From contig DAOI01000024.1 of assembly GCA_002501805.1 (NCBI GenBank), forward strand, positions 12,224-76,223: DNA of 64,000 nt, written 5' to 3'. Under the pieces are notes generated by a model. The model was not told the origin of the DNA. It was given only the letters and a program-made list of their open reading frames with translations, and ran no database searches. Source of the DNA: Euryarchaeota archaeon UBA463 (GTDB taxonomy: Archaea; Thermoplasmatota; Poseidoniia; Poseidoniales; Thalassarchaeaceae). The translations under genes were made by a program, and so were the position numbers. Positions within the stretch are counted from its first letter, which is position 1. The number at the start of each line of letters is the position of its first letter. Positions 1 to 64,000 of this stretch are shown here, one piece after another.

Positions 1-838
1 GGTCGGGTTGTAACTCAGTACCCTCAGAGGAATCTATCAACGACTGAGTCATTATTGTCCCGTTTGCAGTTCCAACAAGGAGTCTGTTCTCCGAGGAATC
101 GATTGAAATGCTTCTGCCATAGACAAGCTCGTCTATGTGAATTATTCCAGGACATCTCCATTGGCAGGCCTCGGAAGCACTACTATCCAGATGAATCAAA
201 TCATCCCCAAGCAGGACGTAAAGCCTACCATCAATGGGATTCACTGCACTGCCGTGAACTTCTACTTCGGTAGGAGAGAAAGATATCCTAGGATCAGACG
301 GAGTTAATGCTTCTATCACCAAATCTGAGATTGAGATCCCCGCTGGGAGGACCCAAGCAGCGTCACTAACAGAATTTGGCTGTAAGGAAGTGGAAAGCTC
401 CCCCCCTACCAGACTTGGAGGGTTATCATTGAAGCCAAACTGGCAACCCAGCCAATCGTTACCCCTCCAATCTAGAATCGGCGTCTGACTGTTGATCAGG
501 GTTAGCTGAGGCTCATCAACGCAATAACCCTCAGCGCCATCTACTGCTATCTCGAAGGTTAGATTAGATATCTCCGCACCTGGGGCGAAATCCAGAAACA
601 TATCCCCATAGGCAAAGGTCTGGTTTGTAGGGTCCGCGCCAGATGCGACAAGATCGACCCATCCTGTGTCATTGTAACCAGATGAACCCCATGCTCTCTG
701 AACTGTGTATGACGACTCCTCAGTATCGACCAATTCATAGTCTCCAAATGTGGACCATGGAAGGAGGACCATCAGTCCTACAAGCAACAGAGCACTCCTC
801 TTAGGAGCAGTCCCCGAGTCAGAACCTAGTGTATGCAC
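1..838 (-). CDS. Hypothetical secreted protein, N-terminal fragment (gene continues past the window start)
   Basis: Manual translation of the minus strand gives an open frame from GTG at 838 down to position 1 with no stop (about 279 codons). It begins MHTLGSDSGTAPKRSALLLVGLMVLLPWSTFG, which looks like a signal peptide. It is absent from the ORF track because no stop codon lies inside the window. An alternative in-frame GTG lies at 859. No recognisable domain. Confidence 0.45.
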   Translation of the reverse strand, partial: MHTLGSDSGTAPKRSALLLVGLMVLLPWSTFGDYELVDTEESSYTVQRAWGSSGYNDTGWVDLVASGADPTNQTFAYGDMFLDFAPGAEISNLTFEIAVDGAEGYCVDEPQLTLINSQTPILDWRGNDWLGCQFGFNDNPPSLVGGELSTSLQPNSVSDAAWVLPAGISISDLVIEALTPSDPRISFSPTEVEVHGSAVNPIDGRLYVLLGDDLIHLDSSASEACQWRCPGIIHIDELVYGRSISIDSSENRLLVGTANGTIMTQSLIDSSEGTELQPD

Positions 839-1038
839 GGAGGTTCGGCATTCTATCACTATATTGAATGGTGTGGGTCGTTGAGTGATACATGCTTACA
901 TCCACCATAGGTGGAAAAACAGTAAACTGTGCCTCTGAATCATCACATTAAACGCTTACTGGTCGGCTGATAATAAAATTGAGCAGGTTAGGATAGCATC
1001 AAAGAGGGGTGGGTAGGACGGGATTACGGGTTGTTGGT

Positions 1039-3321
1039 ATGACAGATGACAGGCTCCGCAAGGAAGCATTGGACTATCACGCGGCAAAGCCTGCTGGAAA
1101 GCTCACCGTCGTTCCAACAAAACCGCATGGAACTTCCCACGAGCTATCTCTAGCATATTCGCCCGGGGTGGCGTTCCCATGCAAGGAGATAGAGAGTGAC
1201 CCAGACAGTGCTTACAGATACACCTCAAAGGGTAATCTGGTAGCAGTCGTAAGCAATGGTACTGCCGTTCTCGGACTTGGTGACATAGGGCCACTTGCAG
1301 GTAAACCGGTTATGGAAGGAAAGGGGTTACTGTTCAAGGCATTCGCTGACATCGATGTCTTCGACATTGAGGTGGACAAGATCGATGTTGATGGATTCGT
1401 CGATACTGTCAAGGCCATTGCCCCCACCTTTGGAGGAATCAATCTTGAAGATATCAAAGCCCCAGAATGTTTTGAGATCGAGAGGAGACTTGTGGAAGAG
1501 CTGGACATTCCAGTCATGCATGACGATCAGCATGGGACAGCGATAATCTCTGGAGCGGCGCTTCTGAACGGTCTTGAATTAGTAGGCAAAGAAATCTCAG
1601 AAGTCAAGATAGTAATTTCTGGAGCTGGAGCTTCAGCAATATCTTGCGCTCGGCACTACGTAAGGTTAGGAGTGAACAAGGCGAACATTGTGATGGTCGA
1701 CTCAAATGGAATCTTAACCAAGACTAGGCTAGAATCTGGGGAATTGAATGAATATAAAGCGGAATTCGTGAGAAATCTACCCGATGGAAGTATCTCTGAG
1801 GCCATGGTTGGTTCTGATGTTTTCTTGGGCTTGTCCAAGGGTGGCCTAGTATCCCCAGAAATGGTCAAATCAATGGCTGAAAGACCTCTCATTTTCGCCC
1901 TTGCCAATCCCGATCCTGAAATTCTGCCTGAGGATGTAATGTCTGTGAGAGATGATGCGATTATTGCCACAGGTAGGTCAGACTATCCTAATCAGATTAA
2001 CAATGTCCTAGGGTTCCCCTACATCTTCAGGGGCGCTCTCGATGTAAGGGCCACTAGGATTACTGAGGGCATGAAGATGGCCGCTACAAAGGCAATCGCA
2101 GAACTAGCTAGAGAGACAGTACCTGATGACGTTCTTTCCGCCTATGATGGAGAGCAGATTCAATTTGGATCAGAATATATCATTCCGAAGCCATTCGATG
2201 CTAGAGTTCTCATTTGGGAAGCAAGTGCCGTGGCGGCCGCCGCTGTTGACGAGGGAGTAGCAGGAATATCATCCAACGACTTCAGCTATGAGAGGTACAG
2301 AGAAGAGCTCGAAGCAAGACTGGGCCTCACAAGATCAATAATGAGAAGGGTCATCAACCAAGCCAAGAGGGATAAGAAGAGAATTGTATTCTGTGAGGGA
2401 GAGGACCCTACAGTAATCAAAGCAGCCTCTCAATGCATTTCTGAAGGTATTTGTGAGCCAATATTGCTTGGAAACATAGACAGAATCGGAGCAGTAAAAG
2501 AGGAACTTGGATTAAGCTTCGAATGCGAAGAGATAGACGTGAGGTACGATCCAAGGAGGAGAGGAACTTATGCTGAGGAATTACACAAAATCAGGGGTAG
2601 GAAGGGCGTTACCTTGGAAGATGCTACTCGCCTAATGAAGAACTCCACCTATTTCGCACCCATGATGGTCCACATGGGAGATGCTGATGGATATCTCGGA
2701 GGGGTATCCCATCACTATCCGGATATCGTTAAACCCTGCCTGCAAATAATAGGTCCTGAGAAGGACTCCCATAGAATAGTAGGGATGTATATGATGACTG
2801 TGAACGGTGATTTGATGTTCATTGGTGACGCCACTATCAACATCTATCCTGATTCCAGGACTTTAGCAGAGATAGCAGTACAGACTGCCAAGGTAGCCAG
2901 GAGATTCGGTGTCAAACCAAGGGTTGCAATGCTTTCTTTCTCTAATTTCGGTACCTCGTCGGAAATGAGAACCGATAGGGTCGAGGAAGCTATCTCAATC
3001 GCTAGAGAGCTTGATCCGGACCTAATCATCGACGGTCCGATGCAGGCCGATACGGCTTTAGTACCAGAGATTCAGAAGGAATATCCGTTTATGTCATTCG
3101 ATGGACCGGCAAATATTCTCATTTGTCCCAACCTAGCATCTGCAAACATTGCCTACAAGCTTCTTCAGAGGATCGCAGGAGCAGAGATGACTGGCCCAAT
3201 TCTAGAGGGACTTTCAAAGCCCGCACACGTATTGCAGAGAGGAGATAGTGTGAGAGATGTGGTCCATATGGCGGCAATCTGCGCAGTGGACGCTCAGAGG
3301 TACGACTGGCAGAAGCTATGA
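1039..3321 (+). CDS. maeB: NADP-dependent malic enzyme, MaeB type (malic enzyme fused to a C-terminal phosphotransacetylase-like domain)
   Basis: ORF 1009..3321. The N-terminus [29 protein letters not shown]...[11 protein letters not shown] matches, from memory, the start of bacterial MaeB, so ATG 1039 is preferred over GTG 1009. It has a Rossmann motif (ISGAGASAI) and a PTA-like C-terminal half of about 330 aa. Confidence 0.9.
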
Positions 3322-3491
3322 GAACAGCTTCTTTGGCGGCTTCATACACCAGAATATCCAAACTATCACTACTAGATGCACAGCCATTGCGAAAATGTGA
3401 ACAAGCCCCATTGAAGGGCCCTTCCCTAGCACTCACTTATTCTATACCGATTTATTCTCAATAATCCTTGATAGAATACGGATATGGGGAA

Positions 3492-3689
3492 TTACTTGAT
3501 TCCGCCCTTAACGTATCTTTGAGTCCACTTGAGTCTTCTTGGGTTTCTCTTGAGTTTGAGGGCGTTCTTCCTAGCCTTACTGTCCTTGAACCACATTACA
3601 GATCCATCTCTCTTGATGTACATCAGACCAGTACCTGGCTCAATTTCCTCGCTGGTGAAGCTACAAACTCTTGTCTCTGGCATAATCAC
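3492..3689 (-). CDS. rpl24e: 50S ribosomal protein L24e
   Basis: 65 aa. The PGTG...KRDGSVMWF.DSKARKN..LKRNPRRLKWT pattern is typical of L24e. It is the last gene of the conserved archaeal L7Ae-S28e-L24e cluster. Confidence 0.85.
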   Translation of the reverse strand: MIMPETRVCSFTSEEIEPGTGLMYIKRDGSVMWFKDSKARKNALKLKRNPRRLKWTQRYVKGGIK

Positions 3690-3692
3690 ACC

Positions 3693-3926
3693 TCATCGAT
3701 TACCTAGGCGACGAGCCTCTCTGCCGGTGTCCCTGAGCATTAGTATGTCTCCAACACGAACAGGTCCCAAGACATTTCTGGAGATGATTCTTCCAATATC
3801 CCTTGGATTATTTGAGTCGTCAACTCTGACCTTTACCTGTATGGCCTCTCCGCTCATGCCAGTTCTACCGACAATTTCGACCACCTCTGCGGGCCATGAT
3901 TCTTGAGCCAAATTTTCAGCCTCCAA
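3693..3926 (-). CDS. rps28e: 30S ribosomal protein S28e
   Basis: 77 aa with [24 protein letters not shown]...[25 protein letters not shown], the S28e signature. It starts 1 nt after the L7Ae stop. Confidence 0.9.
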
Positions 3927-3927
3927 T

Positions 3928-4308
3928 TTACTTCGCTAGAGTCTCGTAGTGACCCTTGACCTCATTGAATATGTCCTGGGCTTCTTTGTCTACATCCAGA
4001 ACTGCTACAGCCGCCGTTCTTGTTCCTGCAGTCATTCCAGCCGAGTCAGCTAGATATCCCTGATCTTCAACATAGATGAATGGTATGCCCTTCTCTTTGC
4101 AAATCATAGGAACATGAGCCAGTAGCTCGCCTGGGTTTACGTTCTCTGCCATTACGATCATCGATGCAATTCCTCTCTCAGCGGCCTTGGTAACCTCATT
4201 GGCACCCTTCTTGATTTTGCCTCTTCCGTCCTTGCCAATTGCTTTCACAAGTTCGTAAACTTGCTCTTGTATGTCTTTCGGGGTTTCAAACGCTATGTGA
4301 ACACTCAT
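3928..4308 (-). CDS. rpl7ae: 50S ribosomal protein L7Ae (kink-turn RNA-binding protein)
   Basis: The ORF extends to 4344. The core [25 protein letters not shown]....[12 protein letters not shown] is classic L7Ae. ATG at 4308 ([12 protein letters not shown]) sits 9 nt after a GAGGAG. Alternative starts are 4317 and 4344. Confidence 0.9.
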
Positions 4309-4396
4309 TGGATACATCTCCTCGTGCTGGGTAAGCCGGCGCACGACATGGCCGATATAAACGCAACGTATTGGGAACGCCCCCCAACGTTAGCAT

Positions 4397-5356
4397 TCAT
4401 TCCATCAATTCTCTCAATCCACGCGCCAGAGCTGGAGCTGAACTCACCACGGATCGAGGATTCCTCAGCGAGTCAGTTGTGTAGACGCCATCTACGTGAC
4501 TTGCCAGTTTCGATAGCGCACCTCCAGTGAACAGTCCATGAGTGCAGGCCGCATATACTGACTTGGCCCCCTGCCTCCTCAGAGCATCGCTAGCTCTGCA
4601 TATTGTTCCACCCGTACTAATCATATCATCAACTATAGCTACTACCTTCCCCTTAACGTCAAGGTCCTTCGCCTGATGCTCTATGGTGTGAGCATCAATC
4701 CTAGTCTTCTCCAGGTAACTGAATTCCCAGCCTCCGATAGATGCCACCTCGCTCGCCCTATCTATCGCACCCTTGTCCGGACTTAGGATGAAATCTGGAT
4801 CAACCTCCTCTTTGAGCCTCTCAGCAATTTCTGGCATAGAACTAACGAATTTTACCGGAAAATCACAATCTTCCAGCACTTTAGGCTCATGGAGATCAAG
4901 TATCACCATACCATCGCAGACCTTTCCTAAGATATTCGAGATTACTCTTGCAGAGATAGTCTCCCCCGGTGAGAATCGCTTATCTTGTCTGGCATAACCA
5001 TAGTAAGGAATGGCGAGAAAAACCCCAGGGCCAACATAATCAAGATTCTGCTCCCCCTCTCCTTTGAAGTTCTCAAGATCGCCTCTCCTGATGTCATTAA
5101 TCGCTTCTAACATCAAAATAGTCCTCAATATCCCCGAATCTGGGAATGTGTTGGATACTAGAATCACTGGCTCCGATCTGATTTCATCAAAAGACTCGCT
5201 AGGTACTCTGACATAACCTTCCCCATCAGGAAATTTCCTACTTTCGATAGCAATAGAATTCATCCCCAGAATATCGGACAAAGAGATGGCCAAATCACGG
5301 CCTGAGGAGCCGCTGAGCACTGGCATGTACAGGAAGCCGAACTGAGCCTCCTTCAT
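4397..5356 (-). CDS. prs: Ribose-phosphate pyrophosphokinase (PRPP synthetase)
   Basis: Has the PRPP-binding loop VVAIVDDMISTGGTICRA, the DLHEPKV motif and RQDKRF. An internal ATG at 5326 (MPVLSGSSGRDLA) aligns better with typical archaeal Prs N-termini, so the start is uncertain. Confidence 0.9.
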   Translation of the reverse strand: MKEAQFGFLYMPVLSGSSGRDLAISLSDILGMNSIAIESRKFPDGEGYVRVPSESFDEIRSEPVILVSNTFPDSGILRTILMLEAINDIRRGDLENFKGEGEQNLDYVGPGVFLAIPYYGYARQDKRFSPGETISARVISNILGKVCDGMVILDLHEPKVLEDCDFPVKFVSSMPEIAERLKEEVDPDFILSPDKGAIDRASEVASIGGWEFSYLEKTRIDAHTIEHQAKDLDVKGKVVAIVDDMISTGGTICRASDALRRQGAKSVYAACTHGLFTGGALSKLASHVDGVYTTDSLRNPRSVVSSAPALARGLRELME

Positions 5357-5384
5357 GACGCTACCGCTTGATTTAGGACTGTTG

Positions 5385-5462
5385 TGGTGGGCATGACAGG
5401 ATTTGAACCTGTGGCCTCCCGGTTATCAGCCGGGTGCTCCAGCCAAACTAAGCTACACGCCC
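5385..5462 (-). tRNA. tRNA-Ile (anticodon GAU), 3' CCA encoded in the gene
   Basis: Reverse complement reads GGGCGTGTAGCTTAGTTTGGCTGGAGCACCCGGCTGATAACCGGGAGGCCACAGGTTCAAATCCTGTCATGCCCACCA. It has a 7-bp acceptor stem (GGGCGTG/CATGCCC), an anticodon stem CCCGG/CCGGG with loop CTGATAA (anticodon GAT), and a T-arm with GGTTCAAATCC. Confidence 0.9.
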
Positions 5463-5499
5463 TTGAGTAACCGTCCGACATGGGATACTGATTTGAAAC

Positions 5500-6099
5500 C
5501 TACTCAGCCTCATCGAACTCTTCAGAGTCGTCCCCATTGAGTTTCAAGAAGCTTGGAAGGGTCGTTAGGCGCTTCACTGTGCACCTCAGAATGACTTCAT
5601 CTAATCTAGAGGTGGTTCGAGCTAGCTGTCCAACTGGAATTATCAGAGTATCAGGAAGTCCATGTTTCCTTTTGACCATGAAATGAGGATTAACAACCAC
5701 TCCTCTGTACGTCCTCTTGATCTTGACCATCCCAACAACGTTGCCTATGTCTATTCCATCATTGTCGAGTACAGCCCTGTCTAAGAGCTCATCAGGTGCG
5801 AATAACTCTTCAGAGATTCTAACAGTATTCCGCCACCTCCTCTGAAGCTCCCTCATCGATTTCGAGAGTTTTATCGCACCATCTGGTCTAATGCTGTGCA
5901 CTAGTTCTTTCGAGAGAGGTGCACTTTCTGCAGGTTTCCTCATGAATTCCTCAGCTATCCCCGGTACGACCTGGAGTCTCAGTGATTGCACGCATTCATC
6001 CCGGGGATGAAACCTCTCCCCTGTGATCACGCCTACGAACTTGTCACCTACGTACACGTCTCTCTGAAGTAATTCCTGTATCCTGTATTCATCATTCAT
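5500..6099 (-). CDS. Hypothetical protein, possibly PRC-barrel-like
   Basis: The ORF extends to 6147. ATG at 6099 (MNDEYRIQELL) follows a GGTGAG Shine-Dalgarno-like motif. Segments LLQRDVYVGDKFVGVITGE and LLDRAVLDNDGIDIGNVVGMVKI resemble the PRC-barrel pattern. This is a weak, by-eye assignment. Confidence 0.45.
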   Translation of the reverse strand: MNDEYRIQELLQRDVYVGDKFVGVITGERFHPRDECVQSLRLQVVPGIAEEFMRKPAESAPLSKELVHSIRPDGAIKLSKSMRELQRRWRNTVRISEELFAPDELLDRAVLDNDGIDIGNVVGMVKIKRTYRGVVVNPHFMVKRKHGLPDTLIIPVGQLARTTSRLDEVILRCTVKRLTTLPSFLKLNGDDSEEFDEAE

Positions 6100-6147
6100 T
6101 TTCTCACCAATTGGAACTGAGTTGCATCCCCCGCGCTTCCTCTTCAT

Positions 6148-6343
6148 ATCCCCAGAGTCCGGATTAGCACTTATACTATGCTATAATTAAGACTGATAAT
6201 CTAATTGAAAATTTCATTAATATCATAAATTTCCTATTGAAAATTTAAAGTGTGTTTAATTTTTTGATAGATTATCAGAATTTCTGTTTCTCCTTAATGC
6301 CAGGTTAATCCACGCCTGTTCAGAACGTTCACCAAGAACCTTG
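6148..6343. promoter_or_regulatory. AT-rich divergent intergenic region with nested inverted and direct repeats
   Basis: It lies between divergent genes (5500..6099 minus, 6344..7888 plus). An 11-bp inverted repeat CTGATAATCTA (6193-6203) / TAGATTATCAG (6268-6278) brackets two copies of ATTGAAAATTT (6204-6214 and 6236-6246). TATA-like AT tracts are present. Confidence 0.35.
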
Positions 6344-7888
6344 ATGAGCAACCTGTACCTCGGACAATCGATGTCTGCGAGTCTCGATATTCTGCATGCT
6401 ATTCGTAAGCACACTGGTAGTTGCTCTACAACCGGTCTTCCGGATGATGTCATTCTGTCTTTTATCGATGCAGATCCATCTCTAAAGATAGCCATCGATG
6501 AAGCCAAACTTTCATTCGATACGCTATTTTCTGAATCTGGTTTAGACTTGCAATCTATAGATGAGGACTCACTAATCTCCACACTTCAGTCAGACTTCGT
6601 TAATTTCTATTCTGCCGCGACTGTTAACCCCTATGTTGCTATTTCAGCCAGAGGTCCATGGATTATCACATCACATGGTGCTGTAATCCATGACAACGGC
6701 GGATATGGGATGCTCGGAATGGGACATGGTCCAGACGATGTTATCTCTTCCATGCAAAAGAACTGGGTTATGGCAAATGTAATGACCGCTTCATTCAGTC
6801 AGAAGAGACTTGCTGACAGATTAAAGAAGGAAATAGGTCATACTAGAGGGGAATGCCCATTTGATAGATTCATTTGTATGAATTCCGGTTCGGAGTCTAT
6901 GACCGTTGGAATGAGGATATCAGATGTTAATGCCTTGAAGATGACAGGACCAGGGGGTAGGCACGAAGGAAAGCCCACGAGGATGATTGCAATAGAAAGG
7001 GCATTCCACGGACGAACAGACAGGCCCGCGCAGATTTCACACTCTTGCAAGGATGGATACGATAGAAATCTGAATACCTTTCAAAATAGGGATAATCTTT
7101 CTCTGATCCCAGCAAATGATATCCATGCACTTAGGGAAGCATTTCATCAGGCGGACAGAGATGGTGTTTTCATTGAGCTACTTGCTATCGAGCCAGTTCA
7201 AGGAGAGGGTGCTCCGGGATTATGTATCGATAGGAACTTCTACGATGAGGCAAGAAAATTGACAAAGGAACATGGCTCCATGCTAATCATAGATTCAGTC
7301 CAAGCCGGCCTTAGAGGTCAAGGGTGCCTCAGTATCGTTGACTACGAAGGCTTCCAAGACTCCGAAGCTCCCGATATGGAAGCCTGGTCAAAGGCAATCA
7401 ATGCTGGACAGTTTCCTCTATCTGTTGTTGGGATGACAGCAGATGTAGCAGAGTTGTATGTCACAGGAATCTACGGCAACACTATGACTACAAATCCCCG
7501 AGCACTAGAAACAGCAATAGCAGTTCTCGACAGAATAACGCCCGATCTACGTCAAAATATTCGACAACGGGGAAAAGAGTTCGTAGAGGGTCTTGAGATT
7601 CTAATGAATGAGTTTCCAGAGGCAATTCTATCAGTCCAAGGCACTGGACTATTGGTTTGCGCTGAATTGGATCCAGACTTCTTCCCTGTAGTCGGTCACG
7701 ACAAAGTTGAGATGTGGTGTAGGAAGAATGGCCTTGGAGTCATTCACGGAGGGCTAAATGCCCTAAGATTCACTCCGCACTTTTCCATCACTACAGAAGA
7801 AATAGAAATGATATTACAGATTGTCAAGAAAGCAATAATTCACTTCTTAGAGGCCAAAAACCTCCAACAAGCAACTTCAGTAGCTTAA
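6344..7888 (+). CDS. Class III pyridoxal-phosphate-dependent aminotransferase with an N-terminal extension of about 100 aa
   Basis: Has the class III pattern: GPWIITSHGAVIHDNGGYGMLGMGH, CMNSGSES, IDSVQAGLRGQG, and a putative PLP lysine in WSKAINAGQFPLSVV. The ORF track start at 6341 is TTG, and ATG follows at 6344. Substrate is not assignable. Confidence 0.8.
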   Translation: MSNLYLGQSMSASLDILHAIRKHTGSCSTTGLPDDVILSFIDADPSLKIAIDEAKLSFDTLFSESGLDLQSIDEDSLISTLQSDFVNFYSAATVNPYVAISARGPWIITSHGAVIHDNGGYGMLGMGHGPDDVISSMQKNWVMANVMTASFSQKRLADRLKKEIGHTRGECPFDRFICMNSGSESMTVGMRISDVNALKMTGPGGRHEGKPTRMIAIERAFHGRTDRPAQISHSCKDGYDRNLNTFQNRDNLSLIPANDIHALREAFHQADRDGVFIELLAIEPVQGEGAPGLCIDRNFYDEARKLTKEHGSMLIIDSVQAGLRGQGCLSIVDYEGFQDSEAPDMEAWSKAINAGQFPLSVVGMTADVAELYVTGIYGNTMTTNPRALETAIAVLDRITPDLRQNIRQRGKEFVEGLEILMNEFPEAILSVQGTGLLVCAELDPDFFPVVGHDKVEMWCRKNGLGVIHGGLNALRFTPHFSITTEEIEMILQIVKKAIIHFLEAKNLQQATSVA

Positions 7889-7896
7889 GTGGTAAG

Positions 7897-8583
7897 ATGT
7901 CCAAGAAAATTCATCTCGGCGGGGATGAGGATGATTTTTTACAATCACTAGCAGATCGACTATCTCGAGCTGGTGCGACATTGGTCGATTCTCCAGAAGA
8001 TGCTGAGTATGTAATCCACTTCGGACCGGAGGGCGATGGGAATATGGTAATTCTGACTCCAGATCAGAAGATTAGTCATCCAGGCCTCGTAGTCATTATT
8101 CATGATCTTCTCTCCCCTCGGGGAAACTCTGGACATTGGGGAGATGCGGAGCTACACATTTGGGCCGATATGGTACGCAAAGGAAACCTAAATATTCACA
8201 CATTATCAAACATCTTACCTAGATATTGGGTACATGTTAGAGATGTTTGTGATGCACTTTGCACAATAATAATGAGTGAGAGTAGCAATTCAATAATAGG
8301 AAATCTGAATATATCCGGGAGGAGATCTTGGAGCCCCGAGTCTATTGTTAAGGAGATGAGCATGCTCTGGGGGAGGTACTCAGACTCGTTGAATTATTCT
8401 CATACTATCGAGTCCCTGTCCTCCGTGCCCAGTCCACTTTCACAAGAGTCGAACATTCAGGCAAAAAGACCAGATCTATCGCTATTGCATAAATCCCTGA
8501 TCAACTGTGGTTCAGAGGGCTGGCATCCGCTAGTTCCTATGCGTGTATCTCTAATGGAGATATTCGCCCATGCGAAAGAGTGA
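7897..8583 (+). CDS. Hypothetical protein, possibly a degenerate extended-SDR/epimerase-like fold
   Basis: It starts 8 nt after the aminotransferase. RYWVHVRDVCDAL and NISGRRSWSPESIVKEM resemble NAD-dependent epimerase C-terminal motifs, but the glycine-rich NAD motif and YxxxK are not evident. Confidence 0.35.
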   Translation: MSKKIHLGGDEDDFLQSLADRLSRAGATLVDSPEDAEYVIHFGPEGDGNMVILTPDQKISHPGLVVIIHDLLSPRGNSGHWGDAELHIWADMVRKGNLNIHTLSNILPRYWVHVRDVCDALCTIIMSESSNSIIGNLNISGRRSWSPESIVKEMSMLWGRYSDSLNYSHTIESLSSVPSPLSQESNIQAKRPDLSLLHKSLINCGSEGWHPLVPMRVSLMEIFAHAKE

Positions 8584-8591
8584 TCTTGTAA

Positions 8592-8768
8592 TCAGTTCTT
8601 GTCGTTCTGGACTTGCACACGGATGGCCTGAGCAGTAGCCTTAGCTTCCTGCATTGCCTTCCTGACACGGGTACCAGCTGCCTTGTTACCCTTGTCATGC
8701 TTTACAGCATCACCCATTGCATCTGTTAGCATTTCTATCATATCATGCATCATCTTCTCGACGGACAT
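8592..8768 (-). CDS. Small basic protein resembling the histone H1-like Hc1 family
   Basis: Not in the ORF track because it is under 60 aa. Manual translation gives MSVEKMMHDMIEMLTDAMGDAVKHDKGNKAAGTRVRKAMQEAKATAQAIRVQVQNDKN (58 aa, ATG 8768, TGA 8592-8594). The KGNKAAGTRVRKA..E.K...Q.IR segment matches, from memory, the conserved core of Hc1-type proteins (GNKAAAQRVR in Chlamydia Hc1). Confidence 0.6.
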   Translation of the reverse strand: MSVEKMMHDMIEMLTDAMGDAVKHDKGNKAAGTRVRKAMQEAKATAQAIRVQVQNDKN

Positions 8769-8831
8769 ATCAGGTGTCGCATGCTAGGCCGTTCTTAGCC
8801 GTTTTCACGTCAGACATCACTTTTTGTGGTA

Positions 8832-9815
8832 CTATGGAGAGAACAAATCGCCGCCGAGAAGCGGCAATAATACGCTTGCATCGCCTTCAACGACCACTTG
8901 GGAAGCCTCAGGACGTATTTTTCCCCATGAAATAGCCTCTCTTAGTCTCGCTCCGGAGAGTGACCCATCATATTCTGGCGCTGTCGTAATTGAAACAGCT
9001 GAGTCCAGGCCACCCCTGTACTGGTTCCACCAAATTACATGATGCTTCGAAATCCCTCCTCCTACCATTAGAGCATGGCTTTCCTCAGCGGTCCAAGTAA
9101 GGTCAGACAGTATCTGTTCATCAGCGAGAACATCTATCATAAAATTGGGCGATTTCTGCCTATGCATGAATATTTGTGCTCCTATAGAACCATCTGTTAT
9201 TCCTGGAATGACAACCGGAATTCTATTCTTAGCAATCCAATACAACAATGAAGACTCGTCTTGAATTCTATCGCCTAAGGCCCAGCAGAGCTCTACACTA
9301 CCAAAACCCAACCATGGATTATCAGGATTCAAAGACTCACGCTCTTCTTCGATCTCAGAAAGCCATGGAAGTACAATATTCTCCAGAATTTCGCCATAGC
9401 ATTCGTTCGGGACGATGACGTTCCCTAGTCTGTTTAGCCCCTGTTCTCCAAGAGCTATATCATCAAGACTGAAATCACCGTGGAAGTAATCTCTGAATGT
9501 CCTCGCGATATCATGGTCCAAGGTTCCACACGTTGTCACTACGACATTGTACGAACGCCTCTTCAGCGCTTCTAGAAAGAAGCCACGTGTACCAGTTGCA
9601 CAGAGGCAAGCTGGAAATGACATCCAGTTTAGGACTCCATCTGGGCCTACCTTAGAAATTGAATCTCTGAGGATATCCCTAGCAAAGGCGAGTTTTGTTG
9701 CAGTAAAACCTCCTGCCTCGGACATCTGGTCAATCAAGGATGAAACATCCCCCATCGCAGAGAAATCATAGTCCTTGACCGGGTGGTCGAAGTCCTCACG
9801 CGAGTAACCGCTCAC
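8832..9815 (-). CDS. dys: Deoxyhypusine synthase
   Basis: 327 aa with MVGGGISKHH...ITTAPEYDGSLSGARLREAISWGKI, characteristic of DHS, an archaeal/eukaryotic enzyme. GTG start. Confidence 0.9.
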   Translation of the reverse strand: MSGYSREDFDHPVKDYDFSAMGDVSSLIDQMSEAGGFTATKLAFARDILRDSISKVGPDGVLNWMSFPACLCATGTRGFFLEALKRRSYNVVVTTCGTLDHDIARTFRDYFHGDFSLDDIALGEQGLNRLGNVIVPNECYGEILENIVLPWLSEIEEERESLNPDNPWLGFGSVELCWALGDRIQDESSLLYWIAKNRIPVVIPGITDGSIGAQIFMHRQKSPNFMIDVLADEQILSDLTWTAEESHALMVGGGISKHHVIWWNQYRGGLDSAVSITTAPEYDGSLSGARLREAISWGKIRPEASQVVVEGDASVLLPLLGGDLFSP

Positions 9816-9839
9816 AGTTTCCGCAGTACTAACGTGCCT

Positions 9840-12119
9840 TCAATTAGATGGGTTACGGAGTTGGATGATCCTATCACGTATCTGGGCGGCTTTCTCAAAG
9901 TCAAGCCGTTCGGCGGCTGCTCTCATTTCCCTCTCTAGTTTACTGACAACCTTCTCACTCTCAATCCTCTCTACACTATCTGGGAACTCGTTTGTATCTA
10001 TCTCAAACTCAGGCTGACTTACGTTTTCAAGCACCGAGCTTGAGGTATTCCACATTCCAGCTCCAAGCGAGAATTTCTGTGCTAAACCCGACACCCCCTT
10101 CTTACTCTGGAACTTTCCAATGAATCTCTTACCCCCCTTGGCTCCTTTCCCGGCCGTTCCAGCAAGTAGACTCCCGACCTCCTGACCCATGGTCGGGAGG
10201 GCTTTCTGAATTGTTCGGGGAACTATGCCATTCTCCTGGTTGTGAAGATCTTGACGACCTCTTCTTGCAATAGTCTGACTCATAGCGGCTTCCATAGAAG
10301 GAGAAATAGAATCTGCGTACAGAATTACTACTCCATTCTGGTTTCTGGATGCTCTACCAATCGTCTGTAATAATGACCTCTCGTTCCTCAGAAAACCCTG
10401 TTTATCCGCGTCAAATATGGCAACTAAGGAGACTTCAGGGATATCTAGCCCTTCACGAAGTAGATTTATTCCGACAATAACATCGATGTGCCCCAGTCTG
10501 AGTGCTTTGATTATCTCAGTTCTCTCTAATGTGTCTATTTCAGAATGTAGGTAGTGTGCCTTTATTCCATTCCTGTCGAGGTATTCTGCAACCTCCTCTG
10601 CGAATTTAATTGTCATCACCGTAACTAGCACTCGCTCATTCTTTTCGATTCTCGCATTGATTTCAGACATGAGATGTTGAACTTGGCCTTTGGTTGGCTT
10701 GACGACTATTTCCGGGTCTAGCAATCCTGTGGGGCGAATCTCCATCCTCACTACTCCTTTGATTTTAGATAATGTTCCTTCCATAGTAGATGACCCGGAT
10801 CTCTTCTTCAACTCAGCGACCTTTGACCCGCCCCCTCCTCCAACATGTAACAACTCCTCAGGTACTCTTTGATCAGTCACCTCAGCAAGATGGCGTAGCT
10901 CTCTTTCTCCAGGAGTAGCACTGACATACAGCATCTGAGGAACCAGCTCCTGGAACTCATCGATCCTGAGAGGCCTGTTGTCATACGCAGAAGGAAGTCT
11001 GAATCCATGATCTACGAGGTTCTTCTTCCTGGAGAAATCACCGCCATACATCCCGCCCACCTGAGGAAGAGTAACATGGCTCTCATCCATTATTACCAGA
11101 TATCTGTCAGCATCACCGTGAAACTTCTCTGCATTGTTAGAGAAGAAATCCAAGAGACAATAAGAGCGCTCCCCTTTCTTCCTCCTGTCAAAATGTCTGG
11201 AGTAATTCTCAACTCCCTTACATGAACCAATTTCATTTAACATCTCCAAATCAAACTTTGTCCTGCCCTCAAGGCGATGTGCCTCGATATCCATTCCTTG
11301 ACTCTCGAACCACCCTACTCTTTCGTCAAGCTCATGCTCTATGTCTTCCAGAGCTTGGTTGAAGCTTTCTTCACTAGTCATGTAGAACTCTCTAGGATGT
11401 ATCCAAGCCTCTTCAAACTCATCTAGTACCTCCCAAGATACAGCTTCGCACACCTGGATTCTCTCTATCCCTTGCCATCCAAATCTTACCCTAATGGGAT
11501 CATCCCTGCTTGGCATCCAGACATCCAATACCTCTCCTCTGAGTCTGATATCCCCTCTTGTTATCTCGCCAGTTACCCTGCGATATTGGAGTCCAACTAG
11601 GTCACGGACTATATCCTGAGGATCGGCCTCCTGTCCTATTTCCAACCTCAAGTGATTTTGTTGGAATACCTCAGGAGGGTTCAGCCCATATATGGCTGAC
11701 ACAGTTCCTATCGTGATTACATCTGGCCTAGAGACGAGGGATGCCACTGTGGAGAATCTTTCCTGCTCTATCCTCTCGTTCATCTGTAACTCTTTATCGA
11801 TATACAGGTCACGTCCAGGTATATACGCTTCAGGCTGGTAGTAGTCGTAATAACTGACGAAATACTCAACCGCATTCTCTGGAAATAAATCACTCATCTC
11901 TTGCCATAACTGTCTTGCTAGAGTCTTGTTGTGCGAGAGAATCAAGGTCGGAACTCCTAGTCTTTGAATGATATTCGCCATTGCGAAGGTCTTTCCCGAC
12001 CCTGTTACGCCCATGAGAACACATCTCTCCTGATTCGATTGAACCTGCTCAATCAGTGAGTCAATAGCTTGCTCTTGGTCTCCCGCGGTGCCGTAATCAG
12101 AACGTAGTATGAACACCAT
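9840..12119 (-). CDS. uvrB: Excinuclease ABC subunit B
   Basis: Has Walker A GVTGSGKTF, helicase motifs (IMDESHVT, SATPG, QTIGRASRN) and a C-terminal UVR motif RAAAERLDFEKAAQIRDRIIQLR. At 759 aa it is longer than typical UvrB, with two extra segments. Confidence 0.95.
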   Translation of the reverse strand: MVFILRSDYGTAGDQEQAIDSLIEQVQSNQERCVLMGVTGSGKTFAMANIIQRLGVPTLILSHNKTLARQLWQEMSDLFPENAVEYFVSYYDYYQPEAYIPGRDLYIDKELQMNERIEQERFSTVASLVSRPDVITIGTVSAIYGLNPPEVFQQNHLRLEIGQEADPQDIVRDLVGLQYRRVTGEITRGDIRLRGEVLDVWMPSRDDPIRVRFGWQGIERIQVCEAVSWEVLDEFEEAWIHPREFYMTSEESFNQALEDIEHELDERVGWFESQGMDIEAHRLEGRTKFDLEMLNEIGSCKGVENYSRHFDRRKKGERSYCLLDFFSNNAEKFHGDADRYLVIMDESHVTLPQVGGMYGGDFSRKKNLVDHGFRLPSAYDNRPLRIDEFQELVPQMLYVSATPGERELRHLAEVTDQRVPEELLHVGGGGGSKVAELKKRSGSSTMEGTLSKIKGVVRMEIRPTGLLDPEIVVKPTKGQVQHLMSEINARIEKNERVLVTVMTIKFAEEVAEYLDRNGIKAHYLHSEIDTLERTEIIKALRLGHIDVIVGINLLREGLDIPEVSLVAIFDADKQGFLRNERSLLQTIGRASRNQNGVVILYADSISPSMEAAMSQTIARRGRQDLHNQENGIVPRTIQKALPTMGQEVGSLLAGTAGKGAKGGKRFIGKFQSKKGVSGLAQKFSLGAGMWNTSSSVLENVSQPEFEIDTNEFPDSVERIESEKVVSKLEREMRAAAERLDFEKAAQIRDRIIQLRNPSN

Positions 12120-12125
12120 TTCACC

Positions 12126-13052
12126 TCAATCCAATAACCCAACGCCAGTGGGCTCAACAATCATAATTGAGGCCAGAAGAACCCATCCGGTGAGCATCGA
12201 AACTCGAAACAGTACAGTTTGAAAATCCTCCAACCTCTCTCTTACGAGAATGACTGTAATATTCAGAATGCACATCAGGCCTGCGGCAGCAAGAAACCAA
12301 ATCTCGTTCATGGGATCCGAAATAGCGAAGCAGGCAAACCACAGTAAAGTAAGTTGAATGGAGGTCCTAGTCGTCGTATTCTCATTGAACCTGGAAGGAA
12401 ATGAGTGGATTCCGTTTTCTCGATCACTCTCGATATCCATTCTTGCATAATTGATATCAAACGCAGCAATCCAAAATGTCACTCCCAGGGATATGAAGAA
12501 AATTGTCGGATACCAAAGGAAATCGGTATTTCCATCGTTCAATCCTGTAATTGATGCCCATCCATGAACATCTGCCGTGACGGCGACCCACGCCCCAGCG
12601 GGCGCGAGTGCGAGACAGAGGCCTAGCCAAAAATGGCATAACCAAGTGTAACGTTTTGTGTATGGGTATATGACGAAAACTACGACTGGGAGCCATGCCA
12701 TCATCAATGCAACTTCGTTAAGTTGCCAAGCTCCAACCAATAGCATCGCCAGAAAGATTGCCGACAGACTCCAAGCGGTTTGCATCGACATAGCGCCCGA
12801 AACGAGGTGACGATTTGCCGTTCGAGGATTCGAAGCATCAATGTCTCTATCTATTATTCGATTCAGAGCCATTGCAAGTCCACGAGCTCCAATCGCAGCT
12901 ACTAAAATCCATAAAATATCGATTCCAAACTTCTCAGAAGAAATATCGTTCATGAACTGATTGTGAGCGAGAACATATCCAATCAGGACAAAGGGGAGAG
13001 AAAAAAGAGTATGCTCAATTTTTACGAACTCCAGAATCTCTCTAAAACCCAT
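12126..13052 (-). CDS. UbiA-family aromatic prenyltransferase (possibly MqnP-like)
   Basis: Has the UbiA motif NRIIDRDIDASNPRTANRHL, a second Asp-rich segment (AAFDINYARMDIESD) and multiple TM helices. ATG 13052 overlaps the UbiD stop as TAATG. The ORF track start at 13076 is the alternative. Confidence 0.85.
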   Translation of the reverse strand: MGFREILEFVKIEHTLFSLPFVLIGYVLAHNQFMNDISSEKFGIDILWILVAAIGARGLAMALNRIIDRDIDASNPRTANRHLVSGAMSMQTAWSLSAIFLAMLLVGAWQLNEVALMMAWLPVVVFVIYPYTKRYTWLCHFWLGLCLALAPAGAWVAVTADVHGWASITGLNDGNTDFLWYPTIFFISLGVTFWIAAFDINYARMDIESDRENGIHSFPSRFNENTTTRTSIQLTLLWFACFAISDPMNEIWFLAAAGLMCILNITVILVRERLEDFQTVLFRVSMLTGWVLLASIMIVEPTGVGLLD

Positions 13053-14923
13053 TAGAAACCGCCTTCCTCGAGCCACGAGTTTACCCTATCGAGGACATCT
13101 TGGTCATGCAAAGTGACTCCCGGCCACCTCCTCACAGGAACCGGGCCTTCCAGTGAAGGTATAGGCGCAGTGGCATCCCAGCAAACTCTCCTCTTGTCTA
13201 AATCAAAGTGGAGGTCCCTTCCTACATCAAATCTACAGAAAAACTGCCAAAGGAGTACTCTCATCCAACCCTCATCATACAAATCAACATCTGAATCTGT
13301 AATGAATAACCATCTCAGACTCTTCGCGCCCTCCAAATTCCATATGGATTCCATAATCTTCTGAATCTTGGCCCGTTGCCTTAGAGCTCCCTCTTCGTCA
13401 TTCTCCTCGACATTCTCTTCCGGGGAAGGCCCTCCTTCAATTTTCGTAGTTACCACGAGCATAGAAGATCGTAGAAAACGAGCTTGTATCACTCCATCTA
13501 TTCCAGATACTGAAACTTCGAGAGACTCAGGGCATCCTTTCAGAGACTCTCTTCTGCTTCTTGGGTCGTCTTCAAGCGGAGTTGTCGCATCTATCAATAG
13601 CTTGTCATGGATATTATCCCAGGGGGATGCATGAGCTAGTGAGTCAGCAACCATCCCCGGGAGAATTATCAGATCCTCAGAAATATCTACCTTTGAGTCG
13701 AGAGCATCCAGTAAGGAATAAAGGTCTTTTACATCATGATTAGGATCAACGGCCACTATTGTTTTCAGAAACATCATTTGTCCCGCCCCAAGGAGCCCCA
13801 GTGCAGTTTTCCTCCCTTGTCTTGGATACCTCTTTTTCGATGAGACTATTGCCAGATTATGAAAACCGGTCTCCAAAGGGAGAAACAGACCTAGGACATC
13901 CCTGTGCTGAAACTGCAATACGGGCAGGAAAGCATCTCCTATTGCCTCCCCCAGGTATCCATCTTCCATTGGAGGGACTCCCACTATTGTCATCGGAACC
14001 ACGGCATCTTTTCTGTGTGTTATTGCTTCAATATGCATCACTGGATACTGATCAGCAAGAGAGTAATGTCCGAAGTGATCCCCGAAAGGCCCTTCTTCTC
14101 TGGTCTCGCCTGGAATCATGTATCCTTCGATAACCACGTCGCAATCAGCAGGAACTAGCAGATCATTAGTAACACATTTTGTGATTCTGAGACGCCTCTT
14201 TCCAAGCAATCCCGCGAATTCATACTCAGAAAGGTTATCTGGAAGTGGTGAAATGGCACTAAACATCACTTCAGGTGGACCTCCTAGGCAGATTGCTACT
14301 GGCATCCTTTCTGAGGAAGCATCAGCATGGTCTGCCCCGTGCTTGTGTGCCTGCCAATGGAGACCTACCTCTTTGGGACCGAAAACTTGACTTCTGTACA
14401 TTCCCATATTGTGAATTCCAGTATCAGGATCCACTGTAACCACGAGAGGCAGGGTCATGTATCTCCCTCCATCTTCTGGCCATGTCTTGGGTATGGGGAG
14501 CCTAGTCACATCAGGGTCTCTAATCACGACCTGTTGACACGCGCCCTTCCTGACCTTCATTGGAGCCATAGACATCCCCTCTAAAGCTAAGCCTATTCCA
14601 GTCCAAGGGGCCTTCAGGATGCCTCCAATATCGGGCTTCATCAGAGCGACCATTCTCTCTCCTATCTCTTCAGGCCTATTTACGCCAAGAGCGTGATTTG
14701 TTCTGTCTCTGGTTCCGAAGAGGTTCATAGCTAGGGGAATCTCACTTATCGTTCCATCAGGAAGCCTAGGCTGTTCGAATAAAATTGCACTGCCTCCCCT
14801 TTTGACTAACCTATCTGCAAAGCACCCAGCTTCAAGCTCCACTTCTACCGGATCGGCTACTCGAATCAGCTCCCCAGAGTCCTCCAGAGACCGGATGTAA
14901 CGCGCCAGCGTGCGCCAGACCAT
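13052..14923 (-). CDS. UbiD-family (prenylated-FMN dependent) decarboxylase with a C-terminal extension of about 140 aa
   Basis: The N-terminus RTLARYIRSLEDSGELIRVADPVEVELE matches the UbiD opening, and the core carries UbiD-type motifs (GGRYMTLPLVVT, GMYR, HWQ.HKHGA). ATG 14923 is preferred over GTG 14938. It is coupled to the downstream UbiA-family gene. Confidence 0.85.
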   Translation of the reverse strand: MVWRTLARYIRSLEDSGELIRVADPVEVELEAGCFADRLVKRGGSAILFEQPRLPDGTISEIPLAMNLFGTRDRTNHALGVNRPEEIGERMVALMKPDIGGILKAPWTGIGLALEGMSMAPMKVRKGACQQVVIRDPDVTRLPIPKTWPEDGGRYMTLPLVVTVDPDTGIHNMGMYRSQVFGPKEVGLHWQAHKHGADHADASSERMPVAICLGGPPEVMFSAISPLPDNLSEYEFAGLLGKRRLRITKCVTNDLLVPADCDVVIEGYMIPGETREEGPFGDHFGHYSLADQYPVMHIEAITHRKDAVVPMTIVGVPPMEDGYLGEAIGDAFLPVLQFQHRDVLGLFLPLETGFHNLAIVSSKKRYPRQGRKTALGLLGAGQMMFLKTIVAVDPNHDVKDLYSLLDALDSKVDISEDLIILPGMVADSLAHASPWDNIHDKLLIDATTPLEDDPRSRRESLKGCPESLEVSVSGIDGVIQARFLRSSMLVVTTKIEGGPSPEENVEENDEEGALRQRAKIQKIMESIWNLEGAKSLRWLFITDSDVDLYDEGWMRVLLWQFFCRFDVGRDLHFDLDKRRVCWDATAPIPSLEGPVPVRRWPGVTLHDQDVLDRVNSWLEEGGF

Positions 14924-15017
14924 GTACTCCCGGAGCACTCACAATAGTAGAAGGTTCGCTCGTCGCCGTAGGCGACTCGACCGACGGTTTCTTTTGAGTG
15001 GCTCCTCTCGGAGTGAC

Positions 15018-16247
15018 ATGGGCGAGGACATGACCATCTGTGACGTTTTGGTTATCGGTGCAGGACCAGGCGGGGGTAATGCTGCTCTACAATGTGCTAG
15101 ACTGGGCCTAGATACCATACTTGTCGAAGATCATGATGAGATAGGAACCCCCGTCCACTGTGGAGAATGTATCTCTGACTTAGCCTGTCAGAACCTAGGA
15201 CTCAAACTACCAGAACATGTAATCAGTAAGAGCGTCAAAGGAATCAGGGTAATTTTTCCAGATGGAACCGAGAAATGCCTTTCTGAGGAGGGATATGTTT
15301 TGGAAAAGCATCTATTCGAACAATGGATAGCTGAGTCTGCTGTAAGTCAGGGAGCCAGACTCTGTCTGAGCCACAAAATTACTGGAATGCAGAAGTCGTT
15401 CGAGGGGAAAAAATTCTCAGGATGGCTCTGTGAGGGCAAGGGTGATCTCTTCCCCATTCAAGCCAAGATAGTGATAGATGCTTCCGGAGTATCCTCAGTT
15501 TGCTCGAAGTTGCTCGATCTAAACCCGAGAGGAAAGGTCGTGGCAGGAATGCAATACGAGCTTGAAGGTGTACCAACTGATGGCTATCTCGATTTCTACA
15601 TATGGCCTTCGTACGCCGAGAAGGGATATCTTTGGATGATTCCTAAGTGTGATGGTAGGGCAAATATCGGACTAGTTACTGAGGACAAGCCTAGAACTAA
15701 GAAGGCGCTTGATGAGTTCATTGAGCACACACATTTCAAGGGACTTAACCAGAACCTACCTTCTTGGAAAAAGAAGGGAAACCCAGCCTTCGGAGGCACC
15801 ATTCCTATCTCTGGCCCTCATGAAAATACCCATTATGATGGATTAATGCTAATCGGAGATGCTGCTGGATTCACCTCCCCCCTATTCGAGGGTGGCTCTC
15901 ACTTAGCGTTGAAATCCGCTGTATTCGCCGCTCAGACTGCAGCAAAGGCGATCTCAGATGATGATCTTTCATCTGAAAAATTATCACAGTACCCAAAGCT
16001 TTGGAAAGCAGAATTCCCACCATATGACAAAATACTGAAGGGTAAAAATGCGCTATTCGAGCTATCAGACGAAGAAATGTCAGTAATGGCGAAGTGCTTC
16101 CCCGATGAAATGTCAGATATGGGCTTCTCGGGCAAGGCGTTCGTAGGACTGAAGCTTCTCTTCAGAAGTCCCGGATTATATGCAAAAAACATAATCAGAG
16201 CCATGCTAGCCTTTGGTTACAGTAGGGCAAAGTACTACGGTTGGTGA
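15018..16247 (+). CDS. FAD-dependent geranylgeranyl reductase family oxidoreductase
   Basis: Has the dinucleotide motif DVLVIGAGPGGGNAALQCARLGL, then GDAAGFTSPLFEGG, typical of archaeal GGR. The Arg-rich N-terminal 36 codons of ORF 14910 overlap the UbiD start and are taken as non-coding. Candidate ATGs are 15018 and 15030. Confidence 0.8.
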   Translation: MGEDMTICDVLVIGAGPGGGNAALQCARLGLDTILVEDHDEIGTPVHCGECISDLACQNLGLKLPEHVISKSVKGIRVIFPDGTEKCLSEEGYVLEKHLFEQWIAESAVSQGARLCLSHKITGMQKSFEGKKFSGWLCEGKGDLFPIQAKIVIDASGVSSVCSKLLDLNPRGKVVAGMQYELEGVPTDGYLDFYIWPSYAEKGYLWMIPKCDGRANIGLVTEDKPRTKKALDEFIEHTHFKGLNQNLPSWKKKGNPAFGGTIPISGPHENTHYDGLMLIGDAAGFTSPLFEGGSHLALKSAVFAAQTAAKAISDDDLSSEKLSQYPKLWKAEFPPYDKILKGKNALFELSDEEMSVMAKCFPDEMSDMGFSGKAFVGLKLLFRSPGLYAKNIIRAMLAFGYSRAKYYGW

Positions 16248-18600
16248 GATATTGCTTTCCCAAATTGGGTGGCTACTATTGGTCACAGGCATAGCTTACT
16301 CAATTCTCCAGTCTACTAGCAGAGCCAAGTCATCTAGCCCATTATCAAGGGATCTCGCACTTATTTCACAAGTATCGCCTTTCCTATTACTCACATTCTG
16401 CTTTGTCACTGATGTGAAATCACTTGAGTTGATTTTCAGATTCGGAGGAGAAGACCTTCCACTATTCTACAGAATATCCGCAGTCTGGAGTAGCAGGTCA
16501 GGCCCCCTCCTACTCTGGGCCGCCCTAATGGCAATAGTAACCAGAATTATGTCTGTTAGAGCGAACGGTACACCCCTAGAAGTCAGAATAATGCATACCT
16601 GGGTAGGTTTCATCCTCCTATTGTCCCTAATGCTCGGACCCTTCGATGAAACAACCTCTACTTCCGCATCGGGACTAAACCCTCTTCTTCAAACCGATCT
16701 AATGGTCATCCACCCTCCCGTAGTCTTCGCATTCTACTCTCTATGCATAGCAACCTCAAGCGTAGTCATCGCAGGGATCCTCAGAAGAGACTCCCCGATT
16801 GCTATCCATAAATCACAACTGTATTGGGCCAGGGCCGGTTTCGTGGTTGGAACGATAGGAATAGGGCTCGGCGGACTCTGGGCTTACACTGTTCTGGATT
16901 GGGGGGGATATTGGGCTTGGGACCCAGTGGAAACCGGCTCACTACTCCCTTGGTTATGCTTGCTACTCGTTGTACACGCTCGCTCCAAAACAGGTGGCAG
17001 TGCAGTCATCGCTTCACCTGCTGTTGGATTACTTGCAGGTGCACTAACATTCCATGCTACTCTAGTTACTAGGGCCAATGGCGTCTGGGCATCTGTCCAT
17101 GCCTTTGTAGCGGATGGGGAGGGGGCCCTTCCTCAGGACCCATATCTGAGGGTTCTAGATGTCGTAGAGTTTGACGCCGTAGGAGCAGAATTAGTTGGAT
17201 ACTTGTCAGCAATAATTCTTCTGTGTGTTTTCGCAGTAATTCATCTGGCTAGAGTCCAAAGGTCAGACTTAGATTCTCAAAACTCAAGGTCCATGATTCA
17301 GGAAAATAAAAATCTCGCAATGTCTCTTGTAGTAATTTTCTTAGTAGCCTCTTTTTGGATAGGTTCAGTCGCAGTCATTCTATTGGGAATGTCACTGATG
17401 TACCTTATAGTAAATGGTAATAATTCAGATCCACCTCTTCATTGGATATTCACGGGAATAGCTCTGATGTTATTTTCTAGTTGGACATGGAATGCAGAAT
17501 GGTACCAGTCTCTGTTTGGGATGACCCCATTCCTCATTCCATGGTTAATGTCAGAGAAGGAAGATGACTGGTCTTTCATTACTGGATTGTTTACCAGTAC
17601 CTCTTCTAGACTAAGGATTTCTAAGGCAATACCATGGTACGGGGGAGCTGGATTTCTATTGCTGACATGGATGATACTTACTGTTGAGATTGATGGCACT
17701 AGTCTGCAGGCTCACGAATTTTATGGGTCCCCCTTCATTGCTCTTCTGGCAATCGGCCTAGCTGCGTATACATGGGGCAAATCAATAAGCCACAAAACAG
17801 GAACATTCCTGATCCTATTTGCCATAATATGCTCTGTTCTAGCCGCTCTCTTGGCAGATTCTATAGCACTACCGGGAGATCCAAGACTTCCAATATCATC
17901 TTCGGTATCTAGGGGATCTCTTGCCTCCTTCATGCTGGTCCTCCTAATCTTCTCTCTACCATTCAACATCAGGAATTTACTACTGACATTGAAGTCCAAT
18001 GCGAGCAAGATCTACCAAGGAGGTTTTATGAGACTAAAATCTCCAAGGGTAAGGCTACTAGCAAGCCATATCTCTCATGTTGGAATCCTACTGCTACTCA
18101 TAGGGCACGTTTTTACCACTACACTGGTGGATAGATCAGATCCTTCTCACTTGGTTACTTTGGAGAAGAACGAGCCGGTATCATATGGGAGCTACGAGTA
18201 TGTGTTGATAGATACAATAGTACTCTCTGAGGGAGATGAAGATTTTGACTTTAAGGTCGGCGATGGCTTCCTAGGAGTGGTCATTGAAATGAGAAAAGAC
18301 GGAGAGCTTGTTGATACTCTGGTCCCAGGCATACTAAGATTCGGCCCAGTTCCTAGATCAGAGGTGGATAGACACGTAGGACTATTCGGCGATACTATTC
18401 TCATAATGGATGGTTTCCAAGTACAAGATCTAATGCCAGCACTATTCTTCAACCAGACCGATGGCCTCGATAGAGTAAGAGTGACAATCCATGAACTTCA
18501 GGGTAGCCACTTAGTTTGGACTGGATGGGTACTCACAATTGTCGGAGGAATTCTGGCGTTTTCATCATCTGAAAAACCCTCCAAAGAAGAGGAAGAATGA
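16213..18600 (+). CDS. ccmF: Cytochrome c-type biogenesis heme lyase, CcmF/NrfE family
   Basis: A polytopic membrane protein with the WWD heme-handling motif WGGYWAWDPVETGSLLPWL. At 795 aa it is longer than typical CcmF. The start is uncertain: TTG 16213 overlaps the GGR end, and an in-frame TTG lies near 16249. Confidence 0.75.
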   Translation: MVTVGQSTTVGEILLSQIGWLLLVTGIAYSILQSTSRAKSSSPLSRDLALISQVSPFLLLTFCFVTDVKSLELIFRFGGEDLPLFYRISAVWSSRSGPLLLWAALMAIVTRIMSVRANGTPLEVRIMHTWVGFILLLSLMLGPFDETTSTSASGLNPLLQTDLMVIHPPVVFAFYSLCIATSSVVIAGILRRDSPIAIHKSQLYWARAGFVVGTIGIGLGGLWAYTVLDWGGYWAWDPVETGSLLPWLCLLLVVHARSKTGGSAVIASPAVGLLAGALTFHATLVTRANGVWASVHAFVADGEGALPQDPYLRVLDVVEFDAVGAELVGYLSAIILLCVFAVIHLARVQRSDLDSQNSRSMIQENKNLAMSLVVIFLVASFWIGSVAVILLGMSLMYLIVNGNNSDPPLHWIFTGIALMLFSSWTWNAEWYQSLFGMTPFLIPWLMSEKEDDWSFITGLFTSTSSRLRISKAIPWYGGAGFLLLTWMILTVEIDGTSLQAHEFYGSPFIALLAIGLAAYTWGKSISHKTGTFLILFAIICSVLAALLADSIALPGDPRLPISSSVSRGSLASFMLVLLIFSLPFNIRNLLLTLKSNASKIYQGGFMRLKSPRVRLLASHISHVGILLLLIGHVFTTTLVDRSDPSHLVTLEKNEPVSYGSYEYVLIDTIVLSEGDEDFDFKVGDGFLGVVIEMRKDGELVDTLVPGILRFGPVPRSEVDRHVGLFGDTILIMDGFQVQDLMPALFFNQTDGLDRVRVTIHELQGSHLVWTGWVLTIVGGILAFSSSEKPSKEEEE

Positions 18601-18677
18601 ATCCTCGCCCAAGTATTCGGCACCGTTTGAATGAAAAAGGGGAAGCGGGTCGGCCGGACGCCAAGGAGGCGAATCAC

Positions 18678-19373
18678 ATGGACAATGGTGCAATAGTACA
18701 CATCGACTACGACCTTTACGAGGTCGACTCTGAGAGACTCATCGAGACTACACGCGAGGACGTAGCCAAGGAGCATGACCTATTCGATGAAAATAGGGAA
18801 TACTCTCCAATGATTACCGTCGTAGGAGACGGGAGACTGATAGCAGGGTTTGAAGCATCTCTCTCAGATGCTGAAGCCGACAAAGACTACGAAATAGACA
18901 TAGAGGCCCCCGATGCATACGGTGAGAGGGATGCCAGTCTCGTCGAAACAATCGGGCAGAATGTTCTGATGAGGAGCGTCAGGGACCCCAATATGCTAGC
19001 AATCGGCGCTCCAGTGGAGATTGGAGGAAGGACCGGCGTGCTACAGTTCTTGAGTGCCGGTCGTGCCAGAATTGACTACAACCACCCATTAGCCGGATCA
19101 ACACTCAGGTACAACTACAATATTGTCAAGGTCGTTGAAGACCGCAAGGAAAAGGTTGAGACACTCCTCAAAATGAACACCGGTAGAGATGACTTCGAGA
19201 TTGACTTCGAGAAAGACGATCTTACTGTAACACTTCCAGATACAATTGCATATGACCAAAACTGGTCATACGCTAAGTTCAGCCTTGTGAGAACACTCAG
19301 GGATCATATCGGAGTGGGGACAATCGTCTTCCGAGAGGTCCATGAGCCCAGAGCAGTCTCTGAAGAGGAGTAA
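18678..19373 (+). CDS. FKBP-type peptidyl-prolyl cis-trans isomerase (archaeal long/SlyD-like)
   Basis: GAIVHIDYDLY...GFEASLSDAE...DAYGERD...YNHPLAGSTLRYNYNIVKV matches the FKBP with IF-insert pattern. ATG 18678 is preceded by AAGGAGG 8 nt upstream. The ORF track start at 18597 is the alternative. Confidence 0.8.
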   Translation: MDNGAIVHIDYDLYEVDSERLIETTREDVAKEHDLFDENREYSPMITVVGDGRLIAGFEASLSDAEADKDYEIDIEAPDAYGERDASLVETIGQNVLMRSVRDPNMLAIGAPVEIGGRTGVLQFLSAGRARIDYNHPLAGSTLRYNYNIVKVVEDRKEKVETLLKMNTGRDDFEIDFEKDDLTVTLPDTIAYDQNWSYAKFSLVRTLRDHIGVGTIVFREVHEPRAVSEEE

Positions 19374-19548
19374 TTCATCTCTAATAGCCCTATTTCAGTG
19401 GGTGGAACATTCATCACCCCGGGCCCCTCCCTCCAACTGCCTCAATGACGACGAAGGTGGACTGAGCTACGGCCTTGACGTTCCCTATGAGTACCGAGAG
19501 GCACCATTTTACACACGTATTCAAGACATACGCCCTCTTCCGAATACT

Positions 19549-20214
19549 GTGAACAGGGCCGTATCATCAATTTCTCTGTCCCTGTTGCTGCTACTCAGTA
19601 TAGCCTCTAGCGGTTGTATGGGACTCGCAATGCAGAGGGAGTTAATGGAGGGAATGAGAGACGATCCCCGTGAGGAAATTGTACCCGTTGAACCCATTGT
19701 ACAAGCTCACATTTTCGCGCAGAACGAGTGTATATTGCCCGAAATCGACAGCTACAGTCAAGAGACAGACTGCTACTCTAACGAGAGTGTGATATTAGTC
19801 GATGAGACAGTTTCCAAGATGCTACTAGACTTCTCAGTGTCCTTCGAGTGGTCTTCAACTGTCGGAGAATTTCTTGGAAATAATACAGATGAACTCAGAT
19901 TCGTTGAGATTACTCTATTGAAACCAAATGGTGACAATTGCTGGGAGTATCTTGCAACCAGCTCAGTGGGCCAGATGTCCCTGGAGCTTAGGAGTGAGAG
20001 TGACTGCACTATTTCCATTGGAAACTCTTCTGGTTTTACGAATGGAAATTGGGTTCTCCAAGTTAGGGCCAGGGGATATGCGTTATCCGCTCCCATCGAC
20101 ACACTCTCGTTTGAAGACGAGTTCAGAGTTTCACTTTGGGTTACCAAGAAGTGCATTGTCTTCCCAGAAATACACGCAGAAGGCGAGTGTACATTTAGCT
20201 CAGAGCTCGAATAA
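19549..20214 (+). CDS. Hypothetical Cys-rich secreted or lipid-anchored protein
   Basis: The ORF is open from 19342. In-frame GTG 19549 gives M-NRAVSSISLSLLLLLSIASSGC, a signal or weak lipobox-like N-terminus. The mature part has 8 Cys. No known domain. The start is uncertain. Confidence 0.4.
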   Translation: MNRAVSSISLSLLLLLSIASSGCMGLAMQRELMEGMRDDPREEIVPVEPIVQAHIFAQNECILPEIDSYSQETDCYSNESVILVDETVSKMLLDFSVSFEWSSTVGEFLGNNTDELRFVEITLLKPNGDNCWEYLATSSVGQMSLELRSESDCTISIGNSSGFTNGNWVLQVRARGYALSAPIDTLSFEDEFRVSLWVTKKCIVFPEIHAEGECTFSSELE

Positions 20215-20251
20215 GGCTCAGTTGGCCGACAGATGTATTGGCGTAGCGCTT

Positions 20252-20905
20252 ATGAGTGGTTGGCAGTTCGCCGGACTCCGAGGAATCGCTTTGGATGAGA
20301 GCCTAACCCCACTTGTACCGCTTGACACGTATGAGCAGCACGCTGTTCACATAGGCACAAACCAGAAATCTTCGGATATGAAAGCATTCTTGGATACTTT
20401 CAGACAAGATGGTAGTGGACTTCACCATATTGACATTAGACAGACTGACTCTAGGATTCGCACCGTAGCTAAATTCCTAGCTAACTATGACTCTAGTAGG
20501 ATACTAGTGGTTAGCGCTCGTCAGTACGGTCAGCGACCTGCGAGAATGTTCGCCGAGGCCATAGGAGCCAAGAGAATTGTTGGGAGATTCATTCCCGGAA
20601 CTCTAACCAATCCAAAACTCAGGACTTACATTGAGCCTGAAGTAATCGTAGTCACGGATCCCGCGGCTGACTCCCAGGCTCTTTCCGAGGCTGTGAGTTC
20701 TGGTATGCCCGTTATCGGAATCTGCGACGCAAACAATAGATTGAGAAATGTCGATCTAGTTCTGCCAGCCAACAATAAAGGAAGAAGATCACTTGCCCTA
20801 ATTTACTGGCTTCTTGCTAGAGAAACTCTGAAGATAAAAAGTGGGATATCCGATGTAGATTGGGAACGCTCTCAGGATGTTGATGACTGGGAGTCTTCTT
20901 TCTAG
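20252..20905 (+). CDS. rps2: 30S ribosomal protein S2 (uS2)
   Basis: HIGTNQKSSDMKAF...ILVVSARQYGQRPARMFAEAIGAKRIVGRFIPGTLTNP...IVVTDPAADSQALSEA...GIPVIGICDANN...VDLVLPANNKGRRSLALIYWLLARE is archaeal S2. The upstream 108 codons of ORF 19928 overlap the preceding gene and show no S2 similarity. Confidence 0.9.
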   Translation: MSGWQFAGLRGIALDESLTPLVPLDTYEQHAVHIGTNQKSSDMKAFLDTFRQDGSGLHHIDIRQTDSRIRTVAKFLANYDSSRILVVSARQYGQRPARMFAEAIGAKRIVGRFIPGTLTNPKLRTYIEPEVIVVTDPAADSQALSEAVSSGMPVIGICDANNRLRNVDLVLPANNKGRRSLALIYWLLARETLKIKSGISDVDWERSQDVDDWESSF

Positions 20906-20955
20906 ACTCAATAATATCTTTTCTTAGTTCATCTGATAACTGGAAAGCCGGTCCC

Positions 20956-21960
20956 GTGCTCATGGACTTCAGCCCTGTTCCTATTTCACTGGCCCCGATG
21001 GCTGGGGTAACCGATCTAGCTTACAGGCTTCTTTCGAGGGAGTGCGGTGCTGACTTTACTGTAACAGAGTTCACCGCCGCCTCCGGACTAACTAGGAGGA
21101 ACACGTACTCATGGCTCAAGGTCGAAACCGATCCCCGGGAAGCTCCCTTCATCCCCCAGATCTTTGGAGGAGATATCTCAGAGATGGCAAAAACAGTCGT
21201 AATGCTGGAAGATAGAGCAGACATAATCGACATAAATTTTGGATGCCCCGCGCCCAAAGTCTGTAGAAACGATGCTGGGGCCGCACTCTTGAGGGATCCT
21301 GACAAGGTTGTCAGCATGGTGAGGAAATGCATAGCATCGACGGATGTACCAATCTCCGTCAAGATGAGACTAGGCACGGGCTCAGGAGAAAACACCGCTC
21401 TTGAAATCTCTCAAAGATTGGCAGAAGAAGGCGTTTTGAGAATATGTGTCCATGGTAGGACTTTGAGACAGAGATACTCAGGAACAGCCGATTGGAGGCA
21501 AATCAAAGAAATATCAGACTCTGTTGATATTCCTGTAATAGCAAATGGCGATGTCATAGATACTTACTCAGCTAAGGCCTGCCTCCAAGCTACAGGGGCC
21601 TCTGGACTAATGATTGGAAGAGGGGCAATAGGAAGGCCAACTGTATTCCATGAGATAAAAGAAGGAATGGGATGGTCAGTTGGAAACCCTCCATGGGGAG
21701 AAGGAGGTCCTTCGAAAGCAAGGAGATGGTGCTGGGATAGATACCTAGAATTATCCCAAGAGGTATTCGACGAATCTGGTGGTAAGAATCTCAAGAGACA
21801 CGCAGTATCGTTTACCAAAGGACTTCCAGGGGCCTCAGCAATGAGAGTAAGGCTACACTCAATACAGGACAAGGAGCAACTTGGTAACGAGGTAAGTAGG
21901 TATCTTCACAATCTCGAAGAAGACGAAACTCAGCCTGAAATCGCATCTTCTAATCTCTGA
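20956..21960 (+). CDS. dus: tRNA-dihydrouridine synthase
   Basis: LAPMAGVTDLAYRLL, INFGCPAPKV (catalytic Cys), VKMRLG and the TIM-barrel flavoenzyme pattern. GTG 20956 or ATG 20962. Confidence 0.85.
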   Translation: MLMDFSPVPISLAPMAGVTDLAYRLLSRECGADFTVTEFTAASGLTRRNTYSWLKVETDPREAPFIPQIFGGDISEMAKTVVMLEDRADIIDINFGCPAPKVCRNDAGAALLRDPDKVVSMVRKCIASTDVPISVKMRLGTGSGENTALEISQRLAEEGVLRICVHGRTLRQRYSGTADWRQIKEISDSVDIPVIANGDVIDTYSAKACLQATGASGLMIGRGAIGRPTVFHEIKEGMGWSVGNPPWGEGGPSKARRWCWDRYLELSQEVFDESGGKNLKRHAVSFTKGLPGASAMRVRLHSIQDKEQLGNEVSRYLHNLEEDETQPEIASSNL

Positions 21961-23021
21961 GATACTGTCTTCATTCTTCTGAGCGTTCTATCGGTACTCC
22001 TCATCACATTCTCTGTGACCATATCTCCATCTTTGCCGGAAATCCTGAACCCATAGGGCATTCTACCTCCTAGTGTATTCAGGAGTATCTTTTGGGAATC
22101 TAGCTCAATATCTGACAATATCTCCTCAACCCTTTCAATACTCAAAGACTTACTCTTCGCACCAGAGATCAACTTCTTCGAAGTATCGTCATCAATCCTC
22201 CCCAACCCCCCCCTTGTCATAAGCCACTCTTCACCTCTAGCATCAAATTGCCTCATTACTCCTACAAAGATATCCTGAGCTATCCTGCTCATCATGGGGA
22301 CTCTCTCAACTAATCCGGCCACCCTCATCTTGTCAACCGATCTACCCACCCTGGAGCGAGTCTCCCCCATCTTGTCTGAAAGTGCTAGAATAGTTCTCGG
22401 CTCGCTAGATGTACATAGCTCGATTAGGATTTTACTTGCCAGACTGTCTCCAGTGCGAGCTCTTTCTCCAGATAGTCCCAGATCTCTAGCCAATGACTCT
22501 AGATGGCCATCATCTTCTGAGGTCGGGCCCGGCTCTGAAATCATTATTCTGAATGGAAGAATCTCATCTGGTGCAGTTACTACCATCCTTTCATCAGATT
22601 GTGATATAGAACCAGAAAGCTCCTTCATCCTCAATTTTAGTACGGTTCGTGCTTCATTAGTGACTAGTTCGATCGCCGAAGAAATACTCCCTCCCCTCAG
22701 AACATGAATATGCCATCCTCCATCAGTATTTGACGATATTAAACCACATTCTCTCAGTTTTACCAGTTGATGATGAATACCAGTTTGTGAAAGCCCAGTC
22801 ACTTCACAGAGTGATTTTGCATCCCACCCTCCCAATGGCTCTTTCAGAAAGGCCTCAGTCATGATTCGATGAAGTGCACCTTGCCCCTCATCAATACCTC
22901 CTCCCTCACTTTTTCTCCTTACCAAGCCCATAGAATCTAAGAGCCACGCTAGTAAGACATCAGGATTTGTACTTCCTGTGGGCATCGGGAACTCGACCAG
23001 TCTTAGCCTGAACACAACCAT
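21930..23021 (-). CDS. Hypothetical transcriptional regulator with two winged-helix (ArsR/MarR-like) segments
   Basis: Contains SLCEVTGLSQTGIHHQLVKLRECGLIS and ILALSDKMGETRSRVGRSVDKMRVAGLVERV HTH-like segments. No closer family is recognised. Confidence 0.5.
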   Translation of the reverse strand: MVVFRLRLVEFPMPTGSTNPDVLLAWLLDSMGLVRRKSEGGGIDEGQGALHRIMTEAFLKEPLGGWDAKSLCEVTGLSQTGIHHQLVKLRECGLISSNTDGGWHIHVLRGGSISSAIELVTNEARTVLKLRMKELSGSISQSDERMVVTAPDEILPFRIMISEPGPTSEDDGHLESLARDLGLSGERARTGDSLASKILIELCTSSEPRTILALSDKMGETRSRVGRSVDKMRVAGLVERVPMMSRIAQDIFVGVMRQFDARGEEWLMTRGGLGRIDDDTSKKLISGAKSKSLSIERVEEILSDIELDSQKILLNTLGGRMPYGFRISGKDGDMVTENVMRSTDRTLRRMKTVSQRLEDAISG

Positions 23022-23094
23022 GCCCCGAGATTGGGGGTTCTATAGAATTCCCAATAGTGGATATGAAATAAGACAATTATCAACACTTTGACAA

Positions 23095-23766
23095 TTACGA
23101 ACAGTCTACTCTGATGTCAAGCCATGGATACTCAACTTTGGATCTTCTCAGACCATCTAGATGTGGAGCAAGAGATAGACCAGATTGATTTACAATCCCT
23201 CTTTTTCTGAGTACCGATATTGCTGAGTGAACAGATGCTCTAGATCTTCCAAGGTCTCTAGCCAGTTGAGCTTGAGACTCGGGCCCCTCTTCCTCGGTAA
23301 GCCTTGCTACTACCACTCTCTGAACTTCTGAGAGGCCAACAGGCATCATTGCAGCGGCCCTCGAATCATCAGTGACCCCGGTCCCCTCCAGAATCTCGAC
23401 CTGTGCCGGAGCACCGAAGTAGTAGCAAGTTCGTCCATTAACTGGTACCACTGTAACTATTCCCTCCTTAGTTAGACTATCGAGATGGTGACGTAGTGTG
23501 CCGTTTGCCGCGGATAGCCTTCTTTGAAGCTCCCTGAAGTGTATACCTGGAGATTTTTCCAATGCTTCAATAATTCTGAGTCTCAAAGGGTGCTCCCAAC
23601 CCGTCTCTCTATGGGCAATCATGGTACCCTGTGCTGCGGGAAATAGTAGTTGGAAACCACCGCCCAAACCTAGAGCGGCTCCTGCCAATGCACCGATTGA
23701 GTCAACGTACCATGGGCGAGTAGCTTTCCATTGGTCAACCAGTGCCATAATTTCGTTGGTTGACAT
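23095..23766 (-). CDS. Membrane-associated double winged-helix transcriptional regulator (ArsR-like plus MarR-like)
   Basis: An N-terminal hydrophobic segment (IGALAGAALGLGGGFQLLF) is followed by RLRIIEALEKSPGIHFRELQRRLSAANGTLRHHLDSLTKEGIV and a second HTH, QAQLARDLGRSRASVHSAISVLRKRGIV. Confidence 0.55.
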   Translation of the reverse strand: MSTNEIMALVDQWKATRPWYVDSIGALAGAALGLGGGFQLLFPAAQGTMIAHRETGWEHPLRLRIIEALEKSPGIHFRELQRRLSAANGTLRHHLDSLTKEGIVTVVPVNGRTCYYFGAPAQVEILEGTGVTDDSRAAAMMPVGLSEVQRVVVARLTEEEGPESQAQLARDLGRSRASVHSAISVLRKRGIVNQSGLSLAPHLDGLRRSKVEYPWLDIRVDCS

Positions 23767-23819
23767 GTGGGGTTTTAATGATGTGTCTTAATGCTCATAC
23801 GAAATCGTATATGAGGACC

Positions 23820-24275
23820 TCACTTGGAACCTTCGATTTTACCGTTATGTATTTTCATGTAGGCCACTAGTGGTGAAAGTAGTTTGCCTGCCCTTCTGCC
23901 ATGCTCAGTAAGGCTGTATGTTACTCTAACCGGAGGCCCGTCCTCGACTAATCTCTTGACCAAACCGAAGTCCACGCACGTTGTCAGTTTGTCAGATAGT
24001 GTACGACTACTTATTCCTCTCAGTAAGCTCCGCATCTCGTTAAACCTACGATCTCCAGCAATGTATAGAGTGGCTAAAATCTCAGTGGTCCATCTTGAGC
24101 TGAATACTGAGAATGCATCAACCGCAGAATCTACTTCCCAACTAATATCGAATTCTTCATCATTATACTTAGAAAATAATGTACGTATTTCCTTACCAAG
24201 AAGCATCACTTCATCAACCTGCTTCTCAACCTTTCTTATGTCTCTTTTTGTTAATCTAAGTGGCTCCCCTGGCAT
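23820..24275 (-). CDS. HxlR-family winged-helix transcriptional regulator
   Basis: RWTTEILATLYIAGDRRFNEMRSLLRGISSRTLSDKLTTCVDFGLVKRLVEDGPPVRVTYSLTEHGR is the HxlR signature. It also has an N-terminal extension of about 45 aa. Confidence 0.8.
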   Translation of the reverse strand: MPGEPLRLTKRDIRKVEKQVDEVMLLGKEIRTLFSKYNDEEFDISWEVDSAVDAFSVFSSRWTTEILATLYIAGDRRFNEMRSLLRGISSRTLSDKLTTCVDFGLVKRLVEDGPPVRVTYSLTEHGRRAGKLLSPLVAYMKIHNGKIEGSK

Positions 24276-24402
24276 AATAACAGGTATTCCACAAGGTATC
24301 TAGTGTATAAAATGCACCTACGTGTAATCACCATCACTATGCCAATCAAATAGTAGATTCGTTAGGTCGGTGTGAAATCTACACCAGTAGGAGGCAACAA
24401 GA

Positions 24403-24558
24403 ATGGACAAATTTCTAGAACAATGGATTGAAGAAACGATTGGCGACCAAGATATCTCTGGAGAGATGCATAAGATTAGTGCCAGCTCGATACTTTTTGC
24501 AGCTATAGCAAACTACAGGGCCCCAGCTTGGGTCCAGTCACCTCTGAAGAATATCTAG
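24403..24558 (+). CDS. Candidate small ORF (51 aa), divergent from the HxlR regulator
   Basis: Not in the track. ATG 24403 is preceded by GTAGGAGG, and translation gives MDKFLEQWIEETIGDQDISGEMHKISASSILFAAIANYRAPAWVQSPLKNI with TAG at 24556-24558. No homology is recognised, so it may be non-coding. Confidence 0.2.
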   Translation: MDKFLEQWIEETIGDQDISGEMHKISASSILFAAIANYRAPAWVQSPLKNI

Positions 24559-26636
24559 GATGAGTTATACTTTGGACGCCTTCCCTCGATCAGAGCACTG
24601 AGCCCTTCCTCTGCGTCTTCTGTACTGAAGATCTCTCCCAGTCTCTGTAGCTCGAGCTTAAGCCCATCCTCTAGAGAAGCCCCAGTTCTTACATCGGACA
24701 GTAAATCACTCGCTATACTGAGTGCTATAGGGGCTACTCTTGATAGGGATTTTATTTGTCTTGAAACTCTTGGGTCCTCTAAATCATAGTCTTCGGGAAC
24801 CTTTCCAGAAATTAACGCCTCAATATTCTTATCAGAATAGAAGCCTTTCGCGAAGAGAGCAACTTCACTATCATCATTCAGTGGTTTTCCGGGATACTTC
24901 TGGTCGGGCTTCTTTCCCACTAGAGAAAACACAATATCTTCTACATCGGAAGACTCTACTTTATGCGTCAGCAGACCTATATCAAGTGCTGTCGAGGAAT
25001 CTAGGAAGTTACCAGCCAGAACTGCATATCTGGCGCATTCAACACCACAAATCCTCGCAGTTCTCTGAGTTCCTCCAAGGCCAGGGTAAATTCCTATAGA
25101 AGTTTCTGGAAATCTGAATTGAGTCCTCCTAGTACCAATCCTGTAATCACAGGAAAGCGCTAGTTCAAGACCTCCTCCCAGTGCCAATCCTGTCGTTAGG
25201 GCAATGGTTGTCTTCTCGCATCTCTCGATACTATTGAGAACATCGTGCCCGTCTGATGTGAATTCGTATATATCTTGGAAAGAGTCCTCTCGGAGCTTAT
25301 CCACGAAGAATTTTACATCTGCTCCTGCGACAAACGCTTTGCCAGCCCCCTCGAACACAACTGTAGAAATGTCCCCTCTGGAATTAATTTCATCCACAAT
25401 CTCTCCCAATTGGGAGACAAGACTGACATTTAGGGCATTCATTGCCTCTGGACGATTCAATCTGACTCTTGCAATTTCACCCTCTACGGCTAGATCGACA
25501 TAGGAGAACTCGAACTCCTCTGTTCTATCGGAGAACCACCTCGGGAGCTCTATCCCAGCCATTTGCGAATAATTAACAGCCATCCTCGAGGCTTCACTGA
25601 CTCCTATTTCATTAGCGATTTCGAACGGTCCTTTCGCCCATCTCAAACCAACCTTAGCTCCTCTGTCAACATCTTCCATTGAGCATACCTCCTCCTCAAC
25701 AATCTGAGCAGAAACAGAGAAAACCTGTCCTAGAAGCCTCTCGGAAATTATTCTCTTAGTATCCTCATCGCATTCTTCTTCATCTCCAATTTCCCATAAT
25801 CGTCCGCCTTCTACTAGGTCCCTAAGGGAATCTGTTCCGATATATCTAGGCGTATCCAACTGTTTGGCTAAGTAATCGGTTGAATGTAATGCGATGGGCG
25901 GGCCTGTTAGATTCATCAAGGCGAATGGACCCATTCCAATATTGAAAGCGGATCTAGCAACCGAATCTATCTGTGCGGTGCTTCCCACTCCTTCTTCCAA
26001 AAGCTTGCAAGCTTCATTTAGCCATGGTACGAAGAATCGATTTACCACAAAGCCCGGGCGGTCTTTGCAAACAATTACTACCTTTCCCATTGACTTACAG
26101 TACTGTTCGACTAGCTTGATACTTCTCTCAGAACTTTCTGTAGCTGGGATCACCTCAACAAGTCTATTCTTTGCAGGGTGGTAGAAGAAGTGTAGGCCAA
26201 CAAATCTATCTGGTCTGCCAGTAGATGATGCTAGCTTGTCCACAGACAAAGAAGATGTGTTGCTGGCCAGAATGGTATGACTATCGCATACATCGTTCAA
26301 AGTCTCAAAGACGGCCTTTTTAACATCAAAATCTTCGAAAACAGCTTCAATTACCAGATCTGTTGAGGGATCAACATTCTCTGTCCCCACTACGCCAGTA
26401 ATCCTTGACTTAATCTGCTCTACCTGCTTGGAGTTGAAAATCCTACGCTCCTCTGCTTCCTTTAGGAACTCTGACACAATCCCGTGCCCTCTGTCTACCC
26501 ACTCTTGCTCCCTATCTACCATTTGGACCTCGAATCGCTCTTGGGCACTCTTCTGTGCTATCCCAGAGCCCATATTCCCCGCACCAATGATTGCCACCTT
26601 CTCAATCGGTCCCATGGCTATCCGACGAGGGGACAA
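24555..26636 (-). CDS. Bifunctional 3-hydroxyacyl-CoA dehydrogenase / enoyl-CoA hydratase (dehydrogenase N-terminal, crotonase C-terminal)
   Basis: The N-terminal Rossmann motif VAIIGAGNMGSGIAQ and 3HCDH core are followed by a C-terminal crotonase fold (VRLNRPEAMNALN...GAGKAFVAGADVKFF...GGGLELALSCDYRI). The domain order matches archaeal fused enzymes. An alternative start is ATG 26615. Confidence 0.9.
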   Translation of the reverse strand: MSPRRIAMGPIEKVAIIGAGNMGSGIAQKSAQERFEVQMVDREQEWVDRGHGIVSEFLKEAEERRIFNSKQVEQIKSRITGVVGTENVDPSTDLVIEAVFEDFDVKKAVFETLNDVCDSHTILASNTSSLSVDKLASSTGRPDRFVGLHFFYHPAKNRLVEVIPATESSERSIKLVEQYCKSMGKVVIVCKDRPGFVVNRFFVPWLNEACKLLEEGVGSTAQIDSVARSAFNIGMGPFALMNLTGPPIALHSTDYLAKQLDTPRYIGTDSLRDLVEGGRLWEIGDEEECDEDTKRIISERLLGQVFSVSAQIVEEEVCSMEDVDRGAKVGLRWAKGPFEIANEIGVSEASRMAVNYSQMAGIELPRWFSDRTEEFEFSYVDLAVEGEIARVRLNRPEAMNALNVSLVSQLGEIVDEINSRGDISTVVFEGAGKAFVAGADVKFFVDKLREDSFQDIYEFTSDGHDVLNSIERCEKTTIALTTGLALGGGLELALSCDYRIGTRRTQFRFPETSIGIYPGLGGTQRTARICGVECARYAVLAGNFLDSSTALDIGLLTHKVESSDVEDIVFSLVGKKPDQKYPGKPLNDDSEVALFAKGFYSDKNIEALISGKVPEDYDLEDPRVSRQIKSLSRVAPIALSIASDLLSDVRTGASLEDGLKLELQRLGEIFSTEDAEEGLSALIEGRRPKYNSS

Positions 26637-26674
26637 TCAATGAATGCAGCGGATGATTCGCCCAATCCAAACCA

Positions 26675-29362
26675 ATGAATTTATTCAGTCCGCATCTCCC
26701 ATGGTTAGCTATGCCACGACGCGGGGCCATCTCGGTGATTGTGATATTCTTACTTCTATCATCTGCCTCTCAGATGGCAATAGCCAACAGTGGTGGAAAG
26801 TATAACTCTTCAAATGGATGTGGTTGTCATGGGGGTTCTGCGGCCTCTCCAACACCAACTCACAACTTTCCTACTACTTACTCGCCCGGACAGAGCTATT
26901 CATTGAATATAGGGATGAATGGGGGCGTATCTGGCTCCAAGGGAGGATTCAACTTACAGGTGTCCGATGGAACCCTAGCTACTGGGTTTGGAATTATGAA
27001 CACACAAGTCAACTCTGCAGGAAACCAAGCAACTCACCAATTCCCAGACTACAGAAGCTGGTCTTTGGACTGGACCGCTCCATCGGCTGGCTCTGGTACT
27101 GTTACATTCTCGCTCGCGGTGATGGCCGCAAATGGCAATGGAAATAATGCCGGAGATGGGTGGGCAACTCTAACTCATCAGTCAAGTGAGGACTCTGGCT
27201 CCACAAACACCCCCCCTACGGCATCATCAGTGAGCTATGTTCCATCCTCTCCAACTAAGGAGACTGGACTGGGAGTCAGCTACACATACTACGACGAGGA
27301 CGGTGATTTCGAGCAAGGCACATCTATCCACTGGTTCAGGGATGGTCTCAGAGTTACTCAGATTGATGATCTAACTGATATCCCCAATTCTTGGATTTCC
27401 AAAGATCAGAGCTGGAGAGTAGAGGTTACTCCCAATGATGGAAATGAATTTGGAGATACGGTTTCCTTAGATCCTATCTCAATAGGAAATACTGCACCGA
27501 TTGCCAGAGACTTGTCAATAGGTCCAGAATCTCCAATGGATGATGACGACCTCATATTGAACTGGGAGTACTATGACCTTGATGGAGATCCACAAGATGA
27601 CCAACAGACTACAATTTACTGGTTCCTAGATGGCTCTAGAGTCCCGGAGTTAGACGGAGAAGAAGCAGTCTCCAGCTTTATGATTAGGTCGGGTGATGAA
27701 TGGGAGGTTTCTATCACTCCTCATGATTCCTCGGACTTCGGACTAACAGTTTACAGTGGGATAGTTGTAATAGGATCTTCCAATACGGGGCCCTCAGTTT
27801 CTGCATTCATCTCCACTACTGGAAATACTGTAACTACCGACTCCTTACAACTAATTTACACCCCCTACGATCCTGATGGGGATACAATCCAGTCTACAGA
27901 AATTCGATGGTTCAGAGATTCTGCCATGGTGGCAGCATTCAATGACGAGACAGTGGTTGACCCATCCTTCACCTCCAAGGGAGAAACGTGGGAGTCCCAT
28001 GTTCGAGTATTCGATGGCCTAGTCTGGTCTGAGTGGTTCGTAACAGATTCTGTAATTATTGTTAATACCCCTCCAGTTGTCACCAATATCTCACTCTTGC
28101 CACATGGAAAACTGACAACTGACTCTGATCTGTATGTGGAATGGGAGCAATTTGATATCGACGGGGATTTGGAGCAAGCCAGTCAAATTAGATGGTGGGT
28201 TGATGGTGAGTGGATCACTGACTATGATGGCCTTTACTCAATACCATCCTCTGAGGTGGATAGAGATGAACACTGGTCAGTACAAGTCATCCCAGGAGAT
28301 GGAGAGGGCCTCGGGACCTCAATGAAGACCAACTCGAGAGTAGTTGAAAATGCTCGACCAATAATCCTAGAAGTTACTCTGGAGAACTCACCAATTGGGG
28401 ATATGGTAACCTCTCCAGACTCTTTGAATGATCTGCTGGCAATTACCATAACTAGGGATCCCGACAATGAACCTGTCGAACTCGACTACTCATGGTTCAG
28501 GGATGGTTTCATCGTTTCTGATCTAGGTGGAAACGATACTGTAAACTCGAACAGACTAGAGCCAGGACAACTTTGGGAAGTGGTAGTAACTGCGACAGAT
28601 CCATGGGGGCTGGGTACTAATTCCTCAGCTTCAGTAACAATAGCAAACCTACCTCCGGTCCCACTCTGGTCCGTAACTCCATCTCCTCCAATATCTGGGT
28701 CTGTAGCTACCTTTGATGCAACCAGCTCCTTTGATCTAGATGGAGAAGTTTCATCCTATCTGTGGATAATAGACGGTGTTGAGGTATCTGGAAGTTCTAT
28801 TGATGTCATTATGGGGCCGGGACCTCACTCTATCTCGCTGACTGTAACTGACAATATGCAGGAAGTCCAATCATCGACTTCGAGCATTGTCTATGACGAA
28901 CCGCAGACTCCTCTATCCCTTGTAGCAACTCTGGATGGAGATCAAGTGAACCTAGTTTGGGCTGGTTCATCAGATGAATATAGGATTTACAGATCTACTA
29001 CGCCGATATCTTCAGTAGTTGGACTAACGATGTTCGATGAGATTCCAGTGTGGGGTGAACCAATACCCACTCCATTGACCCCTGTCGGCTCTACTACATA
29101 TCAGGAATGGAGCGAACCCGTCCCTGTTGCTACTACACTGTACTATGTCGTGACATCAGTAGTTGAAAACCAAGAGGTAGTTTGGATTGTCGATGGACAG
29201 AATCACATCAGTGTAGATGCGACTTCCATTGCTTCAGCCACACAAGAATCAACTGAGGAAGTGTCCCCTACCATATCGTTAGCAATATCCGGATTAATGG
29301 CCACTCTGGGTGTTCTATCTCTGATATTTGCTCTCACAGAGGCAAGGAGGAAATCAGAATGA
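26675..29362 (+). CDS. Large secreted surface protein: N-terminal CGCHG module, five tandem repeats of about 96 aa, PKD-like and FN3-like domains, C-terminal TM anchor
   Basis: Has a signal peptide (RRGAISVIVIFLLLSSASQMAIA), the NGCGCHG motif, five repeats (aa about 180-660), a PKD-like segment (VATFDATSSFDLDGEVSSYLWIIDG) and a C-terminal TM helix followed by ARRKSE. An alternative start is ATG 26711. Confidence 0.7.
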   Translation: MNLFSPHLPWLAMPRRGAISVIVIFLLLSSASQMAIANSGGKYNSSNGCGCHGGSAASPTPTHNFPTTYSPGQSYSLNIGMNGGVSGSKGGFNLQVSDGTLATGFGIMNTQVNSAGNQATHQFPDYRSWSLDWTAPSAGSGTVTFSLAVMAANGNGNNAGDGWATLTHQSSEDSGSTNTPPTASSVSYVPSSPTKETGLGVSYTYYDEDGDFEQGTSIHWFRDGLRVTQIDDLTDIPNSWISKDQSWRVEVTPNDGNEFGDTVSLDPISIGNTAPIARDLSIGPESPMDDDDLILNWEYYDLDGDPQDDQQTTIYWFLDGSRVPELDGEEAVSSFMIRSGDEWEVSITPHDSSDFGLTVYSGIVVIGSSNTGPSVSAFISTTGNTVTTDSLQLIYTPYDPDGDTIQSTEIRWFRDSAMVAAFNDETVVDPSFTSKGETWESHVRVFDGLVWSEWFVTDSVIIVNTPPVVTNISLLPHGKLTTDSDLYVEWEQFDIDGDLEQASQIRWWVDGEWITDYDGLYSIPSSEVDRDEHWSVQVIPGDGEGLGTSMKTNSRVVENARPIILEVTLENSPIGDMVTSPDSLNDLLAITITRDPDNEPVELDYSWFRDGFIVSDLGGNDTVNSNRLEPGQLWEVVVTATDPWGLGTNSSASVTIANLPPVPLWSVTPSPPISGSVATFDATSSFDLDGEVSSYLWIIDGVEVSGSSIDVIMGPGPHSISLTVTDNMQEVQSSTSSIVYDEPQTPLSLVATLDGDQVNLVWAGSSDEYRIYRSTTPISSVVGLTMFDEIPVWGEPIPTPLTPVGSTTYQEWSEPVPVATTLYYVVTSVVENQEVVWIVDGQNHISVDATSIASATQESTEEVSPTISLAISGLMATLGVLSLIFALTEARRKSE
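27212..28654 (+). repeat. Five tandem in-frame coding repeats (about 288 bp / 96 aa each) inside the surface protein gene
   Basis: Each unit carries [YW]-x-x-[YF]-D-x-DGD ... [IY]-x-W-[FW]-x-DG ... W-x-V-x-[VI]-x-P-x-DG ... N-x-x-P. Examples are YTYYDEDGD/IHWFRDG/WRVEVTPNDG, WEYYDLDGD/IYWFLDG/WEVSITPHD, YTPYDPDGD/IRWFRDS, WEQFDIDGD/IRWWVDG/WSVQVIPGDG and YSWFRDG/WEVVVTATD. The copies have diverged at the DNA level. Confidence 0.8.
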
Positions 29363-30432
29363 AAAGGAACGCAGTCGTGGTGCTTATTTGTATCACACTG
29401 ATTCTAGCCCCGGGTAGCTCTGTTGCAAACCCAGGAGGAAACGGCGATGGTAATAGGGACTACTCTTGCGGAGGATCCTGTCATGGCGATCCTGCACTAA
29501 GTATGCCATCAGATGCAACCATTGAGATCACACTCGGGAATGAGGCATTTTCAGGACAGGCTGTCGCCATTCATGTTACAATAGACGGTATCAGTACCCC
29601 CAGCCAGATAGTTGGAATATTCATCCTAGGTTCCCTGAATGGAAATTCAGATACTCCAGAAGACCATGGTTGGCATTTGATTCAAGATCCTAACGGGGGC
29701 TCATCCAACTATATCGAGACGAAGGTATCTCCCTCTGGCTCAGTTACAGTAACGTGGGTTTTACTTTCGCCTGAGAGTTCTGGCATCCATACCCTGTATG
29801 CAGAGATCCACCATGGTTCTTATGCGGGGGACAAGGCATTCTCGGGTGTTAGTGAACCGTTTGAGGTTAATGTCCAAGACGTCCCTGAAGGCCTTCCTGG
29901 TCTAGCCGATGACTGGGTTGCTCCCTCATTCAGAGTCTCCGGGGATAGCAGTCCATTGTCCATCAGCACTAGGAACTCGACTGACATAACTGTGGAATGG
30001 ATGCTTGACGGAGAGTGGAACCCTACTACTGCAGAGTTGGTTTGTAAAGAAGACTCAGAAGATGTATGTAATGACTGGGAAGTAAGTATTCCTGCTACTA
30101 TGGGTGAGGCAAATATCCTGTACAGAGTAACAACGTTCAATGGAACCTTCTCCATAGAACAGCCCTGGCTGAAGATGGGAACCGCCCCCCCTCCATTCGA
30201 GGGCGAGGTGTGGTCAGCCAGAGCACACTCTTTCGCCTTCGCGTTATTGATAATTTCATTTTTAGTCACTCTACAAGCTCGGCTATATCCTCCTAATCAG
30301 AGAGATGATATGGACCAGACTCAGATAGTGGCCTCATCAGAGATGATCAGGTCTGAGGAGAACCCTGGATGGCTGTGGAATCCGGATACTCAGGAGTGGG
30401 TAGAAGATCCAGATTATGAAGGGGGCAACTAA
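29359..30432 (+). CDS. Secreted, C-terminally anchored protein with a paralogous N-terminal SCGGSCHG module
   Basis: Its start overlaps the upstream stop as ATGA. It has a signal peptide (VVVLICITLILAPGSSVA), then NPGGNGDGNRDYSCGGSCHG, a beta-rich body, a TM helix (FAFALLIISFLVTL) and an acidic tail. Confidence 0.6.
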   Translation: MKRNAVVVLICITLILAPGSSVANPGGNGDGNRDYSCGGSCHGDPALSMPSDATIEITLGNEAFSGQAVAIHVTIDGISTPSQIVGIFILGSLNGNSDTPEDHGWHLIQDPNGGSSNYIETKVSPSGSVTVTWVLLSPESSGIHTLYAEIHHGSYAGDKAFSGVSEPFEVNVQDVPEGLPGLADDWVAPSFRVSGDSSPLSISTRNSTDITVEWMLDGEWNPTTAELVCKEDSEDVCNDWEVSIPATMGEANILYRVTTFNGTFSIEQPWLKMGTAPPPFEGEVWSARAHSFAFALLIISFLVTLQARLYPPNQRDDMDQTQIVASSEMIRSEENPGWLWNPDTQEWVEDPDYEGGN

Positions 30433-31025
30433 TGATGGTAGGTGCTGCAACATTCCACACTGCCATGGCAGAGATTGTAGTTGGCTCCATGGTTCTGGCC
30501 ACTCTATGCGCCATAGGTTGCTCAATATCTCGAATACTCCCCTCCTCAGAAATCAATAATGAATCTCTGATGGTTACGATGGACAGAGCATCCCTAGCTG
30601 GCTCTGCTTTGGCTCTAATTTTCCTCCCGATAGCCATTCTCAGTGGAAATGTTGCGGCCGATGGTCAAGCAGAAAGTGCACTTCTGTACAATAAGTTCGT
30701 CTACAGCGGGCTTGCTCTGGGCTTCTGGAGCGCTTTCGTCATTGGAAGAATCAGGATGGGCCCGGGGTTGTGGGAAGAGAGGCCTCTGGCGATTCTTCAG
30801 TCCACCACAGCAGGTTTTGCATTTCTGATGACTTCCATGGCATCATCTATCGGAGGTAAACTAGTCAGAGGAGAGTCACTGTTCGACGTCTTCCCTTTCT
30901 GGCTCCCTACTGAAACCGCTGCGATACTGCCACTTTGGGCGTCTGCGTCCTTGTTAATCCTAGGAATAACATCCTCAGCACTGGTTTTTAGATTCACTCT
31001 ACCGAAGATTGCTAGGATAGAATAA
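30432..31025 (+). CDS. Hypothetical integral membrane protein (about 5 TM helices)
   Basis: Its start overlaps the upstream stop as TAATG. Hydrophobic segments run throughout, there is a single His near the N-terminus (FHTAMAE), and no family is recognised. Confidence 0.55.
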   Translation: MMVGAATFHTAMAEIVVGSMVLATLCAIGCSISRILPSSEINNESLMVTMDRASLAGSALALIFLPIAILSGNVAADGQAESALLYNKFVYSGLALGFWSAFVIGRIRMGPGLWEERPLAILQSTTAGFAFLMTSMASSIGGKLVRGESLFDVFPFWLPTETAAILPLWASASLLILGITSSALVFRFTLPKIARIE

Positions 31026-31027
31026 TA

Positions 31028-32263
31028 TTATTCTAGATTCAGGAATATCTCCTCAAGTCTAGTGGAAAAAACCTCAGGATTTAACCCCATCTTGGAAATG
31101 CTTGCTCTTCCGTTCTCTGACCATAAGGAGCGATTGTGAGTGTCTTTGGCCTCTTCAAGAGCCGCATGCCATGCTGAGTAGTCATCTCTGGGAAGAAGCC
31201 TCCCTGAAACCCCATCCGTAATTGTCTCCCTGAATCCGCCCTCATCCACGAAAAGAGCAGGCGTACCTAGGGACTGGGCCTCTATTGGAGTAAGTCCGAA
31301 AGGTTCTGAATGGGCCATACTGACTACCGCAACTGCCCCTCTAATAAGACTACAAAGTTCGGTCGACTCAAGTCTCGGAGCTACCCAAATCTCGACCTTA
31401 CTCGATTTCGCATGTTCAATCAATGCATCAATTGACTCCTCTTCACCTCCTCCTACCAGTGCAAGGGACAAACCACTATCTGTCAGCATGGAAATCGTCT
31501 CCCAAGTTCCTTTCACCCAACTCGCTCTTCCTATGGTTACTACATACGGCCCCTCGATTCCAACCAAGGGAGACGCCTCAGAACTTGGAGATTCAGAGGG
31601 AAACTCTTCGGGATCTAAACTAGGAGGCAACACCCCCGACGGAATTCCATATACATCACCGATTCTCGAGGATGTGAACTTTGAATTCCCACTGATTGCA
31701 GTCCTATCCCTAGATGAAAGCATCCTGATCTTAGACAGGTCCTTTCTTCTAGCCATACTCAAAGCCACCCTAGTCAAGCTGAGGTTACGTCTAGGGGATC
31801 CATCTATCATCCGATGTAAGACATCCTCATGAAGGCCTCGATGCGGTTCAAGAAGGTGTAAATGCAAAGAAATACCATCAGGAATGATTTCCAACATGGA
31901 TAGGCTCCCATCACCACTGGTCAGGTGAATATATTCCAAATCGACAAAACTCTCAACTAGTCCTACGACTGATTTCCAACTCTGCAAAGAACTGGAGAAT
32001 TCTTTATTCAATATCCTAGATACAGCCTCTCGGGGAGGCTTCCAATAAATATCCGGCTTCATTAGTTTAATATCATATTCTTCACAAATCGAGTCGAGCT
32101 GTAGAGCACTGTCAAGAGTGGCCACAGAAACCTCGAATTTCTTTGATAGAGCAGGAAGGTTTCTGATAATATCCCTTTCAGCCCCTCCCATTGCGGAGAA
32201 GCTACCCTTGGCAACGAGTAATCTGGCTCGGACCCTACCCGCTCCCTCGCCATTACGCGCCAT
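31028..32263 (-). CDS. Glycosyltransferase, GT4 (GT-B fold) family
   Basis: The C-terminal motif EPFGLTPIEAQSLGTPALFVDEGGFRETI is typical of GT4 (E-x7-E region). Confidence 0.8.
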   Translation of the reverse strand: MARNGEGAGRVRARLLVAKGSFSAMGGAERDIIRNLPALSKKFEVSVATLDSALQLDSICEEYDIKLMKPDIYWKPPREAVSRILNKEFSSSLQSWKSVVGLVESFVDLEYIHLTSGDGSLSMLEIIPDGISLHLHLLEPHRGLHEDVLHRMIDGSPRRNLSLTRVALSMARRKDLSKIRMLSSRDRTAISGNSKFTSSRIGDVYGIPSGVLPPSLDPEEFPSESPSSEASPLVGIEGPYVVTIGRASWVKGTWETISMLTDSGLSLALVGGGEEESIDALIEHAKSSKVEIWVAPRLESTELCSLIRGAVAVVSMAHSEPFGLTPIEAQSLGTPALFVDEGGFRETITDGVSGRLLPRDDYSAWHAALEEAKDTHNRSLWSENGRASISKMGLNPEVFSTRLEEIFLNLE

Positions 32264-32307
32264 GAACCTCCATCCTCCGTCCTCGTTTAAGTCCGATACG
32301 CCTTGGT

Positions 32308-33396
32308 GTGGCCATGGTGAGCAGAGTTCTGCTAGTCAGAGGGGGGCGCCTCGCTGAGAACTCGGGCTTAGGTAGAGCTCATCAGGCGATCGAGTCATTA
32401 TTGGAAAAGGCGCTTGTACCGCAGTGGACTAAAGTCGGAACTATCGAGCACGAACAAGTAACCGGACTTGTTCAAAGAGCAGTAAAGAGATGGTATACTC
32501 ATCCTAGGTCAGTGACAAAATTATCAGAATCCACGCCTGCAGATATTATTCACATTACTGACCAGGAACAGGCCCATCTGGTTCCCAAGAACTGTCCAGT
32601 ACCGGTAATAGTCACAGTTCACGACCTCTTCCATATTAGCCCCAGAAAGATAATCGGGGGAGATGTTACTGTATCAGTCGGAGAACAAAATCCAGGCCTT
32701 TTCAGAAGAAGAGACTTGAAGATGCTGAAGAAGGGCCTAGAGAGGGCGGATATGATAATTTGCATCTCTGAAAGTACTCTAATGGATGTCAGGAGGATGT
32801 TTCCTGGAAAGAAAACGGCTCTTGTAAGACACCAGATAGACACAGAATATTGGAGCCCGTTCTCAAATCCCAAACCACGGGAGCTTCTAGGGGAATTCGA
32901 TAGTGAATCCAAGATGTTGGTAGTAACCTTGGGAAGTAATGAAGAGAGGAAAAGGCTAAATTTCGCTAAAAAGGTGATTTCTTCATTACCCGATGAGGTT
33001 TCAAAAGATATCAATACGATTCACATCGGAAGCGAGGTCAAGCTTACCGATGAACAATTACTGGCCGCCTTACAGAGCGCGGAGGTCCTACTCTTCCCCA
33101 GTGCTAGTGAAGGATTCGGATACCCCCCGGCTGAGGCAATGGCCGCCGGTTGTCCTGTCATAGCATCAGATCTTCCGGCTCATAATGAGATAATTCCCAG
33201 CAGGTGCCTTCTTCCCGCTACCTCTACTCAGGATTGGGTGGATGAGATAGTACGAATCCACTCTGAGTGGAGAGCCGCGGGACAGGTTCCCAGACATCCC
33301 TCAGAGGAATTGATGAATCACATAGAGGACCTCCTAAGTCCAAAATCTCAAGGCGCCTCACTCGCTGAAGCATACAGCGATGCACTAAATAAATGA
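32308..33396 (+). CDS. Glycosyltransferase, GT4 (GT-B fold) family
   Basis: Has the EGFGYPPAEAMAAGCPVIASDLPAHNEII motif. It is divergent from the other GT4 gene. GTG 32308 or ATG 32314. Confidence 0.8.
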   Translation: MAMVSRVLLVRGGRLAENSGLGRAHQAIESLLEKALVPQWTKVGTIEHEQVTGLVQRAVKRWYTHPRSVTKLSESTPADIIHITDQEQAHLVPKNCPVPVIVTVHDLFHISPRKIIGGDVTVSVGEQNPGLFRRRDLKMLKKGLERADMIICISESTLMDVRRMFPGKKTALVRHQIDTEYWSPFSNPKPRELLGEFDSESKMLVVTLGSNEERKRLNFAKKVISSLPDEVSKDINTIHIGSEVKLTDEQLLAALQSAEVLLFPSASEGFGYPPAEAMAAGCPVIASDLPAHNEIIPSRCLLPATSTQDWVDEIVRIHSEWRAAGQVPRHPSEELMNHIEDLLSPKSQGASLAEAYSDALNK

Positions 33397-33460
33397 CTAA
33401 CTGGAATAGCTTGGTGCACGGACAACCACTGATTATAAACTCGCCAATTCTCGATAGTAC

Positions 33461-34165
33461 ATGCTGGAGGTCAATGGGCTAAAGAAGGGCTTCGGCTCTG
33501 GCAGGAGGAGACTTGAGGTCCTGAAGGGGATAGACCTCAAAATAGAATCCGGAGAGCTCGTAGCTCTTATGGGACCTTCCGGATGTGGAAAGTCCACTCT
33601 GTTGAATATCATAGGTGGCCTTTTGGAGGCCGATTCAGGTTCCATTTCCCTTACTGAGTTCGAGTATGGTACTTATCCTCCGAGCAGAGTCGTGGATGTT
33701 AGGAGGAAAGGAGTGGGATGGATTTTCCAGGACTTCCATCTTGTGGATAGGCTATCTGCCTTGGACAATGTCATTTTCGCACTCGAGCTCTCTGGCGTAC
33801 CGTCCTCTCAAGCAGAGAGTCAGGCAATAGATGCCCTCAGGAAGGTGGGTCTGTCTGATAGGATGAACTTCATCCCCGACCAGCTTTCTGGTGGACAGAG
33901 GCAGAGAGTGGCCATAGCTAGGGCAATTTCTGGCTCCAGACCGCTTATTCTAGCCGACGAGCCAACTGGGAATCTTGATGTCAAGAGCGCTGAGGGGATA
34001 CTCGATCTGTTCAAGGAACTCTGCCAGGACTACGGAATTTCCGTACTAATGGTCACTCACGATCCCAATCTTGCGTCAAAGGCAGATAGGATGCTTCTCC
34101 TGAGGGATGGAGTAACCGCCGCTTCAGACATACGTTCTGCATGGGGAGTAGGGGGCAATCTCTGA
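33461..34165 (+). CDS. ABC transporter ATP-binding protein (MacB/LolD/FtsE-like)
   Basis: Has Walker [10 protein letters not shown], signature [14 protein letters not shown], Walker [13 protein letters not shown] and the H-loop VTHD. Confidence 0.9.
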
Positions 34166-37100
34166 TGGATCTCTACTACCAAGAAAGTCACAGGCCCGCT
34201 AGGCCAATGACATTCGGAGAGGCGACAAAGACATGCCTAGTCAAGTCCGGAGACATGAATGGTAGGGCATCAAGATCCGAATTTTGGAGCTTCTTTCTAT
34301 TCTATGTGCCAATGATGCCAGGTCTTTGGGTCATCGACCTTTTCTTTACTATGGGAATTTATAGCCTATCATCTGAGATAGGAATTGGATTATTAGATAC
34401 ACTATTATTTGTCCCAGCGTCATATCTAGTGGTCTTAATGCAACTTGTCTTCCTCTACAGTTTCACAAGTGCTACTGTACGTCGATTACATGATGTTGGA
34501 AGAACGGGGTGGTGGCTACTTCTAACTCCTACACTTATAGGTCTTCTAGTGATTGGATTTTTCCTGTTCTTGGAGGGCGAGTCCAATAAGAACAAGTATG
34601 GCGCTGTACCTACAAATGACCCCATAGAAGCCTCTATGGCCGAGATTGTATCTGCGATTCCGGATAATTTGCTAATGTCCGCGAGAAGCGCTTGGATTGG
34701 CAGAGAAAGGGTTCTGGCAGTTTTCGCAGGAGTATTCCTAGCTTCACTCGTCATCACAACGGTCCTAGCCTACTCGGCAGGCCTCAGCGGCGCATTCCTG
34801 CAGTTTTCTCTCCAAGAGGAGATATTCGATGGTAAGGTGGACTTCGCAGAAGACCCGGGCTCTGATTCAGAGGGCAGAACGAACGACTCAACATTGTGGG
34901 AGTCAGCTTGCTCTGAGTTGATAGAGATGGAAGAGATTTCCGATTGTGGACTCGTGTTTGGCAGACAGGGAGTCAGGGTCAACGGGTTCTTTGATGAGGG
35001 AGGTATCATTCCACAACCGCTCAATGCTGTGGGTGCAACAGGAACCATTGGGGACTGGACTAATGTCAGTTGGGACTACCCAGAGGCATACGACTCAGGA
35101 CCGCCAATCAATGACAAGAGGACGATCAGATTCTACGGGGATGGGATATGGGACGGAGATTTGGGCGAACGACATGCCAATCGAGTGATATACGGTTCTT
35201 GGCCGGGCTCCGGCGAGGAAGCATCTGCAAATCGCTCGATTATCCTCCCTTCAGAGATCGCCAGTAAGGCAGGGGTAGGTGTCAACGATACCATAGACAC
35301 ACTGACTTTCTCCTACACCTACGATTATCTTGGATTCGCATCCATAGCCACAGGTTTCGATGACTGTCCCGGTGAGGAGTACTTCAACCAAGAATCAGGA
35401 TACCTTTACTGTCAGGTGAACATGACGGTATACGACCTGAAGGTTGTCGCGGTTTACCAAGAAGGAGGAGCGGGAAACCCCACTTTGCTTTTCAACCCAA
35501 TAATGGTATCAGATTCGGTACTTACTGAGAATCAGAAGCTCACTCTGATGAACAATGACCACGGTTATCTCGGTATCGCCATAGATAGAAACGAGCTCCC
35601 AGCGTCTTCCACCAGGGCGGCCACAGATTGGTTGGACGGTCTGAAAGGGGATATCGAAGGAGTAAACTATACATCAGGTAATGACATAATGATTGAGTAC
35701 AATGATTTGATTTCGGGAACGATAGGCTTCCTGAATATTTTCCTCGGGATAATCAGCGTGTTCGATTACATATTGATGATACCGATAGTCGTTCTTTCGT
35801 TCTCGGTCCTAATTTATGGCCTAGTACTATCACTGGAACAGAGGAGACGGGAGATTTCGATTCATAGGGTAATTGGAGGCACGGAGGCTGGTCTGACCTC
35901 AATGATACTCAGGGAACTGGCAGTGGTGGGCGTCATTGGTTGGTTTACAGGCTACCTCTTAGCGATGGCCTCCGTTCCAGTTGTTCTGGATGCTGTCGGA
36001 TTCATGGCATTCGAGAGAAGCGACTTCAGAGTCGTTCCAACTCTGAGCGGCCTCGTTACTCTACTGATATTCTTGGTAACCGTGGGGCTTACCTTACTGT
36101 TCGGAAACTCCCGGACCAAGGACTTCCTCAGCATTGAAATTGATGAGGGAGTCAGGAGAGTCGCTACAAGAAAGAAGTCAAGGCTATGGCTACACCTGAT
36201 AGTATTCTTCGTTGGAATCCTCTCATTCCTCGAGAGTTGGATAGAAAGCAATGGGGGCTTCGGACCAATTGCCTCGAGTGGGATAAGCTCAAACTTCGTC
36301 GTAGACGGACTTTTATTCATCTTTGGTCCATTCTTCCTTTGGATAGGGGGAGCACTAGTACTGGGAAGGATAGGCGCTTCCGGACCAAGGATTTTCACCA
36401 CTCTGTTCGGCTGGAGCCCGGTTCTAACTGACATTAAGAGAGGACTGAAGGGATCTGGATCAAGCGAGTCAGTGAATAGGCTAGCAATAATACTTCTACT
36501 AACACTGTCAATAGTAACAGTGGCCGCTGTACAGGGCTACACTGGGACATTAGTAGATGAGAGGACAACCTCGGCTCAGACAGGTGCAGACCTACAGGTT
36601 CAGTTTGAAGAGCCGGTTTCCCAACAACGTGCAATGGAAGAAGTGACCCTGGCGATCCAGAGGGCTGGAGAGTCCGAGATCGACTCAATAGACTATGTGA
36701 CCTCAGTGGGGGACATATTCACCAATCAGAAAGGGGAAGGCTCTCTACTCAGGACATGGATTCTATTCGACGGGCATGAGAATACTCTCCAATGGGATGA
36801 GCAGACCATCCCAGATGATGATATTGATATTGTATCGGCTCAGTGGTCATCCTTCGGATTTACCGCTGGCTCTTCTGCCAGAAGTCAACTTGATATCTCT
36901 AGAAATGACATAGGCTCCAACACAACCATAGAGTACACATCATACAGTTTCGGCGGTTTAGACAGCGACATGAACCCAATCATCACTACTACTGTTACTG
37001 TGGCAGAAATTACCTACATGGGTGGGCACAGGTGGGTCCCAGGACTACAATCCTCTGAAGCAAATCAGGCAATAGTCATTGGAGAGGCTACCTACAAAGA

Positions 37101-37734
37101 ACTTCTAGGTCAAAACGCAGTAGATTCTTACACGTCCAATCGATGGTTCTTCGAACTTTGTGATGAGACCCAGAAAGACTGTAAGGATGCTTTGAAGACA
37201 CTAGGAGTCGAGGTATCCAATGGTGTTGGAGTGGCATCATCCAGTAACTGGGGAACGAATCATGAGGCCAACGAGAGGACAGGAGGACTAATCTTCGGGA
37301 CCCCAGGTCTTCTGAGTCTACAATTCGTGGTAGCTTCGCTAGCATCAATCGCTTCAGCCTTCGTATTCCTCTCCCTGGTCCTATCGCAAAGGAAGAAAGA
37401 ACTAGCCATCCTTCAGGCAATAGGAGCTAGTCCACAACAGGTAATGAGACTGGTTTTGTTTGAAATCATGTCTATCTTGCTAGTTAGTATGGGACTAGGA
37501 GTAATACTTGGCCTTGCAATATCCGAAGCTTTCAATGGGTTCTTCGGAGTCTTTGGATTCATCTTCCAGATTTTCCTAGGTCAAAGCGCTCCGATAGACA
37601 GAGATTTGGTCTGGCCGTGGACTGAGCTGATACTCGTCAACGCTTCCGTCCTAGTCGCTGTTGTGATAGCATTGCTTTTCACCACAAGGAGGGCGTTGAA
37701 GTCCGATCTTGCCATAGTTCTGAAGGGGGAGTGA
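34165..37734 (+). CDS. Giant ABC permease: N-terminal DUF805 domain fused to two FtsX-type permease modules with large extracytoplasmic domains
   Basis: DUF805 hallmarks are present (GRASRSEFWSFFLF..., VRRLHDVGRTGWWLLL, NKYGAVPTNDP). There are two FtsX-like modules (EISIHRVIGGTEAGLTSMILRE and ELAILQAIGASPQQVMRLVLFE), each preceded by a soluble domain of about 330-400 aa. ATG 34165 overlaps the ATPase stop as TGATG, and ATG 34141 is the alternative. Confidence 0.8.
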   Translation: MDLYYQESHRPARPMTFGEATKTCLVKSGDMNGRASRSEFWSFFLFYVPMMPGLWVIDLFFTMGIYSLSSEIGIGLLDTLLFVPASYLVVLMQLVFLYSFTSATVRRLHDVGRTGWWLLLTPTLIGLLVIGFFLFLEGESNKNKYGAVPTNDPIEASMAEIVSAIPDNLLMSARSAWIGRERVLAVFAGVFLASLVITTVLAYSAGLSGAFLQFSLQEEIFDGKVDFAEDPGSDSEGRTNDSTLWESACSELIEMEEISDCGLVFGRQGVRVNGFFDEGGIIPQPLNAVGATGTIGDWTNVSWDYPEAYDSGPPINDKRTIRFYGDGIWDGDLGERHANRVIYGSWPGSGEEASANRSIILPSEIASKAGVGVNDTIDTLTFSYTYDYLGFASIATGFDDCPGEEYFNQESGYLYCQVNMTVYDLKVVAVYQEGGAGNPTLLFNPIMVSDSVLTENQKLTLMNNDHGYLGIAIDRNELPASSTRAATDWLDGLKGDIEGVNYTSGNDIMIEYNDLISGTIGFLNIFLGIISVFDYILMIPIVVLSFSVLIYGLVLSLEQRRREISIHRVIGGTEAGLTSMILRELAVVGVIGWFTGYLLAMASVPVVLDAVGFMAFERSDFRVVPTLSGLVTLLIFLVTVGLTLLFGNSRTKDFLSIEIDEGVRRVATRKKSRLWLHLIVFFVGILSFLESWIESNGGFGPIASSGISSNFVVDGLLFIFGPFFLWIGGALVLGRIGASGPRIFTTLFGWSPVLTDIKRGLKGSGSSESVNRLAIILLLTLSIVTVAAVQGYTGTLVDERTTSAQTGADLQVQFEEPVSQQRAMEEVTLAIQRAGESEIDSIDYVTSVGDIFTNQKGEGSLLRTWILFDGHENTLQWDEQTIPDDDIDIVSAQWSSFGFTAGSSARSQLDISRNDIGSNTTIEYTSYSFGGLDSDMNPIITTTVTVAEITYMGGHRWVPGLQSSEANQAIVIGEATYKELLGQNAVDSYTSNRWFFELCDETQKDCKDALKTLGVEVSNGVGVASSSNWGTNHEANERTGGLIFGTPGLLSLQFVVASLASIASAFVFLSLVLSQRKKELAILQAIGASPQQVMRLVLFEIMSILLVSMGLGVILGLAISEAFNGFFGVFGFIFQIFLGQSAPIDRDLVWPWTELILVNASVLVAVVIALLFTTRRALKSDLAIVLKGE

Positions 37735-37738
37735 TAGA

Positions 37739-38734
37739 ATGGACGAAAGCTTGGTAATTCTGGAAGCCAAAAATATGTACCATATCTACGAGAGCCTGAG
37801 TCTCGAGGGGAACGTTGTCGCCTTGAGAGGCCTCAATGTCATAATCAAGGAGGGTGAGGCCGTAGCTGTAATCGGGCCCTCGGGATCAGGTAAGTCCACT
37901 CTTCTGAAGTGCCTAGGTGGGCTAATGAAACCATCATCCGGTTCGGTTTCCTTAGGGGGCAGAGAGATGATCAGGATGACTGGTAATGAACTCGTAAAAC
38001 TTCGGCAGGAAACAGTCTCTTTCATCTTCCAAGACTCAAATTTACTTCCTGATCTAAATGCGTTAGATAATGTTGCACAACCACTCAGGCACCAGGGAGT
38101 GATGCCAGGTCCAGCTAGGGCCAAGGCAATGGAGCTACTTGAGAAACTAGCGATGGGAGACAGATGGATGGGAATGCCAGAGCAACTTTCTGGAGGGGAG
38201 CAACAACGAGTAGCTATAGCCAGGGCACTAATAACCAACCCAAAGCTAATTCTGGCGGATGAGCCAACCGGTGCATTGGACCCTATAACTAGCAGAGAGG
38301 TTCTAGAGCTGTTCGAGAGGCTGCATAAGGAAGAGAATGTGGCATTCTTGCTTGTGACTCACAACAGGGACGTAGCATACTTCTGTGAGAGGTCCTTAGA
38401 GCTTAGAGACGGAAGGTTCGTCGCGCAACATGGAACCGATTTCGATATGGCAGATCTCTCAGATACTAGAGAACTGATTATAGATGAAACCGGGACAATA
38501 ACACTACCTCCAGACCTCCTTCTAAAGCTAGGTGGGCCGGGTAGATTCGATGTCCCTGATGCGGACAGAGATTCCCTGAAGCTGGAGAGGGTTGAGGACG
38601 AGAAAATCAAGGTATCATCCAAGACTAAGAGAGTACTAGCACCAACCTGTCCTGCTTGTAATCATGACTACTCAGACTCAACAGATCAACTGTGTCCCGA
38701 ATGTGGTTCCAGTAGGCCCATGATTCAAGCCTGA
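37739..38734 (+). CDS. ABC transporter ATP-binding protein with a C-terminal extension (AbrB/SpoVT-like segment plus zinc ribbon)
   Basis: Has Walker [24 protein letters not shown] and [12 protein letters not shown] tail of about 100 aa contains TGTITLPPDLLLKLGGPGRFDV (AbrB-like looped-hinge pattern) and CPACNH...x12...CPECG (4-Cys ribbon). Confidence 0.85.
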   Translation: MDESLVILEAKNMYHIYESLSLEGNVVALRGLNVIIKEGEAVAVIGPSGSGKSTLLKCLGGLMKPSSGSVSLGGREMIRMTGNELVKLRQETVSFIFQDSNLLPDLNALDNVAQPLRHQGVMPGPARAKAMELLEKLAMGDRWMGMPEQLSGGEQQRVAIARALITNPKLILADEPTGALDPITSREVLELFERLHKEENVAFLLVTHNRDVAYFCERSLELRDGRFVAQHGTDFDMADLSDTRELIIDETGTITLPPDLLLKLGGPGRFDVPDADRDSLKLERVEDEKIKVSSKTKRVLAPTCPACNHDYSDSTDQLCPECGSSRPMIQA

Positions 38735-39753
38735 GGAAGAAGGAACCTCTGTGGCTTGGCTATCCCGAGGTCCTTTGGTAGCTCCTTTTTGGCAATGGGC
38801 AGCTTGACTGGAATCATCTCCTTTCCTATGAGGGCGACCCTGCTCTCCCTCCTGTCTGAAAGAACCTCCCGTCCAACCATTGGTGCCAACTTTTCAGAGA
38901 AATCTAGAATCTCCTGATGTGTCGGCATATTCTCAATTGAAAGATTGTTTCTACTATTTCCCACATTGACATAACCCTTCGCCTCGATGAAATTAGGATC
39001 AGCAATATTATCCAGTCTGGCGTAGTCTTCGTGGAATCCCATGGACTCGTGTTTGATCAGCGTGTGCCTACAAACCGTTCTCGTATCTAGACTAGGCAAT
39101 AATTCCAGAGTCTCTTCAAGCTTGTGAAAGGCCCCTTGGTCAAATTTAGGTTTGCATAGCCTGTCGAAAATCTCCTTGTTAGGGGCATCTACTGAAACAT
39201 AGAGCTGAGTGGGCAGTGGGTCCAGATTCTCAATTACCTTCGGGAGGCTTCCATTGGTCACTAGGAAAGTGGAAGTCCCATGATTGTGACAAACCTCCAA
39301 GAATTCACCCAATCTTGAATATAGCGTAGGCTCACCGTTCAAAGAGATAGCAACATGCTTGGGATTCTGAGCTTCAAGAAACTTCTTCTTGTCGGCCTTC
39401 GGATTTCCGCCAAAGCCCGTCAGAAGTCTTCTGTGAGCTTTCACAGACTCTAGATACAACTCATATGGATCATCGTCAATCTTGTTTAGCGAGTCGGAGT
39501 GAGGCTCTCTCCAGCAGTAGGTGCATCCAAGATTGCATGTATCCACATTTGGAGCCATCTGCATACATCCGTGACTTTCTATCCCGTAGAATGTGCCCTT
39601 GTAGCAAGAACGATCGGCAATCAGACTCTGTTTGGTCCAATGGCATACTTTCACGCCACCATGCTCGCCTACCAGCTGGTATTTCTGCTTGGAGAGCTTT
39701 GCCGCGATTTTAGGCTCTATCTTGGTCACGTGTCCTTGCATGATGATCCCCAC
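38725..39753 (-). CDS. taw1: tRNA 4-demethylwyosine synthase (radical SAM, Taw1/TYW1)
   Basis: VKVCHWTKQSL..CYK.TFYGIESHGCMQM and the radical-SAM cluster motif CNLGCTYCWR are typical of archaeal Taw1. Confidence 0.85.
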   Translation of the reverse strand: MGIIMQGHVTKIEPKIAAKLSKQKYQLVGEHGGVKVCHWTKQSLIADRSCYKGTFYGIESHGCMQMAPNVDTCNLGCTYCWREPHSDSLNKIDDDPYELYLESVKAHRRLLTGFGGNPKADKKKFLEAQNPKHVAISLNGEPTLYSRLGEFLEVCHNHGTSTFLVTNGSLPKVIENLDPLPTQLYVSVDAPNKEIFDRLCKPKFDQGAFHKLEETLELLPSLDTRTVCRHTLIKHESMGFHEDYARLDNIADPNFIEAKGYVNVGNSRNNLSIENMPTHQEILDFSEKLAPMVGREVLSDRRESRVALIGKEMIPVKLPIAKKELPKDLGIAKPQRFLLPQA

Positions 39754-39814
39754 TCCGTATCCCGCAGAGGGGACGTGTCGAGGAGCTTGCGTATGAGTAA
39801 GTAGATATCAACCC

Positions 39815-40444
39815 TCACTCGTACTTAATTCCGGTCCCATATGCAAAAATCTCTACTCCTCTGACAGTATTCTTACTGTTCGATGATTGAGGAGTCATGT
39901 TTGCAGTATCTATTCTGACGTTAATGACCTCATCCCATCCTTCAGCTTCAGCTTGATCACGCAATCTCTGCATAACTTCGGCTCTACCAGCAGATATTAC
40001 CTGCTGGAAAACAGTCACGCTCCCTCCAATAAGATTGTTGAGGAATCCAATCATTAGATGCCAGTGACTGGGTCCGAACACACCGTTGGCGTGAACTAGT
40101 CCGACACTGGAGGCATTTCTCCTATATCCTCCATCGATGGTATTCAGAATCTCTCTTCCCCTTCTCTGTCTAAGTAACATTTTCCTTCGATTCGCATCTT
40201 CATGCATCCGTTCTACATTTCCACTGCTGGATATTGCCCCCCATAGGAACATTACCGGATAGACAATCGCCCAAATTATCCCAAATAAAGCTAGGACAAT
40301 GAAGGGGAGTAGGAAAACGACAACTAACGGGAAACTCCTTCCATCCCCCGTATCACTCTGAGCAGCCACATTAATCGAAAATAGCACAAATGCCAATATG
40401 GAAAATATACAGAAGAATCTGAAATTGACAACGGTGGCCTTCAT
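39815..40444 (-). CDS. Membrane-anchored YbjQ/UPF0145 (DUF74) domain protein
   Basis: ATG 40444 gives MKATVVNFRFFCIFSILAFVLFSINVAAQ plus a second TM helix, then a C-terminal domain ending VEIFAYGTGIKYE, paralogous to the upstream YbjQ gene (ELFAYGTAVKYE). The ORF track start at 40594 overlaps the upstream gene. Confidence 0.6.
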   Translation of the reverse strand: MKATVVNFRFFCIFSILAFVLFSINVAAQSDTGDGRSFPLVVVFLLPFIVLALFGIIWAIVYPVMFLWGAISSSGNVERMHEDANRRKMLLRQRRGREILNTIDGGYRRNASSVGLVHANGVFGPSHWHLMIGFLNNLIGGSVTVFQQVISAGRAEVMQRLRDQAEAEGWDEVINVRIDTANMTPQSSNSKNTVRGVEIFAYGTGIKYE

Positions 40445-40454
40445 TGTTCCACAC

Positions 40455-40790
40455 CTATTCGTATTTGACCGCAGTTCCGTAAGCGAATAGCTCGGCGGCT
40501 CCAGACGTGATAGCTGAGGTAGCGAATCTGACGTTGACAACTGCCGTGGCCCCAATTGATATCGCGTCTGCCACCATTCTTCCGACTGCCTCATTGCGAG
40601 ACTCCTGAAGAAGCTCGGTGTATTGAGTCAACTCACCACCTACAATATTCTTCAATCCGGCAAAGATATCCTTTCCAACGTTTTTTGCCCTCACTGTCGA
40701 TCCACTAACTACTCCCATCGCTTCGGTAATCACCTTGCCTGGGATAGTCTCTGTATTGACCACTAGGATGCCATTCACTACTTGTTCCAT
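40455..40790 (-). CDS. YbjQ/UPF0145 (DUF74) family protein
   Basis: 111 aa. TETIPGKVITEAMGVVSGSTVRAKNVGKDIFAGLKNIVGGEL..YTELL.ESRNEAVGRMV..A...GA.AVVNVRF matches the UPF0145 pattern. Confidence 0.8.
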   Translation of the reverse strand: MEQVVNGILVVNTETIPGKVITEAMGVVSGSTVRAKNVGKDIFAGLKNIVGGELTQYTELLQESRNEAVGRMVADAISIGATAVVNVRFATSAITSGAAELFAYGTAVKYE

Positions 40791-40847
40791 GAGGACCAGT
40801 CTAGAGAGTAGGGCTCTTCAATGTAATGGCTTATCCATTCGAGAAGA

Positions 40848-41468
40848 CTATTCTCTCAGTACAACCTCTGGCTTGGACTTCATGGATACTAGGGCCAAGA
40901 TTGCGAGAAAAATCCCATTGCAAATGATTATCTGACCCCCTCCTATAACCAATGTTAGGTTTTCTATGAAAGATAGATCGATTACCTCAACGTCTTGGTT
41001 ACTATTAGAAAAATCAGGTATAAATCCGATCCTAGACATCATCCAAAAAAGCCCAGCGCCGCCCAGGGTATTAATCCCTATCCAAACTCCAACCAGCTTT
41101 ATTCCAAGCTCCCTGTCCCCTTTCCAAAGAACCACAGTACTGAAGAGTCCTACAAATGCTAGGATTGCACTGTGTAATCCTTGTAGTTCTACGAATCCCA
41201 TCATCTCATCGTAATACCCGACCAACTCATCCCAGAATACTTCATTCTCCTCCCATTCAGCTTTCTCCTCCTCAGTACCATTCACTGGATAAGGCTCTAT
41301 TTCTTCATAATTGTCTGGTAACAGCCTATCCACAAGAACTGGCGATGCAATCGCCGAAAATGTTCCTAAAACCATGAAAAGAGAAATAACTCCCATGAAA
41401 ATAGCCAGTCCCTTTAGCCACCACGGCGATGGTTCAGAGATTGGAGAGTACGGAGATTCTACCCTCAT
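40848..41468 (-). CDS. Hypothetical integral membrane protein (about 4 TM)
   Basis: It has hydrophobic helices and an acidic loop (EEEKAEWEENE). No family is recognised. Confidence 0.45.
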   Translation of the reverse strand: MRVESPYSPISEPSPWWLKGLAIFMGVISLFMVLGTFSAIASPVLVDRLLPDNYEEIEPYPVNGTEEEKAEWEENEVFWDELVGYYDEMMGFVELQGLHSAILAFVGLFSTVVLWKGDRELGIKLVGVWIGINTLGGAGLFWMMSRIGFIPDFSNSNQDVEVIDLSFIENLTLVIGGGQIIICNGIFLAILALVSMKSKPEVVLRE

Positions 41469-41470
41469 AG

Positions 41471-43030
<1,560 letters not shown>

Positions 43031-43034
43031 TTCT

Positions 43035-43556
43035 CTGGAGGAGATCGTTCTTGGTGGAGGCTGTTTCTGGTGTGTCGAGGAGGCACTCATCGGACTGAGA
43101 GGGGTTTCCGAGGTTACTCCTGGATATTCAGGAGGACATGTCGAGAATCCCACCTATGAGCAGGTCTGTGGGAAGAGAACGGGCCATGCTGAGGTAGTCA
43201 AGGTGATTTTTGATCCATCAAAGATTGATAGAATATCTCTTTTGGAGGTATTCTTCACATGCCATGACCCGACTCAGCTGAATAGACAAGGGAATGATAT
43301 CGGACCTCATTACAGAAGTGTAATTTTCTATAATTCAGAGTCCCAGAGAAGGGACTCATATTCAGTGATAGATGAGATGGGCGATGTGTATTCTAGTGAA
43401 ATTGTAACCGAGGTTTCGCCACTCAAGAACTTCTATGTCGCAGAAAAATACCATCACGACTACTTCAAGAACAACCCGTCGAATCCTTACTGTATGGTGA
43501 TCGTGGCTCCAAAAATAGCAAAGACTAGAGCCAAGCACGCCCACCTGTATGAGTGA
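43035..43556 (+). CDS. msrA: Peptide-methionine (S)-S-oxide reductase MsrA (start codon unresolved)
   Basis: The frame is open from 43002. It encodes ...LEEIVLGGGCFWCVEEAL...GYSGGHVENPTYEQVCGKRTGHAEVVKV...HDPTQLNRQGNDIGPHYRS...YHHDYF. The catalytic GCFWC (43059-43073) lies upstream of the first canonical start, GTG 43203. CTG 43035 is listed only as a placeholder start. Confidence 0.75.
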   Translation: MEEIVLGGGCFWCVEEALIGLRGVSEVTPGYSGGHVENPTYEQVCGKRTGHAEVVKVIFDPSKIDRISLLEVFFTCHDPTQLNRQGNDIGPHYRSVIFYNSESQRRDSYSVIDEMGDVYSSEIVTEVSPLKNFYVAEKYHHDYFKNNPSNPYCMVIVAPKIAKTRAKHAHLYE

Positions 43557-44574
43557 TACTGCGCTGGCTCCGGAACCTTGGTCTGTTCACCTACTGGGAC
43601 TCATAAGTCCCATGCTAGCAATTACTGGAAATGTGTTAGGTGGTGCCTACACCCTGTCCGGCGTTCTGTTCATTTGGGTATTGAGTCCCATCCTTGATGT
43701 CCTCTTCGGGGAGTCGGAGTCGCCTAGACCTCCACGAGAGTCCGGTACTCCCTTTGAGAGGCTACTCTGGGTCCACGGAATATTGCACTTCGTGATGCTG
43801 GCGACGTTCTTCTACTTCGTCGCAAGCGAGGGAATTACCCGCTGGCTGTTAGCAGCATCTCTATCAACAGGTCTTGTTGCAGCCGCCTCGGCTATTGTTA
43901 CCGCACATGAGCTAGGGCACCAGAGACCCAAAAGTCCTGGGTGGAGATTGGCAAGAGCACTTCTTTTCAGTATAAATTACACTCATTTCACTACTGAGCA
44001 CAATCATAATCATCACAAGAACGTAGCTACAGACAAAGACCCAGCCAGCGCGACCTATGAGCAGAGCATCTGGTCTTTCTGGATTAGAACCATACCAGGA
44101 CAATTCATATCTTCTGTGAGAGTACACAATAGGAAGGGCAGAACCGGCTTCAGGAATCCATCATGGAGGGGCCTTGCCCTCCAATTATTGTGTGTATCAA
44201 TTCTGATTTTCTTACACTATGTAGGGATTTACTGGGCGGCACCAGTTCTAATTGGTTGGCTAATAGCCTCAGGTATTGCTATACTCACCCTCGAGTATGT
44301 CAATTACATACGCCACTGGGGGCTAAGGAGAGAGAACGGAGGGAGGTTCGAAGAAGGACACGCTTGGAATACAGAGGCTAGATGGTCCAGGTGGAGTCTC
44401 CTGGAGCTGACTAGGCATTCTGATCACCATCTCCACGCATCTGTCCCTTTCTGGAAACTGAGGCCATATCCAGATGCTCCCAGACTGCCATCCGGCTACT
44501 ACGCATGCTGGTGGCCATGTCTATTGCCCCCACTGTGGAGGAAAATGATGAGAGGAAGGGCCCCGAACATCTGA
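43549..44574 (+). CDS. alkB: AlkB-family integral-membrane di-iron hydroxylase (alkane 1-monooxygenase-like)
   Basis: All AlkB signature boxes are present: HELGHQ, EHNHNHH, NYIRHWGL (HYG-type box) and LTRHSDHH. It has multiple TM helices and overlaps the msrA end by 8 nt. Confidence 0.8.
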   Translation: MSDTALAPEPWSVHLLGLISPMLAITGNVLGGAYTLSGVLFIWVLSPILDVLFGESESPRPPRESGTPFERLLWVHGILHFVMLATFFYFVASEGITRWLLAASLSTGLVAAASAIVTAHELGHQRPKSPGWRLARALLFSINYTHFTTEHNHNHHKNVATDKDPASATYEQSIWSFWIRTIPGQFISSVRVHNRKGRTGFRNPSWRGLALQLLCVSILIFLHYVGIYWAAPVLIGWLIASGIAILTLEYVNYIRHWGLRRENGGRFEEGHAWNTEARWSRWSLLELTRHSDHHLHASVPFWKLRPYPDAPRLPSGYYACWWPCLLPPLWRKMMRGRAPNI

Positions 44575-44636
44575 GTTCTCGCCATCCGTCCACTAACTTA
44601 CACTAGCTAAGCCTTCACTGGGGTAACCTTCAATTC

Positions 44637-45098
44637 TTGATTGGGATGCAGCCTTCCATGGTCGTTCCCAGAAGGGATGATGATGATGATGTCCCAGCTG
44701 ACAAGGCGTGGGCAATTCATGCGGCTATAATTGGTCTGAATACCGGTAATTTGCTATTTAGGGGCTTAGAGCTAGATCCTGATAATCCTGGGATGATAAC
44801 CGTAGCATGTTTGGCAGTACTAGCAGCCGCTCTACCTTTCCAAGCAATATTCTTCCTCATCAACTCCTACATTCAAGAAGCCTCTAACGTTCATGAGATA
44901 GAATTCATAATGTTGCAGAGGCTATCCTTGATATGTCAGACCATATCATACCTGTCACTTACGGCTATAGGAATTCTGATGTTTGAGACACACATGTATG
45001 TTGGAGGGAGCTTCTTTGCAGGTTGTATAGTGGCATTCTTTCTACTGAGGGCTGCGATGAATCAGGCAGAGGCATTAGCCACTAGCCATGCTCGTTAA
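44637..45098 (+). CDS. Hypothetical membrane protein
   Basis: 153 aa with 3-4 hydrophobic segments. TTG 44637 or ATG 44646. No family is recognised. Confidence 0.4.
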   Translation: MIGMQPSMVVPRRDDDDDVPADKAWAIHAAIIGLNTGNLLFRGLELDPDNPGMITVACLAVLAAALPFQAIFFLINSYIQEASNVHEIEFIMLQRLSLICQTISYLSLTAIGILMFETHMYVGGSFFAGCIVAFFLLRAAMNQAEALATSHAR

Positions 45099-45130
45099 TT
45101 CGTAGAGAGGTTGATTGCTGACCTTCCCGT

Positions 45131-45949
45131 GTGACTCACATGGCTGATGCCTTCGCAATGCCAAGCCTCCCCCCAGCTTCTCCTTGGGATGCCTATATTC
45201 TGATGCTCGCGGTACCCTTTATTCTGAGACTAGTTTTTGTTGCTCCACCATTAATCGACCTGATTAACACCTATGCCCCACCAGGTGAGAGGACAAAGCA
45301 TGTTAGGTGGTTCTTGAGCAAAATAAAATCATTGCCTGTCAAGGGGTTCTGGCTAATATTAGTGAACGAGACAATGTCGTTTATTTTACCAGCTATAGTT
45401 GCAATCGGTGCACGTTATTGGCTTGGACCAATTGGTTGGCCGACATGGGATGATACTCCAGATTTTGGAGTAGCCCTTCTTCTTCTTGCTGGAGCGTTAT
45501 GGCTACTCTCAGATTTTTCAAAAGTCATGAGATCGAGAAGAGATATTCAGTCAATTACAAAGTATAATCTCTCAACGGCAAAGATGGTAGTCCAAGGAGC
45601 AGTAGTAGGAAGAAATATTCTACAGAATGTCAGCGATTCTGGTATTCCTCGGCCTTGGAGAGGAGTAATGGAAGTAGACTTTGAGGTGGATGGAGAAGCA
45701 ACCATAGTACCAGAAACAAACCCTATGACTGAGGTGATATACTCTCTATTAGATAGGGGCGCCGATGCATTGGAAGAAATCCTAGGAAGGGTAAGGGAGC
45801 CAGCTACTGTCGCTATGGAAAGACTGGACAGAGAGATACAGGATCGTGTTACTCAGAGAGTTCAAGCATCAGCAAAGTCACTACTCCAGAATGTCATTTT
45901 TTCAATTGCCCCAATAGTTGTACTAATTGGTCTGGACAGACTCATTTAG
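45131..45949 (+). CDS. Hypothetical membrane protein
   Basis: 272 aa with N-terminal TM helices and one C-terminal TM helix. GTG 45131 or ATG 45140. No family is recognised. Confidence 0.4.
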   Translation: MTHMADAFAMPSLPPASPWDAYILMLAVPFILRLVFVAPPLIDLINTYAPPGERTKHVRWFLSKIKSLPVKGFWLILVNETMSFILPAIVAIGARYWLGPIGWPTWDDTPDFGVALLLLAGALWLLSDFSKVMRSRRDIQSITKYNLSTAKMVVQGAVVGRNILQNVSDSGIPRPWRGVMEVDFEVDGEATIVPETNPMTEVIYSLLDRGADALEEILGRVREPATVAMERLDREIQDRVTQRVQASAKSLLQNVIFSIAPIVVLIGLDRLI

Positions 45950-47191
45950 CATCTTCTTCTCACTGGGTGTAGCGAGTAGTACCCATAACAGACCCGCCAA
46001 TATTTGCATAGTTCCAGTTGCTATAATCGTCTCCCTGAGTGTAAGTAGATCATTTTCCAGAATCAACCCAGCGGCCACTGTCGACAACCCCATTGTCATA
46101 GTTATCCCAAGTGAGTCAGTACCGAATACCCTTCCCAACCACTCATCCTCACTCCTCTTCTGGAGCATTGTTGTTGACAGTACCCAATTGACACCGCTAG
46201 CCGCATGGGAAATGAAAACATAGACTAGTATTATCGCCGTCCACTCAGAAACCGCTACTGCCATGTAGAAGGCACCGCTGATTATCAACACCCCTCCCAG
46301 TAGATACGGCACTAGCCTGGCATTACTCATGAACCGTCGACTGACTATTGGCCCAAATCCTGAACCAAATCCTCTAGCCATGTACAGAATGCCTATTCCA
46401 GCCGCGACACCCCCAAAACCAGCCTCCCTACCTATTAGGATTAGGAGAAACACCTGTGCACCCCCTCCCGAAGCCCACATGGCCTTCGCCAAGACCACTC
46501 TCCTGATAGAAGGCTTCGACAGGATATACTTCCATCCAGAAAGAATCTCTTCAAGCATAGCTCTAGGATTACTGGACAAGCTTCCAGATTTCTCAGGACC
46601 TCCGTGCGGTAGGGTCATGATTAGAATAATAGCAACAAGAAAAGTTACCGAATCAATCCACAGTGCAGTCTCTATTCCGTATTGTGAGATGGTTAGACCA
46701 CCAATTCCAGCTCCAATTCCCATGGCAGCAGACCATCCTCCCGAAGATAGGGCATTTGCAGAGAGCAACTCCTCCTTTGTACAAATATTCGGAACATAAG
46801 CAGATTCCGCATTGGAGGATATTGCTCTACCGACGACCATGCCCATGCCAAGGAGGTATACTGATGCCAGACTGTCCAGTGCACCGAGGGATAGAGCAGT
46901 TACCAGAATCGTAAATGACCAAACATTACCAAGTACCATGAGCCACTTTCTAGGATATCTATCCGCCAGCATTCCCGTGAGTGGCTCTAGGGGAGCGAAG
47001 GTAAAGCTCCTAGTGGCGAGAACTCCTGCTATAGCCAGAGGGGAATTATCAGAGGCTTCGCCCGCTAGAAGGAATAGGGCAATCATTGAGAACCAATCTC
47101 CGACGTAAGAAATCTCGTTGGCAGTGAATAGCCTTCTGTAGGGCGCATTGGATCTGAGAAGTCCGATGTAGCTTACTCCAGCCATGGCCAT
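45923..47191 (-). CDS. Major facilitator superfamily transporter
   Basis: About 12 TM segments, with an MFS loop motif-like GMLADRYPRKW. ATG 47191 or 47185 is preferred because ORF start 47230 would intrude on the divergent orn gene. Confidence 0.75.
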   Translation of the reverse strand: MAMAGVSYIGLLRSNAPYRRLFTANEISYVGDWFSMIALFLLAGEASDNSPLAIAGVLATRSFTFAPLEPLTGMLADRYPRKWLMVLGNVWSFTILVTALSLGALDSLASVYLLGMGMVVGRAISSNAESAYVPNICTKEELLSANALSSGGWSAAMGIGAGIGGLTISQYGIETALWIDSVTFLVAIILIMTLPHGGPEKSGSLSSNPRAMLEEILSGWKYILSKPSIRRVVLAKAMWASGGGAQVFLLILIGREAGFGGVAAGIGILYMARGFGSGFGPIVSRRFMSNARLVPYLLGGVLIISGAFYMAVAVSEWTAIILVYVFISHAASGVNWVLSTTMLQKRSEDEWLGRVFGTDSLGITMTMGLSTVAAGLILENDLLTLRETIIATGTMQILAGLLWVLLATPSEKKMLNESVQTN

Positions 47192-47260
47192 GCGCGAGCA
47201 GACAGCCCTATGATTGTGGCCCCCCAACACTCAAGACTCCCACACTCTCCCGCCGGACGC

Positions 47261-47794
47261 ATGGAGGACAGACTGGTCTGGATAGATTTGGAGATGACAG
47301 GTCTCGATCCGATAGATAATAAAATAATCGAAATAGCAACCATAGTCACAGAGGGGGACTTAACTTTGGTCTCTGAAGGGCCCTCTTTGGCCATTTTCCA
47401 GCCAGAGTCAGAATTGGAGAAGATGGATGATTGGAATATCACGCACCATACCAAGAACGGCCTCTTGAAGAGGGTCAGATCCGATGGTGTGCCAATAGCA
47501 GAGGCAGAGAGGCTGACTTTGGAGTTTTTAATGGAGCATTGCTTAGCTGGGGTTCCACCTCTGTGCGGCAATACAATAGGGCAAGATAGGAGGTTTCTCA
47601 GGAGGTATATGCCCGAGCTACATGAATTCTTCCACTACAGAAGTGTCGACGTTACATCCGTCAAGGAAATAGCCAGAAGATGGTACCCAAAGGCACCCAG
47701 ATTCTCCAAACCATCGGGTCACAGGGCTCTCGATGACATCAGAGGTAGTATCGAAGAGCTAGCCCATCTTAGAGAGCATGTTTTCAGAGACTGA
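47261..47794 (+). CDS. orn: Oligoribonuclease (DEDDh 3'-5' exoribonuclease)
   Basis: LVWIDLEMTGLDP..D.IIEIATIVT, MDDWN..HT.NGL, LCGNTIGQDRRFL..YMPEL..FFHYR..DV, HRALDDIR.SI.EL. From memory it is near-collinear with E. coli Orn. The start is ATG 47261. Confidence 0.85.
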   Translation: MEDRLVWIDLEMTGLDPIDNKIIEIATIVTEGDLTLVSEGPSLAIFQPESELEKMDDWNITHHTKNGLLKRVRSDGVPIAEAERLTLEFLMEHCLAGVPPLCGNTIGQDRRFLRRYMPELHEFFHYRSVDVTSVKEIARRWYPKAPRFSKPSGHRALDDIRGSIEELAHLREHVFRD

Positions 47795-47797
47795 AAA

Positions 47798-48505
47798 CTA
47801 CTCAATGGGAACCCCTTCAGAATCTGTAATAATTAGGTTAATCCCTAGTCCGGTTCTATGGAATGCTATAACCTCAAGTCCGTGAATCAGATGTCCCGTT
47901 ACAGCTCTACCAATTACTGGGAGACTATCGTTTCCTTTGTCTGATTTTACAGAATTACTACCTGGAGAAAGCCTCCTCCTAGTGCCTCCGACCTCATCGA
48001 ACCAGGGCAGTAACCCTTCTGGGGAGAATCTGACTCCAAGAATCATATCACATCCCTCCGTCCACTGTGCTGCATCAGCATCAGCCTCACTGGGAACCGC
48101 AACCGCATTTGGGTGGGAATGGATCCAGTGAGTGAATCTTCCTCCTCTTGATCCTCTGTCTTCTGTGAAAATTCCATCAATCCATTCTTCAGGAACATGA
48201 TGTACAGAGAATGAGTCCCCTCTGTTTACAAGATGAGGTGCCCCAAGAACATACCCCTGCCCTGCGAATAAACCTGACTGGAAGTCAGATCCAGTGAATC
48301 TCCTGTTTACTCCATCCGGATGGGGGCGGCTAACATCGGGATCGATTCCAACAAGTATCTCATCAGGAAGGGATCTGAAAGTCCACTCGATAATTTCTGA
48401 GAGCGTATCGACCGGCATTAGGAGTATTGCCGCATAGTCATCCTTGGAATCCAGGGAATACTTGTTGTATGATGCGGCTGAGCGCTCTAGCCAGTCATCA
48501 GCCAT
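47798..48505 (-). CDS. JAB1/MPN/Mov34 (JAMM-motif) metalloprotease-like protein
   Basis: Has an exact JAMM zinc motif H-x-H-x7-S-x2-D in HWIHSHPNAVAVPSEADADAA, with an upstream Glu (LSEIIEW). At 235 aa it carries long insertions relative to minimal archaeal JAMM proteins. Confidence 0.6.
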   Translation of the reverse strand: MADDWLERSAASYNKYSLDSKDDYAAILLMPVDTLSEIIEWTFRSLPDEILVGIDPDVSRPHPDGVNRRFTGSDFQSGLFAGQGYVLGAPHLVNRGDSFSVHHVPEEWIDGIFTEDRGSRGGRFTHWIHSHPNAVAVPSEADADAAQWTEGCDMILGVRFSPEGLLPWFDEVGGTRRRLSPGSNSVKSDKGNDSLPVIGRAVTGHLIHGLEVIAFHRTGLGINLIITDSEGVPIE

Positions 48506-48543
48506 ACCATTCGGATAGGGTTACACGACTTGAGTTCAACGGA

Positions 48544-49404
48544 CTAATTTATTTCCACATCCAGAACTACATGATCCCATCTGGGAGCATAGCTCTTTAT
48601 TCGATTGACTATAATTTTTCTTGCTCGGGAACCCTCTCTAAAATTACAAATCCCCGTCATAACCTCTTCTGCCCATTCAGAGTATTCATCTGGCTTAGCT
48701 AGGCCATGGATGTGAATTACTCCTCCGGAATCAGAGAGTACTTCCATAGCCGCCTCAAAACTCCTCTCGGAAGTAGGAAGTAAGCCCATAATAACCCTAT
48801 CAGCAACCTTTCCAATTGACTTACATGTCTCCCTGTTATCGCCTCTATGTATTGTACAAAGGGAAGAAACATTGTTCCTTTCTAGACTCCACTCAAGAGA
48901 CTCCACAGCATCATTATTCCACTCACAACAGTGGATATGTTCCACCTCCGAGTGGACTAGAATTGGGAGGGAGTAGTACCCTATCCCAGCGAATAAATCG
49001 ACTACCACTTCTCCTCTTCTCACAACCTCTCCCATCCGCCTCCTCTCATTCACATTACCCGCCGAGAACATACACTTTGTCACATGATAGCCGTAGTCGA
49101 CTCCATTCTCTCTTCTCACAACCCAGTCATCATCTCCCAGTAGCATCTTAACGCCACTCTTTCGTATTCTACCAGTCACCTCCCCCATTACCCCAAGCCT
49201 CTCAACATTGAGTCCTTGAGCGACTGCTTTCCAGAAATCAGGTCCGACTACATCCTCCCAAGACTCATCTCTGAAAGACCCAGATGGCAATATCGCAATA
49301 TCAGAGAATCTCTCCCACTTCTTGGGTATCTCTGAAGGAGGATTTTTACCGAGAAATGAGGAAATAGAATCGTATAAACGCTCATGTGGGCCCCTGCCAG
49401 CCAT
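48544..49404 (-). CDS. Trm5/Taw2 (TYW2, Met-10+ like) class I SAM-dependent tRNA modification enzyme
   Basis: Has the SAM motif VVDLFAGIGYYSLPILV, plus KCMFSAGNVNERRR, CCEWNNDAVESL, GDNRE, ADRVIMGLLP and GGVIHIHG. The pattern fits TYW2/Taw2 or Trm5. Confidence 0.75.
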   Translation of the reverse strand: MAGRGPHERLYDSISSFLGKNPPSEIPKKWERFSDIAILPSGSFRDESWEDVVGPDFWKAVAQGLNVERLGVMGEVTGRIRKSGVKMLLGDDDWVVRRENGVDYGYHVTKCMFSAGNVNERRRMGEVVRRGEVVVDLFAGIGYYSLPILVHSEVEHIHCCEWNNDAVESLEWSLERNNVSSLCTIHRGDNRETCKSIGKVADRVIMGLLPTSERSFEAAMEVLSDSGGVIHIHGLAKPDEYSEWAEEVMTGICNFREGSRARKIIVNRIKSYAPRWDHVVLDVEIN

Positions 49405-49462
49405 ACATCCCGGGCGAACATCACTGATTCAGACTTATGGTATATCACGCGCTCCAACTGCT

Positions 49463-52405
49463 GTGCGTACATGCATCGCGCTGGTCATCATTCTGCTATT
49501 TGCGCCACTGGCTAATGCGGCTCCTCCTCCCGGCGACTCTGAAGTTTCAAACGAAACCTGCTCTTCATGGGCAAATGGAAATGGAATATGCGATGACTAC
49601 TCCTCTAGCCTGGATTCTACTCTTATTGACGAGTGGATTGAGGGGCACGTGGCGATTTCCATGGAGGGGGCTTCGGCGATAGAGATGAGTATTGAACTGG
49701 CGGTTCATGAGCTCTCAAGAGAAGAATTAGGACTACTAGATTTGGATTTACAGGGAGATAGCGATCCATCTGATGGAATCCCAGCTGATTTTATCCGGAA
49801 CTATCGTGATTATTCTCAGAATGGCTCTTCTGTTGAGGATAGATTAATTCAGAAGATTGAGGATGTAATACAACAGATTGTGGATGAGAATTTTCCCAAT
49901 GCCACGCCTGGACCTATCCAAACTATACCGAGAATCAATTTTTTCGGACGGGAGCCCTCCTCCTGTACATTTAATCCCAATATTGACTCAATAGATGAAG
50001 AGAATGGATTGGAAAACGACCCCTTTAATCCCCCTATCTGTGTTCAATCACTCCTCACCTTGGATGTGAGTCCAACTAACATAGGAATGAACCCAGAAAC
50101 TGGGGATATCGATAGGGTGATGCAGGGACTAATTGCAATGGGGGGAGAGGTAACTACTAACTTCACAACGATTGCACCATCTGGACATTACATCGAATAC
50201 GTGATGGTTCCACCATCATATTCTAGCATTATCCATGTCGACGAGCCAGCATCTGTATTTTCAGTAGAACAGGGTCAAACACAAATTTTGGGGGCTAGAA
50301 TAGCTCTGGATAATCTCAACTCTCCGCACGATTATAGTCCAATAATATCTGACTTGGTGGCTGTCTTGGGATCTGGCGATATTACACCAGATTGGGAAAT
50401 CAATGCCGGCTCATCGTTGAGTTTGGATCTCTCAATAAATCTGGAGAATCCTATGGACAGCCATGTAGATATGGAAATTGGGATCCACCACCTAAGTACC
50501 GAAACATTGGAGGATTGGGGACTAGATCTAGAGACTCAAACCATCAGTCTTGATTCAGTGACTTCTGATGGAATAAGGATGTTCGACTCCGAGATGGATG
50601 TGGATGCCGATCAGATGCTATCGTCTCTACCGATTGACTTACTTTCAGAAACCTTTTCTCAATTCCTAGGGGCAGAAATAGTCTTTCAGACCCCGTCCTT
50701 CTCTGCCTCAAACAATACTGGTGGAATAATGTTCCAACACAGGCAAGTAGAGACTTGTGGTGAAGAATTGTCTTACAGATACTGTCTCGGACCTGTTGGG
50801 ACGATGTCCAGTACTTACCCAATCACTGTACAATCCACTACAATCTCCTCTGAAATACAGATTTCAAATATCTTTGACCAGATTTTACAGAATACAGATG
50901 GGGACCTATCGACAATAGATTTTTCACAAATTTCCGATGAGGATATTGCCACAATAATGAGCTTCCTGAGCCTGGAATTCGAAGTAGACTCCGACTTCCT
51001 CCAAGATTTAATTCCCATTGACTTTCCTACTACTGATATTAGCGTTACAATTCACTTACCCGAATGGTTGGATTCGTCTGGAAAGACACCAGATGTATTG
51101 GTATTCACATCCAATCATGGAGATACTAAAACTAAGAGCATCGAAATCGAAGGATCTAGACCCTTCGACTGGCGGCATTCAATATGTAGAATATCCGATC
51201 CATGTGAGGAGGACAGTATCGATCTTGTATGCGCTCCCACCCAGAAGACATGTATTTCATTCCTGGTTGAGATGGATATTTCCAAAGTCTCTGTTCATGA
51301 GTTGAGTGGTTCGGTTTCAATAGAATTCACATCGACAGTAATCCTAGAGATTTACAGATTAGGGCTAGATATGGAGATAGAGGGAGTGGAAATGTCCCCA
51401 GTTCCATCAGACGTGATAAGGAGAATCTTGGTGATGGGGGATAGAATGGAAGGGGGTCTACTGGCAGATTCTGAAATTGAATCGACAATAGACTTCGGAG
51501 TGGGCGACCCAGTCGACTTCGAGGTTTCAAATGAGGGCCTGATGAAACTATCAGATTACCTAACAGAGTCATACGCAGACATGATGAATGAATTTGGCAA
51601 CATTAACCTCGACTCTCAAGACCTTGGTTTGGACGGTTTTTCACTGTCTGCAGATTTTTCTTCACTACCATTCCAAGCAGATTTCGGGGAGGTCTCCTTG
51701 GGAGATGATCCATTCATTGGAGATGAAGAACCGATTAGATTAGCCACTAAGATAGATGACGCGGAACTCACTTTCTCATTAAGGCAGGATGAGATCATTG
51801 TTGGGGTCAACCCACGATCCTTGGCAATGATGCCTACTATGGTAATATCATCCATACTCCCCTCTCCTCTGCTAACTGAGTCAGGATTGTTACTAGATGG
51901 TTCGAATATCAGGCAGAGGGTAACGCCACTGATGGAACATACCAATTTTGGCACTATCAAGTCATCTGCATCTATCGAGATTTTACTGCCAGAGTCAATC
52001 AGAATAACATCTTTAGAAAGTGAGAAGGGCCTCGCGGAGATTAGTGACTCAGGGGATAGACAACTCTTGACTTACACTATGCCAACATGTCTGTCAGCAG
52101 TCACATGGGATGAGTGTAGTAGCAGTAATTCAGACATTGTCACATACTCAGTCGAGCTTTCATGGGCATTCATTATCGGCGAACTAGCTCCCTACATATT
52201 CTTCATTATTGTATCACTGGGAATTCTGGTAAGTAAGAAGAGGAGAAAGAAAAGGGAGAAGAAGCAAGCTCAAATAATATCTTCAAATGAAGAGAAAAGT
52301 GCAGAGATGGAGAAAATTATGGATATTGAGTTTGGTAGGTTACCAGAAAATATCACTCTGGTTGATGAGACTTTCTTCGATCAAACTGAGTCTGAAGGCC
52401 CATAG
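49463..52405 (+). CDS. Large acidic secreted protein with a C-terminal TM anchor and polybasic stop-transfer; no recognisable domain
   Basis: In-frame GTG 49463 gives M-RTCIALVIILLFAPLANA, a signal peptide. The ORF track start at 49322 overlaps the convergent... divergent Trm5/Taw2 gene. The C-terminus is TM (APYIFFIIVSLGILV), then KKRRKKREKKQ and an acidic tail. Confidence 0.55.
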   Translation: MRTCIALVIILLFAPLANAAPPPGDSEVSNETCSSWANGNGICDDYSSSLDSTLIDEWIEGHVAISMEGASAIEMSIELAVHELSREELGLLDLDLQGDSDPSDGIPADFIRNYRDYSQNGSSVEDRLIQKIEDVIQQIVDENFPNATPGPIQTIPRINFFGREPSSCTFNPNIDSIDEENGLENDPFNPPICVQSLLTLDVSPTNIGMNPETGDIDRVMQGLIAMGGEVTTNFTTIAPSGHYIEYVMVPPSYSSIIHVDEPASVFSVEQGQTQILGARIALDNLNSPHDYSPIISDLVAVLGSGDITPDWEINAGSSLSLDLSINLENPMDSHVDMEIGIHHLSTETLEDWGLDLETQTISLDSVTSDGIRMFDSEMDVDADQMLSSLPIDLLSETFSQFLGAEIVFQTPSFSASNNTGGIMFQHRQVETCGEELSYRYCLGPVGTMSSTYPITVQSTTISSEIQISNIFDQILQNTDGDLSTIDFSQISDEDIATIMSFLSLEFEVDSDFLQDLIPIDFPTTDISVTIHLPEWLDSSGKTPDVLVFTSNHGDTKTKSIEIEGSRPFDWRHSICRISDPCEEDSIDLVCAPTQKTCISFLVEMDISKVSVHELSGSVSIEFTSTVILEIYRLGLDMEIEGVEMSPVPSDVIRRILVMGDRMEGGLLADSEIESTIDFGVGDPVDFEVSNEGLMKLSDYLTESYADMMNEFGNINLDSQDLGLDGFSLSADFSSLPFQADFGEVSLGDDPFIGDEEPIRLATKIDDAELTFSLRQDEIIVGVNPRSLAMMPTMVISSILPSPLLTESGLLLDGSNIRQRVTPLMEHTNFGTIKSSASIEILLPESIRITSLESEKGLAEISDSGDRQLLTYTMPTCLSAVTWDECSSSNSDIVTYSVELSWAFIIGELAPYIFFIIVSLGILVSKKRRKKREKKQAQIISSNEEKSAEMEKIMDIEFGRLPENITLVDETFFDQTESEGP

Positions 52406-52417
52406 ATTTCATCACTA

Positions 52418-54145
52418 CTAGTTTTCGAAGTGATTTTGTATTTTCTTAGCCATGGAAATTCCGATTCCAGGGACTGCTCTGAGCTCATCTATGCTGGCAT
52501 GCTCTATCCCCTTCCTCCCTCCAAAGTGACGAAGTAGAGACTGTATTTTCTTGGCACCAAGCCCTTCAACCTCTTCCAGAGGGTCACGGATTGATCCCTT
52601 CCTCCTTCTACGACTGTGAAACTGATTTACAAACCTGTGAGCCTCATCTCTCGAATGAATTAGGACTCTCCCCCTTCGATCTAAGATGATCGGCTCCCTT
52701 CCCTGGATGTAGAGTGTCTCTTCTCTCTTGGCCAATGCGGCGACAATGAACTTGTCATCCATATCACTCTCTCTTAGTGCAGTATTTATCGTTGAGAGAT
52801 GAGTCTCGCCGCCGTCCAAAAGAAGAATATCCGGCCACTCATTTTGCCTCCTTATCCATCTTAATACCGACTCCCTCATCATGCTCAGGTCATCAGCTGA
52901 GTCCCCCTTTATCTTGTATGTCCTGTATTCCTTTTTCGAGGGCCGGCCATTCTTGAAAACAATCGAGGCCCCAACTCTTTCAGATCCCATAAGTTGGGCC
53001 ATATCGAAACAAACAATATGGTTTAGAGAATCCACTCCCAGTAGTTTCGCGCCCTCGTTTGCAGCACGTTGCTCAAGGTTTCCAGAGCTACTCCTCTCTG
53101 ATCGTGAGACCAAAATCTCGGCATTCTGATCAGCCATCTTTCTAAGTTTGAATAAATCCCCCCTCCTAGGCACTCTGGAAATCAAAGACCCACCTCTCCT
53201 AAATCTCAGCCATTTCTCCATAGAGTCCCCAATCGGAGAGGGGAGGAGCAAGACTTTCGGGGGCCTCCTATTGGCGTAATGCTCCACTAGGACAAGAGAT
53301 ACAGACTCAGAAATATCGCCCCTATGTATCAATGGATACTCGGTCTTACCTTGAACCACACCATCTTTGGCGTGCAGGATAATTACTACTGCCGAATCAC
53401 CTAGTGACGAGAATCCTATGGCGTCACAGTCTTGGTAGAACCTACTGTGAATTATCTGCTGGGAAAGCGTACTATGAACCGAGGCAATCATGTCCCTAAT
53501 TCCTGCTGCCCTCTCGTAGTTCAAATCTTCAGAAGCCTTATCCATATCATTCTGAAGAGACTCGATCAGAATCTTGGCATTGCCATCAAGAACATCTGTC
53601 ACAGCCTTAACTATGCCAGGATACCCCTCTGGATAGTAGCAAGGACCCTTGCATAGGCCGATATGCATTGCCAAGCAACCATCACTGCCCCTGCAGTCTT
53701 TGTCCCTTATTCCAAATTCAACCCTAAGTAGCTGGATCACCCTCTTGGCCGCACCTGCATCTGGAAATGGCCCCCATGATCTAGAACCATCGGGAGGATG
53801 ACGGGTGTAGAGAATTCTAGGAAACTCTTCTGCAGTTAAACATATGAAAGGATATGACTTATCATCTTTCAACCTAGAATTATACTTGGGCTTATGCTCC
53901 CTAATGAGGTTCCTCTCTAGGAATAACGCTTCGGAAGGACTTTTTGTAACTATGAAATCTATCTCATCAGCTTCCTCAATTAGCAAAGGAACCATCCTAC
54001 GTCCATCACTTCCTGAGAAATATGAAGATACTCTTGTTCTGATTTCAGTAGCCTTACCTACATACATTACTCTACCGTCTTTTCTCTTGAAAAGATAAAC
54101 TCCGGGTTTACGCGGAAGATCTAGTGAGCCCCTCTCAACCGTCAT
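52418..54145 (-). CDS. uvrC: Excinuclease ABC subunit C
   Basis: Has the GIY-YIG N-terminus (GVYLFKRKDGRVMYVGKA...R...Y), a UVR motif (LNYERAAGIRD), an Endo V-like nuclease domain and a C-terminal HhH (LRAVPGIGISMAKKI). Confidence 0.9.
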   Translation of the reverse strand: MTVERGSLDLPRKPGVYLFKRKDGRVMYVGKATEIRTRVSSYFSGSDGRRMVPLLIEEADEIDFIVTKSPSEALFLERNLIREHKPKYNSRLKDDKSYPFICLTAEEFPRILYTRHPPDGSRSWGPFPDAGAAKRVIQLLRVEFGIRDKDCRGSDGCLAMHIGLCKGPCYYPEGYPGIVKAVTDVLDGNAKILIESLQNDMDKASEDLNYERAAGIRDMIASVHSTLSQQIIHSRFYQDCDAIGFSSLGDSAVVIILHAKDGVVQGKTEYPLIHRGDISESVSLVLVEHYANRRPPKVLLLPSPIGDSMEKWLRFRRGGSLISRVPRRGDLFKLRKMADQNAEILVSRSERSSSGNLEQRAANEGAKLLGVDSLNHIVCFDMAQLMGSERVGASIVFKNGRPSKKEYRTYKIKGDSADDLSMMRESVLRWIRRQNEWPDILLLDGGETHLSTINTALRESDMDDKFIVAALAKREETLYIQGREPIILDRRGRVLIHSRDEAHRFVNQFHSRRRRKGSIRDPLEEVEGLGAKKIQSLLRHFGGRKGIEHASIDELRAVPGIGISMAKKIQNHFEN

Positions 54146-54182
54146 TTACAGTGATGCGCCGTAGGTCAACGCCCATGAACCC

Positions 54183-56375
54183 GTGCCTTGCCTCAGGACC
54201 ATGCTATCGCACTCGCAGGGAAGGGTCCTCTCCCGGCTGGCCGAGTTCGGAGAGCATCTAGATACTTCCTGGGATGTTCCAAGAGCGCTATCTCTGCCAG
54301 GATTGGCAGAATCTCTAGGCCTAGTTCGTTCTGCCCTACATCAGCCTCTTTCGGATTTGGAAAAAGATGGCTTGGTTTCAACAAGAACAGCTCATGTTAT
54401 CGGCGGTGGATCGAGGAAGAGAACCGTTGTTCACATTACAAAAAAGGGAAGAAAGCTAATTGAAAAAGAAAACCTAACTTCTAAGCCATCTAATAATGGG
54501 ATAATAGGGCCAGCCCCAGTTCCTTCAGAAGTACATGGGCGATCATCGGAGATTGAACGATTGTCTGAGGTAATATCAAATGGAGACTCGGTAATATTGA
54601 GTGGATTGCCAGGAATAGGAAAGTCAACACTGGCTAGGGCCGTAGCCTCTCACCTAGAGAGCCTTAGATGGAAGGTAAGGTGGGCCAATTGCTCTGTTAA
54701 TACTGATATCAAGGCCATAGGAAACATGTGGCTGTCTGGAAGATCTCTGGTGTCTCCAGAGGCCATCATTGAGTCTACTTTGTCCAAGAAAACTCTTCTC
54801 GTGCTTGATGAGGTCCAAGAATTACACCCTAGGCACGCCGGCTCGATTAGCAATCTTATTTCTCAGGCCTCCTCGTCAATGTGTTCAGTATTGATAGTGG
54901 TTAGGGCACCAAATCCATTGGATTTAGATGGAGACTTTGTAGAGCACCGCCTTCAGGGCCTCGATGTAGAATCAGCCAGGCTTCTCTTTCCTGAGGATAT
55001 CGATGATGAAACAGCGGCCGGAGTATCAAATTCTCTAGGAGGGCACCCTCTAGCAATTAGGCTCTGGTCTCCAGATGAAGGAGTTCCTGAGAAGTCCGAG
55101 GCGGTCCTCAAGTATGTTGAGAAGACTGTGATAAAAAGACTAACTGGTGAAGGGAAGAAAACTCTTGATGAACTATCTCTGGCTCCACAACCGATGAGTG
55201 TTGAAGAGATGGCTTCTGATGTTGGAATCCCTGAATTAGATGACTCAGCGATGCTGAAATGGCGTGATGGACTTACGGAGCTTCATCATCTGGTCAGGAA
55301 TGTTAGACGAGCTTCTTGGGATGTACAGACAACCTCAGGAATGCATAAGGAGGCCGCCAAGAAATGGGCGTTATTGGAGGGAGATAGAGCTAGGAAGATT
55401 GAAGCTCATCATAGGTCCATGTCGGGAGATGAGGAAGATATACGCTGGATTGAATCCAACATTCATCAAATCTCACTATCCGATAGTGCCGTAGCCGCTG
55501 TAGTATTAGAGAACGCACTGGAATTAGAAGAAAGTCAGATACTGAGAAAGGAGGCCGCATCTATCGCACTCGATAGGGGAGAGAGGAATGAGGCAAATGC
55601 CCACATCGATAAAATTGAAGAAACTCTATCGAGGAAGATATTACAGTCCCGATTAGCAAGACTAAACGGCAATCAATCCTTGTCAAATAGATTGGAGGAA
55701 GAAGCAATAAGTCTGTCAGAGCCAAGTCAACGTGCTAAAATGGAGGTATCTTCTATCATCAGGAGATTTGATGACAGACTTCCAGGGGGGCTGGATAAAT
55801 CTGAGTCCGATAAAATTCTACAGATTATCTCGCAAGTCAGATTGGGAGATATCCCCAATGATGAGAGGGAATCAGCAATCTTATCTCTTGAGCTGGTCAA
55901 ATATGGTATCGCCCTAAGTAATTCAAATCTCCAAGAAGCATCAAAATCAAGAGCTGAAATCGAGTCTAGACTTTCTCGAGATGATATCTTCCTAGAAATA
56001 CTAGATCTTAGGGCAAGGCTGTCCGCCAGAGTGAATGGCTCCACCTCCGACAGCTCAATCTCGTGGTCTAAAGATTTGATTTCCAATCTAGAAGATCCAG
56101 TTACTAGGATTATGGCAATCCACTCTACCCTGGAGGCCATAGGAAGAGAATTTCCAGGCTGGCTGATTGAGGCCCACAGAGAATGTTGTGGGTACCAGCT
56201 CAGAGAGGATATCCCTTCCTTCAGGAGAATGTCTGCACAAAGATGGTATTGGAGGGGAGTACTAGAATCAGCAAATCGAATGTCACACTGGAATGAGGCG
56301 ATAAGTAGATTTAGAGCCGCCGAGTGCACTAAAGCCGCCAATCAATTGGTCACTATATTGGCTAGAGGGAGCTAG
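54183..56375 (+). CDS. wHTH-fused P-loop NTPase (STAND/archaeal-ATPase-like) with a helical-repeat C-terminal domain
   Basis: An N-terminal winged helix (LPGLAESLGLVRSALHQPLSDLEKDGLV) is followed by Walker A LSGLPGIGKSTLA and Walker B LLVLDEVQ, then an alpha-helical region of about 400 aa. GTG 54183 or ATG 54201. Confidence 0.6.
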   Translation: MPCLRTMLSHSQGRVLSRLAEFGEHLDTSWDVPRALSLPGLAESLGLVRSALHQPLSDLEKDGLVSTRTAHVIGGGSRKRTVVHITKKGRKLIEKENLTSKPSNNGIIGPAPVPSEVHGRSSEIERLSEVISNGDSVILSGLPGIGKSTLARAVASHLESLRWKVRWANCSVNTDIKAIGNMWLSGRSLVSPEAIIESTLSKKTLLVLDEVQELHPRHAGSISNLISQASSSMCSVLIVVRAPNPLDLDGDFVEHRLQGLDVESARLLFPEDIDDETAAGVSNSLGGHPLAIRLWSPDEGVPEKSEAVLKYVEKTVIKRLTGEGKKTLDELSLAPQPMSVEEMASDVGIPELDDSAMLKWRDGLTELHHLVRNVRRASWDVQTTSGMHKEAAKKWALLEGDRARKIEAHHRSMSGDEEDIRWIESNIHQISLSDSAVAAVVLENALELEESQILRKEAASIALDRGERNEANAHIDKIEETLSRKILQSRLARLNGNQSLSNRLEEEAISLSEPSQRAKMEVSSIIRRFDDRLPGGLDKSESDKILQIISQVRLGDIPNDERESAILSLELVKYGIALSNSNLQEASKSRAEIESRLSRDDIFLEILDLRARLSARVNGSTSDSSISWSKDLISNLEDPVTRIMAIHSTLEAIGREFPGWLIEAHRECCGYQLREDIPSFRRMSAQRWYWRGVLESANRMSHWNEAISRFRAAECTKAANQLVTILARGS

Positions 56376-58363
56376 CCATCTTCAACTAGGCCATCCTCAG
56401 TAACGATGGTTCCAACAACTTCCTCGATTTCATCATCATAGTACTCCTCACTTTCGAAGAAACCCCTATCACGCAACTGCATCCCTGCAAATATTAGTGT
56501 TATCAGGAGAATAATGACGATTAGGGATAGCCCTCCGATTAGGATGCCACTCATAGACCCCGCATCGTCAGATCTCTCAACCTTCTCCTCACCAGAAATG
56601 TGGATTGCAGTAGCTAGGTTTGTAGATGAAGAGGCTCCAGATATCGCTCTCACTAGAATAACCTGAGTCCCCTCGATAGTATTGTTCGGGAGGTATTGAA
56701 GCCTATCGACAAGAAGACTGTGCGAGACCTCAAAATCACTATCCCCAGAATTAAATTCTGGTAAATCCATCCAATTGTCTCTCATGTCCCAAGTCCTCCA
56801 TTGAACCCTTTGGATGCCACCTTCTAAATTGTAAGAAATAGATTCTCCCGGACCAATCCAAACTCTATTATCGAGGCCGTAATCACTAGCCAATGTAACA
56901 TTCAGAGTGAGACTGAGATCATAGTCATAATTGGCGGCTTCATCAACTGCAGGTTGAGCATTGACGTGCCCATGCCCGTATACATTGTTCTGGCGATTTT
57001 TAGGAATCGCGTCTTCGGCACAGGGCTCGTTTGCCAGCATGTAATGGCACTCACGATACGTGGAAGTCTCCTGCATAATATTTCGAATATCAAACGGACT
57101 AAGATCGGGATTAGCCTGATACATCAGAACAGCCACTCCTGCCGCTCCAGGGGTTGCCATACTTGTTCCCGACAGTGCCACATAACCATCTCCGGTGTTT
57201 GCATCGGGGGCATTAACACTGCTCCCAACGAATGCTATGTTTGGTTTGACTCTGCCCTCCTCCGTTGGACCCTGACTCGAGTAAATTGCAATCGAGGTGT
57301 CCTTGTCCAGAGATCCTACGGTGATTACGTCCTCCGCACTCCCCGGGGTTCCTATTGTTGCAGTTCCCCCACTATTTCCCGCTGCGATGAACAGAGTCAC
57401 CCCAGCCCTCATCATTTCATTGGCCATTCTGTTGACAGATTCCTCCTCCGATGAGGTCCACTCGATTGCTCCAGTTAGGGCACCGAGACTCATACTGGCC
57501 GCTCGGATATTGAATTCGTGCCTCTTCTCGACTGTCCATTGCATTCCAGCCATGACCGCCGCGAAAGATCCGCTGCCTCCTCCGTCAAGTACCTTGACTC
57601 CCACTAGATTTGCACGTGGCGCCACACCAATGTGCTGGTAGTTGGGAGCGCCAGTCCCGGCTGTGATGCCTGCACAGTGAGTGCCATGGCCATTGTCATC
57701 ATAGGGAAATATCTCTGTTCCATTTGTTGCTCCCGGATTGTTAATCGCATCGTAGAATGCGACTATTTTAGGATCGTCTGTCATGTTGTCATCGTCTAAA
57801 TCGTCCAGAGCCGTATGGTTGCCGTCGATTCCGGTGTCGATGATTGCCATGGTTACCCCCTCCCCGGTGTATCCCGTGTCCTGCCAAACCAAATCTACTC
57901 CATGAACTGGAACTACCTCTTCCATCTGTATCCCAAGGACCCCGTCCAGCTCAACGAAAACTACTCCCGGGAGATCAATAATTTCGTGGATTCTACTCAA
58001 CTCCACAGTACCCGCAATGGAGTCAATTAGCCAGTATCTAAATTGAGTCTGAAACTCAACCTCCCTCTCTAGCATCGCTTGATCTTCTTCTGTGGGGGTG
58101 TGGTCAAAGTCGACAATCACTGAAATTAGACCATCCTCATCAAGATACTGATGATGGTTGTTTTGTACCGCAATCCAGATAGCATCATGAATGAAATCGC
58201 CATCAGAATCCATACTTGTATCTAGCCACCAGTGTCTTTCGTCTTCACTCCCCAGCTCACTAGCTGGTAAGCCCGTTGCTATGGTTGGCAACAGTAACAT
58301 CAAGAAGAAGGTCAATGAGACTGTCTTGCCTCTCGTTTCTGAAGTCATAATCATACTAATCAT
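56372..58363 (-). CDS. Secreted subtilisin-family (S8) serine protease with a C-terminal TM anchor
   Basis: Has a signal peptide and the catalytic triad motifs AIIDTGID (Asp), HGTHCAGI (His) and SGTSMATPG (Ser). The C-terminus is a TM helix (ILIGGLSLIVIILLITLIFAG) followed by an acidic tail. Confidence 0.9.
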   Translation of the reverse strand: MISMIMTSETRGKTVSLTFFLMLLLPTIATGLPASELGSEDERHWWLDTSMDSDGDFIHDAIWIAVQNNHHQYLDEDGLISVIVDFDHTPTEEDQAMLEREVEFQTQFRYWLIDSIAGTVELSRIHEIIDLPGVVFVELDGVLGIQMEEVVPVHGVDLVWQDTGYTGEGVTMAIIDTGIDGNHTALDDLDDDNMTDDPKIVAFYDAINNPGATNGTEIFPYDDNGHGTHCAGITAGTGAPNYQHIGVAPRANLVGVKVLDGGGSGSFAAVMAGMQWTVEKRHEFNIRAASMSLGALTGAIEWTSSEEESVNRMANEMMRAGVTLFIAAGNSGGTATIGTPGSAEDVITVGSLDKDTSIAIYSSQGPTEEGRVKPNIAFVGSSVNAPDANTGDGYVALSGTSMATPGAAGVAVLMYQANPDLSPFDIRNIMQETSTYRECHYMLANEPCAEDAIPKNRQNNVYGHGHVNAQPAVDEAANYDYDLSLTLNVTLASDYGLDNRVWIGPGESISYNLEGGIQRVQWRTWDMRDNWMDLPEFNSGDSDFEVSHSLLVDRLQYLPNNTIEGTQVILVRAISGASSSTNLATAIHISGEEKVERSDDAGSMSGILIGGLSLIVIILLITLIFAGMQLRDRGFFESEEYYDDEIEEVVGTIVTEDGLVEDG

Positions 58364-58593
58364 ATCTCGGCACCAATTAGAGTTCGTGTATCTGCAATTC
58401 CCTCAATGGATCTAATCTCCTGAACAACACACCTTGTCAGCTCCACCTCATCCTCTGCTTCTACCTTAACGAAGAGATCGTGTAATCCAAACACTATCCA
58501 CTGTCCAGAGACATGCTCAATTTTAGAAACAGACTCTCTAACAGATAACTCAGCACCGGGATGTGTGGTGATAAGAACAAAACCTACAGCCAA
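58360..58593 (-). CDS. Stand-alone Lrp/AsnC ligand-binding (RAM) domain protein
   Basis: 77 aa. AVGFVLITTHPGAE..V...V..IEHVSGQWIVFGLHDLFVKVEAEDEVEL...V.QEIRSIEGIADTRTLI fits the RAM-domain beta-alpha-beta-beta-alpha-beta pattern, and there is no HTH. Its stop overlaps the protease start (4 nt). Confidence 0.7.
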   Translation of the reverse strand: MAVGFVLITTHPGAELSVRESVSKIEHVSGQWIVFGLHDLFVKVEAEDEVELTRCVVQEIRSIEGIADTRTLIGAEI

Positions 58594-58595
58594 AA

Positions 58596-58829
58596 TTATA
58601 CCTCCACAGCGATGAGAGTCTCAGTCCTAATTACTCCCTCGATAGATCTCATCTGACCTATCAATGTCTTGGCCATTTCTTTTTCATCGTCGAAGTCAAT
58701 TCGTGCGACTAAATCGTACTCCCCATAGGAAACATGGGTCTCAGTGACTGCATCGAGGTTTAGAAGAGTTAGATAGACATCTAGCTCTCTTTGAGGAGCA
58801 GTTTTGATTAGGACAAATGCAGTACTCAT
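58596..58829 (-). CDS. Stand-alone Lrp/AsnC ligand-binding (RAM) domain protein (paralog)
   Basis: ATG 58829 gives a 77-aa product, MSTAFVLIKTAPQRELDVYLTLLNLDAVTETHVSYGEYDLVARIDFDDEKEMAKTLIGQMRSIEGVIRTETLIAVEV. The ORF track start at 58928 adds 33 non-conserved residues. Confidence 0.7.
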   Translation of the reverse strand: MSTAFVLIKTAPQRELDVYLTLLNLDAVTETHVSYGEYDLVARIDFDDEKEMAKTLIGQMRSIEGVIRTETLIAVEV

Positions 58830-58965
58830 CACTACCCCAAAGTCATCCCAATACTCCCTGTTTATGACCTCTCCGATGGTAAAAACTCTGTACGCAATGG
58901 TACGAAGGGATAACATGGAATGAGTCAACCCCCGCTTCGTGGCACTCTATCAGAGTAGGCATAGG

Positions 58966-61900
58966 ATGGCTTATGCGTTGGTGCTAATACTCATACTCGT
59001 CCCATTCTCCAATATCGTCTCCTCAGCAGATTCTAGGTCGACAACCGTATGGTCTGGAACAGTGGTCCTTCCTGATGGCTATTCAGTGGATGCTGGCGAG
59101 GTTCTCTCGATAGCCCCGGGAACTTTAGTGAGTATTGGGGCTGGGTACTCAATAGAGGTCAATGGGAGAATAATAGTTTCAGGATCGAACTCTTCCCCAG
59201 TTATATTCGACTCGATTTCTGGAAATCATGAGGGATTGATTTTCAACTACTCAAGTGATGGCTTGGGATCTAGGATGGATAACCTGTCCATTTCAAACTC
59301 AAAATTTGGAGTGACAATCTATGGGAGTGATCCAATAATCTCAAACCTCACAGTCCTCAATGCCGATAGCGTAGCTGTGGATCTCTACGGGGGGGCTTCA
59401 CCAGTAATCAACGACCTGTCCGTGTTGGGAGGTGGACAAGACGTACATGGATTCTCTACAACGTGGAGATATGGAATCGGCCTCTCAATTGGCGCGGGCT
59501 CAGCGCCCATCGTTAGAGGGGCGACAATAGACGGACTGATAACTAGAGGATTGAATCTCTGGGGCAATTCTGGAGGCCTCCTCTCTGATTTAGAGATATC
59601 AAACATCAGCGGATCTACTATGGCCATTTCCGCTGGTATTTGGGTGGAGGACTCAATACCTCTGATAGAGGAATCAAGTATCAAAAGATCAGATAATGGA
59701 ATCTTTGTGAGACATATCACGGAGGGCTGGACAACCAGGCCAACCTTCGAAAGCGTAGTTGTAGAGGATTCAATGTACCGTGGAGTGATGGTTGAACAAT
59801 ACAATCATAGTCAGTATTCGAATCTCCCATTAAATGCTATATTCAATGATATTACTGTAAGGGGAACAGGTGGCCCCGGGGCAAAGACACAGGGACTTTC
59901 AGTAGCCGCATTCGATATCAACACCAGTGGGGTGCACATTGACTTGGGACTGATAGAGGATAACGAGGCGGTCGGTCTGAGAGGATATATGATAGATTCC
60001 TCGACTATCATAAACAGATTGGATATGATGAGAAATGGAAACCCCTCGCCTGTGTCCCCTTACAATGACAGGGCTGGAATGTTTCTCCGAAGTGCGAATT
60101 GGGCTCCAACTGTGAATGATCTTGTAGTTCGGAACTCAACAGGTCCGGGGGTACTCCTATGGAAAGGAGGGGTACAGGGTAGCTACTGGGACATTAGTAA
60201 CAACGGCGCCACCGGATTAGATATCAGGGAGTTCCATCCCGATTTATTCTTAGTCACCAGTCACAATAACAGTGGCAACGGTGTTTCGGTAATAGACTCC
60301 AGCAATGTCGAGCTAGAGCAAGTTCATACCTCCAACAATGGAATAGGATCTATTTCGGCCTCATCGGGGTCGGGAATTTATTTCGAAGAATCCAATGACG
60401 TCGTCAGCGCTGGAAAGAATGTAAGCTGTACCGACTGTTCTACGACCCAAGATCAATTCGGATTGGTAGTACGTAATAGTATTGATATTTACCTAGATGG
60501 AATAGTATCTAGGGATCCAGTTTCAGGACCAGCCTTGGATATCGATAATCGTGGGATCTCTGAGAGGGAGGGAACGGTCTCGTTGGCCAATGTGTCCATA
60601 TTCCAGAATACTAGCTCATACTCCATTGAACTGGTTGGGGTGGACGCTCTGATAGATACATTGGAGATTAATGGATCCAATGGTGGAATGAACTGGGTTG
60701 CCAATGGTCAACTTTCCTCACACCTAAATTCCAGTATCATCAGAGGCAACCAAGGCTGTCTAGATTTGGTAGATCATAGTGAACTAATCTCCAATTCAGT
60801 AATCTTTGAATGTTCAGGAGCAGATCCCTCTGCCTCCTCCTCATTCGTTAATTTCACTGACTCATTTTTCTCCCATGCTCAGGGAATGTCCGATACATTC
60901 TCCACACTAGGAAACTCCCATATTAGATGGATATCATCTTCTAATCTAGGCACACCCAATTTCTCAGGTTCCGACAACATAGTCGATGTTATGTGGTTGG
61001 TGGAGGCCAATGTTATCAACCAAAATCTGAGGAATATCCCTTACTCAGATATCAATATTACTTTCAGCCAATACGAGTCCGATTTTACAACAACTCTTCC
61101 TTACTCTGGTAGGGAGTTAGTAGGGCCATTCATTGGTCAAAGGTGGACCCCAGTTCAAGGATGGTCACTGAATAATACGATGAATATGGGATGCGACTAC
61201 GATGGAGTCCACAATGATACTATTCCGATGCAATTAGATTCAGATATTACTGTCTTGTGTATGGTTGAGATTTCTAATCAACCGCCATTCATCATATGGA
61301 CAACTCCGGAAGATGAATCTGTTTATCCAAGTGGCAGCACGGTTACTTTCAATGCGAACGAGTCATGGGATTTGGATGATGACAATCTAACGTATACTTG
61401 GACGAGTAACATAGATGGAAACCTTGCTGGTGACTTCGGCGTTTGTGGAGGAAATGCTAATGGCTCGTTCTTCCTTGGTAACCCTTGGTCCTCGAGTCAT
61501 GATTGCCTCTCAGATGGATTACATCAGATTACACTTGAAGTATGCGATGACCAAGGGCACTGCTCTACCGAATCCAGACAGATCGAACTCACAAATCTCC
61601 CCCCAGTACTAACAGTTGGCACCTCGCCTTCAATATCGTCTTGGGGCACTCTTTACCTAGGTCAGACTGCGAATGTCACAATCTACCTATCCGAGACTTA
61701 CGACCCCGAAGGAGATGCGATGACTTGCTGGGCGACCGCATCATATGAGGACGGCGGGAGTACGCCCCCCGAAGATTCCAATGGCTGTCCCTCACAGATT
61801 ATCATAGCATTCCCCGAAGCACCAAACCAGTTCTCAGTAACAGTTTACGCGTCTGATGGGGTCAACCCCCCTTCGACATGGATTTTCAATGTGGAACTTT

Positions 61901-63582
61901 ACAATGAGATTCCGGATGCAGTAATGTCAATCTCAAGATCTGGGCAGTCATCGTCTGATACCCTGATAATCGATGGCTCTCAAACGATTGACCCCGAAGG
62001 AGATTATGTCAAATTCAAGTTTTTGAGCGATCTGGATGGGACTATTCATTCCGGTACTTCAACAGATGGAAACATAGAGTGGGTCGGTACACTATCAAAA
62101 GGCCTGCATACCATTACAATGCAGGCCAGTGATGACAGGCCCGGGCATGCAGGCCAGTGGACCACAACCAGTCAGCAGGTTCAGGTAAACAACTCAAATC
62201 CAGTTTCCGTTATTTCTAGCCCTATTGATGGTTCTCTTACGGACTCTGGAACAATTATCACCCTTGGCTCTACAGGTTCGGGGGACTGGGACATAGCATG
62301 CTCTGACCTACCGGAGAATGGCTCGGGACTGATCTGTAATCCCAATACACTAACCAGCACAGATCTAGTAAGCGTACTCTGGGAAAGCGACATTGTAGAA
62401 ACTCCACTTGGTAGCGATTGGACTGTTGAGACTCGGCTTCCAGAAGGAGTGCATCAGATCACCCTGACAGTAGATGATGGATCTGGAAATCCAGATATTT
62501 CAGAGATGATGCTCAGAGTAGATGAGTCTGCTCCTGTACTCATCCTAGACTCTCCAGTGCCCGATGTAGTAGTCTACTCAAATCTCCCAGTCCTCTTTGA
62601 TTTTAGAAGATCATTCGATGCAGATGGAGATGATTTTACCGTCACAATCACTTCTGACCTAATGATGAATCCCATATTGGAGGATGTGACTAATGATTTC
62701 TGGTACAACGACTATCTTCCCCATGGAGTCCATACTCTAACTATCCAACTAACTGATGAGAATGGAATGGCTAGATCACACACTCAGAAGATCACAGTCC
62801 TAGAGACAGACCCAGTAGCTCTCATATCCGGGCTGTCCGAGGGTCAGTATATTGTCCCGGGGACAATATTAGAGTTGAATGGCTCTGGATCATTCGACTA
62901 TGACAATGATATCACTCTCTACAGGTGGAGTTTATCAGATGGTACAGTGCTGAGTGATAGGGAAAAAGCCTCTATCCAGCTCCCTCCAGGGCCAGTAAGA
63001 ATTGATCTCGTAGTACAAGATTCCAGAGGCGCCCAGTCATTATCCTCGGTGAATCTCACCATAGGCGCATCATCACCTATCCTAAGGGATATGTCAGTAT
63101 CTCCTAAGGAGCTTGAGATGGGGGCTGTCAACAGTATCAGGATCACTGTCGTGATGGAGGATGTCGATGGTACCACCTCATCAGTCGGAGGAGAGTTGGT
63201 AGCAGGGGGCCTCTCCAAAGCATTTCAGATGCGGGATGACGGCCAATTGGGGGATTTGGTTGCAGATGATGGGATTTGGACCTTCGAGACAAATTGGGAG
63301 ATTACCTCTGGCTCTTCCGCCTCGATAGGCGTATGGGCTGTAGATGGCGATACAGTCAGTCCGACTTTGATGTCAATCATTCCAATTGTGGAGGACGAGA
63401 GACTGGACATAGTTGGTTGGATTGTTGGTTCAGGCCTCCCAGTCGTGATTGTAATCGTCTCGATATTAATCGCAGCAGGAATGGTCCTAGTGGCAAATCG
63501 TAGGAGGGAGATTGAGAGGGACCTAGAGATGATCGAGTCTTGGTCTACATTCGACTCCCGAGATCTCGATGATGAAGTATGA
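58966..63582 (+). CDS. Giant surface protein: signal peptide, right-handed parallel beta-helix (PbH1/CASH) region, multiple PKD/Ig-like domains, C-terminal TM anchor
   Basis: ATG 58966 gives MAYALVLILILVPFSNIVSSA. It has repetitive PbH1-like turns (ISNSKFGVTIYGS.PIISNLTVLN, GLNLWGNSGGLLSDLEISN) and several PKD-like units (TVTFNANESWDLDDDNLTYTWTSNIDG; FDFRRSFDADGDDF; LNGSGSFDYDNDITLYRWSLSDG). The C-terminal TM helix is followed by NRRREIERD and an acidic tail. Confidence 0.7.
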   Translation: MAYALVLILILVPFSNIVSSADSRSTTVWSGTVVLPDGYSVDAGEVLSIAPGTLVSIGAGYSIEVNGRIIVSGSNSSPVIFDSISGNHEGLIFNYSSDGLGSRMDNLSISNSKFGVTIYGSDPIISNLTVLNADSVAVDLYGGASPVINDLSVLGGGQDVHGFSTTWRYGIGLSIGAGSAPIVRGATIDGLITRGLNLWGNSGGLLSDLEISNISGSTMAISAGIWVEDSIPLIEESSIKRSDNGIFVRHITEGWTTRPTFESVVVEDSMYRGVMVEQYNHSQYSNLPLNAIFNDITVRGTGGPGAKTQGLSVAAFDINTSGVHIDLGLIEDNEAVGLRGYMIDSSTIINRLDMMRNGNPSPVSPYNDRAGMFLRSANWAPTVNDLVVRNSTGPGVLLWKGGVQGSYWDISNNGATGLDIREFHPDLFLVTSHNNSGNGVSVIDSSNVELEQVHTSNNGIGSISASSGSGIYFEESNDVVSAGKNVSCTDCSTTQDQFGLVVRNSIDIYLDGIVSRDPVSGPALDIDNRGISEREGTVSLANVSIFQNTSSYSIELVGVDALIDTLEINGSNGGMNWVANGQLSSHLNSSIIRGNQGCLDLVDHSELISNSVIFECSGADPSASSSFVNFTDSFFSHAQGMSDTFSTLGNSHIRWISSSNLGTPNFSGSDNIVDVMWLVEANVINQNLRNIPYSDINITFSQYESDFTTTLPYSGRELVGPFIGQRWTPVQGWSLNNTMNMGCDYDGVHNDTIPMQLDSDITVLCMVEISNQPPFIIWTTPEDESVYPSGSTVTFNANESWDLDDDNLTYTWTSNIDGNLAGDFGVCGGNANGSFFLGNPWSSSHDCLSDGLHQITLEVCDDQGHCSTESRQIELTNLPPVLTVGTSPSISSWGTLYLGQTANVTIYLSETYDPEGDAMTCWATASYEDGGSTPPEDSNGCPSQIIIAFPEAPNQFSVTVYASDGVNPPSTWIFNVELYNEIPDAVMSISRSGQSSSDTLIIDGSQTIDPEGDYVKFKFLSDLDGTIHSGTSTDGNIEWVGTLSKGLHTITMQASDDRPGHAGQWTTTSQQVQVNNSNPVSVISSPIDGSLTDSGTIITLGSTGSGDWDIACSDLPENGSGLICNPNTLTSTDLVSVLWESDIVETPLGSDWTVETRLPEGVHQITLTVDDGSGNPDISEMMLRVDESAPVLILDSPVPDVVVYSNLPVLFDFRRSFDADGDDFTVTITSDLMMNPILEDVTNDFWYNDYLPHGVHTLTIQLTDENGMARSHTQKITVLETDPVALISGLSEGQYIVPGTILELNGSGSFDYDNDITLYRWSLSDGTVLSDREKASIQLPPGPVRIDLVVQDSRGAQSLSSVNLTIGASSPILRDMSVSPKELEMGAVNSIRITVVMEDVDGTTSSVGGELVAGGLSKAFQMRDDGQLGDLVADDGIWTFETNWEITSGSSASIGVWAVDGDTVSPTLMSIIPIVEDERLDIVGWIVGSGLPVVIVIVSILIAAGMVLVANRRREIERDLEMIESWSTFDSRDLDDEV

Positions 63583-63585
63583 TGA

Positions 63586-64000
63586 CTACTTCTCGGGTCC
63601 CCATTGAGTAACTTGCCTAGTCAGTCCGAGTCTGTGGGTGAATAGGAACCTGAGGTTCAGCAAACCATCTCCCCATGTGTTGATCTCGGCCTCACCGACC
63701 CTCGGCCGGTAAGGCACACTCACTTCAGCGGTCTTCTTCTTTCCTAGGTACCTACGGGCCCTGATTTTGAATTCCTGCGAAAGTGGCATTCCATCATGCT
63801 TAGGTCTGACACGCTCATCCTCAAAAATGGACTTTCGGAAAACCCACATGCCACTCTGAGAGTCATGTATTCCATACCAATAGAGTATCGAAGCAGTAGT
63901 CGAAAGAACCCAGTTCCCAAATCCATGTAGTCCGGGCATAGACCCTTCCTCAGCTCTCTTGAGTCTATCACATGTTATCCACTGCAAATCCTCATCAATC
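63586..64000 (-). CDS. GT2-family glycosyltransferase (dolichyl-phosphate sugar synthase-like), C-terminal part; gene continues past the window end
   Basis: The frame is open to the window edge. It reads ...IDEDLQ (DxD region) ... GFGNWVLSTTASILYWYGIHDSQSGMWVFRKSIFE ... EVSVPYRPRVGEAEIN, typical of GT2 DPM1-like enzymes. The track's TTG start at 63987 is internal. Confidence 0.75.
   Translation of the reverse strand, partial: IDEDLQWITCDRLKRAEEGSMPGLHGFGNWVLSTTASILYWYGIHDSQSGMWVFRKSIFEDERVRPKHDGMPLSQEFKIRARRYLGKKKTAEVSVPYRPRVGEAEINTWGDGLLNLRFLFTHRLGLTRQVTQWGPEK

Follow-up and report, generated by a model that had tools for sequence, protein, structure and literature searches.

Choice-of-anchor V (NF041895), whose founding relatives are the MXAN_6652-family MXYO-CTERM proteins, is only a named domain, found at the N-terminus after the signal peptide in proteins with C-terminal anchors, and we found no paper in the literature on it giving a function or cofactor. 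The eukaryotic Reeler domain (PF02014), as in F-spondin (PDB 3COO/2ZOU), carries a single N-terminal Cys paired with a mid-domain Cys. It also opens the CYBDOM ferric reductases (SDR2/FRRS1, Drosophila CG8399), which are ordered reeler-DOMON-cytochrome b561 and in which its function is unknown. In cytochrome f, a c-type cytochrome built as a beta-sandwich, the canonical CXXCH haem motif lies near the mature N-terminus; the protein also has a second small beta domain and one C-terminal transmembrane (TM) anchor, and its gene accompanies those of the b6f complex or the protein is assembled into that complex. In Sulfolobus, cytochrome b558/566 (CbsA/CbsB) combines an extracellular mono-haem protein with a hydrophobic membrane partner, whilst the NrfD/PsrC-type membrane subunits of molybdoenzyme (CISM) and NrfCD-like complexes are the usual docking place of periplasmic electron carriers. 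Variant haem c motifs are known but rare, and occur in helical cytochromes: CX3CH and CX4CH in cytochromes c3, CX15CH in MccA and single-Cys A/FXXCH in Euglenozoa. We compared these systems with a three-gene cassette of Marine Group II (MGII), which are abundant ocean archaea.

Gene layout and conservation of the cassette

The cassette lies in a 64-kb stretch of DNA, analysed as a whole and here called the window, and consists of three co-directional ORFs encoding P1, P2 and P3.

26675..29362, + strand: P1, 895-aa surface protein (ORF list, orthologue N-termini, hydropathy, repeats)
29359..29362, + strand: ATGA start/stop overlap of P1 and P2 (identical 4-nt overlap at five other loci)
29359..30432, + strand: P2, 357-aa type-I membrane protein (ORF, AF2 model, family alignment A2)
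30430..30434, + strand: TAATG stop/start overlap of P2 and P3 (P3 start at most 4 nt from the P2 stop in 68 of 76 loci)
30432..31025, + strand: P3, 197-aa polytopic membrane protein with approximately five TM segments (ORF, hydropathy, orthologue comparison)

Both overlaps, on which a sequence-only reading had based its claim of a coupled cassette, were read directly from the sequence, and AGGAGG is present 8 nt 5' of the P2 start. Each detail of that reading that could be tested was borne out. Synteny and the Cys/His motif described below were both conserved in relatives, the trio with its coupled junctions being kept in approximately 75 of 80 MGII species genomes and CGGSCHGD in 78 of 79 MGII P2 orthologues. 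The trio persists in MGIIa amid flanking genes unrelated to those here, and at locus L007 with a different downstream flank; in MGIIb, glycosyltransferase genes flank the cassette. Pairing of P2 with P3 is retained from MGII to a distant euryarchaeote (L095). A conserved, translationally coupled three-gene unit is supported.

The N-terminal modules of P1 and P2

P1 comprises a signal peptide, a Cys/His module, five repeats, a PKD-like domain, an FN3-like region and a C-terminal anchor. Its true start, placed from orthologue N-termini, is probably Met13 (nt 26711). No Pfam model reached threshold in a search with the stalk repeats.

26786..27199, + strand: P1 N-terminal module, residues ~38-175, choice-of-anchor V, Reeler-like beta-sandwich (NF041895, PF02014, AF2, Foldseek)
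26819..26830, + strand: P1 Cys49-Gly-Cys51-His52 motif (invariant in alignment A4; C[TSNG]CH in 67 MGII orthologues)
27035..27037, + strand: P1 His121 (A-T-H) at the Reeler 'TH' position (invariant in alignment A1; at least 90 % conserved in A4)
27242..28669, + strand: P1 stalk, five ~95-aa repeats, DxDGD ... W[FW]xDG ... W.V.V.P.DG (regex positions)
29261..29335, + strand: P1 C-terminal TM anchor and short basic tail (hydropathy, residues 863-887; conserved in orthologues)

The P1 module belongs clearly to choice-of-anchor V (E 1.5e-27; 96.5 bits, cut-off 42). This curated name had been overlooked in the sequence-only reading. The Reeler resemblance that the same reading had pointed out is real: PF02014 matched at 21.5 bits, barely at its gathering score of 21, with the match beginning at the motif His, and recognized 38 of 78 relatives. 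The AF2 model (pLDDT 84.8) returned F-spondin reeler domains (3coo/2zou) as the top three PDB structures in Foldseek (E ~1e-5, TM ~0.55). The two domains have the same beta-sandwich topology and HG, GF.L, TH, W.AP and V.F positions in common; unlike Reeler, the archaeal domain carries C-Xn-C-H and lacks the mid-domain Cys.

P2 is shorter and ordered as signal peptide, Cys/His module, second beta-sandwich, TM helix and conserved cytoplasmic tail. The AF2 model (pLDDT 79.7) places the sandwiches at residues 48-173 and 190-276, and the helix at 284-309.

29428..29883, + strand: P2 N-terminal module, residues ~24-175, divergent member of the choice-of-anchor V / Reeler-like superfamily
29467..29484, + strand: P2 Cys37-Gly-Gly-Ser-Cys41-His42 motif (invariant in A2)
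29812..29814, + strand: P2 His152 (H-H-G) (invariant in A2; at least 90 % conserved in alignment A6; Tyr in Methanomassiliicoccales-type copies)
30208..30285, + strand: P2 TM helix (AF2 helix 284-309, hydropathy)
30286..30429, + strand: P2 cytoplasmic tail with conserved PGWLW-PxxxEWVxDP motif (A2)

The tail motif is missing from the MGIIa orthologue, in which the motif cysteines are the only ones. The predicted layout of P2 matches that of cytochrome f, and CbsA/CbsB offers an archaeal analogy for the cassette, although neither was matched by sequence or by fold and, in contrast to cytochrome f, P2 does not adjoin Rieske or cytochrome b genes.

The description of the P1 and P2 modules as paralogous held as far as membership of one superfamily is concerned, whilst direct similarity of the pair is weak (BLASTP 29 % over 79 aa; hhalign of the P2 module against choice-of-anchor V, probability 40 % over 113 co-linear columns). 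The P2 module had no match in the Pfam and NCBIfam libraries, and P2-type modules differ from Reeler in an extra DGW.I.DP.G..NY.E insert and a late His placed elsewhere; the distal-His position is not the same as in P1-type modules. Because of this weak direct similarity, the shared-module claim rests on intermediate sequences: NF041895 also recognizes proteins that the P2 profile retrieved, one of them, the P2-like protein of L095, above cut-off (52 bits). A single superfamily, as inferred from such bridging proteins matched by both profiles, is supported.

Variation of the Cys-His motif

The motifs noted earlier, CGCH in P1 and CGGSCH in P2, were found at their reported positions, each preceded by a hydrophobic, signal-like stretch with A-N-S-G-G or A-N-P-G-G at its end. 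P1 has two cysteines in 895 residues, both inside the motif, and orthologues at 45-50 % identity likewise have this pair as their sole cysteines. C-x-C-H is invariant across the 78 aligned choice-of-anchor V relatives (A4); judged by sequence, the P1 motif is not due to chance.

Superfamily-wide, Cys-His alone is fixed, the upstream Cys being one to five residues away (canonical CXXCH included) or absent. P1-type proteins displayed Cys-Xn-CysHis spacings of n=1 (97 proteins), n=2 (3) and n=4 (7), and P2-type proteins n=3 (81), n=1 (9), n=2 (9), n=4 (7) and n=5 (3), together with AxxCH-like single-Cys forms. At one locus, paralogues bearing CDNCH and CGCH occupy identical gene contexts. In this pattern the motif resembles a haem c site, and the known variant motifs share the fixed Cys-His with a variable or absent upstream Cys; the difference is that variation in the superfamily is the rule, on a beta-sandwich scaffold, with n=1 dominant in one branch. 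To our knowledge C-x-C-H, the dominant P1-type form, is no established natural haem c attachment site. In genome-mining pipelines CXCH and CXXXCH are already accepted as potential haem motifs (PMC11218250). Both AF2 models are of low confidence in the motif segment alone, which would be expected if a ligand ordered it. The residues around the motif are Gly/Ser-rich and polar, not hydrophobic.

Direct binding of Cu, Fe or Zn by the Cys/Cys/His cluster and the later His, without haem, is a rival reading, although an unlikely one. A metal loop would tolerate variable spacing and loss of either Cys more readily than a haem site with two thioethers, and the two conserved His are at Reeler-equivalent positions. 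A D-C-S-[AFV]-H subgroup has Cys and His without Cys2, the opposite of the pattern in natural single-Cys cytochromes c, and suits a metal site equally well as haem. In favour of haem, copies named Methanomassiliicoccales have lost Cys2, with the late His replaced by Tyr, and most genomes of that order are without haem b synthesis genes (PMC8351635). A metal site also leaves unexplained both the invariable Cys-to-His adjacency and the canonical CXXCH of paralogues near multihaem cytochromes and ccm genes.

Redox fusions and neighbourhoods of relatives

The coupling to DOMON and cytochrome b561 that the sequence-only reading had cited from eukaryotes proved predictive, as two archaeal relatives (P0283 and P0300) are module-FN3-DOMON-cytochrome b561 fusions. 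Their domain order is that of CYBDOM, implying a path for electrons across the membrane with the module at its end. The cassette differs from CYBDOM in lacking DOMON and b561, the membrane position being held by P3, and the eukaryotic reeler lacks C-Xn-C-H. Two further relatives (P0318 and L095:13367-15616) are module-Ig-NrfD fusions encoded by the third gene of molybdopterin/4Fe-4S operons, and in two others (P0310 and P0257) the module is encoded directly upstream of, and coupled to, an NrfD-4Fe4S fusion with multihaem cytochromes alongside. By contrast, no NrfD, 4Fe-4S or molybdopterin gene was found in or beside the MGII cassette. In L095, the P2-like protein and a P3 homologue are encoded beside a nine-haem cytochrome and ccmA/B/C, with CcmA clearing the TIGR01189 cut-off.

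These contexts also bear on the metal site, which could serve as a small redox centre in its own right, or could hold the substrate metal of a reductase or of an uptake relay. In a relay, the distal P1 module would capture metal and the membrane-proximal P2 receive it, with P3 as membrane component, much as proposed for Reeler-DOMON-b561 ferric reductases or the Gram-positive Isd/NEAT relay. The pairing of long-stalk and short-stalk proteins with a membrane protein resembles such a relay, and the DOMON-b561 fusions parallel eukaryotic ferric reductases, in which no cofactor of the reeler domain is known (10.1101/2023.09.01.555970). However, an electron carrier and not a metal-substrate site is what the NrfD and molybdoenzyme contexts demand, and no metal-transporter domain was found in P3 in Pfam/NCBIfam searches.

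It is improbable that P1 and P2 are ordinary surface or adhesin proteins, with the module a structural Ig-like cap, the Cys pair a small disulfide loop and P3 unrelated and merely co-transcribed. Reeler is viewed as an extracellular adhesion module, P1 is mainly Ig-like repeats with a C-terminal anchor, long relatives mostly bear only Ig-like arrays (Big_7, fn3, PKD or CARDB), structure searches with the full-length P2 model gave generic Ig matches only, and the MGIIb glycosyltransferase genes would suit such a role. A disulfide accounts neither for the invariant His nor for the later conserved one, however, and single-Cys members have an unpaired conserved Cys beside a conserved His. Repeated independent fusions and couplings with NrfD, FeS and DOMON-b561 proteins also argue against it, as does the persistence of the P2-P3 pair amid unrelated flanks and as far as L095.

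P3 and possible haem maturation

P3 has the approximately five TM segments first described, and its assignment to no recognizable family needs qualification: DUF2231 matched weakly and below threshold in three of six orthologues (best E 0.002), and the L095 homologue outside MGII is clear (hhalign probability 98.9 %). Invariant residues include His9, Asp51, YNKF, GR.R.G...W and SIGGK.

30456..30458, + strand: P3 His9 in TM1, sole invariant histidine (orthologue comparison)

Given a single invariant His and sub-threshold DUF2231 similarity, a role for P3 in electron transfer is analogy only. Module proteins fused to NrfD or b561 occur without a P3 neighbour, which suggests that P3 takes the place of these membrane domains and does not mature the module. 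Specialized haem lyases are encoded beside CXXCK or CX15CH cytochromes in Epsilonproteobacteria. A comparable maturation or handling role for P3, dedicated to the unusual motif, is very unlikely: the non-canonical motifs, strict coupling of P3 to P2 in MGII and L095, invariant His where TM1 begins and a PF01578 match to one orthologue would suit it, but that match is insignificant (E 1.9), P3 contains no WWD-type Trp-rich motif and the fused proteins manage without P3.

A candidate for haem attachment is encoded approximately 8 kb upstream of the cassette and is given here as context only.

16213..18600, + strand: CcmF-like haem lyase homologue (PF01578, TIGR00353)

As read earlier, this ORF is of CcmF type, matching PF01578 (E 4.6e-22) and TIGR00353 (E 4e-39), the latter at 135 bits and so far below the curated cut-off of 569. 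It bears an intact WWD motif WGGYWAWDPVETGSLLPW (nt 16900-16953), plus IHPP and SVHAF. CcmC, CcmE and CcmAB were not found in the window (the whole MGII genome was not surveyed), and the reported absence of canonical CXXCH holds for all window ORFs of at least 120 aa. Cytochrome b, a Rieske protein and cytochrome c oxidase have been reported for MGII, without a canonical bc1, i.e. without cytochrome c1 (PMC6336850), which speaks for the electron-transfer reading.

Proposed function

The Reeler fold and an atypical haem site had been set as alternatives; our data suggest that both can hold together. The haem site is strengthened by variable Cys spacing around a fixed Cys-His, linkage to ccmABC and multihaem cytochromes, and the intact CcmF-like gene, yet it is not proven, as haem binding has no support from experiment or a ligand-aware model. 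Also weighing against it are the C-x-C-H form of P1-type proteins, the polar surroundings of the motif, the D-C-S-[AFV]-H subgroup, the Ig-like arrays of most long relatives, the differing distal-His positions, the absence of CcmC, CcmE and CcmAB from the window and the low CcmF score. P1 and P2 each open, directly after the signal peptide, with a Reeler-like beta-sandwich bearing C-Xn-C-H on its N-terminal strand. The motif would hold one haem covalently by thioether bonds, attached by the genome's CcmF-type system, with the motif His as proximal ligand and the conserved later His as distal ligand; His121 of P1 is a candidate second axial or metal ligand and His152 of P2 a candidate distal one. 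P2 would keep its module near the membrane on a single TM helix, with P3 as membrane partner in the role taken in relatives by fused NrfD or DOMON-b561, whilst P1 would display a second module copy at the tip of its long Ig-like stalk. Gene structure, fold family, conservation of motif and operon, the fusions and the gene neighbourhoods of relatives are shown directly, whilst partners and direction of electron flow are inferred, as are the redox function and haem as the cofactor.

The electron-transfer reading of the cassette is drawn from relatives, which are joined by fusion or by linkage to membrane electron-transfer proteins and to genes of cytochrome c maturation. The choice-of-anchor V family definition does not match P2, nor does it include the P3 operon or the redox fusions. 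The module is probably a covalent-haem beta-sandwich cytochrome, its cofactor remaining unproven. Our best explanation, held with about even confidence, is that the cassette is a membrane-anchored extracytoplasmic electron-transfer assembly specific to MGII and Thermoplasmatota relatives, with modules that bind covalent haem. In sum, the cassette is probably an undescribed cell-surface electron-transfer system.

Conservation of the three-gene cassette

The cassette comprises three coupled genes encoding two surface proteins with an N-terminal Cys/His module (P1 and P2) and a polytopic membrane protein (P3):

26675-29362, + strand, P1 ORF, 895 aa
29359-30432, + strand, P2 ORF, 357 aa
30432-31025, + strand, P3 ORF, 197 aa

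The ATGA and TAATG overlaps joining these genes lay exactly where the sequence-only reading had placed them. Comparison with orthologues indicated that Met13 (nt 26711) is the probable real start of P1. Both P1 and P2 were predicted to be extracytoplasmic, with N-terminal hydrophobic signal-like segments and C-terminal transmembrane (TM) anchors. The window archaeon belongs to Marine Group II (Poseidoniales, family Thalassarchaeaceae), and its nearest public relative was 'Euryarchaeota archaeon UBA62' (97 % over P2).

That the three genes form a unit, as the same reading had it, was borne out at operon level in a survey of 80 species-level genomes of Marine Group II (MGII) archaea. P2 was present in 79 of the 80; a P3-like ORF lay directly 3' of it in 76 genomes (68 starting <=4 nt from the P2 stop) and a P1-like ORF directly 5' in 75, most of the others being contig-end losses. 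In MGIIb, a branch of MGII, the genes flanking the trio were also conserved. General MGII synteny was nonetheless ruled out as the sole cause of this conservation, and the linkage assigned to the operon itself, because the trio is kept amid other flanks: in Ca. Poseidonia alphae of the MGIIa branch both 4-nt overlaps are retained while the neighbours are wholly different, and at L007, the locus of another relative, the downstream flank differs. The region 3' of the cassette (window 31028-38734) encodes two GT4 glycosyltransferases and an ABC-ATPase/giant FtsX-permease/ABC-ATPase set, genes that are syntenic in MGIIb and not in MGIIa.

P1 carries a Reeler-like module

Residues 25-167 of P1 matched NF041895 (choice-of-anchor V) with 96.5 bits (E 1.5e-27), exceeding the curated cut-off of 42, and the name 'choice-of-anchor V' already appears on some Thalassarchaeaceae fragments in public annotation. 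The resemblance to Reeler domains, which the first reading had pointed out, was right. The module alone marginally met the gathering score of PF02014 (Reeler; 21.5 bits against 21, E 3.7e-4), a match that went unreported on scanning full-length P1, and the same model matched 38 of 78 P1-module relatives. An AlphaFold2 (AF2) model of the module (pLDDT 84.8, pTM 0.82; 78-sequence alignment) returned F-spondin reeler crystal structures as its three best Foldseek matches in the PDB (3coo_B, 2zou_A and 2zou_B; E 1.3e-5 to 1e-4, identity 20-21 %). The P1 domain is an already named family of unknown function, and its link to Reeler is recoverable with existing models. Searching PDB sequences with the choice-of-anchor V profile also yielded cytochrome c555/c552, which we dismissed as motif resemblance rather than homology because only a short GC(x)xCH segment was covered and the triple repeat inflates the E-value.

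Beyond the module, P1 residues ~190-665 (window 27242-28669) form five ~95-aa repeats with the pattern DxDGD ... W[FW]xDG ... W.V.V.P.DG. No Pfam model scored above threshold on them, and they may represent a Ca-binding repeat, Ig-like and not yet described, in the surface proteins of MGII.

P2 as a divergent branch and its pairing with P3

P2 had no match in Pfam or NCBIfam, with none to PF02014 and none to NF041895 at E up to 1. Its direct resemblance to P1 was weak (hhalign probability 40 %), yet co-linear over 113 columns. When the P2 family was used as the query of an exhaustive profile search, 214 relatives were recovered, several of which NF041895 also recognised, at 30-52 bits (P0334, 41.3; P0322, 40.4; P0283, 34.6); the P2-like protein at L095, a locus of Euryarchaeota archaeon RBG_19FT_COMBO_56_21, reached 52 bits, above the cut-off of 42. 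Because relatives found with the P2 profile are also matched by NF041895, the P2 module belongs to the choice-of-anchor V/Reeler-like superfamily as a divergent branch, with homology that is indirect only. It carries an additional DGW.I.DP.G..NY.E insert and a late H-G histidine. The full-length P2 model retrieved only antibody/Ig chains from the PDB with Foldseek (TM about 0.2), which was uninformative, and ClpP and designed-repeat matches of the P2 and P3 profiles to PDB sequences were judged spurious, with nothing credible found. The P2 tail (window 30286-30429) is a Trp-rich cytoplasmic segment, PGWLW(D/N)PxxxEWVxDP, that MGIIb orthologues conserve and the orthologue in Ca. Poseidonia alphae (MGIIa) lacks.

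P3 has about five TM segments and invariant His9, Asp51, YNKF, GR.R.G...W and SIGGK. Neither the window P3 nor its L095 homologue matched DUF2231 (PF09990; gathering score 26.4 bits), and P3 orthologues gave sub-threshold scores of 18.5, 16.5 and 9.5 bits spanning nearly the whole profile. The L095 homologue of P3 (hhalign 98.9 %, E 2e-17) is coupled to the P2-like protein, which bears CSTGCH. Because this locus carries the two together, the P2/P3 pair is older than MGII.

The C-Xn-C-H motif

Each module bears two cysteines and a histidine, written here as C-Xn-C-H with n residues between the cysteines:

26819-26830, + strand, CGCH sequence of P1
29467-29484, + strand, CGGSCH sequence of P2

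Neither sequence meets the CXXCH criterion of a c-type cytochrome, and the earlier observation that the window lacks a canonical CXXCH holds for every ORF of at least 120 aa. Relatives such as P0310, P0285, P0284 and P0135 have a canonical CXXCH at the motif position. The only two cysteines in the 895 residues of P1 are those of CGCH, and C, C and H were invariant among 78 P1-type sequences. Invariant elements in 34 P2 orthologues were ANPGG, RD, CGGSCHGDP and His152-Gly, with P2 cysteines outside the motif not conserved. In Reeler domains an N-terminal Cys is disulfide-bonded to a mid-domain Cys; P1, without a cysteine beyond CGCH, and P2, whose other cysteines are unconserved, both differ in this respect. 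The motif segment was the only low-confidence region of the AF2 models of the P1 module and P2.

Across the wider family the Cys-His pair was the sole fixed element, and the upstream Cys varied in its spacing:

P1-type: n=1 (97 sequences), n=2 (3), n=4 (7)
P2-type: n=3 (81 sequences), n=1 (9), n=2 (9), n=4 (7), n=5 (3)

The first Cys is lost in a few P2-type sequences (GAPTCH, GAASCH) and the second in one P2-type subgroup (D-C-S-[AFV]-H), some copies of which have Tyr in place of the late His. At least two clusters of the latter subgroup are named Methanomassiliicoccales, whose genomes are mostly without haem b synthesis genes (PMC8351635). A reduced motif, C-[ST]-x-H, characterizes P0345, P0361, P0294, P0324, P0330, P0336 and P0350, and all scanned members of this subgroup have long Big_7 arrays; two of its clusters bear the name Methanomassiliicoccales, and in some members the late His has given way to Tyr.

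Redox fusions and neighbourhoods of module proteins

Most long relatives combined the module with Ig-type arrays only, and those that did not formed a mutually consistent picture. P0283 and P0300 displayed a module-FN3-DOMON-cytochrome b561 architecture (DOMON, 2.3e-27 and 1.9e-24; b561, 2.7e-5 and 5.4e-6, respectively), making them a prokaryotic counterpart of eukaryotic reeler-DOMON-b561 ferric reductases, in which no role is known for the reeler domain. We found no earlier publication on a reeler-like-DOMON-b561 fusion in prokaryotes. Archaeal-type proteins of this architecture are P0300 and the product of L009:4329-7103, from a relative's locus. DOMON and cytochrome b561 are absent from P1, P2 and P3, which consequently do not meet the CYBDOM criterion.

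Other relatives were associated with NrfD. P0318, a module-Ig-NrfD protein, is encoded by the third gene of an operon whose order is molybdopterin oxidoreductase, 4Fe-4S subunit, NrfD, NarJ-like chaperone. L011 encodes a pair of module paralogues, one with CDNCH and the other with CGCH; each is in translational coupling with an NrfD-4Fe4S fusion, and multihaem cytochromes flank them. In this locus (L011:457-14493) a three-gene unit is duplicated in tandem, each copy encoding a PKD-domain multihaem cytochrome c, a module protein and the NrfD-4Fe4S fusion. A 16-kb stretch of L095 brings together ccmA (which passes the TIGR01189 cut-off), ccmB and a ccmC-like gene adjoining the P2/P3-type pair, a nine-haem cytochrome, and a molybdoenzyme operon whose last gene is a module-Ig-NrfD fusion. 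In such gene arrangements the module recurs at sites expected for an extracytoplasmic electron carrier.

CcmF-like gene and respiratory context

The window itself contains one gene suggestive of cytochrome c maturation:

16213-18600, + strand, CcmF-like ORF (PF01578, TIGR00353), about 8 kb upstream of the cassette

This ORF, which has a TTG start, passed PF01578 (79 bits against 29.9) and scored 134.9 bits against TIGR00353, whose curated cut-off is 569, in a match confined to the N-terminal half of that model. Its canonical WWD motif is intact, and it has IHPP and SVHAF motifs, which in bacterial CcmF are the periplasmic His sites. No CcmC, CcmE or CcmAB was found in the window. Genes for a geranylgeranyl-reductase-family protein and an FKBP isomerase are coupled to it, and futalosine-type menaquinone genes lie alongside. 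Window 12126-19373 is a respiratory-cofactor cluster, with an MqnP-like prenyltransferase and an SCO4490-type menaquinone decarboxylase on the - strand diverging from a + strand overlapping run of the geranylgeranyl-reductase-family, CcmF-like and FKBP-type isomerase genes. A 290-aa ORF with eight cysteines and no Pfam or NCBIfam match (window 19342-20214, + strand) shares sequence with the start region annotated for the ribosomal protein S2 ORF, so its status as a gene is uncertain. MGII are reported to possess cytochrome b, a Rieske protein and cytochrome c oxidase and to lack a canonical bc1 (PMC6336850), and they go unmentioned in a survey of archaeal cytochromes c (PMC4429474).

Interpretation of the module

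In the best-supported reading, which we consider rather probable, the module serves in extracytoplasmic electron transfer, a redox function that is inferred without direct data. Covalently attached haem (haem c) is the likeliest cofactor, although this claim is close to an even call, if not slightly below one; there are no haem-binding data, and C-x-C-H as a haem attachment site would be unprecedented. Only tentatively do we extend this to the full proposal, in which the module is an unrecognized beta-sandwich class of c-type cytochrome, holding one haem via C-Xn-C-H (n = 1-5) and matured by archaeal Ccm; P1, P2 and P3 are the 'missing' cytochrome c component of MGII and the substrates of its orphan CcmF; and archaeal module-DOMON-b561 proteins are the source of the eukaryotic reeler-DOMON-b561 ferric reductases. 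In the electron-transfer reading, P2 and P3 would make up a membrane-proximal unit in which P3 takes the part played in relatives by NrfD or DOMON-b561 domains; a second module would sit on the long stalk of P1.

Chief among the alternatives is a site for a non-haem metal, which would serve either as a redox centre or as the place where a reductase or uptake relay binds its substrate. Such a site would explain the tolerance to Cys loss better than haem does, but would account neither for the fixed Cys-His nor for the neighbourhoods with Ccm and multihaem genes. A CuA- or Sco-like CxxxC(H) copper site was rejected as the primary reading, as the spacing is not conserved in the family and the fold differs, and stays within the non-haem metal alternative. 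A structural disulfide in adhesin-like proteins, and nothing more, is least likely because the family includes single-Cys members, conserves the His residues and shows recurrent redox fusions.

Significance

A literature search on choice-of-anchor domains, on DUF2231 and on reeler with haem, DOMON or archaea turned up no functional description. Nor did we find a published description of the P2 branch, the conserved P1-P2-P3 trio, P2/P3 pairing outside MGII, the variable C-Xn-C-H signature, archaeal module-DOMON-b561 and module-NrfD fusions, or Ccm linkage of module proteins. MGII are among the most abundant surface-ocean heterotrophs and are still uncultured, and the window genome retains a CcmF-like haem lyase although the MGII respiratory chain has been described without a cytochrome c1-type component (PMC6336850). 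If the haem proposal is true, a core order-wide operon would provide candidate substrates for this lyase, and the cytochrome c repertoire would gain a new scaffold and motif spacings wholly missed by CXXCH-based genome mining; should haem attachment be shown, the module could become a new cytochrome c class. It would also open an initial route to the function of two uncharacterized domains, choice-of-anchor V of prokaryotes and the Reeler domain of animal ferric reductases. If the cofactor is instead a metal other than haem, the system would nonetheless be a new device for redox chemistry or metal handling at the cell surface, in a habitat where iron is limiting.

Follow-up and report, generated by a model that had tools for sequence, protein, structure and literature searches.

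What kind of ABC machine is encoded by three adjacent genes of a Marine Group II archaeon, in which two different ATPases flank a giant permease that opens with a DUF805 domain? The genes lie in a stretch of 64,000 nucleotides that was analysed as a whole (the window). Type VII ABC machines (FtsEX, LolCDE, MacB, YbbAP, BceAB) are drivers of key envelope processes in bacteria, and a full-text literature search for such machines in archaea found no relevant study. Marine Group II/III are among the most abundant planktonic archaea. The reading that we favor, with a probability of about three in four, is that the operon encodes an archaeal type VII machine of the YbbP kind, in which a two-ATPase motor would move the ectodomains of the permease and the DUF805 module would be an optional accessory.

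Organization of the probable operon

The following elements were recognized:

33433..33439, + strand, candidate archaeal TATA box TTATAAA (sequence reading)
33461-34165, + strand, ATPase1, 234 aa, without tail; nucleotide-binding subunit of LolD/MacB/DevA type (ORF reading, Pfam, NCBIfam)
34165-37734, + strand, permease, 1189 aa; N-terminal DUF805 module and a tandem FtsX permease of the YbbP-like kind, with 3+4+2+4 predicted TM helices
37739-38734, + strand, ATPase2, 331 aa; nucleotide-binding domain (NBD) and a tail of about 100 aa

The tight packing claimed for these genes in the initial annotation was confirmed when the coordinates were re-read: ATPase1 and the permease overlap by 4 nt in a TGATG (34163-34167), and a gap of 4 nt ('taga', 37735-37738) separates the permease from ATPase2. 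The ATG at 34165 is the permease start common to the homologues (MDIYYQESHRP...), as opposed to a longer reading frame that begins at 34141. The position of the candidate TATA box, approximately 25 nt 5' of the ATPase1 ATG, would imply that the operon transcript is leaderless or near-leaderless.

The permease core resembles YbbP

The part of the permease that follows the DUF805 module is made up of these features:

34606..34710, + strand, linker and amphipathic helix at the N-terminus of the permease core (PDNLLMSARSAWIGRER), modeled as a helix at residues 158-178
34819..35703, + strand, predicted ectodomain 1, residues ~219-513, ~295 aa, mixed alpha/beta in the model
36184..36378, + strand, two linker TM helices, residues 674-695 and 711-738, which connect the FtsX halves like TM5-6 of YbbP
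36550..37299, + strand, predicted ectodomain 2, residues ~796-1045, ~250 aa

FtsX (PF02687) was matched by Pfam in two stretches (E 1.4e-19), and both halves were also found when the archaeon's own genome was scanned. In an AlphaFold2 model of moderate confidence (mean pLDDT 70, pTM 0.55) the core is predicted to have 4+2+4 helices, with an ectodomain inserted after helix 1 of each half. The top Foldseek match of this model was E. coli YbbP (9ge6/9ge7, E 4e-13, ~1070 columns), followed by BceB, LolC/E, MacB, HrtB and FtsX, and ectodomain 1 matched the periplasmic domains of LolE/LolC/MacB. In the alignment of permeases (A1) invariant columns begin at P166 and include Cys249/261 and Cys401/416 in ectodomain 1 and Cys999/1006 in ectodomain 2. 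A comparison of N-termini placed the beginning of the unfused relatives in the region of the linker and N-terminal helix. The earlier description of two FtsX modules is thus upheld by Pfam, but their ectodomains, for which 330-400 aa had been proposed, measure ~295 and ~250 aa by the helix boundaries of the model. Similarly, the system is an atypical member of the FtsX/MacB superfamily as suggested, but the known system nearest to it is the single-chain 10-helix permease of YbbP/BceB type and not MacB proper.

E. coli YbbP has 4+2+4 helices, works with two copies of YbbA, and acts by mechanotransmission on hydrophobic compounds (PMC12646458). The cassette shares with YbbAP(-TesA), a type VII system (PDB 9GE6/9GE7/9GE8), the single-chain, pseudo-symmetric 4+2+4 permease, the large ectodomain that follows helix 1 in either half, the two coupling helices and the LolD/MacB-type NBDs. 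It differs in having two different ATPase genes in place of two YbbA copies, a 100-aa zinc-ribbon tail on ATPase2, an N-terminal DUF805 module, larger and cysteine-rich ectodomains and an archaeal host; sequence identity to YbbP is ~12%, and a TesA-like partner was not seen with the cassette. The FtsX-type four-helix bundle, the extracytoplasmic domain and the type of NBD are common to BceAB of Bacillus, LolCDE, MacB, FtsEX and HrtBA. In none of these is the motor heterodimeric, and none carries DUF805 or a tail with a zinc ribbon. LolCDE also possesses two non-identical membrane halves, yet these are encoded by two permease genes served by one ATPase, whereas BceB carries one ectodomain and pairs with homodimeric BceA. 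Taken together, the cassette belongs to the known MacB/FtsX/YbbP type, and the two-ATPase motor, the zinc-ribbon tail and the DUF805 fusion are variant features.

Two distinct ATPases

The NBD of the second ATPase is delimited as follows:

37739..38422, + strand, ATPase2 nucleotide-binding domain, residues 1-228; Pfam ABC_tran, E 6.5e-34

ATPase1 matched ABC_tran with E 2e-34, and its top NCBIfam matches were DevA, LolD, YbbA and MacB. The NBD of ATPase2 matched MJ0796, LolD, MacB, YtrE and YbbA sequences in the PDB at 1e-46 to 1e-52. Walker A (GPSGCGKS), signature (LSGGQ), Walker B (DE) and H-loop (LMVTHD) of ATPase1 are conserved across 68 species loci, and the corresponding elements of ATPase2 (GPSGSGKS, FIFQ, LSGGE, DE and the H-loop) across 72 loci. 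Judged by these motifs, both enzymes are predicted to be catalytically complete. They are of the same LolD/MacB/DevA type with 40-46% mutual identity, which bears out the claim that two distinct ATPases are present. A motor made of two copies of one ATPase is not what the gene content predicts: in each lineage that was looked at, the permease gene lies between two different ATPase genes. The second FtsX system of the source genome is a classical one with a single ATPase. Two competent but different ATPases on a single-chain permease would offer a natural system for the division of labor between ATP sites in mechanotransmitters.

DUF805 is an optional module of the permease

34165..34605, + strand, DUF805 module, residues 1-147; Pfam PF05656 match, residues 30-147

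DUF805 is a widespread orphan family found in E. coli, where YhaH/YhaI are stand-alone members, and in many other bacteria. The claim that a complete DUF805 domain opens the 1189-aa permease held: the Pfam match (E 1.2e-19, 71.2 bits against a cut-off of 25.7; 77.5 bits in the genome scan) covers profile positions 3-111 of 111, and the signature motifs GRASRSEFW, RRLHDVGRTGWW and N-x-YGAVPTN are present. Three hydrophobic helices (37-72, 88-110 and 124-137) are predicted by the model. The module is collinear with full-length stand-alone DUF805 proteins of Poseidoniales (L120-L125; alignment A6), with which it shares GRxxRSE(Y/F)W, RR(L/F)HD-x-G-x-SGW and N-x-YG-x-VPTN. G33, R34, A35, R37, S38, E39 and W41, as well as R106, R107, D110, N143, G146, P149 and N151, are invariant in fused and stand-alone forms alike. 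Unlike the stand-alone proteins, the module is covalently continuous with an ABC permease of 1040 aa, from which ~13 linker residues separate it. Since it must connect to the cytoplasmic N-terminal helix of the permease, we infer that its C-terminus is cytoplasmic in the fusion. Should it cross the membrane three times, the module would expose its two arginine-rich signature motifs on the outer face, the side on which type VII transporters encounter their substrates. Such an N-out/C-in arrangement runs against the positive-inside rule, since the RRLHD loop and six basic residues in the N-tail would lie on the external side.

The fused form is confined to some Thalassarchaeaceae, and stand-alone DUF805 proteins occur elsewhere in the order, in which 84 of 201 genomes have DUF805, mostly as frames of 120-300 aa. 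Two genus-mates of the fused form (G057 and G155) have an unfused permease; G155 encodes a separate DUF805 protein, and a search for DUF805 in G057 found none. Stand-alone DUF805 genes in the sample were adjacent neither to ABC genes nor to the cassette, and their contexts were unrelated. These observations, together with the trees described below, show that DUF805 is an optional and dispensable add-on that is evolutionarily labile and was repeatedly gained or lost.

Such patchiness could also mean that DUF805 is unrelated baggage, fused neutrally after a gene had been inserted between ATPase1 and the permease and uninformative about the function of the family. The absence of the fusion from the two genus-mates and from most of the order, the unrelated contexts of the stand-alone genes and the fast evolution of the module (30-47% identity between fused groups) would fit this explanation. 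However, fusion at the same position is seen in at least two separate places of the permease core tree, and well-supported branches of a larger permease tree force at least six changes between fused and unfused labels. Moreover, one fused group is closer to stand-alone DUF805 proteins (40%) than to other fused groups (31-35%), and none of the hallmark residues varies among the fused copies, an argument that selection acts to keep the module working. Taking both sides into account, we consider a neutral fusion unlikely, although it keeps more weight than any other alternative. The idea that the fusion gives DUF805 a functional context is a lead and not a demonstration, because the module is optional and the stand-alone copies are not beside the cassette. 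The recurrent fusion is nevertheless the first physical and testable context for DUF805, and it would constrain the topology of the family.

Distribution and probable function of the cassette

The order ATPase1-permease-tailed ATPase2 was found in each of the 80 Poseidoniales species loci, as far as contig ends permitted, and it is near-universal in the class Poseidoniia, with permease profile matches in 13/17, 28/30 and 6/7 genomes of its three families. The same layout occurs in other Thermoplasmatota (~25% permease identity) and on a Heimdallarchaeota contig that is truncated upstream of the permease. The two-ATPase layout is unusual when set against known systems, as had been noticed, but it is a conserved trait of an archaeal clade and not a peculiarity of this locus. 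Near-universality in Marine Group II/III and the spread to other Thermoplasmatota and Asgard archaea suggest that the cassette is probably a core envelope machine.

The neighborhood, which had been proposed as a guide to an exported substrate, was less telling. The two GT4 genes upstream are indeed syntenic in 52-56 of 79 loci, but gene order is broadly conserved there, so this synteny may only mirror it and pinpoints no substrate. Conserved neighbors include Taw1 and IMPDH, and synteny with surface-protein genes was also seen. Another family includes three genomes in which a TM-anchored CARDB/PKD surface protein precedes ATPase1 in one fused chain; this fusion in a sister lineage hints at a class of partners that can be tested.

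A MacB/BceAB-like pump for resistance or efflux, directed against antimicrobial peptides or toxic lipophiles and with DUF805 and the tail as sensing or regulatory parts, would be compatible with the presence of BceB and MacB among the top structural matches, with the extraction of hydrophobic compounds by YbbAP (PMC12646458), and with one source's annotation of a relative as 'ABC-type antimicrobial peptide transport system permease'. We regard this as improbable. The cassette is single-copy and nearly universal in a class with streamlined genomes of 1.3-2 Mb, its synteny with Taw1 and IMPDH is of a housekeeping kind, and neither BceRS-like two-component genes nor an adaptor protein was found adjacent to it. 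Single-copy near-universality and housekeeping synteny fit a core envelope function better than accessory resistance.

For the YbbP-like machine that we favor, the following mode of action can be envisaged. One permease chain would supply both membrane halves (4+2+4 helices) and two Porter/Sabre-like ectodomains, and the two different ATPases would form the motor, presumably with 1:1:1 stoichiometry and one ATPase per coupling helix. The cytoplasmic cycle of ATP binding and hydrolysis would most likely be converted into movement of the ectodomains (mechanotransmission), which in turn might serve to extract an envelope component that is hydrophobic or lipid-anchored, to pass such a component on, or to drive a partner protein at the surface. 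Pumping of a solute across the membrane appears less likely than such handling of envelope components. The whole three-helix DUF805 protein, fused to the N-terminus of the permease, would serve as an optional accessory membrane module.

A much bolder proposal, in our view a long shot, is that DUF805 is itself a dedicated accessory membrane subunit of type VII mechanotransmitters, acting in trans where it stands alone. An anionic, lipid-linked substrate would then be caught by its outward-facing arginine motifs, the two-ATPase cassette with its tail would be the archaeal machine behind the assembly or anchoring of Ig-like/PKD surface glycoproteins, and gating of the asymmetric motor would fall to the zinc-ribbon tail. 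A polyprenyl-phosphate-linked glycan and a lipid-anchored surface protein are examples of substrates that may be considered here.

The tail of ATPase2

Two elements were distinguished in the tail:

38459..38608, + strand, conserved tail segment (RELIIDETGTITLPPDLLLKLGGPGRFDV...LKLERV), beta-beta-alpha-beta..., AbrB-like in pattern only
38648..38707, + strand, C4 zinc ribbon CPAC-x11-CPEC (Cys304, 307, 319 and 322), followed by GSSRP

The ~100-aa tail with a CPxC...CPxC ribbon stood up to scrutiny. The four cysteines are invariant in 45 tails, a PDB profile match to the rubredoxin-like domain of rubrerythrin was obtained (E 0.0027), and the ribbon was modeled with a pLDDT of ~80. Pfam ribbon families remained below cut-off on ATPase2 of the window, and a distant relative (P0299) passes that of Zn_Ribbon_1. 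From its two CxxC motifs, each on a beta-hairpin, the tail is predicted to carry a C4 zinc ribbon or rubredoxin-like knuckle.

The segment preceding the ribbon, which had been assigned as AbrB/SpoVT-like, gave no significant match. Its invariant positions (alignment A2) are R244, D249, G252, T253, L256-D259 and G265-F270. Were it a true AbrB/SpoVT swapped-hairpin domain, ATPase2 could also act in transcriptional regulation and link transport with gene expression. The segment contains the motif (V/I)D-x-x-G-x-(I/V)-x-(L/I)-P-x-x-(L/I)-x-x-x-LG, its predicted order of strand-strand-helix-strand is compatible with AbrB, ten of the 29 sub-threshold Foldseek matches listed for the tail were AbrB, SpoVT, MazE, C68 or Sso7c4, and an in-register hhalign alignment with archaeal AbrB domains extended over 36 columns. 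However, all of these matches are sub-significant: MazE_antitoxin (PF04014) reached E 0.023 and 15.1 bits against a cut-off of 24.7 over 18 residues of the segment, with no match at E <= 0.1 on full ATPase2; all Foldseek matches had E >= 1.1; and hhalign gave a probability of 15-18%. In the monomer model the pLDDT of the segment was 55-62. No match to the PDB was obtained with the segment profile and no AbrB match in distant relatives, and a PF04014 scan of the source genome returned only two matches, both far below cut-off (E 1.6 and 5.5; 8.2 bits). In addition, the AbrB fold needs a second copy, whereas there would be one tail per complex, and a membrane-tethered ATPase is improbable as a DNA binder. 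We therefore find a DNA-binding tail very improbable, the idea resting on the same sub-threshold hints as the AbrB assignment.

C-terminal regulatory domains are familiar in ABC ATPases, for example the C2 domain of MetN and the TOBE-type domains of ModC/MalK, which occur on both identical NBDs and dimerize. The tail of ATPase2 resembles them as an extra cytoplasmic domain after the NBD, placed to regulate the motor; unlike them, it is on one NBD only, and its beta-rich segment and C4 ribbon match none of them. Most likely it regulates the motor or docks a partner.

Integrity of the fused gene

That the true genes are separate, and the fusion an error of assembly, binning or gene calling, could be suspected from the source genome (a MAG of 35 contigs, 84% complete) and from the many close relatives without DUF805 on the permease. 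This is effectively refuted by an in-frame junction with a conserved linker and no stop, which recurs in dozens of contigs assembled independently and drawn from ENA, JGI, NCBI, Tara and Logan, by gene callers that give one gene with PF05656 and PF02687, by the 4-nt overlap of ATPase1 with the DUF805 start and by even GC across the junction. The fusion is thus genuine and is present in ~13 species genomes from different studies, including a 698-kb long-read contig (L012).

Organization of the cassette

The three genes of the cassette lie on the plus strand, preceded by a possible promoter element:

33433-33439, plus strand: candidate TATA box TTATAAA, read from the sequence, about 25 nt 5' of the ATPase1 ATG and within the 64-nt gap after the glycosyltransferase (GT4) gene
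33461-34165, plus strand: ATPase1, ORF of 234 aa
34165-37734, plus strand: permease, ORF of 1189 aa
37739-38734, plus strand: ATPase2, ORF of 331 aa

The tight packing of these genes described in the initial annotation was confirmed in the sequence, with a TGATG overlap at 34163-34167 and a 4-nt gap at 37735-37738. An alternative, longer permease ORF begins at 34141; position 34165 was taken as the start because the homologues begin with MDIYYQESHRP or MMDFFYEDDHRP. The position of the TTATAAA box suggests that the three genes may have a promoter of their own and may be transcribed as an operon into a leaderless transcript. The 3' end of the ATPase2 gene reaches 10 nt into the convergent Taw1 (wyosine) gene, and GC content is even throughout the region.

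Fold of the permease

In Pfam searches a complete DUF805 domain (PF05656; residues 30-147, E 1.2e-19, 71 bits with a cut-off of 25.7) was found ahead of two FtsX stretches (PF02687, E 1.4e-19), as had been proposed. AlphaFold2 modeling from 47 homologues (mean pLDDT 70, pTM 0.55) predicts the following elements:

residues 37-72, 88-110 and 124-137: the three DUF805 helices
residues 158-178: amphipathic helix
residues 180-218: TM1
residues ~219-513: ectodomain 1 (~295 aa)
residues 514-656: TM2, coupling helix (~561-570), TM3 and TM4
residues 674-695 and 711-738: two linker helices
residues 768-795: TM1'
residues ~796-1045: ectodomain 2 (~250 aa)
residues 1046-1186: TM2'-TM4', with the coupling helix of this half at ~1086-1090

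The modeled ectodomains are thus smaller than the 330-400 aa estimated initially; in the alignment they contain six invariant cysteines. When the model was compared with PDB structures using Foldseek, the top match was E. coli YbbP (9ge6/9ge7, E 4e-13 to 6e-13, approximately 1070 aligned columns), followed by BceB, LolE/LolC, MacB, a pneumococcal MacB-like transporter, HrtB and FtsX. YbbAP has a 4+2+4 pseudo-symmetric topology with two YbbA subunits per YbbP and with Porter and Sabre ectodomains, and its mechanotransmission cycle extracts hydrophobic compounds (PMC12646458). The 4+2+4 topology is common to YbbP and the permease studied here. The best Foldseek match and this topology make the permease YbbP-like rather than MacB proper.

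Two different ATPases

Whereas YbbAP contains two copies of YbbA, here there are two different ATPase genes per permease. Both products match ABC_tran in Pfam (each ~1e-34), and in NCBIfam they score best against DevA, LolD, YbbA, MacB and FtsE, in each case under the equivalog cut-off; the PDB sequences nearest to ATPase2 are MJ0796, LolD, MacB, YtrE and YbbA. The Walker A motif, the signature, the DE of Walker B and the H-loop are intact in about 70 species loci for each ATPase, and neither of them is degenerate. The Walker B glutamates are E167 in ATPase1 and E175 in ATPase2. The signature motif is LSGGQ in ATPase1 and LSGGE in ATPase2. The two ATPases are distinct, as had been proposed.

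As far as their contigs allow, all 80 species loci show the order ATPase1, permease, tailed ATPase2. The permease profile matched 13 of 17 Thalassarchaeaceae genomes, 28 of 30 Poseidoniaceae genomes and six of seven from the class's third family, with one copy in the genome of the window. Other Thermoplasmatota families possess the same three genes (~25% permease and ~42% ATPase2 identity, tail present), as do a JGI contig and, with the same layout, a Heimdallarchaeota contig that is truncated upstream of the permease. The two-ATPase layout is a trait of the family. The genome of the window contains a second FtsX system, of classical type, in which a 233-aa ATPase is paired with a tandem FtsX permease of 818 aa:

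contig C26 of the same genome, L149:4891-8058, minus strand: classical FtsX system without second ATPase and without tail, adjoining a gene for a 644-aa EF-hand protein

With a classical single-ATPase system present in the same genome, the two-ATPase form therefore represents a distinct lineage. In a metatranscriptome study an 'ftsX-like permease' was highly transcribed in a MAG of Marine Group IIa (MGIIa) (PMC9723583), but this transcript is not assignable to the cassette because the genome of the window, which belongs to MGIIb, holds two FtsX systems. A literature search found no publications on archaeal type VII ABC systems. The underlying type of system is known; the combination of a YbbP-like permease with a predicted heterodimeric motor and a zinc-ribbon tail, here also with a DUF805 fusion, is new.

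The DUF805 fusion

The fusion of DUF805 to the permease is genuine and not an assembly join: it recurs in independent assemblies and is called as one gene. Single-chain proteins carrying PF05656 and PF02687, 62-94% identical to that of the window, occur in many ENA, JGI, NCBI, Tara and Logan contigs, and gene callers annotated the fused protein as one gene between both ATPases. With one genome taken per species, the fusion is present in about 13 loci, among them L012, a long-read MAG contig of 698 kb. Because independent assemblies carry the same fusion, a chimera is very unlikely to be its source.

In the alignment the conserved core of the permease begins at residue ~165 with PDNLxM-x-A-x-SAW, and relatives without DUF805 have short and variable N-termini. 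DUF805 was detected in 84 of 201 genomes of the order Poseidoniales, and in both families most of the frames are stand-alone and 120-300 aa long; outside the class Poseidoniia it was found in only one of the approximately 295 genomes of the phylum searched. Among the 201 genomes, fused frames (at least 1149 aa) are confined to the genus of the window and to one genome each from two further genera of Thalassarchaeaceae. Within the genus, nine of 12 genomes have DUF805: seven hits are in frames of at least 1189 aa, and the remaining two are in a frame of 537 aa and in a stand-alone gene of 192 aa. In two genomes of the genus the permease is unfused; DUF805 is encoded by a separate gene in one of these, and genome search found no DUF805 in the other.

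In a tree of permease cores from species genomes the fused proteins are at two places: the window belongs to a clade of 10 members with support 100, and the protein of Thalassarchaeum betae is nested within an unfused clade. When metagenome proteins were added, well-supported branches forced at least six changes between the labels fused and unfused, some of the 'unfused' entries of this larger tree being possibly truncated gene calls. One fused group shares 40% identity with stand-alone DUF805 proteins and 31-35% with the remaining fused groups, so that it is nearer to the stand-alone form. In the alignment, fused and stand-alone DUF805 are collinear over the entire stand-alone protein up to the C-terminal YG-x-VPTN, and the fused module has kept every hallmark residue. 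In our reading of these sequences DUF805 is probably an optional accessory module, repeatedly gained or lost and under selection, neither baggage nor a core part. Inspection of ORFs, as distinct from Pfam searches, revealed no evident ABC genes beside stand-alone DUF805 in four genomes; no literature on DUF805 function was found, and the term is missing from the main text of PMC9427106.

The permease core starts with the amphipathic helix, a basic WxGRER cluster and TM1. Since this helix is cytoplasmic, the C-terminus of DUF805 would have to be cytoplasmic in the fusion. Three membrane-spanning helices would then put the N-terminus of DUF805 outside and the GRASRSEFW and RRLHDVGRTGWW motifs at the outer face, a placement of arginine-rich motifs that conflicts with the positive-inside rule. 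One stand-alone DUF805 protein, from the Poseidoniaceae genome G172 (L151:5297-5860), begins with a zinc ribbon, CPHC...CPFC, that is very acidic. Such a ribbon is compatible with translocation of the N-tail, a cytoplasmic N-tail being the alternative, and proves nothing.

The C-terminal tail of ATPase2

Across the order the tail is 64-97% identical, with R244, D249, G252, T253, L256-D259, G265-F270 and Cys304/307/319/322 invariant. A profile of the tail searched against 1.84 billion representatives matched only 60 proteins, most of them fragments; the full-length matches were all ABC ATPases of 332-349 aa. The zinc ribbon postulated in the tail gained support as a predicted domain, with four invariant cysteines, a PDB profile match to rubrerythrin in its rubredoxin-like domain (E 0.0027) and a pLDDT of about 80. 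A distant relative passed the Pfam cut-off for Zn_Ribbon_1.

The AbrB-like segment suggested at the same time gave no significant match in Pfam, PDB profile, Foldseek or hhalign searches. The Pfam searches covered full ATPase2, the tail, the core segment and distant relatives: MazE_antitoxin reached 15.1 bits over 18 residues of the tail (cut-off 24.7), and neither full ATPase2 nor the distant relatives had an AbrB/MazE match. The profile of the segment had no match in the PDB. In a monomer AlphaFold2 model of the tail alone the segment had a pLDDT of 55-62 and a compatible strand-strand-helix-strand order. Foldseek with this model gave no hit below E 1.1, 10 of the 29 hits listed being AbrB, SpoVT, MazE, C68 or Sso7c4, and hhalign against archaeal AbrB N-domains gave a probability of 15-18% with narrow and widened alignments. 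The genome of the window has no PF04014 hit near the cut-off, its two matches having E values of 1.6 (9.8 bits) and 5.5. Because of this, and because each presumed complex has only one tail, complexes would need to dimerize to form a swapped-hairpin barrel. Taking these results together, the odds for an AbrB-like fold are roughly even, and DNA binding by the tail is unlikely.

PF04014 was matched in only two of nine Thalassarchaeaceae and seven of 15 Poseidoniaceae genomes. Most hits in the phylum (Thermoplasmatota loci L091, L095, L100-L102, L107 and L111-L119) are N-terminal domains of PhoU-like proteins some 340 aa long. Frames of this size with PF04014 were considered as AbrB-tailed ATPases and rejected, as they are in fact AbrB-PhoU proteins without Walker A.

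Genomic neighborhood and possible partner

The pair of GT4 genes that had been pointed out with a view to a possible exported substrate is directly 5' of the cassette. In 52-56 of 79 loci these genes are no more than a few kb away, but Taw1 and IMPDH are equally syntenic. Since gene order is so broadly conserved here, the link to the GT4 genes is only suggestive. In Poseidoniaceae the GT4 genes are downstream of the cassette and adjoin a GDP-mannose dehydratase gene.

A more telling arrangement occurs in three genomes from two genera of another Thermoplasmatota family (f35). There ATPase1 forms the C-terminal part of an in-frame fusion (L138:1832-4948, L154:2772-5867 and L155:2992-6063) that starts with a surface protein of some 800 aa, in the order N-terminal TM/signal, CARDB, Big_7, PKD, C-terminal TM anchor LIFGFVIILIPVIIVIIVVRKRR, a linker of about 55 aa and ATPase1. 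On the JGI contig a gene for a large PKD protein precedes the cassette. The ATPase1 fusion and this PKD neighbor hint that the machine may work alongside an Ig-like surface protein, just as EnvC/PcsB is the partner of FtsEX and TesA that of YbbAP. Farther 5' in the window there is a three-gene surface-protein operon, which includes:

26675-29362: surface protein, 895 aa, with a C-terminal TM anchor and basic tail (…LGVLSLIFALTEARRKSE) and 'FD-x-DG … W-x-x-DG' repeats

Its similarity to the f35 ectodomain fused to ATPase1 is weak and at the level of repeats (E 0.001), and homology of the two is not claimed.

Proposed mode of action

The cassette is abundant, conserved and mechanistically suggestive. 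Its fold class, conservation and asymmetry are results of the analysis; everything about its function we infer. The permease, ATPase1 and ATPase2 would form a 1:1:1 complex in which two active ATP sites move two non-equivalent ectodomains, and this movement might extract or pass on an envelope component that is hydrophobic or lipid-anchored, or drive a surface partner. The tail of ATPase2 would regulate or dock. DUF805, where present, would be an accessory module beside TM1 of the first half, whose arginines, facing outward, might interact with the anionic head group of a lipid.

Variants in related genomes

Two groups of permeases (~67% and ~57% identity) co-occur in MAGs (L040/L044 and L019/L045). 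They were considered as paralogues, but both have the same Taw1/IMPDH synteny and the genome of the window is single-copy, so they are read as orthologues in mixed bins. In UBA121 the permease ORF (L048:7001-10969) encodes 1322 aa, including a stretch of about 108 residues that is extra compared with the window, and two overlapping ATPase1-like ORFs (5966-6697 and 6273-7001) are located 5' of it; the arrangement suggests that this MAG has undergone local duplication or is mis-assembled here. The MGIIa permeases of five Poseidoniaceae loci (L081-L085) are about 1200 aa long without DUF805. Their profile match stops at ~811-831 and restarts at ~831-836, a break that points to a probable large lineage-specific insertion in ectodomain 2.
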